From an uncultured Acidobacteriaceae bacterium (GTDB taxonomy: Bacteria > Acidobacteriota > Terriglobia > Terriglobales > Acidobacteriaceae), in NCBI GenBank assembly GCA_963800025.1, contig CAWCZK010000005.1, positions 269,184-333,183 of the forward strand: 64,000 nt of DNA, given 5' to 3'. This document shows positions 1-64,000 of the stretch, one piece after another. The notes beneath the pieces are model-generated. The model saw nothing but the letters and a program-made list of their open reading frames with translations, had not been told where the DNA came from and did no database searches. Each line of letters starts with the position of its first letter. Position 1 is the stretch's first letter. A program made the translations under genes and the position numbers.

Positions 1-386
1 ATCTCCAGCGAAAAGGTCCGCGCATTCGGCCACGGCGGTTCCCCGCAGGCTAGGATGCGCGCCTTCACGTGCGGATACCGAGCCATCACCCGGCGCGCTG
101 CGGCCAAGCCCAGGTCGTTCTCCTGGCGCGCGCAAAATAAAATTTCAAACTCCGGATAATCCTGCTCGAAAAAGCTGGCCAGATTCCGTTCCAGGTCGGG
201 CTCGTTGCCGTGCACGGCTTTCAGCACGCTCACGGGCGGCAGGAATACCGCCTGGTTCACATCCCCCCCGCCGCGCCGGAAGCGCATCACTCCCGCGACC
301 ACCATCAGGCTGTAAATTGTCGAGGTGACGATGCCGAAGATGCCGAACCCAATCAGGCAGTCATCAGCGATCCGGGCGACGTTCAT
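1..386 (-). CDS. Glycosyltransferase, GT21/GT2 type (ceramide glucosyltransferase / hopanoid HpnI-like). N-terminal part only; the gene runs off the window start
   Basis: Not in the ORF track because it runs off the edge. My minus-strand translation from ATG 386..384 gives MNVARIADDCLIGFGIFGIVTSTIYSLMVVAGVMRFRRGGGDVNQAVFLPPVSVLKAVHGNEPDLERNLASFFEQDYPEFEILFCARQENDLGLAAARRVMARYPHVKARIL... This is an N-terminal TM helix followed by the PVSxLKxxxGxxPxLxxNLxSFFxxDYPxxExLFC pattern typical of GT21 enzymes. The start lies 13 nt downstream of the stop of the same-strand GT39 gene. Confidence 0.6.
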   Translation of the reverse strand, partial: MNVARIADDCLIGFGIFGIVTSTIYSLMVVAGVMRFRRGGGDVNQAVFLPPVSVLKAVHGNEPDLERNLASFFEQDYPEFEILFCARQENDLGLAAARRVMARYPHVKARILACGEPPWPNARTFSLE

Positions 387-399
387 GGTCGAAAGGTTC

Positions 400-2397
400 T
401 CACTTCACGGGCCGGTCCGTCCACAGCGTCTTGTCGGCCAGCGTTTGAACTTCATACAGCCGCCCTGCCAGCACCGTCTCAACGTTCGCCCGATCCGGAT
501 CTTCGGCGAAAATCCATTTGCGTTCGCCCGTCCCCCATATCGCTGCCAGTTTCGCAGGGCTCAGGAAAATGTCCGGCGCATCGGGATAGCACGATCCCCA
601 CAGAAGCGTGGTCCCTTCGCTGTTCTGCCCGCACCGCGGCAGCACCAGCATCGCCGGCCTTCCCCGGAAGAAGTCGTTCGTGTAAAAGATGACCGATGAT
701 CCCGACGACTGCTCGCCGTAAATGATCAGGATGTCGTTCGGCGTGCCGTCGCTCATGATCGTGTCGGCCATCGGCCTTGAGCTCAGCATGGGCTCAAATC
801 GCGCAAACGCGATATGCGCGGCCACAAAGAACACCGTCATCGTCAACGCCATGCTCACGGTGGCTGCAAGGTGCTTCTTCCTGAGCCGCAGCAACCATCC
901 CGGCATCGGTCCAAACAGCAAAGTGATCGCCGCCAATCCTGCAGGCAGCCGCAGCGCCGCGAACGACTCGCCGGTCAAATCGAACAAGTGCGACATAGAC
1001 AGCGTGTAGTCGCCCACGCCGCGATGCGCCAGCACCGTTCCAATGTCTGCCACGTACGGCAAATTGCGCGAGGTCCACAGTCCCCACGCCAGAGCCGCAG
1101 CGGCCGCCACACCGATCGCCGCAAACACCGCCTGTGCACCGGTTAGCCAGGCTATCGAGAGCGTTGGCTTGCCGCCTTTTACGCCGTCGTTCTCTTCAAC
1201 GTCCGCTATCACCCCAGCAATCAACATCACAAGCGGCGGCCACACCGGAAACGTGTAGTATTCCTGGTTCGTCGAAATCGAAAAGAAGATCAGGGTCCAC
1301 GCCGAGAACAGACTCAACAGCCAGATTGTCCTTGTGCGGAATTTGATCCGCCGAACGTAGCTGCCCACGTCTTCGCGCATGGCGTGATCGAGATAAAAAT
1401 CTACAGTGTCGCCTGAATCATGCCGCAGGTGCTTAAGCCAGGTGCGCCGCGTCTTCCAGGCCATTGCAGCCAAGGCGCCCAGAAAAAGACTCCAGGGGAA
1501 AATCCAGATCAGTTCGCCCAGCCAATACCAAAGTGCCGGCATTTTGTTGTAGTCGTGCGGGTAGCGCAGGTTAAAGAATCGCAGAACGTGTTCGTTGATG
1601 AAGTATTGGTAGAAGAATCCGTGCACATTCCCGATTGTGGGGTGGTTGCCCACTGGGTGTCCCTGGTCGTGATTGATGATGCCGCAAGCAATGTGCCACG
1701 GTGCTGCGATCGCCAAAAACAAAAGAAATCCCGAAACCGGCTTCAGCGCCTTCCACCGTCGCCATTGCCCGGTCAGGAGCAGATACGGGATTGCCGCGCC
1801 TCCAAAAAACACCGGCGCAATCAAGCCCTTCGTCATCAGCGCCAGCGCCACTCCCGCCCACGCCCAATACATCATCGCCGGACGGTTATCTTCAAGGCTG
1901 ACGATGAGCGCGTACAAGGCGATCAGCAGAAACAGTGAGAGGATCGACTCAGGAATGATGAAGCGCGTAAACAAAAATGCGCCTACCGACGTCAGCACGC
2001 CCAGCCCGGCGTAGAAACCGGCGCGTTCGCCCCACGCCCGCCGCCCCCATAGCCACGCGAGCCAGGTGAGCCCCAGCATTGCGAGCGCATTGGGCAGGTG
2101 CGTGGCGAACGTGTTCTCGCCGAACACCTTGTACGTCCCTGCCACAAGCCAATAGGGCAACGGCGGTTTTTCAATATAACGGATGCCGTCGGTTTTCGCG
2201 GTGATCAGGTCGCCGCTCTCGGCAATGTGCTGCGCCGCCTGCGCGTGCGATGCATCCACGTCGTCCAGCAGCGGCGGAGAGAACAACGACGCGAAATAAA
2301 TCGCGCCCCACAGGACAACAAACACCAGCCACGCCGTGCGCGTGGAGATAGCGGCTTGCGGGCGATCGATTGTCCTCACTGTGTTCATCGTTGTCAT
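400..2397 (-). CDS. Glycosyltransferase family 39 (ArnT / PMT_2-like lipid- or protein-glycosyltransferase), polytopic membrane protein
   Basis: ORF 400..2583. It contains IEKPPLPYWLVAGTYKVFGENTFATHLPNALAMLGLTWLAWLWG, an ArnT/PMT-type first periplasmic loop, plus many TM segments. I trimmed the start to ATG 2397 (MTTMNTVRT...) because the upstream 62 codons are Arg-rich and not protein-like. Confidence 0.75.
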   Translation of the reverse strand: MTTMNTVRTIDRPQAAISTRTAWLVFVVLWGAIYFASLFSPPLLDDVDASHAQAAQHIAESGDLITAKTDGIRYIEKPPLPYWLVAGTYKVFGENTFATHLPNALAMLGLTWLAWLWGRRAWGERAGFYAGLGVLTSVGAFLFTRFIIPESILSLFLLIALYALIVSLEDNRPAMMYWAWAGVALALMTKGLIAPVFFGGAAIPYLLLTGQWRRWKALKPVSGFLLFLAIAAPWHIACGIINHDQGHPVGNHPTIGNVHGFFYQYFINEHVLRFFNLRYPHDYNKMPALWYWLGELIWIFPWSLFLGALAAMAWKTRRTWLKHLRHDSGDTVDFYLDHAMREDVGSYVRRIKFRTRTIWLLSLFSAWTLIFFSISTNQEYYTFPVWPPLVMLIAGVIADVEENDGVKGGKPTLSIAWLTGAQAVFAAIGVAAAAALAWGLWTSRNLPYVADIGTVLAHRGVGDYTLSMSHLFDLTGESFAALRLPAGLAAITLLFGPMPGWLLRLRKKHLAATVSMALTMTVFFVAAHIAFARFEPMLSSRPMADTIMSDGTPNDILIIYGEQSSGSSVIFYTNDFFRGRPAMLVLPRCGQNSEGTTLLWGSCYPDAPDIFLSPAKLAAIWGTGERKWIFAEDPDRANVETVLAGRLYEVQTLADKTLWTDRPVK

Positions 2398-2689
2398 GGT
2401 GGTTGCTGCGTGCTGCTTCGGTCTGCCCGGCGCCAGGGTACTGGTAATGCGGCGCCGTGAAAAGAAAAGAGGTTTCAGTCTCGCAGCATCACGGCCGAGT
2501 TCCCCTGAAACCCGATGGCGCCTCGGTCGAATCCCTATCAGGATAACAGCCGCGTTTCTCCGGCGTTTCACAGTGCAAGGCACACGGGCGCTCTAGCGGG
2601 GCATATTTGACTGCCCACGTCGAGTTTGCAGACCCTCTTCGCTCAGTGTTTGATTGTGAACCGGAAATTGCCCCGGAGCCTCAGCCGCG

Positions 2690-4676
2690 TCATGCCGCCG
2701 GGATCGTGAGCTGGGAAGTTCTCTTCGTGTTGGCGAATGGAATCCGGTGAGTCCCAGGGACGATCAGTTTCCCGGCGCGAAGCAGCACGCGGCAATCGGA
2801 TTCGGGGATTGCCGGGCTGTACAGAAATCCTTGCACTTCTTCACAGTTTTGCTTTCTGAAGTAGTTAAGCTGCTCCGACGTTTCCACGCCCTCCGCCACA
2901 CAAGCCAGGCCAAGATCGCGGCCTAAGTTGATGATGCTTCGCACCACCGCCTCGGCAGTCGGCTCTGAAGCGATGTCACGCAGGAACGAGCGATCGATCT
3001 TAATGCGGTCGATGGGAAACCGTCTCAAATACGACAACGACGACCATCCGGTGCCGAAATCATCGAGTGACAGGCTTACTCCGAGCCGTTTCAGCGCTCG
3101 CATGATCTTGATCGTCGTCTCCGAGTCATCGAGCATCAGGGATTCCGTCAGCTCCACTCCAACCACTTCGGATCCAGGCCGGATTCGGATAGTGCGCGCG
3201 TTACGCTGCTTGCAATATTGCTCCGGTAGAACTGCGTTGACGAGAGATTCACCATCATGCGTATGGGCGGGAGTCCAGCCTTCTGCCACGCCGCGTTTTG
3301 CAGGCACGCGGTTCTCAGCACCCAGTTCCCAACGTCGGTCATCAAACCCAGTTCTTCCAGCCTGCGGAACAAACAGGTTGGGGAAGATCATTCCTTGTTC
3401 CGGATGGCGCCAGCGCAGCAAGGCCTCCACGCCCGTAATGCCGCCCGAATCTGTTGCCACCAGCGGTTGGTAATAAAGCACAAACTCTTCTCGCGCCAGG
3501 GCGTGCTGCAGATCAAATTCCAGCTTCTGCCGGCGTCGCGTCGCATCCGTAAGTTCCGCCGTGAAAAAGGAATAATTGCCGCGCCCACCGTTCTTCGCCT
3601 CGTACATCGCTGTGTCCGCAGCTTGCAGTAAGTCCCGTGGGTTCTCTCCGTCCGAAGGGTATTCGCAAATGCCGATGCTGGCGCCGATCTGAATTCCATG
3701 TCCTTCAATCTCAAAGGACTCTGTTAATGCGCTCAACACCTTGCTCGCCACACGCTCGATATCCTGATCGTTCTCCACCAGCGGAAGGCCGATCACAAAC
3801 TCGTCTCCGCCGAGGCGCGCCACGATGTCGCTTTCGCGCAGGCAATTCCTCAGTCGCACCGCCACAGCCTCAAGCAGACGATCGCCGATATGGTGCCCGA
3901 ATGAATCGTTCACGCTCTTGAAACGGTCCAGATCCAGCATCAGGACGGCGACCCTCTTGCCGTTCCGGCCCGCCAGGGCGATTGCATGGCCAAGCAAATC
4001 CTCGAGAAGCGACCGATTCGGCAGCCCTGTCAGCGCGTCGTGAAGCGCCATGTAGCGGATGCGCAACTCTGCCTGCTTCCGGTCGGTAATGTCCCTCGAA
4101 ATCCCCATCGTGCCCAGGATCCGGCCATGCCGGTCCTTCAGAGGCACCTTCGTCGTCAACACCCACGACTCGTGCCCATCAGGCCAGGTTTCTTTCTCTT
4201 CCATTCCCATAATCCCGCGGCCGGTTTCAATGATTTTCCGTTCGTCTTCGAGGGCCCGGCAGGCGTGCTCGGGCGTGAACATGTCGGAATCCGCTTTTGC
4301 CGTGGCTTCCGCGGGGTCGCTTAGTCCAAAACTATTGGCCAGCGCCCGATTGATGCGCAGAAAGCGGCTGTTGCAGTCCTTGAAATAAACGTGGTCAGGG
4401 ATGTGTTCGAGGGAATGCGCTCAGAAAGTCGCGGTCTGTGCTGTATTCCCGGTCCGCCAGTTCGCGCAGAATCAATAGACCGGCCACCACAGCCAACAGA
4501 AACACGGTCAGTCCGATTGCCGCGACTCCCGGACGTGAGTGGAGGGAATCGCGCGCTACCGGTGAACGTGCCGGCGTTGAGGCGATCAGCAAAACCGTCA
4601 CCATGCATCCCAGCAGCATCGCCGCCAGAGCGATCACAGTGCCCGGAATTGCAGGGAATCGCTTGAAAAACTTCAT
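2690..4676 (-). pseudogene. TM-PAS-GGDEF-EAL c-di-GMP signalling protein, readable only across three frame changes (pseudogene or sequence errors)
   Basis: ORF 4395..4676 supplies two N-terminal TM helices. ORF 2690..4282 supplies the PAS end, GGDEF (RLGGDEFVIGL) and EAL (YYQPLV..., ELTESLMLDD, DDFGTGWSSLSYLRRFPIDRIKIDRSF). Alternate-frame ORF 3148..3372 carries the missing EAL core (EELGLMTDVGNWVLRTACLQNAAWQKAGLPPIRMMVNLSSTQF). The main frame continues upstream as SLEHIPDHVYFKDCNSRFLRINRALANSFGLSDP (PAS N-cap) until a stop at 4421-4423. Frame changes are needed at about 4398-4420, 3355-3365 and 3151-3160. Confidence 0.8.
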
Positions 4677-4933
4677 CTTGACCCATTACGACATAGTTTG
4701 AGTTCTGAGCACACGGTATTTCAGAATCGCGCGCACCCTCCATCCCTAAATCGATTTTCCAAATACCACTTTCCGGTGAGGCAAAGACCCACCTTTGTCA
4801 TAGGTGTCCATGTGCACGGACCAATCCGGCGCGCACGTCCCAGCCCCGGCCGGGCTCGGTCAAGCGGGCGGCGTCACTGTCCACAGACTTCAATCGCCCG
4901 GCAAGGCTTTAACATGCACCAAGGAGAACCCTC

Positions 4934-5611
4934 TTGCTGGTTTGGAAGGCATTTCTCATCGCGTTCAGCGTGCTTCTGCCGCTGATCAACCCGCTCGGCT
5001 CCGCGCTGGTCTTTCTCGGCCTCGTCGGCGACGCGCCGCCCAGCGTCCTTCGCTCTCTCGCGCGCCGCATTGCCATCAACAACATCATCTTCCTCGGGGT
5101 TTTTGAGGTGACGGGCGCGGCCATTCTCAATTTCTTCGGAATCTCTCTGCCCATCGTTCAGCTTTCCGGCGGCATCGTCGTCGCCGCCATGGGTTGGGCA
5201 GTGCTGAACGAGCGCAACGCCGGCGTAGACACTCGCAAGAAGCAGGAAGAGACTGGAAAAGGCAGCGAGCCCGACACCAGTCATCTTGAAGAAAGCGTCT
5301 TCTACCCCTTCACCTTTCCCATCACTTCAGGGCCGGGCACCCTCGTAGGATTGCTCACCGTCACCGCGCACATCTCGGACAAGAATCTTGCCCACAATCT
5401 CCTGGCGCATCTCGGAGTGTTTCTTTCCGTGGTTGTCCTCAGCGTGCTGGTTTATTTCTGCTACGCCAACGCCCCCAAGATCACCAGGAAAATCCCGCCC
5501 TCCACTGCCCACGGAATCCTGCGCGTAATCGCCTTCATTCTGCTCTGCATCGGTATCCAGATTGCATGGAACGGCCTGTCGGCCCTCCTTGCCACCGTCA
5601 TTAAACCGTAG
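4934..5611 (+). CDS. MarC family (UPF0056) integral membrane protein
   Basis: ORF 4934..5611, TTG start 7 nt after AAGGAG (4921-4926). It has six predicted TM segments and the pattern LLPLINPLGSALVFLGL ... FPITSGPGTL typical of MarC/UPF0056. Confidence 0.75.
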   Translation: MLVWKAFLIAFSVLLPLINPLGSALVFLGLVGDAPPSVLRSLARRIAINNIIFLGVFEVTGAAILNFFGISLPIVQLSGGIVVAAMGWAVLNERNAGVDTRKKQEETGKGSEPDTSHLEESVFYPFTFPITSGPGTLVGLLTVTAHISDKNLAHNLLAHLGVFLSVVVLSVLVYFCYANAPKITRKIPPSTAHGILRVIAFILLCIGIQIAWNGLSALLATVIKP

Positions 5612-5746
5612 CTCTGGATTCTTTTTGACCCCTGCAACCAATCTCCGCTGTTGCCGCTTGTGGAACTCGCGTCAACAACCGCGCGACGCCTTCGTGTATC
5701 TTGGCGATGGGTCGATTCCATCGCTTCGGAGCGCATTTAAAAAATC

Positions 5747-7343
5747 ATGCCGACATTCGCCGCCATCGACATCGGTTCCAACTCCTGCAGACTCAAGATC
5801 GCCCGCGTCCATGCGCATCGACTCAAAACAGTTGCGGAAGATCGCGAGGTCACGCGCCTCGGTGGCAGCGTATTTGATACCGGCCTCATCTCGCCTGAGG
5901 CCATGGCGGCCACTTTGCGCGCGCTCAAGCGTTTTCAGCGCTCCGTGCAGGCTCACGGCGTCGACCGCATTCGCGTGGTGGCTACTGCGGCCATGCGTGA
6001 CGCCCGCAACTCGGCTGCCTTTCAGGCCTGGGTCAAGGCCGAGACCGGCTGGAACATGGAGATCATCTCCGGCCTCGAGGAAGGCCGCCTCATCCATCTC
6101 GGAGTCACCGGCGCCGAACCGGGAGCCGGTGGCCGCGTGCTGCTTCTCGATCTCGGCGGCGGAAGCTGCGAGATCACGCTCTCTGAGCACAAGCGCATCA
6201 AGGAGACGGTCAGTCTGCCGCTCGGGGCAGTCCGGTTAACCGAGCAATTTCTCTCCGACGATCCTGCTCCGCGCGATGGTCTGGTGCGCATGCGGCAGTT
6301 GATTGCGCGCGAGCTGCGTCGCGCGCATCGCAGAATTCAGCCCGGCCGCGCGCCTTTAGTGATTGCCACCTCGGGCACAGCTGCGGCGCTCTCCGCCGCT
6401 TATGCTCAAGGCGCAAAGAATGGCAAGCCGGGGGCGAAGAAGGCTGGCAAGTCCCTCGCCAAATCCGGTTCCGACCGCGCCGAAGATCGCTCCGCCATTC
6501 TGGCCGGAATGGTGCCTGCGCGCTCCGTACGTAAACTTGCCGGCAAGCTGGCCAAGATGTCGCTCCCGCAGCGCGAGGCCGTGCCCGGCATTGGCCCGCG
6601 CCGCGCTGAAATCATCGTCGCCGGCGCAGAGGTCTACTCTGAAATCCTTGAGAGTTTCGGGCTGAAAGGCTTTCGCTACTCGCCCCTCGGCCTGCGCGAC
6701 GGCATTCTGGCGCAGATGCTTGCCGAACAGGATGCACGCGCGAAAGCACACCGCGAGTTCGAGCATGAGCGCTGGGAGAGCGTGCTATCCACGGCGCGCC
6801 GCTACGGCGTCGATCCCCGCCAGGCCGATCCCGTGCGCGCCCATACCGTCCAGCTTTTTCGCGAGCTCAAGTCCATGCACGAGCTTCCCACGGAATACGA
6901 GAGGCTGGCTCGCTGCGGCCGCCATGCTCCGCGATACAGGAAAGTTCATTAACCACCAGGGCCATCACCGGCACACGCAATACATCATCTCCAGCTCTGA
7001 AATTTATGGATATACGCAGTTGCAGCGCACTCTCGTCTCGGCCATTGCGCGCTACCTGGGCAAAAGCCGTCCTCAGCCTGGCGATCGCGCTCTGCGCAAC
7101 ATTCCCGCCGACGAGCACAAGAACGTCAATCGCGCCGTGGTCCTGCTGCGCCTCGCGATAGCCTTGAATCAGGATCGCGCCTCGGACGTTTTGCGCGTCA
7201 CCACGCGGGTCTACCCGAAGAGAGTCTTGCTGGAGTTGCGCCCTGGGCGCACCGGCGCCGAGCTGGAATTGTGGTCTTTGCGCAAAGAAGCCGGCTACTT
7301 CCGCGAAGTCTTCGGACGCGAGCTTTTCGTCACGCTCGCGTAA
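5747..7343 (+). pseudogene. ppx: Exopolyphosphatase Ppx/GppA, interrupted by a +1 frame change near 6904-6909 (or a sequence error)
   Basis: ORF 5747..6952 has the Ppx-GppA N-terminal ATPase fold (AAIDIGSNSCRLKIA, LLLDLGGGSCEI). The C-terminal HD-like domain continues in the frame of ORF 6720..7343 (AAAAMLRDTGKFINHQGHHRHTQYII...). Deleting one g from ctGGctc restores EYERLLAAAAMLRD. Confidence 0.8.
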
Positions 7344-7822
7344 ATGATCCGAGCCGTGCGTGGATCCAGAAGCCACTGCAGCCGTGGCGGATGACGCTCC
7401 ATGTCGACCCGCGCAATCGAGCCTTTGCGCATCCGGATCGATGCGCCGCCGTTGCCGCTGATCATGCGGCCGAGGAACTGAAACATGTTCGGGTTGTGCC
7501 CAACGGCTAGAACCCCCTCGCGGCCGGCGTATTTCGCCAACATGTTCTGGAAATCGGCGAAACTCGCGTTCAATCCGAGGCCTGGGCTGATCTCGACCTT
7601 CCCCTCAAAGCCCAATTCGGTGCCGACGAGCTGCGCTGTTTGCATGGCACGCTTAAGAGAGCTTGAAACGATGGTGTCTATGGGCGCTTTGAGGGCGCCG
7701 AGAACCCGCGCCATGAGCATGCATTGCTGCTTTCCTTCCTTAACGAGGCCTCGCTTTAGATCGAGAATGGGGTTCTCGCGATTGGTGCCGGCATCTGCGT
7801 GGCGCATCAGATAAAGGATCAT
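7295..7822 (-). CDS. sixA: Phosphohistidine phosphatase SixA (histidine phosphatase superfamily)
   Basis: ORF 7295..7822. It has LYLMRHADA (the RHG-type motif), SSSLKRAMQTAQ and VGHNPNM. Its 3' end overlaps the convergent ppx 3' end by 49 nt. Confidence 0.75.
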   Translation of the reverse strand: MILYLMRHADAGTNRENPILDLKRGLVKEGKQQCMLMARVLGALKAPIDTIVSSSLKRAMQTAQLVGTELGFEGKVEISPGLGLNASFADFQNMLAKYAGREGVLAVGHNPNMFQFLGRMISGNGGASIRMRKGSIARVDMERHPPRLQWLLDPRTARIIYASVTKSSRPKTSRK

Positions 7823-7967
7823 GGGGATGGATTCGGTGGGGATGAATCAGGCCGTGCCGAATTCCTACACCCCCATTTTAACAGGTTTGTAACATTCGGC
7901 CGCGCACTGAATCGACGCAGGCCCGTCCTGCCAACGCAATTTCATTCAACTCGAGTTCAGTTTCGGC

Positions 7968-8804
7968 TTAATGAACAACGTGAAAAGTACGTTTCCACCG
8001 AGTGTCTGAGAAGAAGTGCACCAGCACATGACCGATCCATGCGAACTGGTGACCGAATCCCGCTTGTCCAAGTTGTGCCTCTGTGGCCTCGAACGACCAG
8101 TAGTTGAACAGCGGACGGCCGACGATGTTGGCACGCGGCACGAAGCCCCAGTAGCGCGAGTCCAGGCTGTTGTGCCGGTTGTCGCCCATCATGAAGTACA
8201 TCCCCGGCGGCACAACCAGGTCGCCGCCCTGTATGTAATTTGGGAAGGCAATGTCCCACGACTCGGTCGAGTCGGACATCTCGGACGGGGGAACCGCGGG
8301 GAAATCGTCGAGGAACTCATTGAAGTTATCGGTCGTCGTCGGCTGCGCAAATCCCGCAAACTGTGCGACACCATTCACAATCACAATGCCATTGCGCAGA
8401 TGAATATGATCACCCGGTACGCCAAGCAATCTCTTCACGAGGGGGGTGTACTTCGGTGTCCCATCGGCGTCTGTCGAATCAATACCAGGCTGATAGACGG
8501 GCTTGAGGAACACCACTACATCGCCGCGCCGCGGCTCGCGATAATGCACCAGTGGCTCAATCCATTTGGCCTGCGGTTCCAGCGTTATGTGATCGACAAC
8601 CAGGTGATCGCCAATCAGCAGTGTGTTCTCCATTGAACCTGACGGAATGAGGTAGTTCTGAGCTATGAAGGTCAGAATAAACAGGCCCACTACGAGAACG
8701 GAGCAGATGCTGGCCAGTGCCTCGAAAGGGGTTTCCTCTCGTTTGGGGTTGCCGGAATCGCCGCGCATCGCTGACTCAGGAGAATTCTTCTTCGTTCGAT
8801 TCAT
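7968..8804 (-). CDS. lepB: Signal peptidase I (S26 family)
   Basis: ORF 7968..8804. It has an N-terminal TM helix, the catalytic Ser box SGSMENTLLIGDHLVV, and the GDNRHNSLDSRYWGFVP box. Confidence 0.9.
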   Translation of the reverse strand: MNRTKKNSPESAMRGDSGNPKREETPFEALASICSVLVVGLFILTFIAQNYLIPSGSMENTLLIGDHLVVDHITLEPQAKWIEPLVHYREPRRGDVVVFLKPVYQPGIDSTDADGTPKYTPLVKRLLGVPGDHIHLRNGIVIVNGVAQFAGFAQPTTTDNFNEFLDDFPAVPPSEMSDSTESWDIAFPNYIQGGDLVVPPGMYFMMGDNRHNSLDSRYWGFVPRANIVGRPLFNYWSFEATEAQLGQAGFGHQFAWIGHVLVHFFSDTRWKRTFHVVH

Positions 8805-8828
8805 CCAAAGGCTCCGAAGGGGAAATCC

Positions 8829-11003
8829 CTATTGCACCCGCACCGTCGTGCTCGCCTCAACGTCGCTCGACGAATTGCCGACCATCACGCTTACCGGCTC
8901 CGCTTCCACGCGGAAGCCCGGCAGCTTCTGGTCCCACCACGCCAGTTGCGAGGCCTTCAGCGGAATCTCCACCGTCTTTGTCTCGTTGGGTTGAATCGTG
9001 ACGCGCTTGAACCCCTCCAACTCTTCTCGCGGCCGCTCCACCTTTGAGGCCAGATGCTTCACATACATCTGCACCACCGCGTCGCCCGCGCGGCTGCCCG
9101 TGTTCGTGACGTCCACGCTCACCGTAACGGTGCCATCCTTTGCCAAAGTCGGAGAGCTGGTTCGCATGTTCGAATATTTGAACGTCGTGTAGCTCAGGCC
9201 GTAGCCGAACGGAAACAGCGGCTCGCCCTTGAAGTACATGTACGTGTAGCCGTCGCGGATGTTGTAGTCCATGCTCGGCGGAAGCTGATCGGCCGACTTC
9301 GGCCACGTTCTCACCAGGTGGCCGCCAGGGTTGTACTCGCCGAACAGAACCTTGGCCAGCGCGGTTCCTTCATCCTGCGAAGCGTGGGCCATCGTCAGGA
9401 TCGCAGGAACATTCGCCGCGCTCCAGTTGATCGCGAAAGGAAAACTCGAAATCAGCAGCACGATAGTTTTCGGATTCTTGATCAGGACCTGTTTCGCAAT
9501 CTGCTCCTGCGCCAGGTCGATGCTCTCCCGGTCCCGGCCTTCGCGCCCGTCGCTTGGAACGGTGCAGGGAAGCGTGATGCCTCCGCCGTTACCTGGCGAG
9601 CTGTACCAGGCATGCGCCTCGTCACCGCAGGTTGGATCGTTGCCGATCACTACCACGGCCACATCGGATTCGCTCGCCGCCTTCATGGCATCGTCCTCGC
9701 CTGCCTGTGTGTCATAAGCGGCGTAGTTTACCTTCACATCCGGCCCCACCAGATCTTTGATCCCTTGCAACGGCGTCACTGCGTAGGGTGGCGTGCCACC
9801 ATACCAGTCCCAATGGACTGAATCGGCAAGCGGGCCGATCACCGCAATTGACTTGATCTTGCTCTTGTCGAGCGGCAGAATGTTGTTCTGGTTCTTCAGC
9901 AACACTACAGACTCGAGCGCCAACTGCTTCGAAACATCACGATCCTTGTCGGAGTTCCATGGCTCGGGCGAGTCTTTGACCTTCGAGTAGGGCACCATCT
10001 CCGGCGGGTCCAGCAATCCGAGCTTGATCGTGACGTCGAACTTCGGCTTCAGCAGCGCATCGATCTCCGCCTCCGTGATCTCTCCGTCCTTCAACGCCGC
10101 CTTCGTTTCGTCTTTATACCTGTCGAGGAACTGGTTGATCCCGGCCTTCAGACATGCCACCACCGCTGCCTTCTGGTTGGGATAAAGATGGCGCGGATCC
10201 ACCAGTAGCGTGACCGCTCCGCCGTCGCTCGAAATCACGTCGACGCCCCACTGGTCACGGACAATGCTCTTGAGAATCGGATTGACAGCCATCGGCGTGC
10301 CATTCCACGCGTTATACGACGCCATCACCCCCTTGGCGCCACCATCCAGGAAGCCCATCCGGAACGGCACAGAGTAGTACTCCCAGAACAGCCGCTCGTC
10401 GAAGTTCGAGGATGAGCTGTTCCGATTGTTCTCGTTTTCGTTTGCCAAAAAATGCTTCAGCAGCGCCGCGGCTTGCCAATATTTCGGATCGTCGCCCTGG
10501 AGTCCCTTGATAAAAGCCACGGCCATCGTCCCATTGAAGAACGGATCCTCGCCGTATACTTCCTCGCTGCGGCCCCATCGCGGATCGCGCCCCAAATCCG
10601 ACTGGGGCCCCCACAACATCAGGATCTGGCGATCGTACTTCGCCGTCTGTGTGATGAAGCGCGCCTCGTAACCTTCCACGCCTCCCGCCTCGCGCACCAG
10701 GTCCGGATCCCACGATGCGCCTATCCCCGGCGGCTGCGGAAACTGCGTCGTCGTGATCGGTTCCCTCGTACCCCGTTTCTCGCGCTGCACCACCCCATGG
10801 ATTCCTTCGGAGTTGCCGTAGCTCATCACGCCCAGCCGTGGCACACCCGTATTCGTGCCCAGACAATCGATCTTCTCGTCGATGGTCATCAGGGAGAGCA
10901 GATTGTCGATCCGCTTTTCCATGGGGAGCGATGGATCGTTGAATGGATAGGTTTGTTTTTGCGCCATCGCGACGGTGGAACAGCACGAGAATAGGCACAA
11001 CAC
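8829..11003 (-). CDS. Glycoside hydrolase family 3 (beta-glucosidase / beta-xylosidase-like), secreted
   Basis: ORF 8829..11003 (GTG start). It has GH3 N- and C-terminal domains plus an Fn3-like tail (TIDEKI, KHFLANE, VISSDGGAV, YGLSYTTF). The likely authentic ATG is at 11028, but it is out of frame by one base within an A4 run (see findings). Confidence 0.85.
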   Translation of the reverse strand: MLCLFSCCSTVAMAQKQTYPFNDPSLPMEKRIDNLLSLMTIDEKIDCLGTNTGVPRLGVMSYGNSEGIHGVVQREKRGTREPITTTQFPQPPGIGASWDPDLVREAGGVEGYEARFITQTAKYDRQILMLWGPQSDLGRDPRWGRSEEVYGEDPFFNGTMAVAFIKGLQGDDPKYWQAAALLKHFLANENENNRNSSSSNFDERLFWEYYSVPFRMGFLDGGAKGVMASYNAWNGTPMAVNPILKSIVRDQWGVDVISSDGGAVTLLVDPRHLYPNQKAAVVACLKAGINQFLDRYKDETKAALKDGEITEAEIDALLKPKFDVTIKLGLLDPPEMVPYSKVKDSPEPWNSDKDRDVSKQLALESVVLLKNQNNILPLDKSKIKSIAVIGPLADSVHWDWYGGTPPYAVTPLQGIKDLVGPDVKVNYAAYDTQAGEDDAMKAASESDVAVVVIGNDPTCGDEAHAWYSSPGNGGGITLPCTVPSDGREGRDRESIDLAQEQIAKQVLIKNPKTIVLLISSFPFAINWSAANVPAILTMAHASQDEGTALAKVLFGEYNPGGHLVRTWPKSADQLPPSMDYNIRDGYTYMYFKGEPLFPFGYGLSYTTFKYSNMRTSSPTLAKDGTVTVSVDVTNTGSRAGDAVVQMYVKHLASKVERPREELEGFKRVTIQPNETKTVEIPLKASQLAWWDQKLPGFRVEAEPVSVMVGNSSSDVEASTTVRVQ

Positions 11004-11099
11004 AGCCTGCGAGATGATTTGTTTTCATGAGAGGGTCCCTTGAGGTTCAATCGTTGAGGAATTCGAATTCAAAATCAGCGCCATTCTACGCCCCTCGGT

Positions 11100-11801
11100 C
11101 TACTTCTTGCTGCGCCACGTCTCGCTCACCAGCAGTCCGCATATCCGCGTGCGTCGCTCCGTCAGCACAAATCCGGCCTCGCACATTGCGGCATGATGGT
11201 TGGGCAGGCTGCGGATTTCGAGTCCGGTTAGAAACCCGAACGCCCAATAAAGCAGCCAGACCAGAGGGCGCGCGACAAGCCGGCCAAACAATCCCTCTGG
11301 AACCGCGAACTCCGACACGATCCACACGGCAGAAGGTGAGATAGCGCCCCGCAACCTCGCGGCCAGGTCGTAACACTCGTCTGTCGTCAGGCAGTCGAGG
11401 AAGAAGTGCGTGGCCACCAGATCGTACCGCGCGTGTTCAGGAATCCATTCGCGTACGTCGGCACAATGAGGAGTGACCCGGCGTCCGTTCAGTCCGGCCC
11501 TGTGAAGCAATGCATCGAGCATTGCTGGGCTAGCGTCCACGGCGTCGATTCGAACCTCAGAATTCACGCCGAGCAACTCCGCGGTAAAGCGTCCATCGCC
11601 GTCGCCGAGGACAAGCGCGTGGCCCGCCGACCCAAGCTGAGAAAGAAACGCCGTGCGGCACAGTGAAAGCAGCGGACCAAACGTCAGAAGCTCCATCCAG
11701 CGGTAGAGCTTCGCCAGACGATCGAAGTTTGGGGCCCGCCTCGCCAATGTGAATTCCGTGGATTCGAGTCCAACGAATTCCGAATTGGCCGTCGTATTCA
11801 T
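11100..11801 (-). CDS. Class I SAM-dependent methyltransferase
   Basis: ORF 11100..11801. It has motif I ALVLGDGDGRF and acidic motif II IDAVDASPAM. Its start overlaps the stop of the upstream membrane-protein gene (ATGA, 11798-11801). Confidence 0.7.
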   Translation of the reverse strand: MNTTANSEFVGLESTEFTLARRAPNFDRLAKLYRWMELLTFGPLLSLCRTAFLSQLGSAGHALVLGDGDGRFTAELLGVNSEVRIDAVDASPAMLDALLHRAGLNGRRVTPHCADVREWIPEHARYDLVATHFFLDCLTTDECYDLAARLRGAISPSAVWIVSEFAVPEGLFGRLVARPLVWLLYWAFGFLTGLEIRSLPNHHAAMCEAGFVLTERRTRICGLLVSETWRSKK

Positions 11802-12928
11802 CGTAGAAAAAGCACAAGCGGCGTCAGCAAAACCAAATCGGCGGCGGCGCGCAGAGCAAGCGGCGTCAGCCGCGTTCGCATGCGATCAAGCAACGCCAGC
11901 AGGAATGCACTCGCTGCGCCCGCCGTGAGCAGATCCGCCGAGCGCGGCTGCGAAAGGTCAGCAACCATCGCCAGCAGCAGCCCTGCAAATGCAACGAGCA
12001 GCGCTGCGAAGAGATTCGGCCCTTGCCCCATCAGTGACCCGAAGAACCACCGCTTAACCTGGTCGCCCCGTTCTTCGCTGTCCTCGCCGTTTGCTTCCCA
12101 CCTGGCGATCAAGCTGCAATTGAGCCACGCGAGCCCGGCGAAATAGACCGCCGGGATCCAGAACCACAAACTGGAATGTTCGAGCGGCCCCAAGGTGTGC
12201 TGGCGCGTCCACGCCGGCAAGATGCAGCCCGCTGTAAACACCGCCGCAACGAGCATCTCTTTGCTCAGAGGGCTTCGAAGCAAGTGCCGGCCTCGCTGCA
12301 CGCGGGGCGCCGCATGAACGCCCGAAAAGTAAACCAGCGCAGCAGCGGCCAGAATCATGCCTCGCTCGCGCACAATGATAGGCAGCAAAGTCACCGCCAT
12401 CACCCCCGCGGCGCACGCGGCGGCCACGGCCAGCGGCGCCAATAACCGCCGATGCCGCCAATGAAAGAAGTGGCGTTCGCGCAGTCCCGGCTGAATCGAT
12501 CCCGACGACGAATGGAGGCCCGTGCGCACGTCCAGCAGTCGATCGCAGACATAGGCACACCAAGCCGTCAGCGCCAGGACCATCAAGACTTGATCCCCAA
12601 GGCGAATCCCGACCGCCCATGCGATTGCCAGCGACCAGACCACGGCGACGGTAGGTGCGTCCAGGCTGGCCAAATGCCACAAGGCCACTGGACGCGGAGC
12701 ATCGACCAGCCGGATTGTGTTCGTGCGACGGTCTGAAGTCCGGGCATGAATCTTGTCCCGAACCGGCAACTGGGCGAAGGGAAGCGGCACTGCTTCAATT
12801 TTAGGAGGTTCGGCATCTCCAGCCTCACTGTGCCTCGCCCCGGGCCCGCCTCTCCGCAACCCCGCCCGTCCCGCTGGCTCACCCCTTATTCCGCTCGGCT
12901 GGCTCGGCACCGGGAAAACGAATGGCAA
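11798..12928 (-). CDS. Polytopic membrane protein of unknown function (weak UbiA-like Asp-rich motif); start uncertain
   Basis: ORF 11798..12928. It has about 8 hydrophobic segments and the motif AYVCDRLLDVRTG followed by RERHFFHWRHRR. The first ~90 codons are Arg/Pro/Gly-rich and may not be coding. Confidence 0.5.
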   Translation of the reverse strand: MPFVFPVPSQPSGIRGEPAGRAGLRRGGPGARHSEAGDAEPPKIEAVPLPFAQLPVRDKIHARTSDRRTNTIRLVDAPRPVALWHLASLDAPTVAVVWSLAIAWAVGIRLGDQVLMVLALTAWCAYVCDRLLDVRTGLHSSSGSIQPGLRERHFFHWRHRRLLAPLAVAAACAAGVMAVTLLPIIVRERGMILAAAALVYFSGVHAAPRVQRGRHLLRSPLSKEMLVAAVFTAGCILPAWTRQHTLGPLEHSSLWFWIPAVYFAGLAWLNCSLIARWEANGEDSEERGDQVKRWFFGSLMGQGPNLFAALLVAFAGLLLAMVADLSQPRSADLLTAGAASAFLLALLDRMRTRLTPLALRAAADLVLLTPLVLFLR

Positions 12929-13009
12929 AAAACCACGCGGTCCCTCCCCACCCGTCCCCTTACTAAAGTGTGGGTTAACTCAGCTTGATCCTGCGCGTTC
13001 AAGGCTAAG

Positions 13010-14482
13010 ATGATCGTTGAGGTTGGGTCTATGATCGAAACTATGAGCCGTGCGGCAATCAGTCGCGACTGGGTCGGGAGTTATGCCGCCGACAGGTTTC
13101 CCCTCATTCAATGGCTCGGTGGCTCGCAAGCAACCGGTGTCTTTCTCACCGAGTTGAGCGAGAATTCGCAAAAGGCCGTCATCAAATTAATCCCCGAAGA
13201 TGATCGGGATGCCGCCGCCCGCGCCGCCGCATGGGAGACTGCAGCCACCCTTTCCCACCCCAATCTAATGAAGGTCTATACGCACGGCCGCTGTGAAATT
13301 GACGGCGTTCCCTGCTTCTACGTCGTCACAGAATATGCCGACGAGGTTCTTGCGGAGATCCTTAAGGAGCGACCGCTCTCGCCTGAAGAGACTCGCGAAA
13401 TGCTCGGGCCGGCTCTGGCAGCGCTCGCTTATTTGCACGACAAGGGTCTCGTCCACGGTCGCCTCAACCCCTCGAACATCATGGCCGCCGGCGACAGCCT
13501 CAAGCTCACCACTTACGGCGTTTGTCCCGTGGGCGCGGCCGTCATATCCAGGCCAAGCCGAACCGTCTGCGATGCTCCAGAGACCGAAAACGGGTTGATT
13601 GTTCCTGCCTCGGATATTTGGTCTCTCGGTGCCACTCTTGTCGAAGTCCTCACCAAGTACCCGCCGGTTTGGAATCGCGCCAAAGCCGCCGACCCAACGG
13701 TGCCCCAGTCGATGCCCGAGCCGTTCGCGACCTTCGCGCGGAAATGCCTGCGTTCCGATCCTGCCCGTCGCATCACCATCAGCGAAATCACCGCGCGTCT
13801 TGATCCGTCAAAAGCGTCTCCGGAGCCGGAAACAAAGGAGGCCGTGGCACCGCATGCGAAACGCCGCGTCGCTGTGCTGCTTGCTGTCGCAGCTGTGCTG
13901 CTGGTCGCGATCGCAATCTGGAAAATCCTCTCGCATCGTGACCAGTCAACATCGCCGGCTCCGCAAGCCCAAACCACCCCTGCTGCCACTCCGGCTCAAA
14001 CTCCGGCTGAAACCTCGGCACAAGCTCCTGAGCAAACTCCAGCGCCGTCATCGGCGCCGGCCGTAAACTCAACTCCTCCTCAGGCTCCAGCGCCCGTCAC
14101 CGCATCTGTCCCGGCGGCCGCGCCGCCGCCGCAAGAAGCCCAGCCTAAAGTCGACCAGACTTCCGAGCCCAGCGCCACAACCGTCAACCCCGCAATCGTG
14201 AATCAGATTCTTCCCGACATTGTGCCTAGCGCAATGAAGACGATCAACGGAACTCTCAGAGTCACGGTGCAGATCGAGGTTGATGCCATTGGCGCCGTCT
14301 CCGCTGCCGCGCTCCTATCGCCCGGGCCGAGCAAGTATTTCGCCGGCAAATCGCTCGAGGCTGCCCGCCGCTGGAAGTTCAAGCCGCAGGCTGATGGCCA
14401 GGCCGGCCCAAGCACTTGGACGCTGGAGTTTCAATACAAGCAGAACGGAATTCACGTCGTCGCTCAGCAAGCCGCGCCATAG
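13010..14482 (+). CDS. Ser/Thr kinase-like domain (predicted pseudokinase), then a TM helix, a Pro/Ala/Thr/Gln-rich linker and a TonB C-terminal-like domain
   Basis: ORF 13010..14482. Kinase subdomains are recognisable: AVIKLI, WETAATLSHPNLM, DAPE, DIWSLGATLVEVL. The catalytic loop reads HGRLNPSN (canonical HRDLKPxN) and the DFG position reads TYG. The TM helix is VAVLLAVAAVLLVAIAIW, followed by a ~100-aa P/A/T/Q linker. The C-terminus is INGTLRVTVQIEVDAIGAVSAA...AARRWKFKP. The start could instead be ATG 13031, which lies 9 nt after GAGG. Confidence 0.7.
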   Translation: MIVEVGSMIETMSRAAISRDWVGSYAADRFPLIQWLGGSQATGVFLTELSENSQKAVIKLIPEDDRDAAARAAAWETAATLSHPNLMKVYTHGRCEIDGVPCFYVVTEYADEVLAEILKERPLSPEETREMLGPALAALAYLHDKGLVHGRLNPSNIMAAGDSLKLTTYGVCPVGAAVISRPSRTVCDAPETENGLIVPASDIWSLGATLVEVLTKYPPVWNRAKAADPTVPQSMPEPFATFARKCLRSDPARRITISEITARLDPSKASPEPETKEAVAPHAKRRVAVLLAVAAVLLVAIAIWKILSHRDQSTSPAPQAQTTPAATPAQTPAETSAQAPEQTPAPSSAPAVNSTPPQAPAPVTASVPAAAPPPQEAQPKVDQTSEPSATTVNPAIVNQILPDIVPSAMKTINGTLRVTVQIEVDAIGAVSAAALLSPGPSKYFAGKSLEAARRWKFKPQADGQAGPSTWTLEFQYKQNGIHVVAQQAAP

Positions 14483-14490
14483 CTGGAGGT

Positions 14491-16638
14491 TCAGTCGGCC
14501 GCCGCGTCACTCTTCTCAGCAGCTTTTACGCGAGGCTTCGCATCGGCCGCGGGAAGCGCGTCCAAGTCCGTCTTTCCTTCCGCCAGTTGCATCAGGAATT
14601 CCTGCGCTGAGAAGGGCTGAACGTCCTTCATCAGCTTGCTGGCTCGCATGTAATTACCGTCGGACTGCTGGAGGCGGGCTTTTACGGTGTCAGCCATGTA
14701 GGCCGGCAGAATCTCGTCGTGTATGCGCGCCAGCGCCACAGGATCGCGGACCGGAAACACCACCTCGCAGCGCTCGAACAAATTCCGCGGCATCCAATCG
14801 GCGGAGCCGATGTAGATCTCGTCGCTGCCGCCGTTGGCAAAGTGATAAATGCGTGAGTGCTCCAGGAATCGCCCGACGATCGATCGCACCCGAATCCTCT
14901 CTGACAGGCCTTTCACTCCGGGCCGAAGAATGCACAGCCCGCGGATGATCAAATCGATCTCCACTCCAGCTTGGGACGCCTGGTAAAGCGCCTGGATAAT
15001 CGAGGGTTCGAGCAGCGCGTTCATCTTGGCCACGATGTGCGCCGGCCGCCCCGCCTGCGCGTGCTCCTGCTCGCGCCGGATGAGGCGCAGGAAACTCTCC
15101 GCCATGGTCAGCGGCGCCACGAGCAGCGGACTGTAATCGTCGACCTCGGCGTGAGCCGTCAGGTAGTTGAACACCATATGAACCCGCTCGGCAATCTGCG
15201 GATCGCTCGTCAGCAGGCTCAGGTCGGTATAGAAGCGCGCCGTGTCGGGGTTGTAGTTGCCCGTCCCGAGGTGGCAATAGCGGCGAGTCACTCCGTCCTC
15301 GTCGTGCCGCACCAGCATGGCCAGCTTGCAGTGCGTCTTCAGGCCCACAACGCCGTGAAAGACCTGCACGCCCGCGTCTTCCATGCTGCGCGCCCAGCGG
15401 ATGTTCGAGGCCTCGTCAAACCGCGCCATCAGCTCCACAACCACTGTTGCTTCCTTGCTGGCGCCGGCTTCGGTCAGCGCCCGGAACATGGGCGAGTCGT
15501 GGCTGGTGCGGTAAAGCGTCTGCTTCATCGTCACCACGGCGGGGTCCTGCGCGCCCTGCTGGATGAAGTCGACCACGGGATCGTAAGCATCGTAAGGATG
15601 ATGCAGCAGAATATCGTGATGGCGCAGCTCGTCGAAGATCCCCGTCGATTTGCGGCTCAGCAGCAGCGGCTTCGGAGTGAACGGTTGAAACTTCAGGTCG
15701 GCCCGTTGCACATCGCCGTAAAAGAACATCAGGCGCGAAAGATTCACCGGGCCCTCGCAGCGAAATACCTGGTCCTCTTCCAGCTCAAAGTTCACCCGCA
15801 GCCGCTCCACGATCTCTGAATCGGCGTCGCTCTCAATCTCCAGCCGAACCGCGTCCCCCTTGCGCCGGTTGTGCAGTTCTACGCGGATCGTTTCCAGCAG
15901 CGATCGCGCTTCTTCTTCCTCAAAGTAGAGGTTCGAGTTGCGGGTCACGCGGAATGCCGCCGATGCCAGCACTTCGTAGCCGCGATACATGCCACCGAGA
16001 TGCTGCTCAATCAGGTCCTGCAACAGCAGATAGTCGTGGTGGTTATGGTCGCAGGGCAGCCGGACAAAGCGCGGCAGCGCGCGCGGCACCGTCACCACTC
16101 CCAGTACCTGCGGCCCTGAACTGCGCCGTTTGGCGCGCAGCAGCAATGCCAGGCACAGCGCCTTGTTCAGCACGCGCGGAAACGGGTGAGCCGGGTCGAT
16201 CGAGATCGGCGTCAGCAATGGATCGACTTCGCGTTGGAAATATCCTCGCGCGAATTCACGGGCGTGCTCGCTCAGCTCGTCCCATGCCAGCAGCCGGATC
16301 CCGTGTTTGCGCAACTCCGGAAACAGTTGCTTGTTCCAGCAGTGGTATTGTGCTGCTACAAAGCCGTGAATCTCTGCGGTCAGAACGTCAAGCGACTCGT
16401 CGGGCCGCAGGCCATCGTAGCCGGGTTCGCGGTATCCGTCTTCAATGCGCTGCATCAGGCCGGCTTGGCGAACCTCGACATATTCGTCCAGATTCGACCC
16501 CGTGATGGCGAGGAACTTCACGCGCTCCAGCAACGGGTTGGCAGCGTCTTCGGCCTCCTCCAAAACGCGCCGATTGAACTGCATCCAGGAGTGGTCGCGC
16601 CCGTTGAAGAGCTTGATTTTTTTCGTGTTTCTGGCCAT
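14491..16638 (-). CDS. ppk1: Polyphosphate kinase 1
   Basis: ORF 14491..16800, trimmed to ATG 16638 (MARNTKKIKLFNGRDHSWMQFNRRVLEEAED, a typical PPK1 N-terminus). The protein is full length at about 715 aa with both PLD-like C-terminal domains (KTHCKLAMLV, GSADWMPRNL). Confidence 0.9.
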   Translation of the reverse strand: MARNTKKIKLFNGRDHSWMQFNRRVLEEAEDAANPLLERVKFLAITGSNLDEYVEVRQAGLMQRIEDGYREPGYDGLRPDESLDVLTAEIHGFVAAQYHCWNKQLFPELRKHGIRLLAWDELSEHAREFARGYFQREVDPLLTPISIDPAHPFPRVLNKALCLALLLRAKRRSSGPQVLGVVTVPRALPRFVRLPCDHNHHDYLLLQDLIEQHLGGMYRGYEVLASAAFRVTRNSNLYFEEEEARSLLETIRVELHNRRKGDAVRLEIESDADSEIVERLRVNFELEEDQVFRCEGPVNLSRLMFFYGDVQRADLKFQPFTPKPLLLSRKSTGIFDELRHHDILLHHPYDAYDPVVDFIQQGAQDPAVVTMKQTLYRTSHDSPMFRALTEAGASKEATVVVELMARFDEASNIRWARSMEDAGVQVFHGVVGLKTHCKLAMLVRHDEDGVTRRYCHLGTGNYNPDTARFYTDLSLLTSDPQIAERVHMVFNYLTAHAEVDDYSPLLVAPLTMAESFLRLIRREQEHAQAGRPAHIVAKMNALLEPSIIQALYQASQAGVEIDLIIRGLCILRPGVKGLSERIRVRSIVGRFLEHSRIYHFANGGSDEIYIGSADWMPRNLFERCEVVFPVRDPVALARIHDEILPAYMADTVKARLQQSDGNYMRASKLMKDVQPFSAQEFLMQLAEGKTDLDALPAADAKPRVKAAEKSDAAAD

Positions 16639-17022
16639 TTTCCGGTCCAATCCGCTGTGTTGGCAGTCTAACGCGTTCCGCTGGCGTGCGGCACCCAAAC
16701 CGGGCTGAGCTGCGTGCCACATTGCCATAACGGGCTTAGTCCCATCGATTCCGAAGACGGAAACGCTCCGGAGGCCCAAGCGCCCCACAAAGCCATCCAT
16801 ACAGGACCGAGCCCCTCTGCGGCGTTAAACAGAGAAGAAAACCGCTGGAGGAGGCGGCTCTGCTCCGCACGCCAAACCGGCCCACCGTTCGCAAACGGCC
16901 GCCGTGAGGGCCCTGTTCGATACACTAGATTTAAGAACCGTGTTGTCCTTCAGGCGCATCCATTTGTTGTAGGATTGCCATTTTCGGGCACCGACATTCG
17001 CCGTTCATACGCAAGGTCCAAA

Positions 17023-18459
17023 TTGCCAGGGAAATCCATCAAAACCCCGATTCGTTTCAGTGCCGCAGCCTTTGGTTTGGGCGCTTGTCTTGCAGCCCCG
17101 GTTGCAATCGCACAGTCGTCGGTTGTTCCGCCGCCCACACTGCCCTCGCCGCCAACGGCGACGGACTTCCAGGGCAGCGTCCCCAAGGGTGAGCCGTCGA
17201 GCCAGACCATCGATCTTTCGCTCGACGACGCCATCCAGCGCGGCCTCGAGACAAATCTGGGAATGATTCTGAGTGGGACGCAGACGGCGGGAGCTCGCGC
17301 CGCGCGTTTGAGCCAATTGCAATCGCTGCTTCCTGGCATTGACTTCAGCGCCAAGGAAGCGGCCATGCAAACCGATCTGCCGGCCGAAGGGTTGCGCATC
17401 CCGGGCTTCCCAAAGATTATCGGGCCGTTTGGCTACACTGACGTTCGCGCTTCGCTCAGCTGGTCCGTGGTCGACCTCCAGTCGCTGCACAACTATCTCG
17501 CCGCCCGGCACAACTTTGCCGCTGCGCAGTTATCGGCCCAGGACGCGCGCGATATGGTTGTGCTGACCGTCGGCAATGCTTACCTGTTGGTCCTGGCTGA
17601 TCAGACCAACGTCAGCAGCGTTCAGGCGCAGGTTTCAACCGCAAAGGTTTCGCTCGATCAGGCCGTCGATAATCATCAGGCCGGCACGGCGCCCTTGCTC
17701 GATGAGCTGCGCGCCCGCGTCGATTACCAGTCTCTCGAACAGCAGTTGATCGCCGCACAGGATTCGCTCGAAAAGGATAAGCTCGCCCTCGCGCGCACCA
17801 TCGGTCTTCCCCTGGCGCAGAGCTTCAATCTGACCGACACAGCGCCCTACGCGCCGTTCGATCAGCTCGATGCCAACGCGCTCATCCAGCAGGCGAAGAC
17901 AAATCGCAAGGACCTTGCCGCGCTGGTCGAAGAAACCGCAGCCGCGACTGACCAGCGCAAAGCCGCGACCGCCGCGCGTTTTCCCGTCGTCGCCGCCGCC
18001 GCCGACTATGGCGACATCGGCACCACGCTGGCTCACTCGCACGGCACTGTGGATGCGACAGGCTCATTGAGCGTGCCCATATTTGACGAATTTGCCTTGC
18101 GCGGCCAGGCCCAGCAGGCACAAGCTCAACTCGATACGGCAAAGGCCCAGTTGAATGACAAGAACGCCCAGGTTGAAGCCGACGTTCGCGATGCGCTTCT
18201 TGACATCGCATCGGCGCAGCAGCAGGTTGAAGTCGCGCGGTCCAGCAGAGACTTGGCCGCTGAGGCTCTCAAGGAAGCGCAGGAGCGCTACGCCAACGGC
18301 GTCAGCGATAACCTTGCCGTAAGCCAGGCGCAGCAATCCGTGGCGCAGGCCGATAGTCAATATGTGGTCAGCCTCTACCGCGATAATGTTGCCAAGCTCA
18401 GCCTTGCCCGCGCGCTCGGAGACGGCCAGAATTACCAGAAGTATTTAGGAGGGAAGTGA
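17023..18459 (+). CDS. TolC-family outer membrane efflux protein
   Basis: ORF 16714..18459, trimmed to in-frame TTG 17023 (6 nt after AAGG). This gives the signal peptide MPGKSIKTPIRFSAAAFGLGACLAAPVAIAQS. The protein has a two-repeat OEP architecture with long coiled-coil segments. Confidence 0.8.
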   Translation: MPGKSIKTPIRFSAAAFGLGACLAAPVAIAQSSVVPPPTLPSPPTATDFQGSVPKGEPSSQTIDLSLDDAIQRGLETNLGMILSGTQTAGARAARLSQLQSLLPGIDFSAKEAAMQTDLPAEGLRIPGFPKIIGPFGYTDVRASLSWSVVDLQSLHNYLAARHNFAAAQLSAQDARDMVVLTVGNAYLLVLADQTNVSSVQAQVSTAKVSLDQAVDNHQAGTAPLLDELRARVDYQSLEQQLIAAQDSLEKDKLALARTIGLPLAQSFNLTDTAPYAPFDQLDANALIQQAKTNRKDLAALVEETAAATDQRKAATAARFPVVAAAADYGDIGTTLAHSHGTVDATGSLSVPIFDEFALRGQAQQAQAQLDTAKAQLNDKNAQVEADVRDALLDIASAQQQVEVARSSRDLAAEALKEAQERYANGVSDNLAVSQAQQSVAQADSQYVVSLYRDNVAKLSLARALGDGQNYQKYLGGK

Positions 18460-19691
18460 ACGTGGCGGATCCAACCCCAACCCCTGAACTGAATCAGTCG
18501 CCTGCCGAAACGGAGATTGAAGCTCCGCGGTCCCGCCGCAGGGGCATCATCATCGTCGCCGTCGCGGTGGCGGTGCTCGTCGCCCTTGCCATCTGGTGGC
18601 ACTCCACGTTCAGCGAGGATACTGACGATGCGCAGATCAACGGCCATCTCATCCAGGTCAGCGCGCGCGTTGGCGGCCAGGTCCTCAAAGTCGATGTGGA
18701 AGAGAACCAGACCGTGAAGGCAGGCGACCCTATCGTCGAGCTCGACCCGCGCGATTATCAGATAGCCGTCGAGAACGCTGAGGCCGCGCTGGCCAGCGCC
18801 AAAGCCGCCGCCTCCGCCGCCCGCGTCAATGTGCCCATCATCACCACCAACACGGGCAGTAATCTCCGCTCGGCAAATGCCGATGTTACCGGCGCGCTGG
18901 CCAGCGTTGCCCAGGCCGAGCAACAACTGGTTGCGGCGCACGCCGCCGTCGCCCAGGCAGAGGCTAACAATACCAAGGCGCAGTCGGATCTTGAACGCTA
19001 TAAGCCGCTCGTCGCCAAGGATGTCATCAGCAAGCAACAATTCGACGCGGCTGTTGCCGCCGCCGATGCGGCAAAGGCCGCGCTGGCCAGTGCGCGCGCC
19101 AACGAGCAGGCTGCTGCCGATGGCGTTCGCATTGCACACGAGCGCGTGTCGGAGGCGCAGGCGCAACAGAAGTATGCCGAGACCGGACCGCAGCAGGTTG
19201 CCGCGCAGGATGCCAAAGCCAAGCAAGCGGACGCCCAGGTCCAGCAGGCTCAAGCCCAGCTGGATCAGGCCAAGCTCAATTTGAGTTACTGCAGGATCGT
19301 CGCCCCAGAGGACGGCATCATCACCCGCAAGAGCGTCGAAATAGACCAGAACATTGCTCCCGGTCAGAACCTTCTCACGCTGGTTTCGCTGGACGATCTC
19401 TGGGTGACTGCCAACTTCAAGGAGACCCAGCTCAGGCACATGAAGGCTCTTCAGGACGTGACGATCCACGTCGACGCCACCGGCAAAGACTATAAGGGGC
19501 GCGTCACGCAGATCGGCGGAGCCACCGGCTCGGTCCTTTCGCTCTTCCCGCCGGAAAACGCCACCGGCAACTACGTAAAAGTCGTTCAACGTTTGCCGGT
19601 GCGTATCGACTTTACCGACCTGGCCCACGAAGACCCGAACCACCAGCTGCGCCCTGGATTGTCGGTCGAGCCCAAAGTGTGCGTGAAATGA
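18456..19691 (+). CDS. HlyD/EmrA-family membrane fusion (periplasmic adaptor) protein
   Basis: ORF 18456..19691. GTG start overlaps the tolC-like stop (GTGA) and follows AGGAGGGA. It has an N-terminal TM helix, a biotinyl-lipoyl-like motif (INGHLIQVSARVGGQVLKVDVEENQTVKAGDPIVELD) and an Ala/Gln coiled coil. Confidence 0.85.
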   Translation: MNVADPTPTPELNQSPAETEIEAPRSRRRGIIIVAVAVAVLVALAIWWHSTFSEDTDDAQINGHLIQVSARVGGQVLKVDVEENQTVKAGDPIVELDPRDYQIAVENAEAALASAKAAASAARVNVPIITTNTGSNLRSANADVTGALASVAQAEQQLVAAHAAVAQAEANNTKAQSDLERYKPLVAKDVISKQQFDAAVAAADAAKAALASARANEQAAADGVRIAHERVSEAQAQQKYAETGPQQVAAQDAKAKQADAQVQQAQAQLDQAKLNLSYCRIVAPEDGIITRKSVEIDQNIAPGQNLLTLVSLDDLWVTANFKETQLRHMKALQDVTIHVDATGKDYKGRVTQIGGATGSVLSLFPPENATGNYVKVVQRLPVRIDFTDLAHEDPNHQLRPGLSVEPKVCVK

Positions 19692-19820
19692 CAACGGCGC
19701 GATTGCGCAGAAATTCAGGACCACTGCGTCTTAAGCACAGGTCCAAAACACGTCTGCCGGTTGGCGAGCCACGGCGCTCATAACTCTCGGTGACGCTGCA
19801 TGTGTTCTAGCAGTGCGCCG

Positions 19821-19848
19821 CCGGGCTCAGCGACAGCGCAGAGCCCGG
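19821..19848. terminator. GC-rich hairpin between convergent emrA-like and flp genes (candidate terminator, no U-tract)
   Basis: CCGGGCTC (19821-19828) pairs perfectly with GAGCCCGG (19841-19848). The loop is 12 nt. Confidence 0.35.
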
Positions 19849-19879
19849 TCAGCTATTCACATTTCATTCGGTGCCGGAG

Positions 19880-20065
19880 CTACGCCAATGAGTTGCTGAC
19901 GTTACTGAACACGCTATTGACGGCCTGCGCGACAGGCTTGACGCCAGTCACGCACGCAAGCGCAATGAAGGCGATCAGTAATGCATATTCGACCAGATCC
20001 TGACCCTGTTCGCTCTTCCCCAAATTCTGGAGCTGGATATACACCTTTAACAGCAAGTTATTCAT
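19880..20065 (-). CDS. flp: Flp/Fap family type IVb pilin
   Basis: Inside ORF 19880..20206, trimmed to ATG 20065, which is preceded by GAGAGAGGA. The product is MNNLLLKVYIQLQNLGKSEQGQDLVEYALLIAFIALACVTG..., 61 aa. It has the Flp processing motif G/xxxxEY followed by a hydrophobic helix. Confidence 0.8.
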   Translation of the reverse strand: MNNLLLKVYIQLQNLGKSEQGQDLVEYALLIAFIALACVTGVKPVAQAVNSVFSNVSNSLA

Positions 20066-20282
20066 ATGATCCTCTCTCGTCGTCGGATTTACAGATTGGC
20101 TAAGACGCGGCCGTGATTTGGGGGAATTGGCTGATTGAATCTTCAATGGCTTTAACCTCCGCGTCAACGTGGCTTCGGTGACGTCGAAGCGGTTACCTTT
20201 GCCCATCCATGAAAACTATGGCGTCTCGAAGATGTCACTTCGGCACGACGGATGAAGTGGAGCAAAAGGTAGTGAAATGAAG

Positions 20283-20350
20283 GGGTTAAGGGGTGAATGC
20301 CGACGGGTTGAAAATGAACAGGCCGCCTGTTGATTCTAAAGGAGTTGTTT
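20283..20350. repeat. Copy A of a duplicated non-coding module (GGGTTAAGGGGTGAATGC ... GGGTTGA ... CTGTTGATTCTAAAGGAGTTGTTT)
   Basis: Direct comparison with 20644-20759 shows the same ordered blocks. A third partial block, TGTTGATTCTAAACGAGTT, lies at 20404-20422. Confidence 0.6.
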
Positions 20351-20643
20351 GGCGCAAATCCGACGTAATTCGAGACATATTTTCAACATTTCCGAAGATC
20401 GTTTGTTGATTCTAAACGAGTTAAATGGCGAAAGCTTGGCGAAAAGCGAGAATTTTTTTATTTAATTAATTTTCGCTGTCTGGCGCTGGGAGTTTTGTGG
20501 CGGCTTGGATGGCCTTTGCCGGCGGCGGTGATGGACGTCATGATCGTGAATGCCATGAAGAATCCCCTTTCATCTTCAAGGCTACAGATTTGGGCGAATT
20601 AATCGGCAAACTTCGGGCAGGGAATTTTGCGAGTGGATTCAGT

Positions 20644-20759
20644 GGGTTAGGGGTGATTTGCGGATGGGAGGGGTTGACAGGACGCGTCGCCGCGCACACC
20701 CAAAGCCTCAACCGCCGGGGGAACGTCACCCGTCGAGTCTGTTGATCAACTAGTTGTTT
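20644..20759. repeat. Copy B of the duplicated non-coding module (GGGTTAGGGGTGATTTGC ... GGGGTTGACAGG ... CTGTTGATCAACTAGTTGTTT), with a ~50-nt insertion relative to copy A
   Basis: It has the same block order as 20283-20350. It contains the 10-bp palindrome GTTGATCAAC (20741-20750). Confidence 0.6.
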
Positions 20760-20817
20760 CCGGGTTTCCGGTCATTCAGTCGGCAATACGCGTCTTCACC
20801 CAATTTGAAAGACACTC

Positions 20818-21045
20818 TCACGCTGCGTCTGATTTTTCCTCAGGTTCCACCGATGTATCGGCCCGATCGACGTTTTTTCCGAAATGCTCTAATCTCCACG
20901 ATTCACATTGGTGGCGCAGCTCGGCTGAATCCAGGTCCGCCTCCCAAGTGGAAGCGGCGATTGTCGAGTAGCACCTGGTGCAGATGGAGTCTATTCCTCC
21001 ATCTGGGTTGGACCGTCGCACGAATTCAGGCAAAGAAGACGTCAT
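20818..21045 (-). CDS. Small hypothetical protein (75 aa) with a CxxC...HxC motif
   Basis: ORF 20818..21045: MTSSLPEFVRRSNPDGGIDSICTRCYSTIAASTWEADLDSAELRHQCESWRLEHF... It starts 29 nt downstream of the 88-aa ORF on the same strand. I do not recognise a family. Confidence 0.45.
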   Translation of the reverse strand: MTSSLPEFVRRSNPDGGIDSICTRCYSTIAASTWEADLDSAELRHQCESWRLEHFGKNVDRADTSVEPEEKSDAA

Positions 21046-21074
21046 GCCGACCTCCCATGCACAAAGTCTCTACC

Positions 21075-21341
21075 CTACAAATTCCATACGTAGAGGTAAT
21101 CGTCATCCGCCGCGGTGCCCACAGACTTGCCAATTTTTCGCGTGGCGCGGCTGAGAGCCGAGCGCACGTTCGTCTTGGTGTCTGTCAACTCGTCCAGCGG
21201 AATCTTTAGCGCTTTGCCCCCGTCCAGACCCTCGAGGTCATTCAGGATTCGGGTCACGATATCTCTGTGTTTGCCGCGCCGGCCGGTGGGTACATCCCCT
21301 CGCGCCGTGGTCTTGAACGTCCGGGCCTTGTTCTGAGGCAT
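21075..21341 (-). CDS. Small hypothetical protein (88 aa) with a basic N-terminus
   Basis: ORF 21075..21341: MPQNKARTFKTTARGDVPTGRRGKHRDIVTRILNDLEGLDGGKALKIPLDELTDTKTNVRSALSRATRKIGKSVGTAADDDYLYVWNL. I do not recognise a family. The sequence is plausibly coding rather than low-complexity. Confidence 0.5.
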   Translation of the reverse strand: MPQNKARTFKTTARGDVPTGRRGKHRDIVTRILNDLEGLDGGKALKIPLDELTDTKTNVRSALSRATRKIGKSVGTAADDDYLYVWNL

Positions 21342-21363
21342 AAATCAGATCCTCAAACGATAT

Positions 21364-21406
21364 CGCTAACGAGACGCTAACGAGAAGTTATAGCTACGCT
21401 AACGAA
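21364..21406 (-). promoter_or_regulatory. Three direct copies of CGCTAACGA(G/A)A (two exactly tandem 11-mers) just upstream of the 88-aa ORF
   Basis: CGCTAACGAGA occurs at 21364-21374 and 21375-21385, and CGCTAACGAA at 21397-21406. The copies lie 23-65 nt upstream of ATG 21341 on the coding (minus) strand, where they read TCGTTAGCG. Confidence 0.4.
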
Positions 21407-21734
21407 TACATCAGATATAGCACGAATGAAGATTAAGTCAACTATTATTTTCGATCTTAGAAATTCTGTAAGTTGTTTTTTAAGAGCAGGTTAAAGGGGA
21501 GGCAAAGAAAAAGTCCCCGTATCTGTGGATTCGGCCTACGGTTGATCCAGGGTGCAGAGTGAAACAGAAAATCAGGCAGTTTGAAGTTGTGCCGGTGTCG
21601 GTCGCGATGCAAAAGGCCCACCTTCTTGAGAAAGATCATCCAGGCGCGAAAGCTCCTAACAGGCGTCGCAGGACCATCGCGAATGAATCCCGCAAGGCTT
21701 CCCGACCTACCCAAGGAAATGATTGGAAAAAGTA

Positions 21735-22148
21735 ATGCAAAGAATCTTCGTTGTGGACGATGAGCAAGTGATTGCCGATACCCTGTCCGCAATTCTCAAG
21801 GGCTCCGGCTATGACGCGATCGCGTTCTACAACGCCGAAACTGCGCTCACCGCATGCGAGCACCAGCGGCCTGATTTCGTCATCACAGACGTTTCCATGC
21901 CTGGGATGAATGGTATCGAAATGGGCATCGAGATCCGGAGCCGCTTCCCCGAATGCGGAGTTCTTCTCTTCTCGGGACATGCGGGAACGTCGGTATTTCT
22001 TGAAACGGCAAAAGAAAGAGGCTGTAGTTTCGATGTGCTTACTAAGCCAGTACATCCGAAAGAACTGCTGGCCAAACTCGAGAGCGCCATTCGGCGGCCG
22101 ACTGAATCAGAAATTAGCCTCGACGACCCGGACGCTATCGCGGTCTGA
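21735..22148 (+). CDS. Stand-alone response regulator receiver domain (CheY-like)
   Basis: ORF 21723..22148, taken from ATG 21735: MQRIFVVDDEQV..., VITDVSMPGMNG (phospho-acceptor Asp), LLFSGH, LTKP. There is no output domain and no adjacent histidine kinase. Confidence 0.8.
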   Translation: MQRIFVVDDEQVIADTLSAILKGSGYDAIAFYNAETALTACEHQRPDFVITDVSMPGMNGIEMGIEIRSRFPECGVLLFSGHAGTSVFLETAKERGCSFDVLTKPVHPKELLAKLESAIRRPTESEISLDDPDAIAV

Positions 22149-22150
22149 GC

Positions 22151-22313
22151 ATTCGGAAGTCCACCGCGATCCGTTCTGTCGACCAGGTTGATCGTGCACT
22201 TGATGACACATTCGGGCAGCGCCGCGCCGGCAGGTGCGATAAACGATTTCGGAAGTCTAGCAATTTCGCATCGCTTTGACTTGCCGCGCCCACGTAGACG
22301 CCGATTCGGAAGT
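22151..22313 (+). promoter_or_regulatory. Three dispersed copies of (A/T)TTCGGAAGT in the spacer upstream of the DtxR/MntR-type regulator gene
   Basis: ATTCGGAAGT at 22151-22160, TTTCGGAAGT at 22247-22256 and ATTCGGAAGT at 22304-22313. Function is unknown. Confidence 0.3.
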
Positions 22314-22407
22314 AAGCGACGGTCCTTTCGCCCACCGCCCATCATCCCCCGTTGTTTACTATCCGCTGTTCAACCTCCTCCGGTTTAGACTGATCCTCAG
22401 CACACCC

Positions 22408-23076
22408 ATGAAGGACTCGATCCACGTTTCGAAAGAGAACTACCTCAAGGCCATTCTTGAAGCCGAGGCAGAAGGCCGCCAGGTGATTCCCGCCATGCTT
22501 GCGCATTGGCTTGAGGTATCCGCGCCGGCTGTGACGATGGCGCTCAAGCGCCTGAAGCGCGATGGATGCGTGAAGGTGGGCGAGGACGGCATCGTGCGCC
22601 TCACCGCGGCAGGCCGCGAAGTGGCCTATCACACCGCGCTGCGCCATCACCTCATCGAGCGCATGCTGAGCGAGGTCTTCGGCATGGAGTGGCACGAGAT
22701 TCACGAGGAAGCGGAGCGGCTGGAGCACGCGGTTTCGCCTGCATTCGAGGCCAAGCTCAAGGAGAAGCTCGGCGAAGGCGGCGCCTGCCCGCACGGGAAC
22801 TCCGTTCTTCCCTTAAACCCGGCCGAACGGAAAAAGAGAGGGGAGATACAGCTCTCCCAAGCCGCCGCCGGCAAGCGCTACACCGTGATCAGCCTCCAGG
22901 AGCGCGACCCAAAGCTGCTGGAGTTCCTGCACGCCTCCGGCATCGGGCCCGGCAAGAGCCTTCGCGTCGTGAGCCAGAATTACGACCAAACCGTTTTGAT
23001 TGATTTACCTACAGGAAACACGATTCTGGGGCGGCCGGCCGCGGAGGCTGTCTGGTTGCGTCCGGAGCGTTCATAG
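22408..23076 (+). CDS. mntR: DtxR/MntR-family metal-dependent transcriptional repressor with a FeoA-like C-terminal domain
   Basis: ORF 22276..23076, trimmed to ATG 22408: MKDSIHVSKENYLKAILEAEAEG... (winged HTH), HHLIERML, EWHEIHEEAERLEHAVS (metal-binding helix region), then an SH3-like tail. It sits directly upstream of an NRAMP transporter gene. Confidence 0.8.
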   Translation: MKDSIHVSKENYLKAILEAEAEGRQVIPAMLAHWLEVSAPAVTMALKRLKRDGCVKVGEDGIVRLTAAGREVAYHTALRHHLIERMLSEVFGMEWHEIHEEAERLEHAVSPAFEAKLKEKLGEGGACPHGNSVLPLNPAERKKRGEIQLSQAAAGKRYTVISLQERDPKLLEFLHASGIGPGKSLRVVSQNYDQTVLIDLPTGNTILGRPAAEAVWLRPERS

Positions 23077-23309
23077 TAATTTAATCTAAAAGAAAACATT
23101 AACTACGCTTAATAAGTTGTGCCATACTGGAGTTGAGTGGCGCTGATGCCTCTCAAAGCGAATGCCGCATTGTGACGGTCGCGCGCTGCCCGAATTCTCC
23201 CGGACGGAGCCAATGGAGCATGCACCGCGTTCGCGTTGGCCCGTTCTGCAAATGTTCACGTAAAGCCAAAAGACTTCTGTACCCAGCGTTGCCGAGGAAT
23301 ACCAGGCCA

Positions 23310-24689
23310 GTGAACGCCAGCACAAAAATCGGTCCAGATCCTCCCGTCGCAGCGGACGAACTTGTCGTCACGCATGAGGACATCGATCGCGCATACGACC
23401 GCTCGCGCGTGAGCGCAGCGCGGCGCTCGCTGGGGCTGCGCGCGCATGTGTCGCTGCTTTGGCTTTTGGTGGGGCCGGGCATCCTGGTGATGCTGGGCGA
23501 GAACGACGGCCCCAGCATGCTTTCCTACGCCGCGACCGGCGCGAAGTTCGGCATTGGCTTCTTCCTTCCGTTCGTGGTGCTCACTTTTGTGATGGCGCTG
23601 GTAGTGCAGGAGATGACGGTGCGGCTGGGCGCAGCCACGCATCGCGGCCACGCCGAGCTGATCTTCGAGCGGTTCGGCCCCTTCTGGGGCTGGTTCTCGG
23701 TGATCGATCTCAGCGTGGGCAACTTTCTCACGCTGGTTACCGAATTCATTGCGATCCGCGCCGGGTTCGGCTACTTCGGCGTGCCGCCATGGGCCGCGGT
23801 TCTGGTGGCGCTCGTGGTGCTTTTTTCCGCGCTGCTGAGCCACCGCTACTGGACATGGGAGCGTGTGACTCTGGCGGCCGCGGCCTGCAACCTGATTTTC
23901 GTGCCCGTGGCCCTGATGGCGCACCCGCAGTGGGGCGCAATCGGACACGCCATGCTCACATGGACGCCTTTGCCCCACGCGAACCAGGAGACTTTGCTGA
24001 TCCTGCTCTCGGACATCGGAGCCACTGTCACGCCATGGATGCTGTTCTTCCAGCAGAGCGCCACCGTGGACAAGGGCTTGACGACAAAAGACATTCGATT
24101 CGGGCGCATCGACACTGTGTTGGGCGCGGGCCTGGCTGCGCTGGCTGCGCTCGGCGCAATCATCGCCACCGCGCCGCTGTTTGGCCATATTGGCGCGGCC
24201 AATTTTGAAGCCGCGCAGTTTGCACAGGCGCTGGAGCCGATCGTGGGGCATATCGGCGCGTCGCTGTTTGCCCTGGGCATGATCGAGGCCGGCATCGTTG
24301 CCTCCATCACCATCTCCACGTCGTCGGCCTACGCATTCGGCGAGGTTGCGCGCCGCCCGCACAGCCTGAATCTTCCGGTGAATCAGGGCAAGTCGTTTTA
24401 CGCTGTGCTCTGCCTTTGTGCAGCGGTCGCAGCGGCCATCGTGCTGATTCCGAACCTGCCTCTCACCTTCGTGGTGCTGGTCGTGAATGTGGTGGCCGTT
24501 CTCGCCATGCCGCCGGCTCTGGTGTTTCTTTATCTGCTCGTCAACGACCCGCAAATCATGGGCGGCGTGCGCAGCCCTCGGTGGGCCAATGCGCTGGCGG
24601 CCGCTGTGGTCGTGTTGCTGACCGCCGCAGGCGTCCTCTATGGAATCAGCGTCGTCTTCCCACAGGCATTCGCGTGGCTGGGGAGTTAA
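23310..24689 (+). CDS. mntH: NRAMP-family divalent metal (Mn2+/Fe2+) transporter; start uncertain
   Basis: ORF 23133..24689. It has VGPGILVMLGENDGPSMLSYAATGAKFGIGFF (the NRAMP signature region) and about 11 TM segments. Candidate starts are GTG 23310 (chosen) and ATG 23220. The first ~60 codons of the ORF do not look protein-like. Confidence 0.8.
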   Translation: MNASTKIGPDPPVAADELVVTHEDIDRAYDRSRVSAARRSLGLRAHVSLLWLLVGPGILVMLGENDGPSMLSYAATGAKFGIGFFLPFVVLTFVMALVVQEMTVRLGAATHRGHAELIFERFGPFWGWFSVIDLSVGNFLTLVTEFIAIRAGFGYFGVPPWAAVLVALVVLFSALLSHRYWTWERVTLAAAACNLIFVPVALMAHPQWGAIGHAMLTWTPLPHANQETLLILLSDIGATVTPWMLFFQQSATVDKGLTTKDIRFGRIDTVLGAGLAALAALGAIIATAPLFGHIGAANFEAAQFAQALEPIVGHIGASLFALGMIEAGIVASITISTSSAYAFGEVARRPHSLNLPVNQGKSFYAVLCLCAAVAAAIVLIPNLPLTFVVLVVNVVAVLAMPPALVFLYLLVNDPQIMGGVRSPRWANALAAAVVVLLTAAGVLYGISVVFPQAFAWLGS

Positions 24690-24698
24690 GGGGAACAG

Positions 24699-24905
24699 AT
24701 GGAAGAGACGAAACACATTTCGGAAGAAGAAGTTGACTGGGTTCTCGAAAACCTGGAACAGGATCAACTCGTTCAGAAGAAATCCGCACCTGTTCCCCGC
24801 CGGCAATTGCGCGGCGGAGAGTTGGTGCTGGTATGGGCCCTGCGCATTTACCTGATCTTCATGATGGTCGTCGTCTTCTGGCAGGCATGGATGGCTGTGC
24901 GGTAA
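24699..24905 (+). CDS. Small membrane protein (68 aa), likely co-transcribed with mntH
   Basis: ORF 24699..24905. The ATG is 9 nt after the mntH stop and is preceded by AAGGGGAA. The N-terminal half is acidic (EEEVDWVLENLEQDQL) and the C-terminus has a TM helix (LVLVWALRIYLIFMMVVVFWQAWMAV). Confidence 0.5.
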   Translation: MEETKHISEEEVDWVLENLEQDQLVQKKSAPVPRRQLRGGELVLVWALRIYLIFMMVVVFWQAWMAVR

Positions 24906-24994
24906 GCGGACGCAGCTGCAGAACGCGCGGTCTTCGCGCGGGCCGCGATGGGCCGGCGATTTTCCCACACTTCCCCGATCGCCTGGAGGTTCAT

Positions 24995-27900
24995 ACGAAG
25001 TACAAAAGATCAACCCGAGGTCTCCTGGCCGTTTCGTTCCTGTTAACTTTGGTTAACAGCGGGCGGCTCGTTGCCCAGAGCGGCACATCGAGCGCGATCG
25101 CGGGGACGGTGCGCGACTCGTCTGGCGCGACGGTTGCCAACGCCGAAGTCACAGCGACCGAGGTGGAAACGAAGGCGGTGCGCGCGCAGCGCACGGACCA
25201 GAACGGACTGTTTCTATTCTCCCAACTCAATCCGGGGATTTACTCCGTGACCGTTGAGGCGAACGGCTTCGCAACCGCGACTTCGCAGCGGGTTGTGGTG
25301 GAGGTGGGTCACACCATCACGTTGAACTTCGGTCTCATATTGCCGATTGCGGCGCAGACGGTAGAAGTGACGGCGCAGCAGGCGCTCGTGAGCCTGGAGA
25401 ATCCGAATACATCGACCACGCTTGAGGCGAAGACGATCGCCAAGCTGCCGAACCCCGGGCAGGATCTGACCTTCATCGCGCAGTTTGCGCCGGGCGCGTT
25501 GATGAACACGGCCGGCTCGTCGAACGACGCCAAAGCTCCGGGCGGTTACGGCAACGTGGAGTTTAACGGGCTGCCGGCGACCTCAAACGGATACATTCTC
25601 GATGGTTTCGACAGCAACGATCCCTGGCTCGGCCTGAACATCGGGCTCTCGACGAATCTTGTCATCGGCCTCGACGCGGTCGATCAGGCGACCGTGAACA
25701 CCAACTCCTACTCCGTCGATCAGGGGCGCTACGGCGCCTCGCAGGTGAACTACTTCACCAAGGCGGGGACAAACGCGTTTCACGGAGACCTCTATGAAAT
25801 CTGGAATGGCTCCTTATTCAATGCGGAGGATTATTTTCTGCATGCCAATGACACCGCAGGCGAGGTGGCACAGAAACCGCGGTCGAATGTGAACGAGTTC
25901 GGCGTGAGTGTGGGCGGACCGATCCGCAAAGACAAGCTTTTCTTTTTCGCACATTACGAAGGCGTGCGCATTGCGCTTCCGCTGGTGACGCAGATTGTTG
26001 TGCCGTCCGAAGCCTACCAGCAATACGTGCTAAGCCAGTTGCCGCTCGGCGGGGTCGACCCGACGACAGGCACCGCGCTTCCGGCCGAGCCCGCAGAAGT
26101 TCCGTTCTACGCAGCGATGTTCAAGCTCTATCGCAGCACCGCGGGCACGGCGATTCCGGTGAGTTCATGCCCGCTGGACGCGAGCGGCGCGCTCCTTGCG
26201 GGAATGCAAACGAGCGGCAATCTTTTCAACGGAAGCGGCTGCGCCAACCAGCGCCAGGAGTCGATGACCAACGATGACGACGAGAATCTGATCGTGGCCA
26301 AGATCGACCAGACGATCGACGCCAACAATAGCGTCTGGTACCGTTTCCAGCAGGATACGGGGCTGCAGGCCGCATTCACCGATCCGATAAACTCGATCTT
26401 CAACTCTTATTCTCCGCAGCCCCAACGCACGCTGGTGGTGGGCTACACGCACGTGTTCCGTTCAAACCTTGTCAATCAATTCAATCCCGGGGCAAGTTGG
26501 TATTCAAGCATCTTCGAGCCGAACAATTACGGACAGGTCGAGCAGACGTTTCCCATAGTGGTGACTTCGGGGAGCAATGACGCGCCCTTCACAACAATTG
26601 GCGGCAACGACAACACCTATCCCCAGGGGCGCAAGGTAACGCAATGGCAGATCAATGACAACCTTGACTGGACGAGGGGCAAACACAGCTTCCGGTTCGG
26701 CGTGAACACGCGGCGCATCGATGTAAGCGACTATGACCTGGGCGAAGGAACCGTTCCCACCGCGGTCTACGACGACCTGGCGGAGTTCACTTACGGCGCG
26801 GCCTATACCGAGAGCACGACCTTCCCAATCGCACTCAAGGAGCGCGTCGCGGCCGGGAACGTTGATGCCTATGCCATGGATACATGGAAGCCCACGACTC
26901 GTGCCACCGTGACAGCGGGATTCCGCGCGACGTGGAACACCGATCCTGTGAATCAACAGCGCCTGTTTGCGCGACCCGCGGGCTCGTTTCTGGATCTCTC
27001 CCACGATGCAAGCCAGCCGCTCGACGCGGCGATCGAAACAAAAGTGCGAAGTCTCTTTCCGGCGATGCCGCTGATTATGTGGCAGCCACGTTTTTCGGTG
27101 GCTTATCAAATTGCACGTGAGACGGTGGTACACGCTGGGTTTGGCGTCTTCAACGACATCATTCCGGCGCAGATTGCCGACCTCGCCGCCACGAACGCGC
27201 CCTATGCGCCAACCTTTGTCGGCGGTCTCGGCGGACAGGTGGGAGGAGTGGGGCTGGCGCCGGGCGTACCGAACAGCGCCAGCGATGCGGCAGCGAACGC
27301 TAACCGGCGGTTTCAGGCGGTGTTTACGAGCGGCGCTGCACCCTGTGCGGGGATTGCCTCGGGCGCAGGGGCCTGCCCGCTGGCAGTCAGCCTGAATACT
27401 TTCCCGACAGGCACGCTGAAGACGCCGTACTACTACCAGTACAACTTCGGGATCGAACATCAACTGGCAGCGCACAGTTCTGTGCGCATCGATTATGTCG
27501 GCACTCGCGGTCTCCATGAGCCGTTTCTTGAGGGACTGAATGGTTACCAGACGGTTTGTGCGGGATGTTTTGCGCCCTACGCTTACCAGCAGCCGCCCGA
27601 TCAGCGGTTCGGCAATGTAAACGAGTTTCGCACCGATGCCGGCAGTTCCTATTCCGGCTTGCAAGCCAGCGTGGACGAACATTTGAGTTTCTTGACGCTG
27701 CGCGCTAACTATACGCTGAGCCATTGCCTGGACGAGGTTTCAAACGGCGGACTGCTCTCGTTCTCGGCACAGGGAATCCTCTCGCCGCTCCCGGGAGAAA
27801 TCGAGCAGCAATATGGCAACTGCGACTACGACGTGCGGCAAAACATATCGGCGTTCGGGGTGGCACAGATACCGTATCCGCGAAAAAATGCACTTCTTCG

Positions 27901-28495
27901 GGAGATCTTCGGCGGCTGGTCGCTTTCTGAGACGGCCTTCTTCCATACTGGCTTGCCGTTCAGCGTCCTGAGCCAACCGTACACGGCGAACGGAAAAGGG
28001 GTCTTCCAAGCGAGCGGGCCACAGTTTGCGCGGCGAGCTACTGGTGAGCCGCTTTATCGCAAAACAGCGTTCCCCGGAGTGACAGTGGCCGGAACCCGCC
28101 AGTGGCTCAACCCCGATGCCTTTGTTTCGGTTGTCGATCCCACCACCGGGGAGTGTGCCGGTGGCGATTCGGAAGCTGATTGCCAATTCGGCGACGCCGG
28201 CCGCAACACGGTGCGCGGGCCGCACTTTGCGGACTCTGACATTTACCTGTCGCGCAAGTTTCCGCACCGGGAGGGGTCTTCGTTCCGATTCGATGTGCAA
28301 TTGTTTAACGCCTTCAACCACCCCAATTTTGCGCTACCCGGCAACGTGGAGGCCGGCGTCCCGGGCGAGTACGTCCCCCCCAAGTTCGGCACCTTGGAAA
28401 GTACGATCTCGCCTCCGACGGGGTTGCTCGGGGTGGGATTGGGAGGGGACAGCTCGCCCCGAATGGTCGCGTTTGAGGGTCGGATCGAGTTCTGA
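24995..28495 (+). CDS. TonB-dependent receptor-like outer membrane protein with a carboxypeptidase-regulatory-like N-terminal domain (receptor 1); start codon problematic
   Basis: ORF 24833..28495. It has AIAGTVRDSSGATVANAEVTATEVETKAVRAQRTDQNGLFLFSQLNPGIYSVTVEANGF (CarboxypepD_reg-like), a ~1100-aa beta-barrel region and a terminal ...GRIEF. The signal peptide KYKRSTRGLLAVSFLLTLVNSGRLVAQS begins right after codon 24995-24997. That codon is ACG and lies 5 nt after GGAGG (24985-24989). The nearest canonical in-frame start is ATG 24887. Confidence 0.8.
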   Translation, partial: TKYKRSTRGLLAVSFLLTLVNSGRLVAQSGTSSAIAGTVRDSSGATVANAEVTATEVETKAVRAQRTDQNGLFLFSQLNPGIYSVTVEANGFATATSQRVVVEVGHTITLNFGLILPIAAQTVEVTAQQALVSLENPNTSTTLEAKTIAKLPNPGQDLTFIAQFAPGALMNTAGSSNDAKAPGGYGNVEFNGLPATSNGYILDGFDSNDPWLGLNIGLSTNLVIGLDAVDQATVNTNSYSVDQGRYGASQVNYFTKAGTNAFHGDLYEIWNGSLFNAEDYFLHANDTAGEVAQKPRSNVNEFGVSVGGPIRKDKLFFFAHYEGVRIALPLVTQIVVPSEAYQQYVLSQLPLGGVDPTTGTALPAEPAEVPFYAAMFKLYRSTAGTAIPVSSCPLDASGALLAGMQTSGNLFNGSGCANQRQESMTNDDDENLIVAKIDQTIDANNSVWYRFQQDTGLQAAFTDPINSIFNSYSPQPQRTLVVGYTHVFRSNLVNQFNPGASWYSSIFEPNNYGQVEQTFPIVVTSGSNDAPFTTIGGNDNTYPQGRKVTQWQINDNLDWTRGKHSFRFGVNTRRIDVSDYDLGEGTVPTAVYDDLAEFTYGAAYTESTTFPIALKERVAAGNVDAYAMDTWKPTTRATVTAGFRATWNTDPVNQQRLFARPAGSFLDLSHDASQPLDAAIETKVRSLFPAMPLIMWQPRFSVAYQIARETVVHAGFGVFNDIIPAQIADLAATNAPYAPTFVGGLGGQVGGVGLAPGVPNSASDAAANANRRFQAVFTSGAAPCAGIASGAGACPLAVSLNTFPTGTLKTPYYYQYNFGIEHQLAAHSSVRIDYVGTRGLHEPFLEGLNGYQTVCAGCFAPYAYQQPPDQRFGNVNEFRTDAGSSYSGLQASVDEHLSFLTLRANYTLSHCLDEVSNGGLLSFSAQGILSPLPGEIEQQYGNCDYDVRQNISAFGVAQIPYPRKNALLREIFGGWSLSETAFFHTGLPFSVLSQPYTANGKGVFQASGPQFARRATGEPLYRKTAFPGVTVAGTRQWLNPDAFVSVVDPTTGECAGGDSEADCQFGDAGRNTVRGPHFADSDIYLSRKFPHREGSSFRFDVQLFNAFNHPNFALPGNVEAGVPGEYVPPKFGTLESTISPPTGLLGVGLGGDSSPRMVAFEGRIEF

Positions 28496-28691
28496 GAATG
28501 GCGGCCATTGAGCTGCCTGGGATGCGCTTGAGAATGGTGCGGACCGGGACCTCGGTCGGCGGTCTGGCCCAATCTGGTCCCTTTGCGACCCATCACACAG
28601 AGTGGTTATTGCGGGCCTTTTGGGGGCCGTGGTCCAATATCAGTACTTCTTTCGGCTCGGTCTCTCAAATCAAAGGAATGGGACCTGCTTG

Positions 28692-29777
28692 ATGGGCGAC
28701 GTGATTCAACTCGAGGCAAGTGATCCTGCCACTTCCGCCGGCTCCCAGACAGGCGTGGCCGATAGGGTCTATAAGGTGATTCCTCCAGCCGGAGGTGCAA
28801 CCCAGGAGGACCTCTACGGGTTCCGCACGGTCATGACTCAGCCCGCGCCCGTTGACGATCCGGAAGCTGAGGCGAAGGAAGCCAAATCCAAACGGGCATT
28901 GGCCGTCTTCCCGATCCTTTTCATCCTGGTGCTCGGAGCGCTTGCCGCCCTCGTCATCCCCAAGCTGACGAAATCGAAGGCCCCGCCGCTTTATGTCGAC
29001 CTTGGAACCCGCCGCTTCGATTCCGCGGGTCTGGGGGCACGGCTGATCGCGCGCTGGGAAGGAAGCAGCGGCTACCAGCTTTACATCGATCCGCTTGACC
29101 CGCAGCAGACCGCAGGCTTTCACGCCGTAACGGTGAATCCACCTCACCCCGTTTCGGTTGTTATCCGCCTTCTGGACAAAACAGGCGCTGTCGCCTGCCA
29201 GAAGGAAGTTGTGCTTCCCACTCCCGCGCCACCGGCGGGTTCTTCAGGCTCATCTTCTTCAGACGCTTCGCAGGCTCTGCTGCCGATGCAGACTACCACC
29301 GGAGACACCGTGCAGAATATTGCGGGTCCCGACGGACAAATCGCGGAGATGACCGTTACCGGCGGCCTCCCGTGCTCCATGACGCAGTATCAGAGTCTTG
29401 CCGCTTGGCAGTTCTTCACCAACTTTCCTACGCTCGACGAACAGGCTGAGTGGCTGAGCCACCACAAGCTCGGCGATGCCGCAAAGAACCGAAGTGGTCA
29501 TGGCTCGGAGGGCGGTTTCGGGTTCTCGGGCCGCGCGCTCCACCTGCCTGCCGCGATCGACGACGATGACGTGATTGTGGGCGACAACCCATCGCAGGGG
29601 ACGATCGACACTCAGGGAGGCAGGGTCTTTCTGGTTGGAGTCATCGGAATGAGAAACCGTTCCGCCGAATGGCAGGTGTTTCCCGCCGCAGTTCATTTTC
29701 ACTGCGATAAGAACGGAGCGTGTTTCCTGACCCGGGTAAACTCGCGCACGACTCTCCAGGCGCGTTTGGTCAGGTAG
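28692..29777 (+). CDS. Hypothetical single-pass membrane protein (about 361 aa)
   Basis: ORF 28602..29777, trimmed to ATG 28692. The predicted N-terminal region is about 75 aa and cytoplasmic. It is followed by the TM helix ALAVFPILFILVLGALAALVIP and a ~280-aa extracytoplasmic part. I do not recognise a family. Confidence 0.55.
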   Translation: MGDVIQLEASDPATSAGSQTGVADRVYKVIPPAGGATQEDLYGFRTVMTQPAPVDDPEAEAKEAKSKRALAVFPILFILVLGALAALVIPKLTKSKAPPLYVDLGTRRFDSAGLGARLIARWEGSSGYQLYIDPLDPQQTAGFHAVTVNPPHPVSVVIRLLDKTGAVACQKEVVLPTPAPPAGSSGSSSSDASQALLPMQTTTGDTVQNIAGPDGQIAEMTVTGGLPCSMTQYQSLAAWQFFTNFPTLDEQAEWLSHHKLGDAAKNRSGHGSEGGFGFSGRALHLPAAIDDDDVIVGDNPSQGTIDTQGGRVFLVGVIGMRNRSAEWQVFPAAVHFHCDKNGACFLTRVNSRTTLQARLVR

Positions 29778-29838
29778 CGTACCGAAGATCTTCCCTGGCG
29801 GTCGTTATCGTGCACATCCTTCTAGTACCATAGGTGCG

Positions 29839-31521
29839 ATGCACGTCCTGTCCGCAGCCGAGATGCAGGCCTGCGATCGCGCCACAACGGAGCGGTTTGG
29901 GATTCCGTCGATTCAATTGATGCGGACGGCCTCTTCGGCCGTGGCGGATTTCGTACGCGGGCAGTTTCCGAACGCGCGGCGCGTAACGGTACTTTGCGGG
30001 CGCGGCAACAACGGCGGCGACGGCATGATGACGGCTCGGCTCCTGGCCGACGCCGGACTCGCAGTGACTACATTGCTGCTGGGAGCGCCGGAGCAATTGG
30101 CGGGCGATGCTGCAGTGGCCTGGACCGAACTGAACAATCCAAAACGCGGAAATGTCCATGTTGTCGCGAACGCCGAGGCGCTGGAAAAGCACACGAATGC
30201 GCTCGAAACCGATCTGATTGTGGACGCCGTGCTGGGTACGGGATTTAAACCTCCGATGAAAGGGTTGGCGCTTGCCGCGTGCCGATGGCTCGAGCAGAAT
30301 CGCGCGGCGGTTCCCGCCCCGATCGTTGCTGTCGACCTGCCTTCCGGCTGGCCGGCCGATGAAACAAGCGCAACTGCATCAGAGCCGGTTTTTCCCGCCG
30401 ACGCCGTCATCACCTTTACTGCGCCAAAATGTGCGCATGTTTTTGGACAATTGACTCGGCGCTGGGATCAACCCGTCGTGGTCGCGCCGATCGGCTCGCC
30501 GGAAGCGGCGATTGTTTCCGCGCTCGAGCTGGAATGGGCCGGCTCGTCGGTAGTCCTGGCGCAGGCTCCGCGCGCGGCGGCCGCAAACAAAGGCAACTTC
30601 GGTCATGTGCTCGTGGTCGGCGGTACCTTCGGAACTGCCGGCGGAAAGGCTGGCGCGCCGGCGATGACGGCGCTGGCAGCAATGCGAGCGGGCGCTGGAC
30701 TGGTGACGGCGGCGGTTCCCGCACCGGCGCTCCCAATCATTTCATCGTTCGCGCCGGAGCTAATGACGTGGCCGCTGGCGGCGACAAGAGTGGGTCAGAT
30801 CTCCGCGAAGAATCTGGAGAAGAAGCAAGTTGCCTCGTTGACCGCCGGGAAGACCGTACTGGCAATCGGGCCGGGCTTGGGTCAGGGCGCGGAGACGTCA
30901 AGATTCGTGGCAGGACTCCTCGGCGCCACAAAGATGCCTGCGGTTATTGACGCGGACGCGCTGAATATTCTTGCCGGGAAGTCGGCCGTGCTCAAACGGC
31001 TGGCTAAGGGGCGCTTTCTGGTGTTGACACCCCATCCCGGCGAGATGGCGCGCCTTACCGGGATGACCGTGGCCGAAGTTCAGGCAAATCGGCTCGAAAT
31101 GGCACGCGACTATGCGCAGCGCATGGGCCTTACACTGGTCCTCAAGGGCGCGCGAACGCTCATTGCCCATCCTGATGGCCGTGTGGCTATCAACACTTCG
31201 GGGAATCCGGGCATGGCTAAGGGCGGCAGTGGCGACCTGCTCACAGGGCTGATTGCAGGCCTGTTGGCGCAATATCCGGGGAACGCTGCGCAAGCGGTGG
31301 AGGCTGCGGTTTATTTGCATGGGCTTGCCGCGGATCTGGCCGTGCATCAAGGCGACGAGCATACTTTACTGGCCACTGATAGCCTGGCGCAGCTGGCGCG
31401 AGCCTTTCAATCTCATGCGCACGATTTTGAAGTGAACGGCAAGAACGGGTATGTTTGGTTGCAGGGGGCATTGCATGTAGCGGACTCAATGCGCATGCAG
31501 CAGCCCAAGGATTGCAGTTAA
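29839..31521 (+). CDS. nnr: Bifunctional NAD(P)H-hydrate repair enzyme (epimerase / ADP-dependent dehydratase)
   Basis: ORF 29839..31521. It has the YjeF_N motif CGRGNNGGDG and the C-terminal carbohydrate-kinase motif GGSGDLLTG. Confidence 0.9.
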   Translation: MHVLSAAEMQACDRATTERFGIPSIQLMRTASSAVADFVRGQFPNARRVTVLCGRGNNGGDGMMTARLLADAGLAVTTLLLGAPEQLAGDAAVAWTELNNPKRGNVHVVANAEALEKHTNALETDLIVDAVLGTGFKPPMKGLALAACRWLEQNRAAVPAPIVAVDLPSGWPADETSATASEPVFPADAVITFTAPKCAHVFGQLTRRWDQPVVVAPIGSPEAAIVSALELEWAGSSVVLAQAPRAAAANKGNFGHVLVVGGTFGTAGGKAGAPAMTALAAMRAGAGLVTAAVPAPALPIISSFAPELMTWPLAATRVGQISAKNLEKKQVASLTAGKTVLAIGPGLGQGAETSRFVAGLLGATKMPAVIDADALNILAGKSAVLKRLAKGRFLVLTPHPGEMARLTGMTVAEVQANRLEMARDYAQRMGLTLVLKGARTLIAHPDGRVAINTSGNPGMAKGGSGDLLTGLIAGLLAQYPGNAAQAVEAAVYLHGLAADLAVHQGDEHTLLATDSLAQLARAFQSHAHDFEVNGKNGYVWLQGALHVADSMRMQQPKDCS

Positions 31522-31543
31522 ATAGCCTGGTTGAGGTTCAGCA

Positions 31544-32017
31544 ATGACTGAAACCGCAGCACTCGCGGAAGGTAAAACCTACGAGTTCACCACGCAGAGC
31601 GGCGCGGACACGGTCGCAGTGGGCCGCAAGCTCGCCGGCCTGCTCAAGCCTCCTCAGTTTCTTTTGCTGCGCGGCGAACTGGGCACCGGCAAGACGACGC
31701 TGGTGAAAGGCATTGCGCAGGCGCTGGACGCAGCAGAGCCCGACGAGGTCACCAGTCCAACTTTTACGTTGATCCACGAATTTGACGGTTCGCGCGAGGG
31801 CAAGCCCGTCAAGCTTTACCATCTGGATGTCTATCGGCTGGAGAGCGAGCGCCAGCTTGAGACGCTGGGGCTTGACGATCTGCTTACGCCGGATGCGCTC
31901 GTCCTGGTGGAGTGGGGCGACAAGTTCAAGAGCATTCGCAAGCGCGCAACGGGTGAGATCGTGATCGCCCCAGAGGGTGGCGATGCGCGGAAGATCACGG
32001 TGACGCTGAAGGAATAG
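31544..32017 (+). CDS. tsaE: tRNA t6A37 biosynthesis ATPase TsaE
   Basis: ORF 31544..32017. It has the P-loop GELGTGKTT, plus SPTFTLIHEF and LYHLDVYRLE. The nnr-tsaE adjacency is classic. Confidence 0.9.
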   Translation: MTETAALAEGKTYEFTTQSGADTVAVGRKLAGLLKPPQFLLLRGELGTGKTTLVKGIAQALDAAEPDEVTSPTFTLIHEFDGSREGKPVKLYHLDVYRLESERQLETLGLDDLLTPDALVLVEWGDKFKSIRKRATGEIVIAPEGGDARKITVTLKE

Positions 32018-32073
32018 CGGGGCTAGCGGAGTCAGCGGAGCTAGTGAGTTAGCAAGTTAGCGAGTCAGCAAAC
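32015..32073 (+). repeat. Tandem array of seven 8-9-nt units (consensus YAGCGRGKN) starting at the tsaE stop codon
   Basis: The units are TAGCGGGGC TAGCGGAGT CAGCGGAGC TAGTGAGT TAGCAAGT TAGCGAGT CAGCAAAC. A related array lies at 60408-60443. Confidence 0.7.
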
Positions 32074-32142
32074 CCATTCGAATGTGCTCCTGGTGGTCGT
32101 CCTCCATTCGCATGATCTGATCGAAATCCTTCGAGTGAAAAC

Positions 32143-33159
32143 ATGAATCGCATTCCATTTGCGGAAGTGCAGTCGGTGCTGTCAGGTGTCCTGCAGAAGC
32201 TCGGATTCGCTCCGGATCGCGCCGATACTTGCGCACGTCTCTTTGCAGAGACCACCCGCGACGGCGTCTACACGCACGGTGTGAACCGCTTTTCGCGATT
32301 TGTGACCACGATTCGCAACGGTCGTGTCGATCCCTCGGCGGAGCCGCAAGCGATGGCGCGATTAGGGGCGCTGGAGCGATGGGATGGTCATCGCGGTCCC
32401 GGCAATCTGGCAGCACTGGCCGCGATGGAGCGCGCAATCGCTTTGGGGCGCGAACACGGCGTGGGATGCGTGGCACTGGGCAATACCAACCACTGGATGC
32501 GAGGGGGTACCTACGGCTGGCAGGCTGCCGAGGCTGGGATGATTGGCATCTGCTGGACCAACACCATGCCCAACTTGCCGCCATGGGGCGGAGCGGAGCG
32601 CATCATTGGGAACAATCCGCTGATCATCGCCGTTCCGCGCGCGAATGGGCCCGTGGTGCTCGATATGGCCATGTCGCAGTTCTCCTATGGGGCTCTGGAG
32701 AGCTACCGCAAGCGTGGCGAAATGCTGCCCGTGGATGGCGGCTTCGATTCAGAGGGCAAGCTGACACGCGATCCCGGAGCGATCGAGAAATCGTGGCGAC
32801 CGCTGCCGGCGGGCTATTGGAAAGGGTCGGGGCTGGCCATCGTGCTGGATATGATCGCCGCCATGATGACGCTGGGCAGGGCGACACATCAAATCTCTTC
32901 CGTCGCGGTTGAGGAGACCGCGATCTCGCAAATGTTTCTGGCGCTCAACCCAGGAGCGTTCGGGTCGCCGCAGGAAGCCGAGCGGATCGCCGATGGGATT
33001 GTTGAATCGCTGCACAACTGCGCGCCGGCCAAGCCCGGAGGACGGGTTCGCTATCCCGGCGAAGAGACGTTGCGGCTTCGAGAGGAAAACACGCGGCTGG
33101 GGCTGCCGGTTGAGCCGGAGGTCTGGGCGGAAATCGTGGGACTAGGAAATAGGGACTAG
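32143..33159 (+). CDS. Ldh_2-family oxidoreductase, 3-dehydro-L-gulonate 2-dehydrogenase (YiaK/DlgD)-like
   Basis: ORF 32143..33159. It is collinear with my recollection of E. coli YiaK: TTRDGVYTHGVNRFSRF, NTNHWMRGGTYGWQAAEAGMIGICWTN, NPLIIAVP, MSQFSYG, LPVDGGFDSEGKLTRDPG, GYWKGSGLAIVLDMIA. Confidence 0.8.
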   Translation: MNRIPFAEVQSVLSGVLQKLGFAPDRADTCARLFAETTRDGVYTHGVNRFSRFVTTIRNGRVDPSAEPQAMARLGALERWDGHRGPGNLAALAAMERAIALGREHGVGCVALGNTNHWMRGGTYGWQAAEAGMIGICWTNTMPNLPPWGGAERIIGNNPLIIAVPRANGPVVLDMAMSQFSYGALESYRKRGEMLPVDGGFDSEGKLTRDPGAIEKSWRPLPAGYWKGSGLAIVLDMIAAMMTLGRATHQISSVAVEETAISQMFLALNPGAFGSPQEAERIADGIVESLHNCAPAKPGGRVRYPGEETLRLREENTRLGLPVEPEVWAEIVGLGNRD

Positions 33160-33195
33160 CGAAGCATCGACAAATACGCTGCGGACTTATTGGGA

Positions 33196-33582
33196 CTAGT
33201 GTTTGTTTGCAAGATAGAAAAGGCACGCGTACCAAAGCGGCGCGGTTGTGAGAAAAGCCGAGATCCACATCCCGGCGCGGAACATCCATTTACCTCGCTG
33301 TCGAGCGGCGATTGGATCGGCTTTCCGGGTTCCAAGCTCCACCATCCAACCCGCTGTGTAGCAAAGATTCGCCATTACTGCATAAAAAATGATGCCCAGG
33401 AAGAGGCCCATCGGCTCTTCGGCATCCTCGCCCGGTGGAATCACCTTGCCCATCAGGACCTCAAACCCAATAATTGAGGCGATTCCAATGACGAGCAAGA
33501 GGAAGTTATAAAGCAGCCTACGCCACTCCCACCAACAGACAATTTGCCAGGATGAGAGGACAACTTCCTTTTCTTCATCCAT
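33196..33582 (-). CDS. Hypothetical membrane protein (128 aa, about 4 TM)
   Basis: ORF 33196..33582. It has hydrophobic segments LLYNFLLLVIGIASIIGF, LFLGIIFYAVMANLCY and WISAFLTTAPLWYACLFYL. I do not recognise a family. Confidence 0.5.
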   Translation of the reverse strand: MDEEKEVVLSSWQIVCWWEWRRLLYNFLLLVIGIASIIGFEVLMGKVIPPGEDAEEPMGLFLGIIFYAVMANLCYTAGWMVELGTRKADPIAARQRGKWMFRAGMWISAFLTTAPLWYACLFYLANKH

Positions 33583-33597
33583 CGAAAGACCCTGTTC

Positions 33598-34366
33598 TCA
33601 ATACCCCATGATGTTGTAGCCGCAATCAACGTAGATCACTTCACCTGTGACGGCGCTGGCCAGCTCGCTCGCAAGATAGAGCGCCGTTCCACCGACCTCC
33701 AGCTGATCGACATTGCGGTGCAGGGGCGCGCGCTCCGCATGCGATTTCATCATTTCGCCCAATGCGCCCACGCCGCGCGCCGCCAGCGTTTTAATTGGGC
33801 CCGCGGAAATAGCGTTGACGCGAATGTTCTTGGCGCCGAGGCTCGAAGGCGAGGTAACGCACGGCCGACTCGAGCGAGGCCTTGGCGAGGGCCATGACGT
33901 TGTAGTGAGGCACAACTTTCTCGGCAGCGTAGTAGGTGAGGGTGATGATGCTGCCGCCCTCGGCCATCAGCGGGACCGCACCGCGGCTGACGGCGATCAG
34001 TGAATAGACGCTCACGTCGTGCGCGATGCGAAAGCCTTCGCGGCTGGTGTTGATGAACTCGCCTCTGAGATCCTCCGCAGGCGCGTAGGCGATGGCGTGC
34101 ACCAGAATATCGAGCTTGCCGTACTTCTCCTTCAATGCGGCAAACAGCGCCACGATCTCGTGGTCGTTCGAGACGTCGCACTGGAAGCCGCTGGCGCCGG
34201 AGAGATCGTTGATCAGGTCCTCGGCCTCGGCCTTCATGCGCTCGTTCTGGTAGCAGATGGCCAGGGTGGCGCCGGCCTCGTGAAGCTTCTGGGCGATGCC
34301 CCAGGCAATAGAGCGCTTGTTGGCCAGCCCGAAGACCACGGCTGTCTTGCCTGCCAAATTGATCAT
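33598..34366 (-). pseudogene. fabI: Enoyl-ACP reductase FabI, interrupted by a +1 frame change near 33838-33844 (or a sequence error)
   Basis: ORF 33791..34366 has GLANKRSIAWGIA and YNVMALAKASLESAVRYLA (the Y-x6-K catalytic pair). ORF 33598..33915 continues in another frame with LGAKNIRVNAISAGPIKTLAA...GEVIYVDCGYNIMG. Removing one c from gagCCtcggc restores AFELGAKNIRVNAISAGP. Confidence 0.85.
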
Positions 34367-34468
34367 GCGATGAGAGTGCCTCCAGTTTTCTAGTCCAAAA
34401 AGGGGAACAGTGGAACTGCGAAATTCAGAATACCAGAGCGAAATTCATGTCCGGACGCAGCGCAGGCA

Positions 34469-35290
34469 TTAGCCGCCGAGATCGATCAGTTCGACATGCC
34501 CTACCGGGCGCCCGAGGAACCGCGGGCCCAGGCGCTCGAATTTCTCTACGGAGTCAGTGGCGAAGCAGCGGACCTCGGTTTCGTGCGGGGTTCCGCCCAG
34601 AGTCGACCTTGCCTGGCCATTGATGAGTTCCACGGCGGCCTGCGCCACGGCCTCTGCGGAATCGATCACCTTTGCGCCCGGCCGCACGGCGCTCTCAAAG
34701 AGGGGCCGCAGGAGCGGGTAGTGCGTGCAACCCAGCACCAGCGTATCGGAATTCATATTGCGAGACGTGGCCTCGGCGCGAAGCTCGTTCAAATAGATCT
34801 CAATCACCTCGGCCGTCACCGGGTGATCGGTCCAGCCTTCTTCCACCAGCGGTACCAGCAGTGGGCACGCCTTTTCGATGGTGCGCAGGCCGAGAGCCGC
34901 GCAGGCGGTTGTATAGGCGTGGCTGCGCACGGTGGCTTCAGTGGCGACCACGAATACATCGCCAGATTGCGAGGCGGCTCGAGCAGCGGCGGCACCGGGC
35001 TCAATGACGCCCAACACGGGAACAGAAACTGCATCCTGAATGGCGTCGAGCGCCAATGCGCTGGCGGTGTTGCAGGCAATCACAAGAAACTCCGCACCCT
35101 GCTCGCCAACAAGAAACTGCGCGCTTTGGGCGGCGTAGCGCGCGATGGTGCGTCGGGACTTGGAGCCATAGGGCAGCCGCGCCGTATCGCCAAGGAATGC
35201 GAACCGTGCACCGGGAAGCCGTTCGATGAGCGAGCGCAGCACGGTCAATCCGCCAAAGCCGGAATCAAAAACGCCGATGGTTGGTGCCAT
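34469..35290 (-). CDS. murI: Glutamate racemase
   Basis: ORF 34469..35344, trimmed to ATG 35290 (MAPTIGVFDSGFGGLTVL). The two catalytic Cys boxes are VIACNTAS and VLGCTHYPLL. Confidence 0.9.
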   Translation of the reverse strand: MAPTIGVFDSGFGGLTVLRSLIERLPGARFAFLGDTARLPYGSKSRRTIARYAAQSAQFLVGEQGAEFLVIACNTASALALDAIQDAVSVPVLGVIEPGAAAARAASQSGDVFVVATEATVRSHAYTTACAALGLRTIEKACPLLVPLVEEGWTDHPVTAEVIEIYLNELRAEATSRNMNSDTLVLGCTHYPLLRPLFESAVRPGAKVIDSAEAVAQAAVELINGQARSTLGGTPHETEVRCFATDSVEKFERLGPRFLGRPVGHVELIDLGG

Positions 35291-35354
35291 GTCTTTCAGA
35301 GTAGCCTGAGCCGGGTGCATCGAGGCGCCTAATGTCTCGCGCACCCGACTCTCC

Positions 35355-36785
35355 TCATTGTTGAATCTTTCTGAGATACGCGTTCAGCTCCTCGTCCGCG
35401 GGCGGGGGTGTACACGTTCCGGGCCGCTCATAGAGACAGACTCCCTCCCAGCACTGTGTTTGCCCGAATCCAGATGGAAGCCCGGGTGAATCAGCCGGCG
35501 CGATCAGCGCATTGATTGCTGGAGCATCCTTCGCGAGTTGCCCGGCGCTTTGCAGCGGAATGATGGGCACATCGCGATGGAGATGTGTATATCCTCCGGA
35601 CTCCCACCAGATCGCGCGGTAGATTCCCACTCCGCATACCTCGGAATCGCGACTGAGACGATCGAAGGCGCCCACGCCCCAGCGGGTTTTGTACCAGTCG
35701 GCGCATTTCGCGGCGAGGAGCGCCGAGGAGGCAAAGAAGAAGACGACGCTGATGGCGACGACCCATCGCGGATTCTCGAGAAATCGCATTCCGCGCCTGA
35801 TCTCATGCAGCAGGTCGACGATACCCAGTGCGGCCAACGTGATGGCCGGGGCAAGGATCGGGTAGATGAAGCGAATCTCTTTGTGCGGAATCACGCTGTG
35901 TGAAACCACTACGATGGCGCAAAAAATGGCCAGAAAGGGACTTCGCCGGGCGCCGTGGAACAGAAGCAGGACCGTCGGCCCCAGCAATACCAGGAGCACC
36001 AGCGCATACCAGTACCAGGGTTGAACCAGCGTGAGTTCCTTGCCCGGCCCGCTCACCACGTTCTCTTTATAGTAGAGAATGAACGACTGCCACGGATAGG
36101 ACCATGTCATCCAATCTACGGCCCCGAATAAAAGCACGGGAACCGTTGCTCCCGCCGCGACTGCTGGGATTCGGGTGCGCCAGCGAGGGTAACAAAAGGA
36201 AATCATCGCAAACAGAAGCGCAGGAAGTAATTGCATACGCAGGCAGGCAGCTAACGCGCACAGAAACCCTGCAAGGAAAAGCCGCTTGCGCTCGCCGAGC
36301 TTCTCGCCGTAGACGCCAAGATAGAGCCCGGGCAACAGAACATGTGCGGCGACCACTTCATAGAGTGCTTTGGGCGCAAAGTAGACGAACCCGAAGAAAA
36401 AGGAGCAAGCGAGGGCCGCGATGATCGCTGCAGGCATGCCGCTGGCGCGCTTTGCCCATGCATAGCCGAACCAGATCGTGACGAGAGAAATCAGCGAGAG
36501 AACGACTGCCGTTCCGACCACATAGCGGGATGAAGCCGCGCCCATCCAGGCGGTTGCGCGCATGACTCCGGCGAGAAATGTGGGAAAAACCCACGAGCGA
36601 ATCCCCAGCCGCCACTCCCATGAGATGACGCCATAGCCAAAGACCAGCCGGTGCGCCGGCTCGAGAGTCTGAAAAATCTCGTCCGGAAAGAAGATGTTGG
36701 GCGAGCCCATCGCAAGGCCAATCCGGAGCGCAAATGCCGATCCCAACAGCACAGACCACGCGAAAACTTTCTTTACATGCGTCAC
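35355..36785 (-). CDS. GT22-family (Alg9/PIG-B-like) mannosyltransferase-type polytopic membrane protein
   Basis: ORF 35355..36785. The GTG start overlaps the GerMN gene stop (GTGA). The motif FFPDEIFQTLEPAHRLVFGYGVISWEWRLGIRSW matches the GT22 N-terminal loop signature (DExFQxxExxHxxxFGxGxxTWEW). It has about 10 TM segments. Confidence 0.7.
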   Translation of the reverse strand: MTHVKKVFAWSVLLGSAFALRIGLAMGSPNIFFPDEIFQTLEPAHRLVFGYGVISWEWRLGIRSWVFPTFLAGVMRATAWMGAASSRYVVGTAVVLSLISLVTIWFGYAWAKRASGMPAAIIAALACSFFFGFVYFAPKALYEVVAAHVLLPGLYLGVYGEKLGERKRLFLAGFLCALAACLRMQLLPALLFAMISFCYPRWRTRIPAVAAGATVPVLLFGAVDWMTWSYPWQSFILYYKENVVSGPGKELTLVQPWYWYALVLLVLLGPTVLLLFHGARRSPFLAIFCAIVVVSHSVIPHKEIRFIYPILAPAITLAALGIVDLLHEIRRGMRFLENPRWVVAISVVFFFASSALLAAKCADWYKTRWGVGAFDRLSRDSEVCGVGIYRAIWWESGGYTHLHRDVPIIPLQSAGQLAKDAPAINALIAPADSPGLPSGFGQTQCWEGVCLYERPGTCTPPPADEELNAYLRKIQQ

Positions 36786-37414
36786 TGCGGGCCACCTCCG
36801 GCTGCCGCAGTGTTCTCGTTGGTCAAGTAAGTGCGCGTCAAATCAGCGTGACCCGCGAGGCTGGCCCGCGGCTGTCCATCGACCAGAAATCGCACTTCGG
36901 TCACGCGCGGCAGATTCGCGTTGAGCGTGGAGCAGATCGAAAGCACGGTGAGCGATTCGGTCTCGAGGCCTGAAGGATGGCCGGCGACGAATGCGCCCGT
37001 CAGGTTCACCACCGCAAGCTCCGGACTGTCGGTCGTCTCGCTTCCACGCGCGTCGGCGATAGGCACGAGAAAAACCTCTGCGATCGAGTTTGCACCGCCG
37101 GGGACGGGATGCGTGGACTCGGGAGCAGCATAGAGATCAAGCAACTTGCCCAACACAGCCCGCGCCCGGGCCTCGGGATTCTGCGGCAAGGGCAGGGTGA
37201 AAATGCGAGGCTGGACGGAGTTATCAGCATCGTTTGCCACCATGAGGGTGGCTTGCTCGGCCGGAGCCACCTGCGGCGCCTGGGTCGGAGCCGAATCTTC
37301 GCCCCGGAGGAGCCGGTCGTGAGCGCGGCGCAACTGGTTCCAGAGCAATATGCCCATGATGGCGGAGGCCGCGAGCAGAATAACGAAGAGAACGGTCTGG
37401 TGGCGAGGAATCAC
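36782..37414 (-). CDS. GerMN domain-containing protein (membrane-anchored)
   Basis: ORF 36782..37447, trimmed to GTG 37414, which overlaps the amidase stop (GTGA). It has the N-terminal TM helix VLFVILLAASAIMGILLW and a GerMN-like body (ARAVLGKLLDLYAAP..., VNLTGAF..., LSICSTLNANLPRVTEVRFLVDGQP). Confidence 0.65.
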   Translation of the reverse strand: MIPRHQTVLFVILLAASAIMGILLWNQLRRAHDRLLRGEDSAPTQAPQVAPAEQATLMVANDADNSVQPRIFTLPLPQNPEARARAVLGKLLDLYAAPESTHPVPGGANSIAEVFLVPIADARGSETTDSPELAVVNLTGAFVAGHPSGLETESLTVLSICSTLNANLPRVTEVRFLVDGQPRASLAGHADLTRTYLTNENTAAAGGGPQ

Positions 37415-38097
37415 GGCTGGTGGTCCTCTCGCGATTGCGATCGCCACTCAACCAGTGCCGCGGCAAGCGCGTCCGCCACACGCGCCTGGTAGTCCGCATC
37501 GTCGAGGCTCGCCGGTCCCTGCTCATCGGACGACCGATCGGGCGCGATCTCAATGGCAACGGCCGGACAAGTCATGCTGTCGATCGCGGGAAGTGCGGTG
37601 CGTCCCAGGGTGACAGGCACATTGGCATGGGAAAGGGCCGAGTTCACCAGGCCGGCGAGGGAGATGCTGCGCATGACCCAGGCTGCCTGAGCCGTCTTCC
37701 ACGGCAGAAAGCGCGCATCAGATCGCGCGTTTTGGGCCGGCGCAAGCGAAGAAACAAACAGGTGCACGCCGGCGCCGCTCGTCGCAGCGTGCAGGCTCAT
37801 GCAGGCTTGGGGACTGGCGTGGTCGGCAATGTCGGCGCGGCGGTCCGAATCCACGGCAGTGTCGGAATCGCGGGTGGCGACCACCGTGAAACCTCTCGCG
37901 GCGAGAAGGGAGCGGAGCCGAATGCTGAAGGCTAACGTGAACGCCTTCTCAGTCTCGCTGCCGAGGCGAGCGCCCGAATCATCACCGCCGTGCGCCGCGT
38001 CGAGAACCACCACAAAGCGCGGAGAAGCAGGAGGAGCTTGAGCCCACGCCAGACTGCACGCCGTGAGGGCAAGGAGGGGGAGGATCGTGCGACGCAA
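37411..38097 (-). CDS. N-acetylmuramoyl-L-alanine amidase (Amidase_3 family)
   Basis: ORF 37411..38280, trimmed to in-frame TTG 38097. This gives the signal peptide MRRTILPLLALTACSLAWAQ. It has VVLDAAHGGDDSGA (Zn ligand region), CMSLHAA and AVAIEIAP. The ORF's upstream extension lies inside an intergenic repeat. Confidence 0.8.
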   Translation of the reverse strand: MRRTILPLLALTACSLAWAQAPPASPRFVVVLDAAHGGDDSGARLGSETEKAFTLAFSIRLRSLLAARGFTVVATRDSDTAVDSDRRADIADHASPQACMSLHAATSGAGVHLFVSSLAPAQNARSDARFLPWKTAQAAWVMRSISLAGLVNSALSHANVPVTLGRTALPAIDSMTCPAVAIEIAPDRSSDEQGPASLDDADYQARVADALAAALVEWRSQSREDHQP

Positions 38098-38102
38098 AGA
38101 AT

Positions 38103-38256
38103 GAAATGCAGGTCCTTCGACTCCGTTAGGCCGAAATCCCGGCCCAACTTCGCTCAGGATGACACTCTTAAAGGAAGGCTCAGGGTGACAGCCGATTTTC
38201 GGAAATGCAGGTCGTTCGACTTCCGCGCGCTGCGCGCTCGGTCGACTAGGATGACC
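38103..38256. repeat. Two tandem copies of a ~55-60-nt GC-rich intergenic element (GAAATGCAGGTCSTTCGACTYCG ... AGGATGAC)
   Basis: Copy 1 is 38103-38163: GAAATGCAGGTCCTTCGACTCCG...GCTCAGGATGAC. Copy 2 is 38202-38254: GAAATGCAGGTCGTTCGACTTCCGCGCGCTGCGCGCTCGGTCGACTAGGATGAC, which contains an internal palindrome. A partial CAGGGTGACA lies at 38181-38190. Confidence 0.7.
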
Positions 38257-38266
38257 CGGCAAATCC

Positions 38267-39592
38267 TCAGTCGATGGCATAGATAGCCAGGCCGCTGAGC
38301 AGCTTGGGAAAAAAGTCCGTAGACTTTTGTGGCATCACTTCTCCAGCGAACGCAACTTCCTTCAATTGCTCCATCGTCACCGGTTTGGTGAGGAACGCGA
38401 TATCGGCCTCGCCGCTACGTACCTGCTCCACCGCTTCGTGGGCGTCGCGGAGATAGCGCAGGTTGGTCTGCTCGCGCACTTTTTCGGCATCCAGGCCCAG
38501 CAAGCGCTCGAATACGACGGAGTGCAACTGAGTCAGATCCAGCTGCCGCTGACGCTCGGGCACGCGGGACAGGGCTGCGGCCATGGCATCTGGCCTGGCG
38601 CGCAGAAGGAATGCGCCGGCAACGGTGACGGCGACGAAGGCCGTTCCCGTTTCGCGTGATAACTCGTCAATCAATGAAGCAGCCTCGAACGGCGGCAACG
38701 GTTTGACCTCAAAGTACGCCTCGGCCGCATTGAAGAACGGGGTGGCGAAAAAGCCGTTGAGGCCGTACACGACCCGGTGAGTCGGCAAGATCACCAGTCC
38801 GTCCGAATCCATGTTGACAAAGGTCATCATGGCAGCTGCCGCGGGGAACTCGGGCTGCGGCAACTGCTGTGAACTCGAGCCGCCTTTGCCAGGGCCAGTG
38901 CCTTGGTGCTCTTTGGAATACTTCAGCGCCGTCTCGTAGCGGTGGTGACCGTCGGCGATAATGAGTTTCTTGTCGCTCATGGCTGTCACCAGCAGGCGGA
39001 TGGCCGCCGGATTGTTCACCCGCCAGAGCCTGTGCTGGACGCCGTATTCGTCAGTGACTTCGGCGTCGGCGGCGTCATTGCCATCGTAGAGAATCTTCTC
39101 CACGCTGCCGGCCGGATCAGAATAAAGCATGAAGATCTGGCCGAAATGTGCCTGAGTGGCTTTGAGCAGGTTGAGCCGGTCGCTCTTGGGCTTCGAGAGG
39201 GTTTGTTCGTGGCGGAAGACGACCTGGTCGGCATATTCCTGGAGCTTGCCGAGTGCGATAAATCCGCGCCGTTCCTTTTCGACTTCGGTTCCGGGAACCT
39301 TGAAACGCTGGGCGTATGCAAACACGCATGGCTCGTTTTCCTGGACCAAAATGCCCTGCTCGCGCCAGGCGCGAAAATCCTGTGCCGCCCGCGTATAGAC
39401 GTTTTCACCCCTCTCTGCGTCAAATAGTTCAGGCAGTCCCAGAATGATTCGAACAAGGTTGAATGGGCTGCGCTGGTAGTACGCCTGCTGCATGGCCGGG
39501 GTGATCTTGTCGTAGGGTTGGGTGACCACATCTTCCAGGCGAACCGAAGAGGGATTGTAGCGCCAGGCACGAAAAGGATAGATACGAGCCAT
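38267..39592 (-). CDS. DUF1015 domain-containing protein
   Basis: ORF 38267..39592. The N-terminus MARIYPFRAWRYNP..., and later IADGHHRYETA, are typical of DUF1015. Confidence 0.75.
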   Translation of the reverse strand: MARIYPFRAWRYNPSSVRLEDVVTQPYDKITPAMQQAYYQRSPFNLVRIILGLPELFDAERGENVYTRAAQDFRAWREQGILVQENEPCVFAYAQRFKVPGTEVEKERRGFIALGKLQEYADQVVFRHEQTLSKPKSDRLNLLKATQAHFGQIFMLYSDPAGSVEKILYDGNDAADAEVTDEYGVQHRLWRVNNPAAIRLLVTAMSDKKLIIADGHHRYETALKYSKEHQGTGPGKGGSSSQQLPQPEFPAAAAMMTFVNMDSDGLVILPTHRVVYGLNGFFATPFFNAAEAYFEVKPLPPFEAASLIDELSRETGTAFVAVTVAGAFLLRARPDAMAAALSRVPERQRQLDLTQLHSVVFERLLGLDAEKVREQTNLRYLRDAHEAVEQVRSGEADIAFLTKPVTMEQLKEVAFAGEVMPQKSTDFFPKLLSGLAIYAID

Positions 39593-39810
39593 GAGGAAGG
39601 TCTTACTCTCCGCGAATCAGTGGAATTTGGGCGCCGCTTATGCCGTACCGCTTGTTGAAATGTGCGGGTCGGCCAAGCTCGATTGTATCGCAGCGCTCGA
39701 CTGCGCCCGTCGGGATGAACTCCGGTCCGTGGGTCGCGGGAGTGACAATCTACTGACAGCAGCGGCGCGCCGATAATGGTAATATCGCCTTCAACTCTCT
39801 GTGGTGCCTC

Positions 39811-40905
39811 ATGAGGATGCCTCCCCAGCACGCGACTCCAAAAGGGGCAGGCCAGCTTGCCCTCTTTTGCCGCTGTGCCCCGTTTCACCCTTATGTCTTG
39901 ATGGGAGTGTTGGCAGCGGTAGTCTGCCTCGCGCAGCTACGCGGGCAGGAAGATCAACTGAATAAAGTGCACGTCGAGCCGCCGTCGGCCTCCACCGCGC
40001 CTGCGAGCGAGCCCAAGGGAGCAGAGGCAGCGCCCGAAACAGGCCCGGCAGCGCTCCACATTCATCCCGGCTCGTTTATCCGCATGAACGTGGATATGGT
40101 GTTGGTCCCGGTCACCGTAACCGACCCCTTGAACCGGCTGGTGACGGGTTTGGAAAAAGAGGATTTCCAGGTTTACGAAAACAACGGCGAGGAGAAGATC
40201 GCCAGTTTCGCAAGTGAAGATGCCCCGGTTACCATCGGCATTATCTTCGACCTCTCCGGTTCCATGTCTTCCAAGCTGGTTCGCGCTCGCGATGCAATCT
40301 TGCAGTTCATCAAAACGGCAAATCCCCAGGACGAGTTCTTCATCATCGGATTCAACGACCGCCCGGAACTGATTGAGGACTTCACCAGTTCCGTCGACGA
40401 CATTCAGGCGCGGTTGGCCACAGTTCAGGCTGGCCACCGGACGGCGCTCCTGGATGCGATCTACTACGGTATCGCCAAGATGAAGGAAGCCCACCACGAA
40501 CGGAAAGCTTTGCTGGTGGTTTCTGACGGCGGCGATAACCGCTCTCGCTACACCGAGGGCGAGGTGCGAGCAGCAGTGCGCGAAGCCGACGTGGAGATCT
40601 ATTCCATCGGCATCTTCGATCCCTACGCACCCACCCCCGAGGAGCGCACCGGGCCGCAGCTTCTTGACGACATCAGTTCTGCAACAGGTGGGCGGCTATT
40701 CCGCGTCGACGACGTGGACGAAATGAGCGATATTGCCGAAAAAATCTCCACCGAACTCCGCAACCAGTATGTGATCGGCTACAAACCTGCTGACCTGACT
40801 CGTGACGGCAAGTGGCGTAAAGTGAAGGTGAAGGTGAATCCGCCCCCCGGCCTTCCTCCGCTGACGGTTTATGCTCGCACCGGCTACTATGCGCCTCTCC
40901 AATAA
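39811..40905 (+). CDS. VWA domain protein, acidobacterial VWFA-related type (VWA-1); start uncertain
   Basis: ORF 39811..40905. It has DMVLVPVTVTDPLNRLVTGLEKEDFQVYENNGEEKI (N-terminal beta domain), the MIDAS motif IIFDLSGSM, and later LLVVSDGGDN and IYSIGI. The alternative start is ATG 39901 (MGVLAAVVCLAQLRGQ). Confidence 0.8.
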   Translation: MRMPPQHATPKGAGQLALFCRCAPFHPYVLMGVLAAVVCLAQLRGQEDQLNKVHVEPPSASTAPASEPKGAEAAPETGPAALHIHPGSFIRMNVDMVLVPVTVTDPLNRLVTGLEKEDFQVYENNGEEKIASFASEDAPVTIGIIFDLSGSMSSKLVRARDAILQFIKTANPQDEFFIIGFNDRPELIEDFTSSVDDIQARLATVQAGHRTALLDAIYYGIAKMKEAHHERKALLVVSDGGDNRSRYTEGEVRAAVREADVEIYSIGIFDPYAPTPEERTGPQLLDDISSATGGRLFRVDDVDEMSDIAEKISTELRNQYVIGYKPADLTRDGKWRKVKVKVNPPPGLPPLTVYARTGYYAPLQ

Positions 40906-41953
40906 CGGAATTCTGGTTTTCTTTCTTTTCGCCGCCGCGCTTGCTATACCCGCGCAGCAGCCCCCGCAACCGCCAGCCGCGACGCAGGCGAATCCGCCAC
41001 TTACAGTCGATACCGATCCGGTGCGCTCGCCTGACGCAGTGACCCCGGCCCCCTCCTCTGGCTCACTGAAAAAAGAAGGCGAGGGTTATCTGCTCCATAC
41101 CGATGTGGAAGAGGTCGTGCTCAATGCTACCGTCCTCAACGGGACAGATCTGGTACAAAACCTCACCAAGGACGATTTCACCGTTTACGAAGACGGAGTC
41201 AAGCAAACGCTGATCAGCTTCCAGCACACCGATCTGCCTGTTTCGATGGGGCTCGTAGTCGACAACTCCGGGTCCATGTACCGCAAGCGGCCTTCGGTGA
41301 ATAAGTCCGCTCTCGATCTTGTCGAGGCATCGAACCCGCAGGACGAAGCTTTTGTTGTGAACTTTTCCGACGAAGCATTTATCGATTGCGACTTCACTTC
41401 AAATATCAACAAGCTGCGCGACGGGCTATCGCACATCGATTCTCGCGGCGGCACTGCGCTCTACGACGCCGTTGTGGCCTCGGCAGACAAGCTGGTGGCC
41501 GACGCGAAGAGGCCCAAGCAGGTTCTTGTCCTGATCACTGACGGAGAGGACAACGCGTCAAGTCAGAACCTGGAGCAGACCATTGCGCGCGTGCAACAGC
41601 TCTCCGGACCGGTGATTTATTCGATTGGCCTGCTCTTCGGAGACGAGATGAGCCGCGCCGAAGTACGCAACGCGAGGCGTGCGCTTACCTTGCTCTCGAC
41701 GGAGACGGGCGGTATGGCTTTCTTTCCCAAGTCCATCGATCAGGTGGATCAGATCGCTGCCGAAGTAGCGCGCGACATCCGCAGCCAGTACACACTGGGC
41801 TACCACTCGACAAAGCCGACAACCGTCCCGGGTTTCAGGCGCGTGGAAGTGACGGCACAGTCCAAGGGGTTGGGCAAGCTCACAGTGCGCACCCGAACCG
41901 GCTACTTCCCGACTGTGCGCACGGCCAGGCAGTCCGTGTCGGTTGCAAGGTAG
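40889..41953 (+). CDS. VWA domain protein, acidobacterial VWFA-related type (VWA-2), paralog of VWA-1
   Basis: ORF 40871..41953, taken from ATG 40889 (MRLSNNGILVFFLFAAALAIPAQQ, a signal peptide). It overlaps the VWA-1 3' end by 17 nt. It has the MIDAS motif LVVDNSGSM, then LVLITDGEDN and IYSIGL. Confidence 0.8.
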   Translation: MRLSNNGILVFFLFAAALAIPAQQPPQPPAATQANPPLTVDTDPVRSPDAVTPAPSSGSLKKEGEGYLLHTDVEEVVLNATVLNGTDLVQNLTKDDFTVYEDGVKQTLISFQHTDLPVSMGLVVDNSGSMYRKRPSVNKSALDLVEASNPQDEAFVVNFSDEAFIDCDFTSNINKLRDGLSHIDSRGGTALYDAVVASADKLVADAKRPKQVLVLITDGEDNASSQNLEQTIARVQQLSGPVIYSIGLLFGDEMSRAEVRNARRALTLLSTETGGMAFFPKSIDQVDQIAAEVARDIRSQYTLGYHSTKPTTVPGFRRVEVTAQSKGLGKLTVRTRTGYFPTVRTARQSVSVAR

Positions 41954-41961
41954 ATCGCACA

Positions 41962-42213
41962 ATGACTGACGATATCGATCTAAGGGCCGGACTCGAGCAA
42001 ATCGCTCGCCTCAAGGCGATGGGTGAAAAAGCCTACGAGGATATGTATGAGGCGCACAACTCGAGCGATGCGACGGCGCTCTACAGCGATGCCAAGGAGT
42101 GTTATTACGACGCCATCGGGCTGGCCAATCGCCTCGGGCAAAAGGGAGAGGCCGAGGCGCTGCATGCCCGCCTGGCCCACATCAAAGCGGTCTTCCGCAG
42201 TCAATTCACGTAG
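41962..42213 (+). CDS. Small all-helical hypothetical protein (83 aa)
   Basis: ORF 41962..42213, starting 8 nt after the VWA-2 stop: MTDDIDLRAGLEQIARLKAMGEKAYEDMYEAHNSSDATALYSDAKECYYDAIGLANRLGQKGEAEALHARLAHIKAVFRSQFT. I do not recognise a family. Confidence 0.5.
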   Translation: MTDDIDLRAGLEQIARLKAMGEKAYEDMYEAHNSSDATALYSDAKECYYDAIGLANRLGQKGEAEALHARLAHIKAVFRSQFT

Positions 42214-42421
42214 CGTCTCGTGGCGTCTGCAGGGGCTATCCCGTCGTTTCTTTCTCAATTCCTCGCGGGCCCTCGATTCCGCAAGCTCATAGCCGGTCGC
42301 AGTCTAGCAGTCGGTAATGCAATTCAGGGTGCGCATATCGTCATCCGGTGGATTCGCTGGCCGCACTCATCGCTTTACGCGATAAGCTATTAGCTAAACG
42401 CCAGGAGCGAACAGCTGACAT

Positions 42422-43570
42422 ATGTCCGCATACAAGTACTCGACCCTTGCCGTCCACGCCGGACAGCATCCTGACCCTCTAACAGGCGCTGTGAATGTGC
42501 CCGTCTATCTGTCGTCGACTTTCGAACTCACCGGTATCGGCAGTGATCGCGGATGGGACTACTCGCGCGCTGGTAATCCCACTCGCGACCGCCTGGAAAC
42601 CGCGTTGGCTACCTTGGAAGGAGGAACGAGCGGGCACGCATTCACCACCGGGATGGCCGCCATTTCTGCGTTGGTAGCGATGCTCCGCGCGGGCGATCAC
42701 ATCGTTTGCTCCCGCGACGTCTATGCCGGTACCGTCCGGCTTTTCGATCAGATCGTAAGCGGCTATGGCATAGAGATCGAGTATGTGGACACAAGCAATC
42801 TTGCGGCTGTGGAAGCGGCGATCAAGCCGAGCACGAAGCTCGTGCACATTGAGACGCCGAGCAATCCGTTGATGGTGCTGACGGATATTGCCGGCGTGGC
42901 GAAGATCGCGCACGCCCACGGTGTCGAAGTGAGCGTCGACAATACTTTTCTTTCGCCCGCGCTGCAGCGGCCGCTCGAGCTCGGAGCCGACATCGTGATG
43001 CACTCGACTACGAAGTACCTCAACGGCCACTCCGACGGCTTGGGTGGAGCGCTGATCGGCTCAAAACCCGAGCACAAGGAGCGTTTTCTGCTCGTCCAGA
43101 AGGCGGCGGGTGGCGTGATGTCTCCTTTTGAATGCTTCCTGGTTCTTCGCGGCATCAAGACGCTACCGCTGCGCATCCAGCAGCATGAGGCAAACGGCCG
43201 TGCAGTGGCGGAATTTCTCTCCGGCCATCCAAAGGTGAGCAAGCTTGCATATCCCGGGCTGAAGACGCATCCGCAGTACGATCTGGCGGTGAAACAGCAG
43301 ATGGGCTTTGGATCCATGATGAGTTTCGAGCTCAAATCGCGCGAGGAAGCGGCACGATTCCTCACGGCGATCAAGATCTTCCTCAACGCGGAATCCCTCG
43401 GCGGCGTCGAATCGCTGGCGTCGCACTCGGCCACCACCACGCATGGCTCTGTGAGCGAAGAAGTGCGCCGGTCCATGGGGATCAACGAGGGGCGAATTCG
43501 GCTCTCGATCGGCATCGAGGACAAGGAAGACCTGATCGCTGACCTCGATCAGGCGCTTGCCGCGGTCTGA
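42422..43570 (+). CDS. PLP-dependent Cys/Met metabolism enzyme (cystathionine gamma-synthase / gamma-lyase family)
   Basis: ORF 42422..43570. It has YSRAGNPTR, TGMAAIS, and the PLP-lysine box HSTTKYLNGHSD. Confidence 0.85.
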   Translation: MSAYKYSTLAVHAGQHPDPLTGAVNVPVYLSSTFELTGIGSDRGWDYSRAGNPTRDRLETALATLEGGTSGHAFTTGMAAISALVAMLRAGDHIVCSRDVYAGTVRLFDQIVSGYGIEIEYVDTSNLAAVEAAIKPSTKLVHIETPSNPLMVLTDIAGVAKIAHAHGVEVSVDNTFLSPALQRPLELGADIVMHSTTKYLNGHSDGLGGALIGSKPEHKERFLLVQKAAGGVMSPFECFLVLRGIKTLPLRIQQHEANGRAVAEFLSGHPKVSKLAYPGLKTHPQYDLAVKQQMGFGSMMSFELKSREEAARFLTAIKIFLNAESLGGVESLASHSATTTHGSVSEEVRRSMGINEGRIRLSIGIEDKEDLIADLDQALAAV

Positions 43571-43579
43571 GGTAACGTC

Positions 43580-44275
43580 GTGTCTTTCGGTCAGCTGATT
43601 CTCGCCATCGACACCTGCGGGCCGACGGGATCGGTGGCGCTGGGCAGGCTCGCAGGCCGCGACCTTGAGATTCTCGGCCAAAAAGAACTCGCAGGGCAGA
43701 CGTTCTCCGCAACGCTCGTGGCTGCAGTGGCCGAGTTGCTCCATTCGGCGAGGGCGGAGCTACGAGAACTCGGCGGAATTGTGGTCGTAAACGGGCCAGG
43801 AAGCTTTACCGGGGTCCGCGTCGGACTGAGCGCGGTAAAGGGCCTGGCCGAAGGGACAGAGATTCCAGTCGTCGCACTCTCGCGGCTTGAAGTCCTTTCG
43901 CGCAAATCGGGCGTGCCGTCGTCCGCGCTCAATGCGCATCGGGGCGAGGTCTTCCTCAGGCTGGAGCGCATCGGGTCCGCCGCGAGCGAGATTCTCGCCG
44001 GCCCTCGCGAACTTGCAGCCGTCGATCCCGCGCCCGTTCGTGTTGCGGTTTGCGACGATGAAGCAGCCGCAATCCTGGCTGCGGCATGGCCGAGCACGCA
44101 ATTGGTCGCAGCGCCTGCGCCTTTCGCTGCGGACGCGCTCCGTCCCGGCGAAGCTCGCCTGATCGCCGGCGCTGTTGTGGACCTGGCTCTCCTCGATGGC
44201 CACTATCTTCGCCGCTCAGATGCTGAGATCTTCGGCATTGACGCCGAGGCCAAATCCGTCGCGGCGAGGTCTTAG
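43580..44275 (+). CDS. tsaB: tRNA t6A37 biosynthesis protein TsaB
   Basis: ORF 43580..44275 (GTG start). It has ILAIDTCGPTGSVAL and VVNGPGSFTGVRVGLSAVKGLA. Confidence 0.85.
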   Translation: MSFGQLILAIDTCGPTGSVALGRLAGRDLEILGQKELAGQTFSATLVAAVAELLHSARAELRELGGIVVVNGPGSFTGVRVGLSAVKGLAEGTEIPVVALSRLEVLSRKSGVPSSALNAHRGEVFLRLERIGSAASEILAGPRELAAVDPAPVRVAVCDDEAAAILAAAWPSTQLVAAPAPFAADALRPGEARLIAGAVVDLALLDGHYLRRSDAEIFGIDAEAKSVAARS

Positions 44276-44276
44276 G

Positions 44277-44756
44277 GTGGCGAATCTCTCTGCGGAAGAA
44301 GCGCGGGTCCGGCGCATGACCACTGCTGACGTGCCTCGGGTGATGGAGATCGCCGCGAGTTTGCCCCAGGCGCCGCACTGGCCGCAATCAGCTTATCTGG
44401 ACGCATTGAATCCCGAATCGACTCCTCGCCGCGTCGCCTTGGTCGTCGCCGGGCCACAGCCAGGCCGTGTTGAGGGTTTTGCCGTGGCCAGTCTCTTGCC
44501 GCCACATGCTGAACTCGAATCAATTGCCGTGGCGGCTGGAAGCCAGCAAAAAGGCTTGGGCAGCTTGCTCTTCAATAGCCTGGTCAACGACCTTCAAAGG
44601 GCAGGCGTGATCGAGATCACCCTTGAGGTGCGGGCGACAAACCACGGCGCAATTGCGTTCTACCGCTCGGCGGGCTTCAGCCAAACCGGATTGCGGCGGG
44701 CCTACTATGCTGATCCTATTGAGGATGCGGTTCTCATGGGCGCGCATTTTTCCTGA
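44277..44756 (+). CDS. rimI: Ribosomal-protein-alanine N-acetyltransferase (GNAT)
   Basis: Inside ORF 44175..44756, taken from GTG 44277, which is 1 nt after the tsaB stop. It has VRRMTTADVPRVMEIA, the acetyl-CoA motif QQKGLGSLL, and NHGAIAFYRSAGF. The tsaB-rimI adjacency is classic. Confidence 0.8.
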   Translation: MANLSAEEARVRRMTTADVPRVMEIAASLPQAPHWPQSAYLDALNPESTPRRVALVVAGPQPGRVEGFAVASLLPPHAELESIAVAAGSQQKGLGSLLFNSLVNDLQRAGVIEITLEVRATNHGAIAFYRSAGFSQTGLRRAYYADPIEDAVLMGAHFS

Positions 44757-44926
44757 GCCTCCCGTGGCAAGTCGCCGGCATCGTCCGACTCGATATTCAC
44801 AGGCCTCAGTTACCTTTATCGGATTTCCGACTTGCCGATTCACCCGAAACGGCGATATATGTAAATGTTCTAAGAAAAACGGTGGCCAGGTACCGTTTAA
44901 CCAAACCGCCGAACCGGAGGTGCTTG

Positions 44927-45136
44927 ATGGACGAAGTACAAGGTTCCATGCTGAGCGAAGAGATCGATCGCCTGCACGCAGAACATCGCCGCTACGCTCA
45001 GCGTTTGGAAGAGTTGCTTCAAAAGCCGTACCTTTCCGAAGACGAACAACTTGAAGAAGTGCGCTTGAAGAAGCTCAAGCTGCATGCCAAGGATCTGATT
45101 TTCGCGCTCGAGCGCCGCGTTCCTGCCGTGGCGTAA
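44927..45136 (+). CDS. DUF465 (YdcH-like) small protein
   Basis: Inside ORF 44882..45136, taken from ATG 44927, which is 8 nt after GGAGG. It has LSEEIDRLHAEHRRYAQRLEELLQKPYLSEDEQLEEVRLKKLKLHAKD. Confidence 0.7.
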   Translation: MDEVQGSMLSEEIDRLHAEHRRYAQRLEELLQKPYLSEDEQLEEVRLKKLKLHAKDLIFALERRVPAVA

Positions 45137-45271
45137 GTTCCGAGGGTTTAGGCTTTTGCGGCTCGCTTGCCGGGCGGTTGCGCCTGGCATCGTGATTGGT
45201 TCGTCTCTGCCTAAGTGATCCCTTGGTGCAATGGGTTCATCTCCATAACCACCGTATAATCGTTGGGAACC

Positions 45272-45913
45272 ATGGTTCGCGACGGTTACATCTACGGTTT
45301 GAGCCTGCTGGCAGTGGCAGCCGCGCTCGGTTGGATTACCGGGGGGTGGATTTGGAGCACGGTACCAGTTCTGCTCGCCGCGTTTTTCCTTTGGTTCTTT
45401 CGCGATCCTCCACGCACGATTCCCGTCGGCGACGGCTTGATCGTTTCGCCCGGCGATGGCCTCGTTACTGAAACTACCTCCATTTCGACTCCCGAAGGTT
45501 CGCGACAGCGGATCAGCATCTTCCTGAGTGTTTTCGATGTCCATGTGAACCGCGCACCCATCGGCGGCGTCCTGAGCCGCGTGCGCTATCAGAAAGGCCA
45601 GTTTCTCAATGCGATGAACCCCGCTTCGGCCGAGCGCAACGAACAAAACACCGTCACCGTTCGCGGCCAGGGTGCAGACGGAGGATGTGAAGTCACCTTC
45701 AAGCAGATCGCAGGGCTCCTGGCGCGGCGCATTGTCTTTCGCTGCAATGAAGGCCAATCGGTCGAGCGTGGACAGCGGGTAGGCCTCATCAAGTTCGGAT
45801 CCAGAGTCGATGTTGTGATTCCATCGAGCGCGGTTTTGCGGGTCAAGGTCGGAGACAGAGTTAAGGGGGGCGCCAGCGTACTGGCTGCGATGCCCCATGG
45901 AGAGAGCGCGTGA
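45272..45913 (+). CDS. psd: Phosphatidylserine decarboxylase (short, membrane-anchored type)
   Basis: ORF 45263..45913, taken from ATG 45272. It has N-terminal TM helices, [13 protein letters not shown], and the proenzyme cleavage region IKFGSRVDV. Confidence 0.85.
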
Positions 45914-46809
45914 ATTCCTTTGATTTTCCCGGAAAGGGCAAACCGCATCCGCGTATACGACGGGGCATGTACCTGCTGCCCTCTTTGTTCACGGCCGGGA
46001 GCCTTGGCGCCGGTTATTTCTCCGTCACCCAAACCATCGCCGCCCTCGACGGTAGCGGCCAGGCGCACGCGCATTTGGATTGGGCCGCCATCGCCATCCT
46101 CTTCGCCATTCCCTTTGACGCTCTCGATGGCCGCATTGCGCGCCTGACCAACACCGCCAGCGACTTCGGCCGGGAACTGGATTCGTTGGCTGACGTCATC
46201 ACGTTCGGTATGGCGCCAAGCATTCTGGCGTATGTCTGGGGATTCCATTTCCTTCCTGATTCGATGAATCCGCAGTTGCGACAACACTTGATGCAGGCCG
46301 GCGCTTTCATCTGCTTTCTTTTTCTTCTAAGCGGAGCCTCACGGCTGGCGCGCTTCAACATCAGCCCTGACGCGCAGCCGCGCAATCCGGGCCGCGACGA
46401 CAGAAAGTACTTCGTCGGGATGCCCATCCCCGCGGCGGCGGGCCTGCTGGCAGCCACCGTCCACTTCTTCAATGCTTATCCTGTCGAATATGGGTGGGTC
46501 GCTGTTCCCTGGCTCATTCTTGTCGGACTGACGGCATTTTTGATGGTCAGCACCTGGCGGTTCTGGTCGGCCAAGGAGATCAATTTTTCCCGTCGTCACC
46601 CCTTCCAGCTGTTAGTGCTCCTGGCATTGATCGCATACATTGCGCTACGGTACTCGAATGTGGTCACGTTCCCGGTAGCACTGGCATATATGTTCTCGGG
46701 GATTTGGGCCCGCGCGGCGTATGGCTGGTCAAGGCGACGGCGCAGACGTCCGAATCATCTTCCAGTTCCGTCGCCTGAGGCGCCAGAGCCGGGATCATCG
46801 AGACCTTAA
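45910..46809 (+). CDS. pssA: CDP-diacylglycerol--serine O-phosphatidyltransferase
   Basis: ORF 45910..46809. The GTG start overlaps the psd stop (GTGA). It has the CDP-alcohol phosphotransferase motif [26 protein letters not shown]. Confidence 0.85.
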
Positions 46810-46839
46810 TCAAACACTACGGCACGAAAAAGGATTTCT

Positions 46840-47862
46840 GTGTACAGAATTGCCATCGCGGGCGCTTCGACCCTTTTGGGCCGGGAGTTGAAAGAGGTTC
46901 TTTCCGAATCGCCGCTTGATTCGGCCAGCTTTGCTCTGCTCGATGCGGAAGATGCACAGGGCCAACTTGACCAGGTAGGAGACGAGGTTACCTTCATTCA
47001 GGCCATAGGCCCCGATGCCTTCGACCGGGCGGATTTCACATTCTTCTGCGGCAGCGAGAGTCTCACGCGGCGCCATTGGCAACAGGCCCTGCGCTCGGGG
47101 TCGACAGTCCTGGATCTGTCAGCGGCATTGGATCGGGAGCCCGGGGTGGTAATTCGAGCGCCATGGCTCGGCTCCGAAGCGGCCGTCGATCTTTTCACGC
47201 CGGCGGTGGTTCCTGCGCATCCGGCTGTCATCGCACTTGCACTGCTGCTTCAACGGCTGCAACAAGCCGTACCGGTGCGCTTTGCTGCCGCCACCGTGCT
47301 GGAGCCGGCCAGCGACTTCGGCCGGGCTGCCATGGACGAGCTGCATCAGCAGACCGTCAGCCTGCTCAGCTTCCAGTCGCTGCCGCGGGCCGTTTACGAC
47401 GCTCAAGCGGCATACAACTTGCTCGCGGGCATGGGAGAAAGCTCAAAGGTGAGCTTCCTCGAGGTAGAAGCTCGCATTCGCCGTCATTACGAGGTGCTGA
47501 CTGGCGGTCGCGGCCCTTCATTGGCGGTGCAGGTGATTCATGCGCCGGTTTTCCATGGCTACACGTTTTCCATCGCAGTGGAGTTGGAGCGGCCAGTGGA
47601 GATTGTCGCTGTTGAAGAGGCCTTGACTGGCGAGCATGTCGAACTGGTGCTGGAAGACACCGATTCGCCGTCGAACCTGGCCGCCACGGGACAGAATGAC
47701 ATTCTGGTCCGAATGCGTCCGGAGCCATTCGGTCGCAACACCAATCTGGTTTCGCGCCTATGGCTTTGGGTTGCGGCCGATAACCTGCGCCTGAATGCCC
47801 AGAATGCCGTTCTTTGTGCGCTCGATCTGCGCTGCATTCGCCCCCAGGGAACCGTGCAGTAG
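46840..47862 (+). CDS. Aspartate-semialdehyde dehydrogenase-family paralog lacking the catalytic cysteine
   Basis: ORF 46840..47862, GTG start 6 nt after AAGGA. It has the Rossmann start YRIAIAGASTLLGRE and the C-terminal HAPVFHGYTFSIAVEL (the Asd His region). Where Asd has PNCST, this protein has PAHPA; where Asd has QAVSGAG, it has EPASDFG. Confidence 0.65.
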   Translation: MYRIAIAGASTLLGRELKEVLSESPLDSASFALLDAEDAQGQLDQVGDEVTFIQAIGPDAFDRADFTFFCGSESLTRRHWQQALRSGSTVLDLSAALDREPGVVIRAPWLGSEAAVDLFTPAVVPAHPAVIALALLLQRLQQAVPVRFAAATVLEPASDFGRAAMDELHQQTVSLLSFQSLPRAVYDAQAAYNLLAGMGESSKVSFLEVEARIRRHYEVLTGGRGPSLAVQVIHAPVFHGYTFSIAVELERPVEIVAVEEALTGEHVELVLEDTDSPSNLAATGQNDILVRMRPEPFGRNTNLVSRLWLWVAADNLRLNAQNAVLCALDLRCIRPQGTVQ

Positions 47863-47926
47863 GTAAGACAAGTTGCTGATTCTTACATTTGAAAGAATGT
47901 CTTATCTGTGGTAGCATGTAAGACAT
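47863..47926. promoter_or_regulatory. Four copies of GTAAGA(CA) in alternating orientation immediately upstream of and overlapping the vapB start (candidate TA operator)
   Basis: GTAAGACA at 47863-47870, TCTTAC at 47881-47886 (reverse), TGTCTTA at 47898-47904 (reverse), and GTAAGACA at 47918-47925, abutting ATG 47925. Confidence 0.45.
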
Positions 47927-48185
47927 GAGGGCTCTCAAGCATTCACCCCAACATCCGCTTTACGCCACGGTGGGCTCGAAGGGGCAGTTTGTCATTCCCG
48001 CCCCGATTCGGGAGGCTCTCGGGATCGAGCCCGGAACTCGGATCGCGATTCGATGCGAAGGCTCGCGCGTGATTCTCGATCCTGAAACCATGGCGGCCAA
48101 GCTGCGCTTGATTGACGATATGCACGGATCCACCGCCGGCCATGGATCCGGAACCGATCTTTTGCCTCGAGGAGCGTCGCCTTGA
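47925..48185 (+). CDS. vapB: AbrB/SpoVT-fold antitoxin (VapB-like); the C-terminal tail is probably frame-shifted
   Basis: ORF 47925..48185. It has ATVGSKGQFVIPAPIREALGIEPGTRIAIRCEGSRVILDP (a looped-hinge-helix fold). The +1 frame from about 48161 reads LEERRLERERELAEEGW* and ends at 48219. That is a typical tail for such antitoxins and ends 8 nt before vapC. Confidence 0.75.
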   Translation: MRALKHSPQHPLYATVGSKGQFVIPAPIREALGIEPGTRIAIRCEGSRVILDPETMAAKLRLIDDMHGSTAGHGSGTDLLPRGASP

Positions 48186-48227
48186 GCGCGAACGGGAGTT
48201 GGCGGAAGAAGGCTGGTAAGGCCGCGC

Positions 48228-48638
48228 ATGACCCATTACGTGCTTGACTCCTCAGCTTTGATTCGCTACGTAGACGGTGAGCCGGGCGGCGATCGGGTCA
48301 AAGAAATCCTGAAAGAGTGTGTGAAGCGGCAAGTTGACGCGTCGGTTTCGGCTGTCCAATGGGGCGAGATCGCGGGGAACATTCGCAAACGAATGGGTGC
48401 GTCGCACGAAGAGCGCATCTTAAGCAGCCTCTTGCCGAGCGAGGTGAGAATCGTTGCAGCAAACGGCGAGAGGGCGGTGCGTGCGGCTGAACTGCGCGTC
48501 GATCACAAGCTTGGCCATGCCGATTGCTTCGCTCTGGAGCTTGTTCTGGATTCGCCGGATCACACGCTGGTGACCGCGGATTTCGGATTCAAATCTGTAG
48601 ACAAGCTCGCCCGGATCGAATTTCTTCCCGCAAAATAG
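48228..48638 (+). CDS. vapC: PIN-domain ribonuclease toxin (VapC-like)
   Basis: ORF 48228..48638. It has YVLDSSALI (first acidic residue), GHADCFALELV and LVTADFGF. Confidence 0.8.
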   Translation: MTHYVLDSSALIRYVDGEPGGDRVKEILKECVKRQVDASVSAVQWGEIAGNIRKRMGASHEERILSSLLPSEVRIVAANGERAVRAAELRVDHKLGHADCFALELVLDSPDHTLVTADFGFKSVDKLARIEFLPAK

Positions 48639-48642
48639 CCGT

Positions 48643-49827
48643 TTAGTCGACGAATTGCCGCCGTTCGTTGCTTTGCTTCCACAACTGCACAATGTAGCTG
48701 TCCGTCATTCCGGCAATGTAGTCGGCAACCGTGCGGGCCAAGCCCTCGGTGGGAACCTGCGCCTGATGGTCGGCAGGCATCATTTCAGGGGCAGCCATGA
48801 GAGCGGCGAATAGCTCGGCAATGATGGCTTGCGCGCGCTCGTGCTCCTGCTCCTGTTCCGCGGTGTTGTAGAGATTCGCATAAAGGAACTTCTTGACAGC
48901 GGCACGTTCAGTTTCCATTTGCGCACTGAGTGCCGCGAGCCTTTGCGGGGCGCTCCGAACTTCGTCAAGAGTGGTCGCGCCAAGCGCATGGACGCGAACA
49001 CGAACCTCGTCGATCAAGTCGGTAACCCAGGCATTCAAAAGCTGCCTGAGCGCCTCGTAAACCGCGAGCCGGGGCGGAGCAGCGGGGAAGTTCCTGCGTG
49101 CGGCGTCGTGAAAGCCTCGGAACAGAGGCGCGCTATCGCGAACCTGATCAAGGGCTAGAATCCCGGAATCCAGCCCATCGTCGAGATCGGCGGTGAGGTA
49201 AGCGATCTCGTCTGCCAAGTCGATCAGCTGTGCCTCGAGCGGCGGGTAGCGGTCAAGAAAGTACTCAGCCAGCTCGGGATGGTCTTGGGCGGAATAGTCA
49301 CGCGAATGTTTCACGATGCCTTCGCGAACGGCGAGGGTAAGATTGAGGCCGCGAAAAGCCGGATAGCGCTCCTCAAACCAGGTAACGATGCGCAATGCGT
49401 GGAGGTTGTGATCGAAGCCGAGACCGTGCTCGCGGAGAGCTTGATCGAGCGCTTTCTCGCCGGCATGGCCGAAGGGAGGATGCCCGATGTCGTGTGCCAG
49501 GGCCAGGGCCTCCGCCAGTTCCACATTGAGACCCAGAGCACCAGCCACTGTACGCGAGATCTGCGCAACTTCGAGGGTATGCGTAAGGCGGCTACGGAAG
49601 TGGTCGGACAGCCCCTCGGCGGGCAGGCGAGTGAAGACCTGTGTTTTCCCGGCCAGGCGGCGAAAGGCGCGCGAGTGCAAGACTCGTGCGGCATCGCGCG
49701 CAAACGGGGTGCGATAGGGGTGCGGCGGCTGGGGATGGGTTCTGCGCGCCAAGGCGCTGTCTGCGCTCCCGACGACCGCGATTCCCGAAGGCAACGCGAC
49801 GGCAGATTCAGTCTTGAGCGCAATCAT
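48643..49827 (-). CDS. dgt: dGTP triphosphohydrolase-like HD-domain protein
   Basis: ORF 48643..49827. It has FARDAARVLHSRAFRRLAGKTQVF, RLTHTLEVAQISR and LAHDIGHPPFGHAGE. Confidence 0.85.
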   Translation of the reverse strand: MIALKTESAVALPSGIAVVGSADSALARRTHPQPPHPYRTPFARDAARVLHSRAFRRLAGKTQVFTRLPAEGLSDHFRSRLTHTLEVAQISRTVAGALGLNVELAEALALAHDIGHPPFGHAGEKALDQALREHGLGFDHNLHALRIVTWFEERYPAFRGLNLTLAVREGIVKHSRDYSAQDHPELAEYFLDRYPPLEAQLIDLADEIAYLTADLDDGLDSGILALDQVRDSAPLFRGFHDAARRNFPAAPPRLAVYEALRQLLNAWVTDLIDEVRVRVHALGATTLDEVRSAPQRLAALSAQMETERAAVKKFLYANLYNTAEQEQEHERAQAIIAELFAALMAAPEMMPADHQAQVPTEGLARTVADYIAGMTDSYIVQLWKQSNERRQFVD

Positions 49828-49848
49828 CTCGTCCGGCCCTCTCTGCGC

Positions 49849-49867
49849 AACCGCGAATTTCGCGGTT
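49849..49867. promoter_or_regulatory. Perfect 19-bp palindrome AACCGCGAA-T-TTCGCGGTT, 22 nt upstream of the dgt-like start (candidate operator or hairpin)
   Basis: AACCGCGAA (49849-49857) and TTCGCGGTT (59-67) are exact reverse complements around T49858. Confidence 0.3.
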
Positions 49868-50097
49868 CAATTCTGGTTATACCGCAGGAGGGGACAGTGC
49901 AGGGCAGGGAGGGCGTTGCTGCGATGGGAATCGCCAGGCCCTGGAGGCGGGGTCTCCCAATACGCCCGGGCACCCGCGAATGGACAACGCCAACTCGGCG
50001 GGAGTACTATCCGGCCGGAATTTTCTGAGGGTCTGGCGCAAGTGCAAACCGTGTACGCCAGTCAAAACAGTCTTTCGGGCCTCAAGAGGAGGGAGCA

Positions 50098-51090
50098 ATG
50101 AAACCGAGCAAGCAGATGGCGCTGGCGCTGACCGCGCTGGCATTGTTGTCGATCGCGGGTTGCGGGGCAAGGCACTCGCCAAAAGAAGTTTATTACCTGG
50201 TTGCAACCAATGTCTCGCTGCCTTACTGGGAGACGGCGATCGCCGGATTCAAGGCGGCGGCCGCGCAATACGACGTGACAGCGAGGGTCGCTGGACCTGA
50301 CAAGTACGATCCTCAGGGTGAACTGGCGGAGTTTCAAAAGGCAGTTGCGGCCAAACCGGCGGGGATTCTGGTTTCAGTTTCCGATGTTGCGGTGATGCAA
50401 CCGGGAATCGACGCGGCCATAAGCGCCGGCATTCCGGTGATCACCATGGACTCCGACGCCGCGAACAGCCACAGGCTCTACTTCATCGGCACCAACAATC
50501 TTGAAGCAGGGCGTTTGGGCGGCCGGAGGATCGTGGAAAAGCTGGGCGGTAAAGGCAACGTAGTTTTCTTTACGCTTGCCGGCCAGCCTAATACGGAAGA
50601 GCGGCTGAAGGGATTTAAGGACGTCTTCGCAATGCAGCCGGGCATCAAAATCGTTGAAGTGATTGACATCAAGGGAGACGCAGATGTGGCCTTCGACCGA
50701 ACCCAAGCGCTGATGGCCCAGACCGGCGCGAAGAAGATCGACGCATTTGTGTGCCTTGACTCAGCGTCAGGCAAGCCGGCCGCCGACGCGATCAAACGGA
50801 CGGGTGACACCAGCCGCGAACTGGTGGCATGGGACGTGAATCCCGATACGCTGCAAGGCATCAAGGATGGAGTCATCGATGCGACAATTGTGCAGAAGCC
50901 GTTCACCATGGGCTACATTGGCCTGAAGGCCCTGGACGAGGTCTTTCACGATCCGCCCTCGCAACTCAACAAGGACTATAGTGCCGACGCGTTCGCGCCC
51001 TACCCTGTCTTCGTCGATACGGGCACGTCACTGGTGGACAAGGGTAATGTGGATGTTTACCTGGCCGCGGCGGCGGCGCACGGGCAGTAG
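50098..51090 (+). CDS. Periplasmic sugar-binding lipoprotein (ABC-type substrate-binding protein, Peripla_BP_4-like), orphan
   Basis: ORF 50098..51090. It has the lipobox LLSIAGC and the ribose/galactose-binding-protein-like pattern (LPYWETAIAGFKAAA, PVITMDSD, GTNNLEAG, DATIVQKPFTMGY). No permease or ATPase gene is adjacent. Confidence 0.75.
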   Translation: MKPSKQMALALTALALLSIAGCGARHSPKEVYYLVATNVSLPYWETAIAGFKAAAAQYDVTARVAGPDKYDPQGELAEFQKAVAAKPAGILVSVSDVAVMQPGIDAAISAGIPVITMDSDAANSHRLYFIGTNNLEAGRLGGRRIVEKLGGKGNVVFFTLAGQPNTEERLKGFKDVFAMQPGIKIVEVIDIKGDADVAFDRTQALMAQTGAKKIDAFVCLDSASGKPAADAIKRTGDTSRELVAWDVNPDTLQGIKDGVIDATIVQKPFTMGYIGLKALDEVFHDPPSQLNKDYSADAFAPYPVFVDTGTSLVDKGNVDVYLAAAAAHGQ

Positions 51091-51117
51091 CCGGTGACCT
51101 GGGAGTTGCCTAGCGGC

Positions 51118-51147
51118 ACGCGGCGTTCGCCGAAGAGGACGCCGCGT
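51118..51147. terminator. 9-bp-stem hairpin between convergent genes (candidate bidirectional terminator, no U-tract)
   Basis: ACGCGGCGT (51118-51126) pairs with ACGCCGCGT (51139-51147). The loop is 12 nt. Confidence 0.4.
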
Positions 51148-51212
51148 CTCCCCTTGATCCTGCCTGGTTCCGTGCCATCAATCTGAATCGGGCGCTGTGA
51201 TCGTGGCCGGAT

Positions 51213-53396
51213 TTATTCCGGTTTGGCCTGACCAACGGCGCTGTCCTCTTTGGCCAGCCTGACGCGTGCGCCTTCCAGCTTTTTCTGCACCTTCTCCACG
51301 TCGCCCGGCTCTATGTCGGCGGCAGATGACTTTGCGAATTCATCGAGCGAAAGCTGCCACTGTGCCGCAGCCAGCCGGATGCGGCCGGTCTTTTCGTAGA
51401 GGTCGCCCAGGTGCATGTGCACTGTGGGATCGGTCTGGTCGCGATTGACGGCCTGCCGCAGGTTGTCCTCCGCCAGCTCGTACTCGCCCATCTTGAAATA
51501 GACCCAACCCAGCGAATCGAGGTACGCGCCATTCCCGGGCTCGATATCGACGGCCTGGCGAATCATTTTGAGAGCTTCCGGCAGCTTCACGCCTTTATCC
51601 GCCCACATATAACCGAGATAATTCAGGGTCATCGCGTTGTCAGGATCCAGGCTCAACGCCTGGCGGAAGAATTGCTCGGCCTGATCCAGGTGCTTCTGAC
51701 GCTCGGCACACTCGCCGCGGAGAAAGAACAAGTAGGTTCGGTCATCCTTCTTGGTCGCCAGCGGATCTGCCTTATCCAGCGCATCCTCTGCGTCCTTCCA
51801 GCGGTGCAGACGAACGTTCATCTGCGCCAGCGCAAACCAAACCCCACGCTGCTGGTCAGGAGTCGCTCCTTCAAGCAGGCTTTTTGCCATAGCCAGCCCT
51901 TCATCAGGATGATCCTGGTCGGCGAGTTCCCCGGCAAGCATCAGCTTCAGGTCGCGGTCCTGGGGATTGGCGGCAACAGCCTTGCGGGAGACCGCGATCG
52001 CCTTGTCAAACTGATGAGCCGTGCGGTACGCGTCCACTTGACCCTGGTAGCCACGCGCTGCATAACTTTCACCCATATCGATCATCTTCTGGTACGCAGC
52101 GACTGCCGGATCGGTCTTGTTCTCCTCGAGATAAACAGCCCCAAGGCGTTCCAGAAAGATAGCCCGGTTGCTTTTCTCATCTTCCTTGTACGCGCCATTG
52201 GCGTGCGAAGTGGCGTCGACCATTTCCTGGTAGGTTTGAATGGCGTCATCGAAGCGGCCTAGAATGTCGAGGAGCAGCCCTTCATTGAAGCCCGCCTCCA
52301 ATGAAGTCGGATCGATTTTTCGCGCTTTGCGAATTGTGGCCAGCGCGTCTTCGTATTTGCCCTGGCGTCGTTGAATCTCGCCGATGTGGACCAGAGCCTC
52401 GGTGTTTTCCGGGTCGGCCTCGGCAAGCGCCTGATACTCCTTGAGGGCCTCATCGAGTTCGTCGGCGCTGAGAAGAGCGGCGGCAAGGGCATCCATCGTC
52501 TGCAGGTCGCCAGGCTCCAGATCCTCAGCGCGTTGATAGGCGGCGATGGCGTCCTTGGGCTGCTTTAGCTGGTCGTACAGGGCACCCAGGGTAAATTCCA
52601 TCTTCGGCGTTCGACCACTCACGGGAACCGCCTCAATGGCCTTTACGGCATGTGGTAAGTCGCCACTTTCTGCATACAGCCGCGCCAGGTTCAGAACCAC
52701 CTCTTCTGACTCCGGTTCAATAGCCTGCGCAGTCTTGAATTCGGCCTCTGCCTTTTCCGGCAGATGTTTAACCGTATAAAGCTGCCCCAGGACCATGTGG
52801 TCTTCCACGCTTCTGGGCTGAAGCGCAACAATCTTCTCGAATTCGGCAATTGCCTGGTCGAGCACGTTGCCGGAGCTCACCGACGATGCGCCGCCGTTTG
52901 CGCCCTCGCCCAGTTGCCTCAGGTAAATGCGCCCCAAAAGCCGGTGCGCGTCGATATCGTCAGGATGGGACTTCAGCAGCGTGCGCGCCGTCGTCTCGGC
53001 ATCGTGCACGCGGTCGGCGCGGAAGTAAAGCCCCGCCAAATCGTCGCTCAGCTCGGCGGAATCGGGATCGGCATCGAGGGCAAGCTTGTACTGTTCGATA
53101 GCCTGGTTCAGTTCATCGGTACGCCCTTCGGAGATGGCGTCATCCTCATAAACGCTGGCCAATGCCAAGTGATAGTAAGCCTGGGCGCGGTCAGGTTCTG
53201 TCATCGCTGCTTTATCGGGCGTTATTGCCGGTTTCGAACCAGCATCGGCCTTTGCAGTTTCCAATGGCGCGGCCTTGGTCGGGGTCACCGGGCTGGTCAC
53301 CGGCGAATTCTGCGCCCGGGCGAACCCGAGTGGCAGCAAAAAGAGAATCGCGACGGCATACTTGGGCGCGACACGAAGCGGGAGTTTTCTCATCAT
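51213..53396 (-). CDS. Secreted tetratricopeptide-repeat (TPR) protein
   Basis: ORF 51213..53444, trimmed to ATG 53396 (MMRKLPLRVAPKYAVAILFLLPLGFARAQ, a signal peptide). It has more than 15 TPR-like units (recurrent AxxxYxxALxxxPxxxxAxxxLGxxY). Confidence 0.8.
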   Translation of the reverse strand: MMRKLPLRVAPKYAVAILFLLPLGFARAQNSPVTSPVTPTKAAPLETAKADAGSKPAITPDKAAMTEPDRAQAYYHLALASVYEDDAISEGRTDELNQAIEQYKLALDADPDSAELSDDLAGLYFRADRVHDAETTARTLLKSHPDDIDAHRLLGRIYLRQLGEGANGGASSVSSGNVLDQAIAEFEKIVALQPRSVEDHMVLGQLYTVKHLPEKAEAEFKTAQAIEPESEEVVLNLARLYAESGDLPHAVKAIEAVPVSGRTPKMEFTLGALYDQLKQPKDAIAAYQRAEDLEPGDLQTMDALAAALLSADELDEALKEYQALAEADPENTEALVHIGEIQRRQGKYEDALATIRKARKIDPTSLEAGFNEGLLLDILGRFDDAIQTYQEMVDATSHANGAYKEDEKSNRAIFLERLGAVYLEENKTDPAVAAYQKMIDMGESYAARGYQGQVDAYRTAHQFDKAIAVSRKAVAANPQDRDLKLMLAGELADQDHPDEGLAMAKSLLEGATPDQQRGVWFALAQMNVRLHRWKDAEDALDKADPLATKKDDRTYLFFLRGECAERQKHLDQAEQFFRQALSLDPDNAMTLNYLGYMWADKGVKLPEALKMIRQAVDIEPGNGAYLDSLGWVYFKMGEYELAEDNLRQAVNRDQTDPTVHMHLGDLYEKTGRIRLAAAQWQLSLDEFAKSSAADIEPGDVEKVQKKLEGARVRLAKEDSAVGQAKPE

Positions 53397-53606
53397 GAAG
53401 GGAATTCCATAGGTTCTTAGCCGCAAATCAGGCAAGAAAGACACGGCACAGGCAGCGGATACTCAAGCGAACCTGCCTACCAGTAAGACGATTTTACCTG
53501 TCATTCGTCGCAAATGCGCGGCAGATTGCGGGATTTCCTGAAACTAAAGGGTCACAACGCGGGCAGACAACTCCCCCGCCGATTCTGTGCCCGTCTCTAA
53601 GGCTTC

Positions 53607-55220
53607 TCAGTGCCGGAAATGTCTGATTCCGGTCAAGACCATGGCCAGACCCAATTTGTCCGCCGCGGCAATGACTTCCTCGTCCCGAACCGACCCGCCC
53701 GGCTGAATGACCGCGGTCGCTCCTGCCTGGGCAACAGCCTCGAGGCCGTCCGGGAAGGGAAAGAATGCGTCGGAGGCGGCAACACAGTTTTTCAGTGGCA
53801 GCACAGCCTTCATGGCGCCGAATTTGGCGGCGTCCACACGGCTCATCTGTCCTGCACCCACGCCCAGCGTCTGGCCGTCGCGCGCGTAAACGATGGCGTT
53901 CGATTTGACGTGCTTGCATACACGCCATGCAAAGAGCAGGCTGCGCAATTCGTCGGCTGAGGGTGGACGCCATGTGACCACCTTCAGTTCCGACTCTGTC
54001 ACGCGGCCGGTGTCGGCGTCCTGCAATAGGAGCCCTCCGGAGACATGCTTGACCACCGGGCCCGGTTCGGCGGCGCGAACCTCCACAAGGCGCAGGTTCT
54101 TCTTTGCGGCAAAGCGTTCGCGGGCTTCAGGTGAGAAACCCGGCGCCGCGATCGCCTCGACGAAGAGCTTGGCGATCTCCTCGGCGGCGTTCGCGTCCAC
54201 TTCGCGGTTGATGCCGATGACTCCGCCGAAGGCAGAGACCGGATCACAGGCCAGCGCTTTTTGGTAAGCCTCAAGAATCGTCACGCCGGTGGCAGCTCCG
54301 CAGGGGTTGGTGTGTTTGACGATGATGACGGCGGGTTCTTCAAACTCCTGCGCCAGCTCCCAGCATGCGTCCAAATCGACAAGGTTGTTAAAGCTCAGTT
54401 CCTTGCCCTGCAACTGCGTTGCGCCAGCGATGCCGCGGCCGGAGCCGTCGGCATAAAGCGCGGCGCGCTGATGCGGGTTTTCTCCGTAACGCAGCGCCTG
54501 AGCCAGTGGAAGATTGATGCGCAAGGTGGAAGGAAGAGAAGCGAGATCAGGCGCTGCGGGAGAAGCAGGAAGCGGAGCCTCGGCAATCCGCTCCAGGGTG
54601 TTCGCAATAGCCGCGTCGTAGGCAGCGGTGAGCGCGAAGGCCTGCTTTGCCAGCCGCCAGCGTGTGGCGCGAGTAAGCGCACCGCCATTGGCTTTCAGCT
54701 CTTCGACCAGGGCCGCGTAGTCCGACACGCGGGTCACGATCGCAACATCCTCAAAATTCTTTGCTGCGGATCGTACCATCGAAGGCCCGCCAATATCGAT
54801 GTTTTCGATGAGGTGCCCAAAGCCAACACCCGGCTGCGCCGCGGTCTTCTCGAAAGCGTAGAGATTCACCACCACCATGTCGATGGGCTCGATGCCGTGA
54901 GCCGCCACTGCGGCTTCGTGCTCCGCATTGCCGCGAATGTAAAGCAGGCCCCCGTGCACGCGCGGATGCAGCGTCTTCACCCGGCCATCGAGCATTTCCG
55001 GGAAACCCGTCAGCTCGCCGATGTCCTTGACCGCCAGACCGGCCTCGCGCAGCGCTTTTGCCGTCCCCCCGGTCGAAACCAGTTCCACACCAAAACCCTT
55101 GAGCACCTGCGCAAATTCAACCAGTCCGCTTTTGTCGGTCACACTCAGCAGCGCGCGGCGAATGGGCTTCGCGCCAATTTGGTTTGCGGCAGTATCACGT
55201 GTATCGAATTCCGAGCTCAA
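53607..55220 (-). CDS. purH: Bifunctional AICAR transformylase / IMP cyclohydrolase
   Basis: ORF 53607..55619, trimmed to in-frame TTG 55220 (6 nt after AGGAG). It has [29 protein letters not shown] and the terminal GIRHFRH. Confidence 0.9.
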
Positions 55221-55427
55221 AACGCCACTCCTGATTGTCAAAATCCGCCGCGGCCCGCATGCTACTTCGGCACGGGCCGCCGCGGGCAGATCAAATTCCA
55301 GACTACATCGCTGCGGCGAGCCGAATGTCGAAGCGTGGAACCAGGCTGTGGATGGCGGTTCGTATTGCACTTCGCCCGCTGGAAACCCTGGGCAGGCGTT
55401 TACATAGGAATGCTTTAGAGTGATGGT

Positions 55428-56267
55428 ATGGGAAGTTATTCCTCGACGCCCCCGCCGGAGATTCTGCCTCCCTCGATTGAGACCGCGCCGCCGCAACGGC
55501 GACGGCGTCCCGCATGGGCGGAATCGCCTGCTACCTATCTCCTCGTCGGCATCAATTGCGCCGTGTTTGTGGCCATGGTGGCGCGCGGCTGCAGCGTGTG
55601 GATGCCGACCCTCGATCAATTAATGGTTTGGGGCGCCGACAGACCCAACAATGTGCTGGTTTACGGGGAATGGTGGCGCATTGTTACCGCGATGTTTGTA
55701 CATGTGGGCATTCTTCACCTGGCTACAAACATGTGGTGCCTGTGGAACCTTGGATTGCTTGCCGAGCCTCTGATGGGATCGTTCGGTTTGTTCGCTGCCT
55801 ACATCCTCACCGGCGCTGCCGGGAATTTGCTTTCCACCTTCTACAACTGGGTACGGCCGATTCACGATGCATCAGGAGCGGCCTATTTTCAGGCCGGGGC
55901 GGGAGCGTCTGGCGCGGTCTTTGGCATTGCCGGCGCGCTTATCGTGCTGCTGAAGTCAAGAATGTTGCCGGTGCCGCCGCAGGAAGTGCGAAAACTGCGC
56001 AAGTCCGTGATTTACTTTGCCGCCATCAATCTCGTGATCGGTCTCTCGATCAACTTCGGCAGCGGCTTTACCGGCGTGGAAGTCGACAACTCGGCGCACA
56101 TCGGCGGTTTCCTGTGCGGGCTGCTTTTCGCGGCTCCGATGGTGCCGCGCATTGGCTCGCCGCGCAGTGATTTCCAGTTCAAACTAAGGCTGACGGTCGC
56201 GCTGGTGGTGTTGCTTCTCGTGCTATTCGGGTTTTATGTGGCCCATATACCGCCGCCGCAGAGTTGA
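55428..56267 (+). CDS. Rhomboid-family intramembrane serine protease
   Basis: ORF 55428..56267. It has [21 protein letters not shown], the catalytic GASGAVFG, and AHIGGFLCG (catalytic His). Confidence 0.85.
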
Positions 56268-56278
56268 GGCCGGCTCAA

Positions 56279-56632
56279 CTACCGCACCGCCGTCGCAGAG
56301 AATTTCTTCACCATGGCCAAAAGCAGCTTTCGGTCGCTCTCATTCAGATTCGTCGAGTAGCGGCGAAGCTGGGTGAGGAAACGCAACTCGTCGTCGGAGA
56401 GATTCTGCGTATTCATCTGCCGGGACAGGGTGTCGCTGGCAAAGAATTGCGCGATGGGCAGGTCGAGCGCGTGCGCGATTTTGGCCAGCGTGTCCAGCGA
56501 GGGCACGGTATGGCCATTCTCCACGCGCGAGAGATAGCAGCGTAATAGTCCGGTTTTCTTTTCGATATCCCCCTGCGACAATCCTTTTTGCAGGCGGTAG
56601 GCGCGAATCGTGGTCCCGATCTTTATGCTCAT
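56279..56632 (-). CDS. XRE-family helix-turn-helix transcriptional regulator
   Basis: ORF 56279..56632. It has IRAYRLQKGLSQGDIEKKTGLLRCYLSRVENGHTVPSLDTLAKIAHAL. Confidence 0.85.
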   Translation of the reverse strand: MSIKIGTTIRAYRLQKGLSQGDIEKKTGLLRCYLSRVENGHTVPSLDTLAKIAHALDLPIAQFFASDTLSRQMNTQNLSDDELRFLTQLRRYSTNLNESDRKLLLAMVKKFSATAVR

Positions 56633-56646
56633 TGGGCGTCCTTGTG

Positions 56647-56668
56647 TGCCACGTTTACTTACGTGGCA
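56647..56668. promoter_or_regulatory. Inverted repeat TGCCACGT-N6-ACGTGGCA, 15 nt upstream of the XRE regulator start (candidate autoregulatory operator)
   Basis: The arms are perfect 8-bp repeats at 56647-56654 and 56661-56668. A second palindrome, TTAACT-N4-AGTTAA, lies at 56684-56699. Confidence 0.45.
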
Positions 56669-56854
56669 GCTATCAGAAAACTATTAACTTGAGAGTTAAC
56701 ATGGTGCGCCCGGGGATTGCAAGTGCAAATCTCTTCTTGGGGTTCAATTGATCAACCGCAGGTCACGTCCTTTCGGCCCGGGCTTCGGCTTCGTAAACCT
56801 TCACGCGGCAAGGCTCGTCAGACTGAATACTGATAAGAGAGGTCGGGAAACCCA

Positions 56855-59800
56855 ATGTGGCAGGCAGCAATGAGGCGTGCGAGTGCGGCGGGGTATGTTT
56901 TCGCCGCATGCGTGATCGCATGGCCGCAGCCTCCTGCGACGCAAACTCCGGCGGAACAAACTCCTTCAACCATCGCTGCACCGGCCGGATCGTCATCGCC
57001 CGAAACCGTCACCGGCGGCAAACTGCGTGGCGTAGTCAAGAGCGGCACCATCCCGCTGCCGGGCGTCACTGTCACTGCGCAGAACACCCTCACCGGCAAA
57101 CGCTATTCCACGACCACCGACATTACCGGCTCGTGGCAGTTGAATATTCCGCAAAATGGCCGTTATGTCATCCGCACTCAATTCGCGGCGTTCGCTCAAG
57201 GATCTCAGGAAGCCGTTTTGAATGCTTCCACGCACGACCAGACCGTGAACTTCGAGCTGATTCTTGCTTCGCGGCAAGCTGAGATCGATCGGCAACTGGC
57301 TCAACAAGTCGCCCGCCAGGGCGGCGGCGAGCAAATCGTTCAGCAGATGGCGGGCACTGCGACTGAGAACATGAGCCTGCTGAATGCGCTGAGCTCCGAC
57401 ACAGACACAACCGCCGGCTCGGACCGGAGCCAGCGGCACTGCTTTGCCCTCAATCGCCGGCAACTCCGATTTCAGTGAGGAGTCCGTTGCGATTAGCGGG
57501 CAGGCGGGCCAGGTGAGCGCGCTGGCTGGCCTCGATCCCGATCGTATTCGCGATGCGGCGCTATCGATTCAAGCGCAAGGCGGCCTCAATGGACAAGGTG
57601 GTCAAACCGGCCAGGGCGGACTGTTTGGCGGCTACGGGGGCGGCGGAGGCTTTGGTGGTGCATTTGGAGGGGGTGGCTTCGGCGGCGGGGGATTCGGTGG
57701 TGGGGCCGGAGGATTCGGCGGAAGAGGGGGCGGGGCAGGGGGCGGACGCGGGAACTTCCGCAACTTCAATCCCGGACAGCCGCACGGGGCCATTGCCTGG
57801 AACGGCACGAATTCGGCCATCAATGCGCTTCCGTTTTCGCTTCTCGGGCAGCCGCAGATGCAGCCGCCCAATGGATCGAATCGCTTCACGCTCTCTTTGA
57901 TGAGCGCACCGTATCTTCCGCACCTGACCAAGCCCAGCGGCAAGGACACAGTCTTTCTCACTCTTTCCGGCACGCGCCAATCAACGCCCCACGATTTTTA
58001 TGCGACAGTTCCCACCGATGCGGAACGCACGGGCGATTTCTCGGCCGCCGGATTGCCGCCGATCTACGATCCCGTCACCGGCCAGCAATTCACCTACAAC
58101 GCCACGCCCAACGTGATTCCGCCAACGGGAATTCCGGGCCAGTCCATCTCTCCGCAGGCGATGGCGCTTCTCAACTATTTCCCCGCACCGAATCTGCCAG
58201 CTGGAAGCACCATCAACGGCTACAACTATCACCTGCTGACCACTGGCCAATCGAATTCCACGCAAGCCGGCATCCGCTATAACCGCAGCCTCGGAGCGAA
58301 TGCCACGCAGCCCGGCGGGCGCGGCGGATTCGGGGGCGGAGGACGCCGCAACGGTTCGGCGAATCAGGGCCTTCGCCAAAGTATCAATCTCAATTACAAC
58401 TGGTCCCACTCCGCTTCCGACCTGGTGAACCTGTTCCCGGACCTGGGCGGCAAGAGCGCTTCCAGCTCTTATTCTTTGCAGGCGGGCTACACAGTGGGCT
58501 ACCACCGATTCACCAGCATCTCGAATGTCAATTGGAATCGCAGCAACAGCCACACCACGAACTTCTTTACTGACACCACCAACAATCCTGCGGCGGCCGC
58601 CAGCCTGACTATTCCGAACAACGTACCGCTCAACTACGGTGTTCCCGACGTTTCGCTCAGCAACGGCATCCAGGGTCTGAGCGAAACGCAGCCGAGTTTT
58701 TCCATCGCGCAGACCATCTCATTCACTGAAGTCCTGAGCTGGATTCACGGCAAGCACAACATGCGCTTCGGCGGCGACTACCGCCGCGTACACCATGACT
58801 TCCTCGCCGGATCCAATGCCACCGGGGATTTTGCCTTTACAGGATTGTTTACAGAGGATGCCGCGCAGGACCCGGCTACCGGCTCTTCCATCGCCGATTT
58901 TCTGCTCGGATTGCCGCAGTCTACGACGCTCAACTCCTCGCTGGCGAAAAGCTATTTGCGCGACAACGTGGTTGACGCCTACGCCATGGACGACTGGCGG
59001 ATGCTGCCTTCATTCACTTTGAATTACGGTGTGCGCTGGGAGTTCTTCGCGCCTTACACCGAAAAATACGGGCACCTGGCCGACATAGCCACCAATCCCG
59101 ATGGCGGATTCTCAAGCGAGGCCGAGCAGACTGCCGGGATGAATGGGTTGCCCGATTCGCTCGTCCTTCCCTGGCACAAAGCATTCCAGCCCCGCGTCGG
59201 CCTTGCCTGGCGCGTGCCGAAGATCAAGCAGACCGTCGTGCGTGCCGGGTTTGGCACCAACTACACGGTAGGCGAGTACGGGGGCTTTGCTTCGACCATG
59301 GCGCACCAGCCGCCCTTCACGGACCTGCAATCGAATAAGGAGGCTGTGGGGAACACACCGTCGACGGCCTGCGCGCAGACTTTGCCACTGACGTGCTTCG
59401 CCCTGTTCAACAGCACAGGTTTGCCACCTTTTCCCGCACCGAACCCCATCGGCAATTACGCGCTCGATCCCCATTATGGCTTGCCCTACGTGATGGCGTG
59501 GAATCTCGACATTCAGAAGACGCTGCCCTGGGGCATCGTGATGAACATCGGCTATAACGGAGCGCGATCCAATCATCTTGACGTGAAGCTCGCGCCGCGG
59601 GCGCTGCCATCCAGTCCGGGCACCGATCCCACAGGGTTGCTGTTCACCTACGACGAGGCTGCGGCGTATTACAAGATGAATGCCGGCACCGTCCGCGTGA
59701 ACAAGCGGCTGTCTCACGGCGTGTCACTGGGCGCGAACTATCAATACGGTCATGCCATCGACGATGCTACGTCGGTCAACGGAAGTGGCGGCTCCCTGGT

Positions 59801-60404
59801 GCAGGATTGGCAGAATCCGGCCGCGGAGGAGGGCCACTCGGTCCTCGATATCCGCCACCAGGTGAACGGCACTTATCTCTTGGAGCTGCCATTCGGGCCC
59901 GACAAATACTGGATTACGACGGGAGTGGGGTCGCACATCCTTGAAGGGTTTTCCATGTCCGGCAGCTTCAATTTCGCCACCGGATCCTGGCTGTCCCCCG
60001 GATTCGAGCCCACCGCGCAAGGCGTGGAGTGCGGCAACACAAGCGCGCTCCGGCCAAATCTGACAGGACAATCTGTAACCGCCGGCGGCGGTTCGCTGCG
60101 GAAGTGGTTCAACACCGCGGCCTACTCGGCGCCCGGCAATACGCCGGGATTCTGCGATTACTTCGGCAGCGCGCCCCGCAACTCGATTGAAGGGCCAGGT
60201 ACAGTCTCGAATAACATTTCGCTGTCAAAGACCGTGAGCATGGGCGAAACACGCACTCTTGAGATGCGCGCCAACATCACCAACGTCTTTAATACGGTGC
60301 AGTACTCGGGCGTGAACACCACGTATGGCGCGCCGCAATTCGGCCAGGTGACTTCAGTCGGTCAAATGCGGCAATTTCAGTTCATGGCCAGATTCAGGTT
60401 TTGA
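56855..60404 (+). pseudogene. TonB-dependent receptor-like outer membrane protein with a carboxypeptidase-regulatory-like domain and a Gly-rich insert (receptor 2), split by a +1 frame change at about 57405-57443 (or a sequence error)
   Basis: ORF 56855..57478 has a signal peptide plus LRGVVKSGTIPLPGVTVTAQNTLTGKRYSTTTDITGSWQLNIPQNGRYVIRTQFAAF. ORF 57444..60404 continues with LPSIAGNSDFSEESVAISGQAGQ..., the barrel and the terminal ...MARFRF. The second frame is already open upstream (QTQPPARTGASGTALPSIAG). Confidence 0.8.
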
Positions 60405-60407
60405 AGT

Positions 60408-60443
60408 GCAGCGGAGCCAGCGGTGTTAGCGGAGATAGCGGAG
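60408..60443 (+). repeat. Tandem array of four 9-nt units (YAGCGGWGN) starting 4 nt after the receptor-2 stop
   Basis: The units are CAGCGGAGC CAGCGGTGT TAGCGGAGA TAGCGGAGT. This is the same unit family as 32015-32073. Confidence 0.7.
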
Positions 60444-60486
60444 TTGGAAAAGCAAGAGCCGAAAAGATCGGGCGGGCTGGAGTGAG

Positions 60487-62637
60487 ATGAGCGGAGTGAT
60501 CCAAAAAATCGGGGTCGTGCTCGGCTTGCTGGCGTTTGGGTCTCCGGGAGCGCGCCCTGTCTCCGCGCAAGGTTCCGCGCAGGTTTCAAGTACGCCGCAG
60601 GGCGGCTTCACGCTCAAAGCAAACGCCGAGCTTGTGCTCACCAACGTAGTGGCGCGCGACGCCAAAACCGGCGAGCTCGTGAAAGGACTAAAGCAGAGCG
60701 ACTTCAAGATTTTTGAAAACGGAAAGGAGCAGCAGATCGACACTTTCGACTTCGAGAGTGTGGATATGGCCACACCGCTCAGGGAGGCCACGGTGAGCGG
60801 GCTTGCCGCCGGCCCCACCGGCAGCAAGGCCGTGGTGGTCGCCAAACCAGAAGAATTGCGCAACCACCGCTTGATTGTCATGTTCTTCGACCTGACTTCA
60901 ATGCAGCCCGAAGACCTGGAGCGCTGCGTGGATGCGGCGCGAGCGTTTCTTAAGACCAGGATGCAGCCGGCCGATCTCGTGGCTCTGGTCTCGCTCGGCG
61001 ACACCCTGAACGTCGACCAGGATTTTACCGCCGACAAAAACGCGCTCATGAACGAAGTTGGCGCCTATAACGGCACCGAGGGCCAGGGATTTGCGCAGGG
61101 CGCAAACTCCAATTCGAACCAGGTGGAAGATACGACCGCGTACACGCCCGACGAGAGCGAATACAACGATCTGAACACCGACCGCGAGCTTTTTGCGTTG
61201 CGCGCGATCTCGCAATCGCTCTCAAAAATCAATGAAAAGAAGTCGCTGCTCTACTTCTCCGGCGGTATCTCGCGCGACGGCATTGAGAACGAAGCTTCGC
61301 TACGGTCTGCGATCAACGCGGCGGTGCGCGCCGACCTGGCCATCTACAGCGTGGACACGCGTGGGTTGCAGGCTGTGACCCCGCTGGGTGATGCTTCGAC
61401 CGGCAGTTTGCGCGGGCAGAGCGGATTCAATGGCGGTGCGCTCGCCAACAACATGAACCAGAACTTTGCGACGCAGGAGGTGATGGCAACACTATCGAGC
61501 GACACCGGCGGCAAAGCATTCTTCGATTCGAATGACTTTGCGCCGGCTTTTGCGCAGGTGCAAAAAGATAATTCGGCCTACTACGCCATTGGATTCCACT
61601 CCACGAATCCTGCGCGCGACGGCAAGTACCGCAAGCTGACGGTGAAGATCGACCGGCCAGGTATCAAACTCGAATACCGGCCCGGCTACTATGCGCCCGC
61701 GGACTTCAGGCACTCCGGCAAGGAGGACCGCGAGCAGGAACTCCAGGATCAACTGGCCAGCGATCTGCCGGCCACCGACATGGCGGTCTATATGAACGCC
61801 ATGTACTTCCGTCTCGACGAAAACCGATTCTACATGCCGGTTTCCCTCGTCGTGCCCGGCTCGCAGATCCCGTTTGTCAAAGGTGGCGACAAAGACAAGG
61901 CCACGCTCGACATTATCGGAGCGGTGATCGATGAATCTCAGCGGCCGGTGGGGAGAGTGCGCGATACGGTCAAGCTCAATCTTGATCCGGCGCTTCAGGC
62001 GCGACAGAAGAACATCCAGTACACAACCAGCTTTAACCTGCCACCGGGCAAATATCAGCTCAAGTTCGTGGTTCGCGAAAACCAGACTGGACGGATGGGT
62101 TCGTTCATTGCAGACGTTACGCTACCGGATCTTAGGAAGGCTCCGTTGAAGATGAGTTCCATCGTGCTGGCATCGCAGCGCGGGCCAAGCAAGAAAGACG
62201 ACCCCCTGGTACGAAACGGCGAAGAATACGTGCCGAACATCAGCCACGTTTTTCGCCAGGACCAGCACATGTATCTTCTCTACGAAATCTACGATCCGGC
62301 CCACGATAAAGCCGCCGAAGGAGCGCCGAAGGAGTCCAAATCAGCGGTCGATCTGCTCAGCAGTCTGGAACTCATCCAGGGATCGGCAAAAGTCTACGAA
62401 ACGCCAATCGTACAAGCCAAGTCGATCAACGTCGAAGGGCGCAATGCCGTTTCGATTGAGCTCGATGTGCCTTTGAATGGGCTCACGCCGGGTCAATACG
62501 TTTGCCAGTTAAACGTGATTGACGACGCTGCAGGCAGCTTTGCCTTTCCGCGCTTTGCAATTCTGGTGCGCGGACCGGCGGCGCCACCAGGCGCGCCGCC
62601 CGCAGTCCAATCGTCGTCATCTGGCGAGGCTCAGTAA
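60487..62637 (+). CDS. Large VWA domain protein, acidobacterial VWFA-related type (VWA-3), with a degenerate MIDAS motif
   Basis: ORF 60487..62637. It has a signal peptide, ELVLTNVVARDAKTGELVKGLKQSDFKIFENGKEQQI (the same N-terminal beta domain as VWA-1 and VWA-2), and VMFFDLTSM in place of DxSGSM. It also has IYSVDTRG, GGKAFF, YAIGFHSTNPARDGKYRKLTVKI and a ~300-aa C-terminal extension. Confidence 0.8.
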   Translation: MSGVIQKIGVVLGLLAFGSPGARPVSAQGSAQVSSTPQGGFTLKANAELVLTNVVARDAKTGELVKGLKQSDFKIFENGKEQQIDTFDFESVDMATPLREATVSGLAAGPTGSKAVVVAKPEELRNHRLIVMFFDLTSMQPEDLERCVDAARAFLKTRMQPADLVALVSLGDTLNVDQDFTADKNALMNEVGAYNGTEGQGFAQGANSNSNQVEDTTAYTPDESEYNDLNTDRELFALRAISQSLSKINEKKSLLYFSGGISRDGIENEASLRSAINAAVRADLAIYSVDTRGLQAVTPLGDASTGSLRGQSGFNGGALANNMNQNFATQEVMATLSSDTGGKAFFDSNDFAPAFAQVQKDNSAYYAIGFHSTNPARDGKYRKLTVKIDRPGIKLEYRPGYYAPADFRHSGKEDREQELQDQLASDLPATDMAVYMNAMYFRLDENRFYMPVSLVVPGSQIPFVKGGDKDKATLDIIGAVIDESQRPVGRVRDTVKLNLDPALQARQKNIQYTTSFNLPPGKYQLKFVVRENQTGRMGSFIADVTLPDLRKAPLKMSSIVLASQRGPSKKDDPLVRNGEEYVPNISHVFRQDQHMYLLYEIYDPAHDKAAEGAPKESKSAVDLLSSLELIQGSAKVYETPIVQAKSINVEGRNAVSIELDVPLNGLTPGQYVCQLNVIDDAAGSFAFPRFAILVRGPAAPPGAPPAVQSSSSGEAQ

Positions 62638-62651
62638 GACTGCCCCTTGTC

Positions 62652-62685
62652 CCATCCATTTCGCGATGCCACGCGGAATGGATGG
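62652..62685. terminator. 9-bp-stem hairpin in the 50-nt spacer between convergent genes (candidate terminator)
   Basis: CCATCCATT (62652-62660) pairs with AATGGATGG (62677-62685). The loop is 16 nt. Confidence 0.4.
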
Positions 62686-62687
62686 CG

Positions 62688-62933
62688 TTACGCGCGCTTC
62701 AGCAGCCGGAGAATGGCCACCAGAATGATCGCGCCGCCTAAAGCGATCAACGTGCTGTAAAGGAATCCGCCGTGCGCGTCCAGGCCCAGGTGATCGGCGA
62801 TAAAGCCGCCTACCAAAGCGCCGGCAATGCCCAGAAGGATGTCCACGAAGAAGCCGTAGCCGGAGCCCTTCATGATCTTGCCCGTGAGCCAGCCTGCTAC
62901 CAGGTCGACCAGAATCCACATGAGAATTCCCAT
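62688..62933 (-). CDS. GlsB/YeaQ/YmgE-family (transglycosylase-associated) small membrane stress protein
   Basis: Inside ORF 62688..63029, trimmed to ATG 62933, which is preceded by GAGGAGGGAAAG. The product is MGILMWILVDLVAGWLTGKIMKGSGYGFFVDILLGIAGALVGGFI... Confidence 0.8.
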   Translation of the reverse strand: MGILMWILVDLVAGWLTGKIMKGSGYGFFVDILLGIAGALVGGFIADHLGLDAHGGFLYSTLIALGGAIILVAILRLLKRA

Positions 62934-63097
62934 CTTTCCCTCCTCGATCTTGAGAATCTGTTCGTTTTGAGCTGAGCCGGAGGTTTTGGGAAACCTCCGC
63001 AACGCGAAAGTAAGGCTCTGCTTCCGCAAGTCTGGATTTATAACACCGCCGCGTTACACTCAGCCAGCAGGAAATTTCATTGCGGCACTACCGGCTG

Positions 63098-63295
63098 CTA
63101 CTCGGCTTTCATCGGCTCGGATTTCGGGGCTGAATTCCCGGGAAAAGGGCAATGACGGCAGCTTGACCCGCAGCACGTCCCGCGCTTGAGGTGGTACGCG
63201 GCGGTGAAAACGAGATTCACCCCTTCGAAGTAGTAGTCTTCGGGTGCGAGCCCTGGCTGGGCGAGCGGCGCGGGAGTGGGTGTGTCTCGATCCAC
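63098..63295 (-). CDS. Small Cys-rich protein, DUF5522-like
   Basis: ORF 63098..63295. The motif YYFEGVNLVFTAAYHLKRGTCCGSSCRHCPF matches the pattern I recall for DUF5522. Confidence 0.6.
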   Translation of the reverse strand: MDRDTPTPAPLAQPGLAPEDYYFEGVNLVFTAAYHLKRGTCCGSSCRHCPFPGNSAPKSEPMKAE

Positions 63296-63365
63296 CTTCG
63301 TATTCTCTCGTAAATCCGCAGCATTTCGTCAGCGAATGTTTAGGCGCGCCCAGTAAAATCGAATC

Positions 63366-64000
63366 ATGGCACTTACCGCGCAAGATCGCGCCCGCAAAAT
63401 CAAAATCATCCTATTCGATGTGGATGGCGTTTGGACCGACGGCACCATCTGGTTGGTGCCCGGTTCTGCGCAGAGCGGAGTTCTGGAAGAACTCCGCGGC
63501 AAAGACAATATCGGCTTCGGCGTGCAATCGACCACCATGGTCGAGGCCAAAGGCTACAGCGCGCACGACGGCACGGCGATTTCGCTGGCGCGCCTCGGTG
63601 GGCTGAAGTGCGGCGTGATTACCAAGCGCATTAGTGAGACCGTGGCCACTCGCGCCCGCGATCTCAAACTTGAATTCGTCTACCAGGGTTGCGCCTTCAA
63701 GATGAAGGCGATTCGCGAAATTATCGCCCGGGAAGGCGTGGCGCTTGACGAGATCTGCTATGTGGGCGATGACGTAATCGACCTGCCGGCGATGCGTGAA
63801 GTGGGCTTCGCGGTGGCCGTTGCTAATGCGCGCGAACGCGTGAAAGCCGAAGCGCACTTCGTGACGCCGAACGGTGGCGGCTATGGCGCGGCGCGCGACG
63901 CGGTTGAGTTCATTCTGGAAGCCAAGGGCGTTTTGGACCAGTGCATCAACGCCTACATCGACGAACGCAACCCCATTCCGCCCTCGATGGATATCGGAAA
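63366..64000 (+). CDS. kdsC: HAD-IIIA phosphatase, KDO-8-phosphate phosphatase (KdsC)-like; the 3' end runs off the window
   Basis: Not in the ORF track because it runs off the edge. My translation from ATG 63366 gives MALTAQDRARKIKIILFDVDGVWTDG...GVITKRISETVATRARDLKLEFVYQG...ICYVGDDVIDLPAMREVGFAVAVANA...GGGYGAARDAVEFILEAKG. It has the DxDG nucleophile motif and the GDDxxD motif. Confidence 0.75.
   Translation, partial: MALTAQDRARKIKIILFDVDGVWTDGTIWLVPGSAQSGVLEELRGKDNIGFGVQSTTMVEAKGYSAHDGTAISLARLGGLKCGVITKRISETVATRARDLKLEFVYQGCAFKMKAIREIIAREGVALDEICYVGDDVIDLPAMREVGFAVAVANARERVKAEAHFVTPNGGGYGAARDAVEFILEAKGVLDQCINAYIDERNPIPPSMDIG

Follow-up and report, generated by a model that had tools for sequence, protein, structure and literature searches.

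A predicted bitopic pseudokinase with a periplasmic TonB C-terminal domain is conserved across one order of Acidobacteria

The open reading frame at positions 13010 to 14482 of the window (the whole 64-kb stretch of DNA that was analysed) has four parts: a Hanks-type kinase fold, one transmembrane (TM) helix, a disordered linker and a TonB C-terminal domain (TonB_C). Judged from its sequence and from structure models, the product is a bitopic inner-membrane protein, in which domain identity and topology place the kinase fold in the cytoplasm and TonB_C in the periplasm. Because homologues start at the motif MIETMS, the true start is probably the ATG at 13031 (M8), giving a protein of 483 aa; in 17 of 24 aligned homologues the first residue falls at M8, and the sequence GAGG lies at 13019-13022, 8 nt upstream of this ATG. 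The features, with the evidence used to place them, are as follows.

13010..14482, + strand: full open reading frame, 490 aa, stop codon included (ORF list)
13067..13804, + strand: predicted cytoplasmic Hanks-type pseudokinase domain, residues ~20-265 (Pfam, PknB match, AF2, Foldseek)
13184..13186, + strand: β3 lysine K59 (AVIKLI), kept; opposite PknB K40, and Lys in 358/378 family members
13454..13477, + strand: catalytic-loop equivalent HGRLNPSN, residues 149-156; opposite PknB HRDVKPAN
13511..13519, + strand: DFG equivalent T168-Y169-G170, without Asp; opposite PknB DFG
13571..13582, + strand: DAPE, the APE motif that ends the activation segment, kept; P190 in 377/378 and E191 in 370/378 family members
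13859..13933, + strand: single TM helix, residues 284-308 (AF2 helix)
13934..14185, + strand: predicted disordered periplasmic linker, residues 309-392 (~85 aa; AF2 pLDDT ~30; rich in Ala, Pro, Ser, Thr and Gln)
14195..14476, + strand: predicted periplasmic TonB C-terminal domain, residues 396-489 (TIGR01352, Pfam, profile, AF2, Foldseek)

The Hanks-type kinase fold named in the preliminary description of this locus was borne out by sequence and structure comparison. Residues 39-261 match Pkinase (PF00069) with 77.5 bits against a cutoff of 31.7 (E 1.4e-21), and the best solved relative in a phmmer search of the PDB is PknB of Mycobacterium tuberculosis (E 7.5e-19). The AF2 model reaches a pLDDT of ~90 across residues 20-265, and its top Foldseek match is PknB (2fum, TMt 0.79). 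Two more specific NCBIfam assignments, MADS6 (80 bits against a cutoff of 460) and PknB_PASTA_kin (61 bits against 450), were rejected as generic kinase similarity only. The AVIKLI lysine, DAPE and DIWSLG motifs were all found as described earlier. The α-C glutamate that had been listed with them is a tentative assignment: E76 is present, but Glu occupies this position in only 120 of 378 family members (32%), and the PknB alignment sets A74, two residues before it, opposite PknB E59. The Gly-rich loop is degenerate and reads GGSQATG, with Ser replacing the second Gly.

Residues of the active site were assigned from the PknB alignment and from family alignments of 25, 84 and 378 sequences. In the loop HGRLNPSN, Gly takes the place of the HRD arginine, Arg151 that of the catalytic Asp and Asn153 that of the loop Lys, while Asn156 is kept. 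Every alignment places R151 at the HRD Asp and T168/Y169 at the DFG position, in agreement with the earlier observation that both aspartates, the catalytic and the metal-binding one, appear to be missing. An alternative register that would restore either Asp was looked for with Pfam, phmmer against the PDB and the three MAFFT family alignments, and none was found for the window protein; the DFG Asp cannot be rescued by a register shift because the segment KLTTYGV contains no Asp. With Arg151 in place of the HRD Asp and Thr168/Tyr169 in place of the DFG Asp, the kinase fold of this protein is predicted to be incapable of canonical phosphotransfer. The nearly invariant T185, considered as a phospho-acceptor, was dropped because its counterpart in the P+1 loop (GTxxYxxPE) is the structural Thr.

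The kinase fold is followed by one TM helix and a linker of a kind that could span the periplasm, as had been described. The anchor is internal, a 283-residue cytoplasmic region preceding the helix, which is flanked by K-R-R on its cytoplasmic side and by a semi-conserved S-H-R after it. Across 77 sequences the core columns of the helix contain solely Ala, Val, Leu, Ile and Gly, with no conserved polar residue. The TM signature of E. coli TonB, S16/H20/L27/S31, serves coupling to ExbB-ExbD; a Ser/His pattern of this SHLS kind is absent from the column composition of the same 77 sequences. S308 and H309 are neighbours at the periplasmic edge of the helix and only about 68% conserved, and a Pfam search gave no TonB_N match to the window protein even at E<=10. 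In the AF2 model the chain is disordered from residue 308 to 392. Among 378 family sequences the linker has a median length of 89 aa (range 25-141) and is made up largely of Ala (23%), Pro (20%), Ser (12%), Thr (9%) and Gln (7%). Column conservation in the linker is 0.05-0.2 (mean about 0.1). NCBIfam assignments to GltJ, SrfA and GspB were rejected because the matches sit on this low-complexity segment.

By sequence and model the C-terminal region is a genuine TonB C-terminal domain. The Pfam TonB_C profile (PF03544) gives 22.8 bits, 1.8 bits under its gathering cutoff of 24.6, whereas TIGR01352 gives 30.2 bits, over its cutoff of 27.1. The PDB matches of a family profile built from the C-terminal 98 aa are TonB C-terminal domains only (E 1e-6 to 5e-5). 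A stand-alone AF2 model of the domain has a pLDDT of 87, and its best 14 Foldseek matches are TonB or FusB C-terminal domains (probability >=0.99, TM up to 0.76). The domain comprises a short helix, a β-hairpin, a second helix, β3 (468-477) and β4 (480-489). Its β3 strand (xWxLxFxF) is conserved, with W470 in 365 and F474 in 345 of 378 sequences. An HMM alignment to TonB C-terminal domains of the PDB shows conservation of neither the YP motif nor the R166-equivalent of E. coli TonB.

A survey of the family showed that the fusion is widespread yet confined to Terriglobales, where it numbers 1,725 representatives at 50% identity (E<=1e-30); within Acidobacteria it is conserved across this one order. 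All matches were from MAGs or metagenomes. No two of the 80 GTDB loci listed share an assembly, as expected of a conserved orthologue rather than of a decaying fusion. Purifying selection acts on both globular domains and not on the linker: the catalytic-loop and DIWSLG blocks are the most conserved of all (mean column conservation 0.81 for each), and the TonB_C α2-β3 segment reaches about 0.75. The conservation of the pseudo-active site argues that a dead active site is maintained as a functional surface.

The catalytic site itself exists in graded states among the 378 sequences. Residue 151 is Arg in 183, His in 142 and Asp in 20; residue 168 is never Asp; residue 169 is Asp in 294, Tyr in 73 and Glu in 5; and N156 is kept in 373. 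Twenty members have HGDLKPAN, keep both K59 and N156, and place an Asp beside the DFG position. A further 279 combine HG[R/H] with an offset Asp, one residue after the DFG-Asp position. The remaining state, which is the most degenerate and includes the window gene, has HGR, N153 and Y169 (73 of 378). From this gradation the family would seem to have arisen from a receptor kinase that already had TonB_C as its extracytoplasmic module, and the HGD members suggest that the ancestral output was phosphorylation. The graded series therefore points to a signalling lineage.

The surroundings of the gene name no partner. The earlier observation that exbB and exbD are not adjacent extends to the entire 64-kb window, in which a scan of ~50 ORFs found neither gene and likewise no active Hanks kinase, FHA or PP2C gene. 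The window also holds no second tonB, by ORF scan and by the family TonB_C HMM run on all six frames, and no agl/glt-like genes. Beyond it, exbBD was not found by homology or Pfam near any of about 85 family loci, and the family has no conserved operon partner beyond close relatives. The convergent ppk1, ppx and an OEP/MFP pair were considered as functional partners and rejected: their synteny is seen only among relatives about 45% or more identical to the window protein (Ppk1 itself being 85-95% identical) and is lost in distant members. A relation between the basic pseudo-active site and polyphosphate is pure speculation. The two receptor-like genes noted in the preliminary description are indeed present, among them the one at 24833-28495, and encode CarboxypepD_reg plus OMP_b-brl_4 proteins, the first with a sub-threshold Plug match and the second split over two reading frames. 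Their closeness is not informative, given distances of 10 kb and 43 kb from the gene and a neighbourhood that is conserved only among close relatives.

With a probability of about 0.45, we read the protein as a bitopic receptor pseudokinase in which TonB_C would act as a periplasmic docking or sensor module that relays to a non-catalytic cytoplasmic domain. According to this model, the TM helix and the disordered linker of ~85 residues would put TonB_C near the outer membrane, where it would dock by β-strand augmentation, through its conserved β3 strand, onto a Ton-box-like segment that a partner in the outer membrane or the periplasm exposes. The most plausible partners would be the CarboxypepD_reg-type proteins of Terriglobales that resemble TonB-dependent transporters. 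Occupancy or clustering would then be passed on to the cytoplasmic pseudokinase, which would work non-catalytically, as a scaffold or an allosteric switch, by way of its strongly conserved, now basic pseudo-active-site surface. Here we infer the ligand of TonB_C, the transmission of a signal and the cytoplasmic recipient. Because the YP motif and the R166-equivalent are not conserved, Ton-box binding should not be assumed.

The preliminary description had proposed signalling rather than energy transduction; the structural layout on which it relied is fully supported, and the function is plausible, not demonstrated. A signalling lineage is supported because conserved polar residues are missing from the TM core, a minority HGD clade exists and exbBD is absent nearby, and also because the layout has precedents in GltJ/GltG and in M56/BlaR1-TonB_C fusions. 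Against it, binding partners were found on neither side of the membrane, no operon partner is conserved, and the window offers no active Hanks kinase and no FHA or PP2C gene that could take part. The weight of one of these points is small: E. coli tonB itself is unlinked to exbBD, as tonB genes often are, so the missing adjacent exbBD is a weak argument.

Energy coupling is a rival reading because the topology (N-in, one TM helix, a periplasm-crossing Pro-rich linker and TonB_C) is exactly that of TonB and tonB genes are often unlinked to exbBD. On this account, which we regard as rather unlikely, the protein would be a working TonB paralogue: its TM helix would associate with a motor of the ExbB-ExbD or TolQR-like type whose genes lie elsewhere, and its TonB_C would energise one class of outer-membrane transporters. 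The pseudokinase would be an added regulatory or localisation module controlling the time and place of action of this TonB, for example one that active kinases dock on or use as a substrate, comparable to the gating of the Agl-Glt machine by the cytoplasmic domains of GltJ. Conservation of W470 and F474 in the strand for Ton-box pairing fits such a role, as does the abundance of proteins resembling TonB-dependent transporters in Terriglobales, two of them in the window. GltG and GltJ are themselves TonB_C proteins with large cytoplasmic domains that can be motor-coupled, and since both use a TolQR/ExbBD-like motor the analogy with them backs motor coupling as much as signalling. However, the TM core shows no Ser/His pattern like that of E. 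coli TonB, TonB_N goes unmatched, the loci examined have no exbBD nearby and the HGD members suggest phosphorylation as the ancestral output, all of which count against a paralogue of this kind.

Two further explanations were weighed. Under one, which appears quite improbable, TonB_C would constitutively bind peptidoglycan or an outer-membrane protein and thereby serve as a passive envelope tether or spacer, anchoring a pseudokinase scaffold without any ligand-dependent signal. Some TonB-like proteins have a structural role and not one in transport (e.g. SjdR at Anabaena septa), and the wide variation in linker length and the absence of a signalling partner from the neighbourhood would suit a tether; nevertheless, few stretches of the protein are as strongly conserved as the pseudo-active-site region, beyond what a passive anchor needs. 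The other would keep the protein an enzyme, with K59, N156 and other residues carrying out non-canonical phosphotransfer or another nucleotide-dependent reaction and TonB_C as the sensor of a receptor kinase. Some proteins once called pseudokinases do use such chemistry, and the retention of K59 and N156 in nearly all family members leaves room for nucleotide binding or non-canonical reactions. An enzyme is also consistent with the Asp found one residue after the DFG-Asp position in most of the family and with HGD in a minority, and a pseudokinase review reports bacterial families that are possibly active despite degraded motifs. The window protein, however, has no HRD Asp, no loop Lys (N153) and no Asp within its DFG segment (TYG); its Gly-rich loop is degenerate as well, and it represents the family's most degraded state, which makes an enzymatic role very improbable here.

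A broader form of the receptor reading would place the whole family in an unrecognised trans-envelope signalling system of Terriglobales, in which a lineage of receptor kinases and pseudokinases reads Ton-box exposure on outer-membrane transporters through TonB_C and reports substrate occupancy directly to a cytoplasmic kinase-fold switch. We consider this unlikely. Such a route would run without the ExbBD motor and without the classical FecA/FecR/FecI sigma/anti-sigma pathway, and the HGD, HG[R/H]+Asp and HGR+Asn+Tyr states would record a stepwise change from a phosphorylating to an allosteric receptor.

The family touches questions in two fields, the role of TonB_C and the biology of bacterial pseudokinases. 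For the former, no clearer hint has yet emerged that TonB_C can be an input module for cytoplasmic signalling than its fusion to a kinase fold throughout a clade. For the latter, a family that keeps the Lys and swaps the catalytic Asp for Arg or His offers natural intermediates in which the function of a pseudo-active site can be tested. Terriglobales, dominant bacteria of soil and peat, possess TonB-dependent-type receptors in very large repertoires; if the state of these receptors had a sensor of its own, this would matter for the control of polymer and metal uptake.

The fusion is previously undescribed in the searchable literature, where no account of a kinase or pseudokinase joined to TonB_C was found, and its layout is kin to that of GltJ and GltG. 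The earlier statement that no characterised example is known thus holds for the kinase-TonB_C combination but not for the general layout. With TonB itself (E. coli, Vibrio TonB2, Pseudomonas) the window protein shares the N-in/C-out bitopic arrangement, the Pro-rich linker and the TonB_C fold with its β3 strand. It differs in having a cytoplasmic kinase-like domain of ~280 residues in place of the short cytoplasmic N-terminus of TonB, and in having neither the TM Ser/His pattern, nor a conserved YP motif and R166-equivalent, nor exbBD nearby.

Among degenerate kinases, the membrane-attached Hanks-type fold recalls the pseudokinase domain of MviN/MurJ (ActPs3), EssB/YukC and the seven families of the bacterial STK Atlas, in which such folds act as scaffolds or regulatory modules. 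Seven bacterial pseudokinase families (ActPs1-3, GLW, DLHK, CP1 and DYD) are recognised in 2025 classifications; all involve loss of the VAIK Lys, and they occur in Actinobacteria, Cyanobacteria or Proteobacteria with COG3899, PQQ, PAS and other accessory domains. By these descriptions the present family is set apart, since it keeps the Lys, is found only in Terriglobales and carries TonB_C; neither TonB nor Acidobacteria is mentioned in the STK Atlas or the pseudokinase review. PknB, which has the closest solved kinase domain, likewise joins a cytoplasmic kinase domain through one TM helix to an extracytoplasmic sensor; unlike the window protein, which is missing the catalytic Asp residues and has TonB_C outside, PknB is catalytically active and carries a PASTA sensor.

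Fusions of Peptidase_M56 (BlaR1-like) to TonB_C, such as TonB1 and TonB10 of Bacteroides thetaiotaomicron, are proposed signal transducers that are functionally uncharacterised. They too attach TonB_C to a membrane or cytoplasmic module of signalling type, but the module is a polytopic metalloprotease sensor-transducer rather than a kinase fold and the phyla are different. The closest characterised analogues are GltJ (ZnR+GYF, TM helix, disordered segment, TonB_C) and GltG (two FHA domains, TM helix, disordered segment, TonB_C) of Myxococcus xanthus, which are encoded in agl/glt clusters and work with the TolQR/ExbBD-like motor AglRQS. A GltJ match in NCBIfam (E 6e-5) falls on the low-complexity linker only and was rejected as evidence of homology. 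The cytoplasmic domains are unrelated, Pkinase being the sole one detected here, and the locus has no agl/glt cluster or motor genes. What is shared is the plan, in which one TM helix connects a cytoplasmic interaction or signalling domain to a long disordered stretch in the periplasm that leads to TonB_C; in GltJ and GltG this arrangement links cytoplasmic regulators to the envelope.

The open reading frame 13010..14482 (+), named in the preliminary description, was recovered by ORF listing and encodes 490 aa; residue numbering throughout is that of this 490-aa ORF. Because homologues in the family alignment begin at M8 (MIETMS...) and a GAGG lies 8 nt 5′ of the ATG at 13031, translation probably starts at 13031. 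A full-protein AF2 model, built on 25 sequences of the family (related Terriglobales proteins with Pkinase and TonB_C domains), contained a helix at residues 284-308 with K-R-R just before it, followed by a segment of low confidence (pLDDT ~30) up to residue 392, in agreement with the membrane segment and linker proposed to precede TonB_C. In 77 loci-derived sequences the transmembrane core consists only of A/V/L/I/G and lacks a conserved polar residue, while a semi-conserved S-H-R follows it at the periplasmic edge. The linker has a median length of 89 residues (range 25-141; 378 unique family members) and a family composition of 23% Ala, 20% Pro, 12% Ser, 9% Thr and 7% Gln.

The predicted Hanks-type kinase fold was confirmed. 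Residues 39-261 match Pfam Pkinase (77.5 bits, E 1.4e-21), the closest solved relative is M. tuberculosis PknB (HMMER, E 7.5e-19), and residues 20-265 were modelled with a pLDDT of ~90. The best PDB matches of the model by Foldseek were PknB structures (TMt 0.79), then other Ser/Thr kinases. In the HMMER alignment to PknB, AVIKLI falls on the VAVKVL strand, HGRLNPSN lies opposite HRDVKPAN and TYG opposite DFG, upholding the reported loss of both the HRD and DFG aspartates. It had been considered that another register might restore them; the KLTTYGV segment contains no Asp, and therefore no register shift can give the protein a DFG Asp. K59, N156, DAPE and DIWSLG are present as described, and the Gly-rich loop reads GGSQATG, with Ser in place of the second Gly. 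The proposed alpha-C Glu is ambiguous: E76 exists, but the PknB alignment sets A74, two residues before it, opposite E59, and position 76 is Glu in only 120 of the 378 members.

The C-terminal 98 residues were analysed apart. Pfam TonB_C matched residues 417-477 with 22.8 bits (E 1.2e-4), 1.8 bits under the gathering cutoff, whereas NCBIfam TIGR01352 (tonB_Cterm) scored above its cutoff (30.2 versus 27.1 bits). When a 16-sequence family profile was searched against all PDB sequences, only TonB C-terminal domains were significant (E 1.2e-6 to 4.6e-5), including Vibrio TonB2 (2k9k) and E. coli TonB (1u07, 2gsk and others). A stand-alone AF2 model of the domain (pLDDT 87, pTM 0.77) showed no different fold, since its 14 best Foldseek matches were all TonB/FusB C-terminal domains (probability at least 0.99, TM up to 0.76); TolA domain III ranked lower in the same list. 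The order of secondary structure (short helix, beta-hairpin, helix, beta3, beta4) is that of TonB C-terminal domains, and beta3, the Ton-box-pairing strand of TonB, is conserved (W470 in 365/378, F474 in 345/378). Thus, the TonB_C assignment stands on TIGR01352, the PDB profile and the fold, with the Pfam score just short.

An initial homology search gave 983 matches, the best 120 of which were all ~360-590 aa, most with both Pfam domains; the named ones among the matches listed were Terracidiphilus. When one genome per GTDB species was scanned by pattern, 192 stretches encoding a relative emerged, and the 80 loci listed came from 80 different assemblies, all of Acidobacteriaceae, Terracidiphilus, Ca. 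Sulfotelmatobacter, Ca. Acidiferrum or unclassified Acidobacteriota MAGs. Searching 1.84 billion representatives exhaustively with a profile returned 1,725 proteins at E<=1e-30 (best 150 all near-full-length, ~360-610 aa), and a second profile, seeded with distant members, again retrieved only Pkinase+TonB_C proteins, under the names Terriglobales, Ca. Acidoferrum/Acidiferrum and Terracidiphilus. No cultured isolate was among the named family matches. Since automatic annotation in public databases already labels members "TonB family protein" or "serine/threonine protein kinase", the domain pair is visible in databases, yet uninterpreted. Column conservation averaged over the 77 loci-derived sequences was highest in three blocks, the catalytic loop (residues 141-160, 0.81), DIWSLG (0.81) and TonB_C alpha2-beta3 (residues 441-460, ~0.75), and lowest in the linker (0.05-0.2); both globular domains are under purifying selection. 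The closest relatives (89-92% identity over the matched part), at loci L023, L035 and L047 of Acidobacteriaceae MAGs with MFD sample labels, appear truncated or frameshifted, which would more likely reflect assembly indel errors than real pseudogenes.

Catalytic-site states were counted over the 378 unique members. The family alignment places the variable residues on the forward strand as follows.

13460-13462 (+), residue 151, the HRD-Asp position
13466-13468 (+), residue 153
13514-13516 (+), residue 169, just after the DFG-Asp position

Lys at 59 (358/378) and Asn at 156 (373/378) are nearly invariant. Residue 151 is R in 183, H in 142 and D in 20 members; Asp never occurs at the DFG-Asp position, residue 168 (0/378), while residue 169 is D in 294, Y in 73 and E in 5. 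Three states can be distinguished: HGDLKPAN with KLSSD[A/T]I (20/378, some from Ca. Acidiferrum/Acidoferrum), which may still be active; HG[R/H] with a catalytic-loop Lys or Arg and the offset Asp (279/378); and HGR with N153 and Y169 (73/378), which includes the focal protein and is, judged by sequence, the most degraded state in the family. N153 occurs in 73/73 members with Y169 and the K153-Y169 combination in none; because this pairing is probably a single lineage event, it was not treated as statistical covariation. With the 20 HGD-keeping members and the N153/Y169 set, the family therefore contains natural intermediates in the decay from kinase to pseudokinase, an informative series within a large, clade-restricted and uncharacterised family.

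The features around the focal gene are listed here.

5747-6952 (+), ppx (Ppx-GppA), upstream of the focal gene
7295-7822 (-), His_Phos_1 phosphatase, upstream of the focal gene
11798-12928 (-), membrane protein of 376 aa, divergent upstream neighbour, no Pfam match
14491-16800 (-), ppk1, convergent with the focal gene, 8 bp from its stop codon
24833-28495 (+), receptor-like gene 1, 1220 aa, CarboxypepD_reg, Plug (20.1 bits, below the cutoff of 23.9) and OMP_b-brl_4
56855-57478 and 57444-60404 (+), receptor-like gene 2, a CarboxypepD_reg ORF and an overlapping OMP_b-brl_4 ORF

The focal gene is divergent from the membrane protein gene, a methyltransferase and a GH3 glycosidase. The membrane protein has only a weak LA_0991 prenyltransferase-like NCBIfam match (32.6 bits versus a cutoff of 300), and its gene is co-conserved with the adjoining methyltransferase in close relatives. 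Past ppk1 comes an OEP/MFP efflux pair, and the order ppx/focal/ppk1/OEP-MFP is kept in L001, L003 and ~35 other loci encoding relatives down to ~45% identity; genomes sharing it have Ppk1 proteins 85-95% identical. Among inspected loci, members at ~45% identity or less have unrelated neighbourhoods with no recurrent neighbour. At every locus inspected the gene appears to be monocistronic, and a link to polyphosphate is speculative.

Among ~50 window ORFs scanned with Pfam there was no ExbB, ExbD, second TonB, active kinase, FHA or PP2C, consistent with the reported absence of adjacent exbB/exbD, and a family TonB_C HMM found no second copy in the six-frame translation of the window. The two receptor-like genes previously noted are both real, at distances of 10 and 43 kb from the focal gene, and the second is split, with CarboxypepD_reg and the barrel in different frames (a frameshift, pseudogene or sequencing error). 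The first stands head to tail with a DtxR/IdeR-type repressor (FeoA domain) and an Nramp/MntH transporter in 22276-28495 (+), an arrangement that resembles a single metal-uptake locus; in L003 an IdeR-type gene occupies the same relative position. Elsewhere, 20001-22000 has a GC content of 0.51 (~0.60 in the rest), carries small ORFs without Pfam match, adjoins a Flp/Fap pilin-like ORF (19880-20206, -) and could be a horizontal acquisition or mostly intergenic. A PAS-GGDEF-EAL cyclic-di-GMP protein (2690-4282, -) adjoins a PMT_2-type glycosyltransferase (400-2583, -); these genes, for signalling and the envelope, have no connection with the focal finding. A PIN-domain (VapC-like) ORF (48228-48638, +) has no identified antitoxin partner, the sole small neighbouring ORF listed (47943-48236) being on the opposite strand.

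The structural reading, comprising topology, two folds and catalytic-residue losses, is supported. From these features, purifying selection and the lack of conserved neighbours, we infer that the protein is a receptor pseudokinase. According to this model, TonB_C would bind a Ton-box-like strand on a partner in the envelope, and the kinase fold, acting as a non-catalytic switch, would receive this docking state from across the membrane. Signalling rather than energy transduction, as the preliminary description proposed, would be a plausible function; the two arguments drawn from genomic context are weak. The HGD minority lends support to an ancestor that signalled, a receptor kinase with TonB_C already in place as the module outside the cytoplasm. 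The strongest competitor of the receptor pseudokinase model is a TonB paralogue coupled to a motor, in which the cytoplasmic domain would be regulatory: the protein has precisely the topology of TonB, and GltJ and GltG, the analogues characterised best, operate with a TolQR-like motor. Against this competitor stand the featureless transmembrane helix and the lack of any exbBD linkage at the family loci examined, but neither is decisive, and E. coli tonB is likewise unlinked to exbBD. Less likely than either are a passive tether and an enzyme with residual non-canonical activity.

The 2025 Atlas of bacterial Ser/Thr kinases and its companion review, neither of which mentions TonB or Acidobacteria, describe seven pseudokinase families, all of which have lost the VAIK Lys. 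In contrast, the focal family keeps this Lys and, on the features compared, is therefore outside all seven. A study of Bacteroides TonB homologues regarded TonB proteins with extra domains as functionally uncharacterised and suggested a signalling role for M56/BlaR1-TonB_C fusions. That no characterised example exists was partly right: the literature searched held no description of a kinase- or pseudokinase-TonB_C fusion, but the characterised proteins GltJ (ZnR+GYF, TM, disordered segment, TonB_C) and GltG (2xFHA, TM, disordered segment, TonB_C) share the layout of the focal protein. Their cytoplasmic domains are unrelated to its kinase-like domain, and the focal protein represents two known modules in a new combination.
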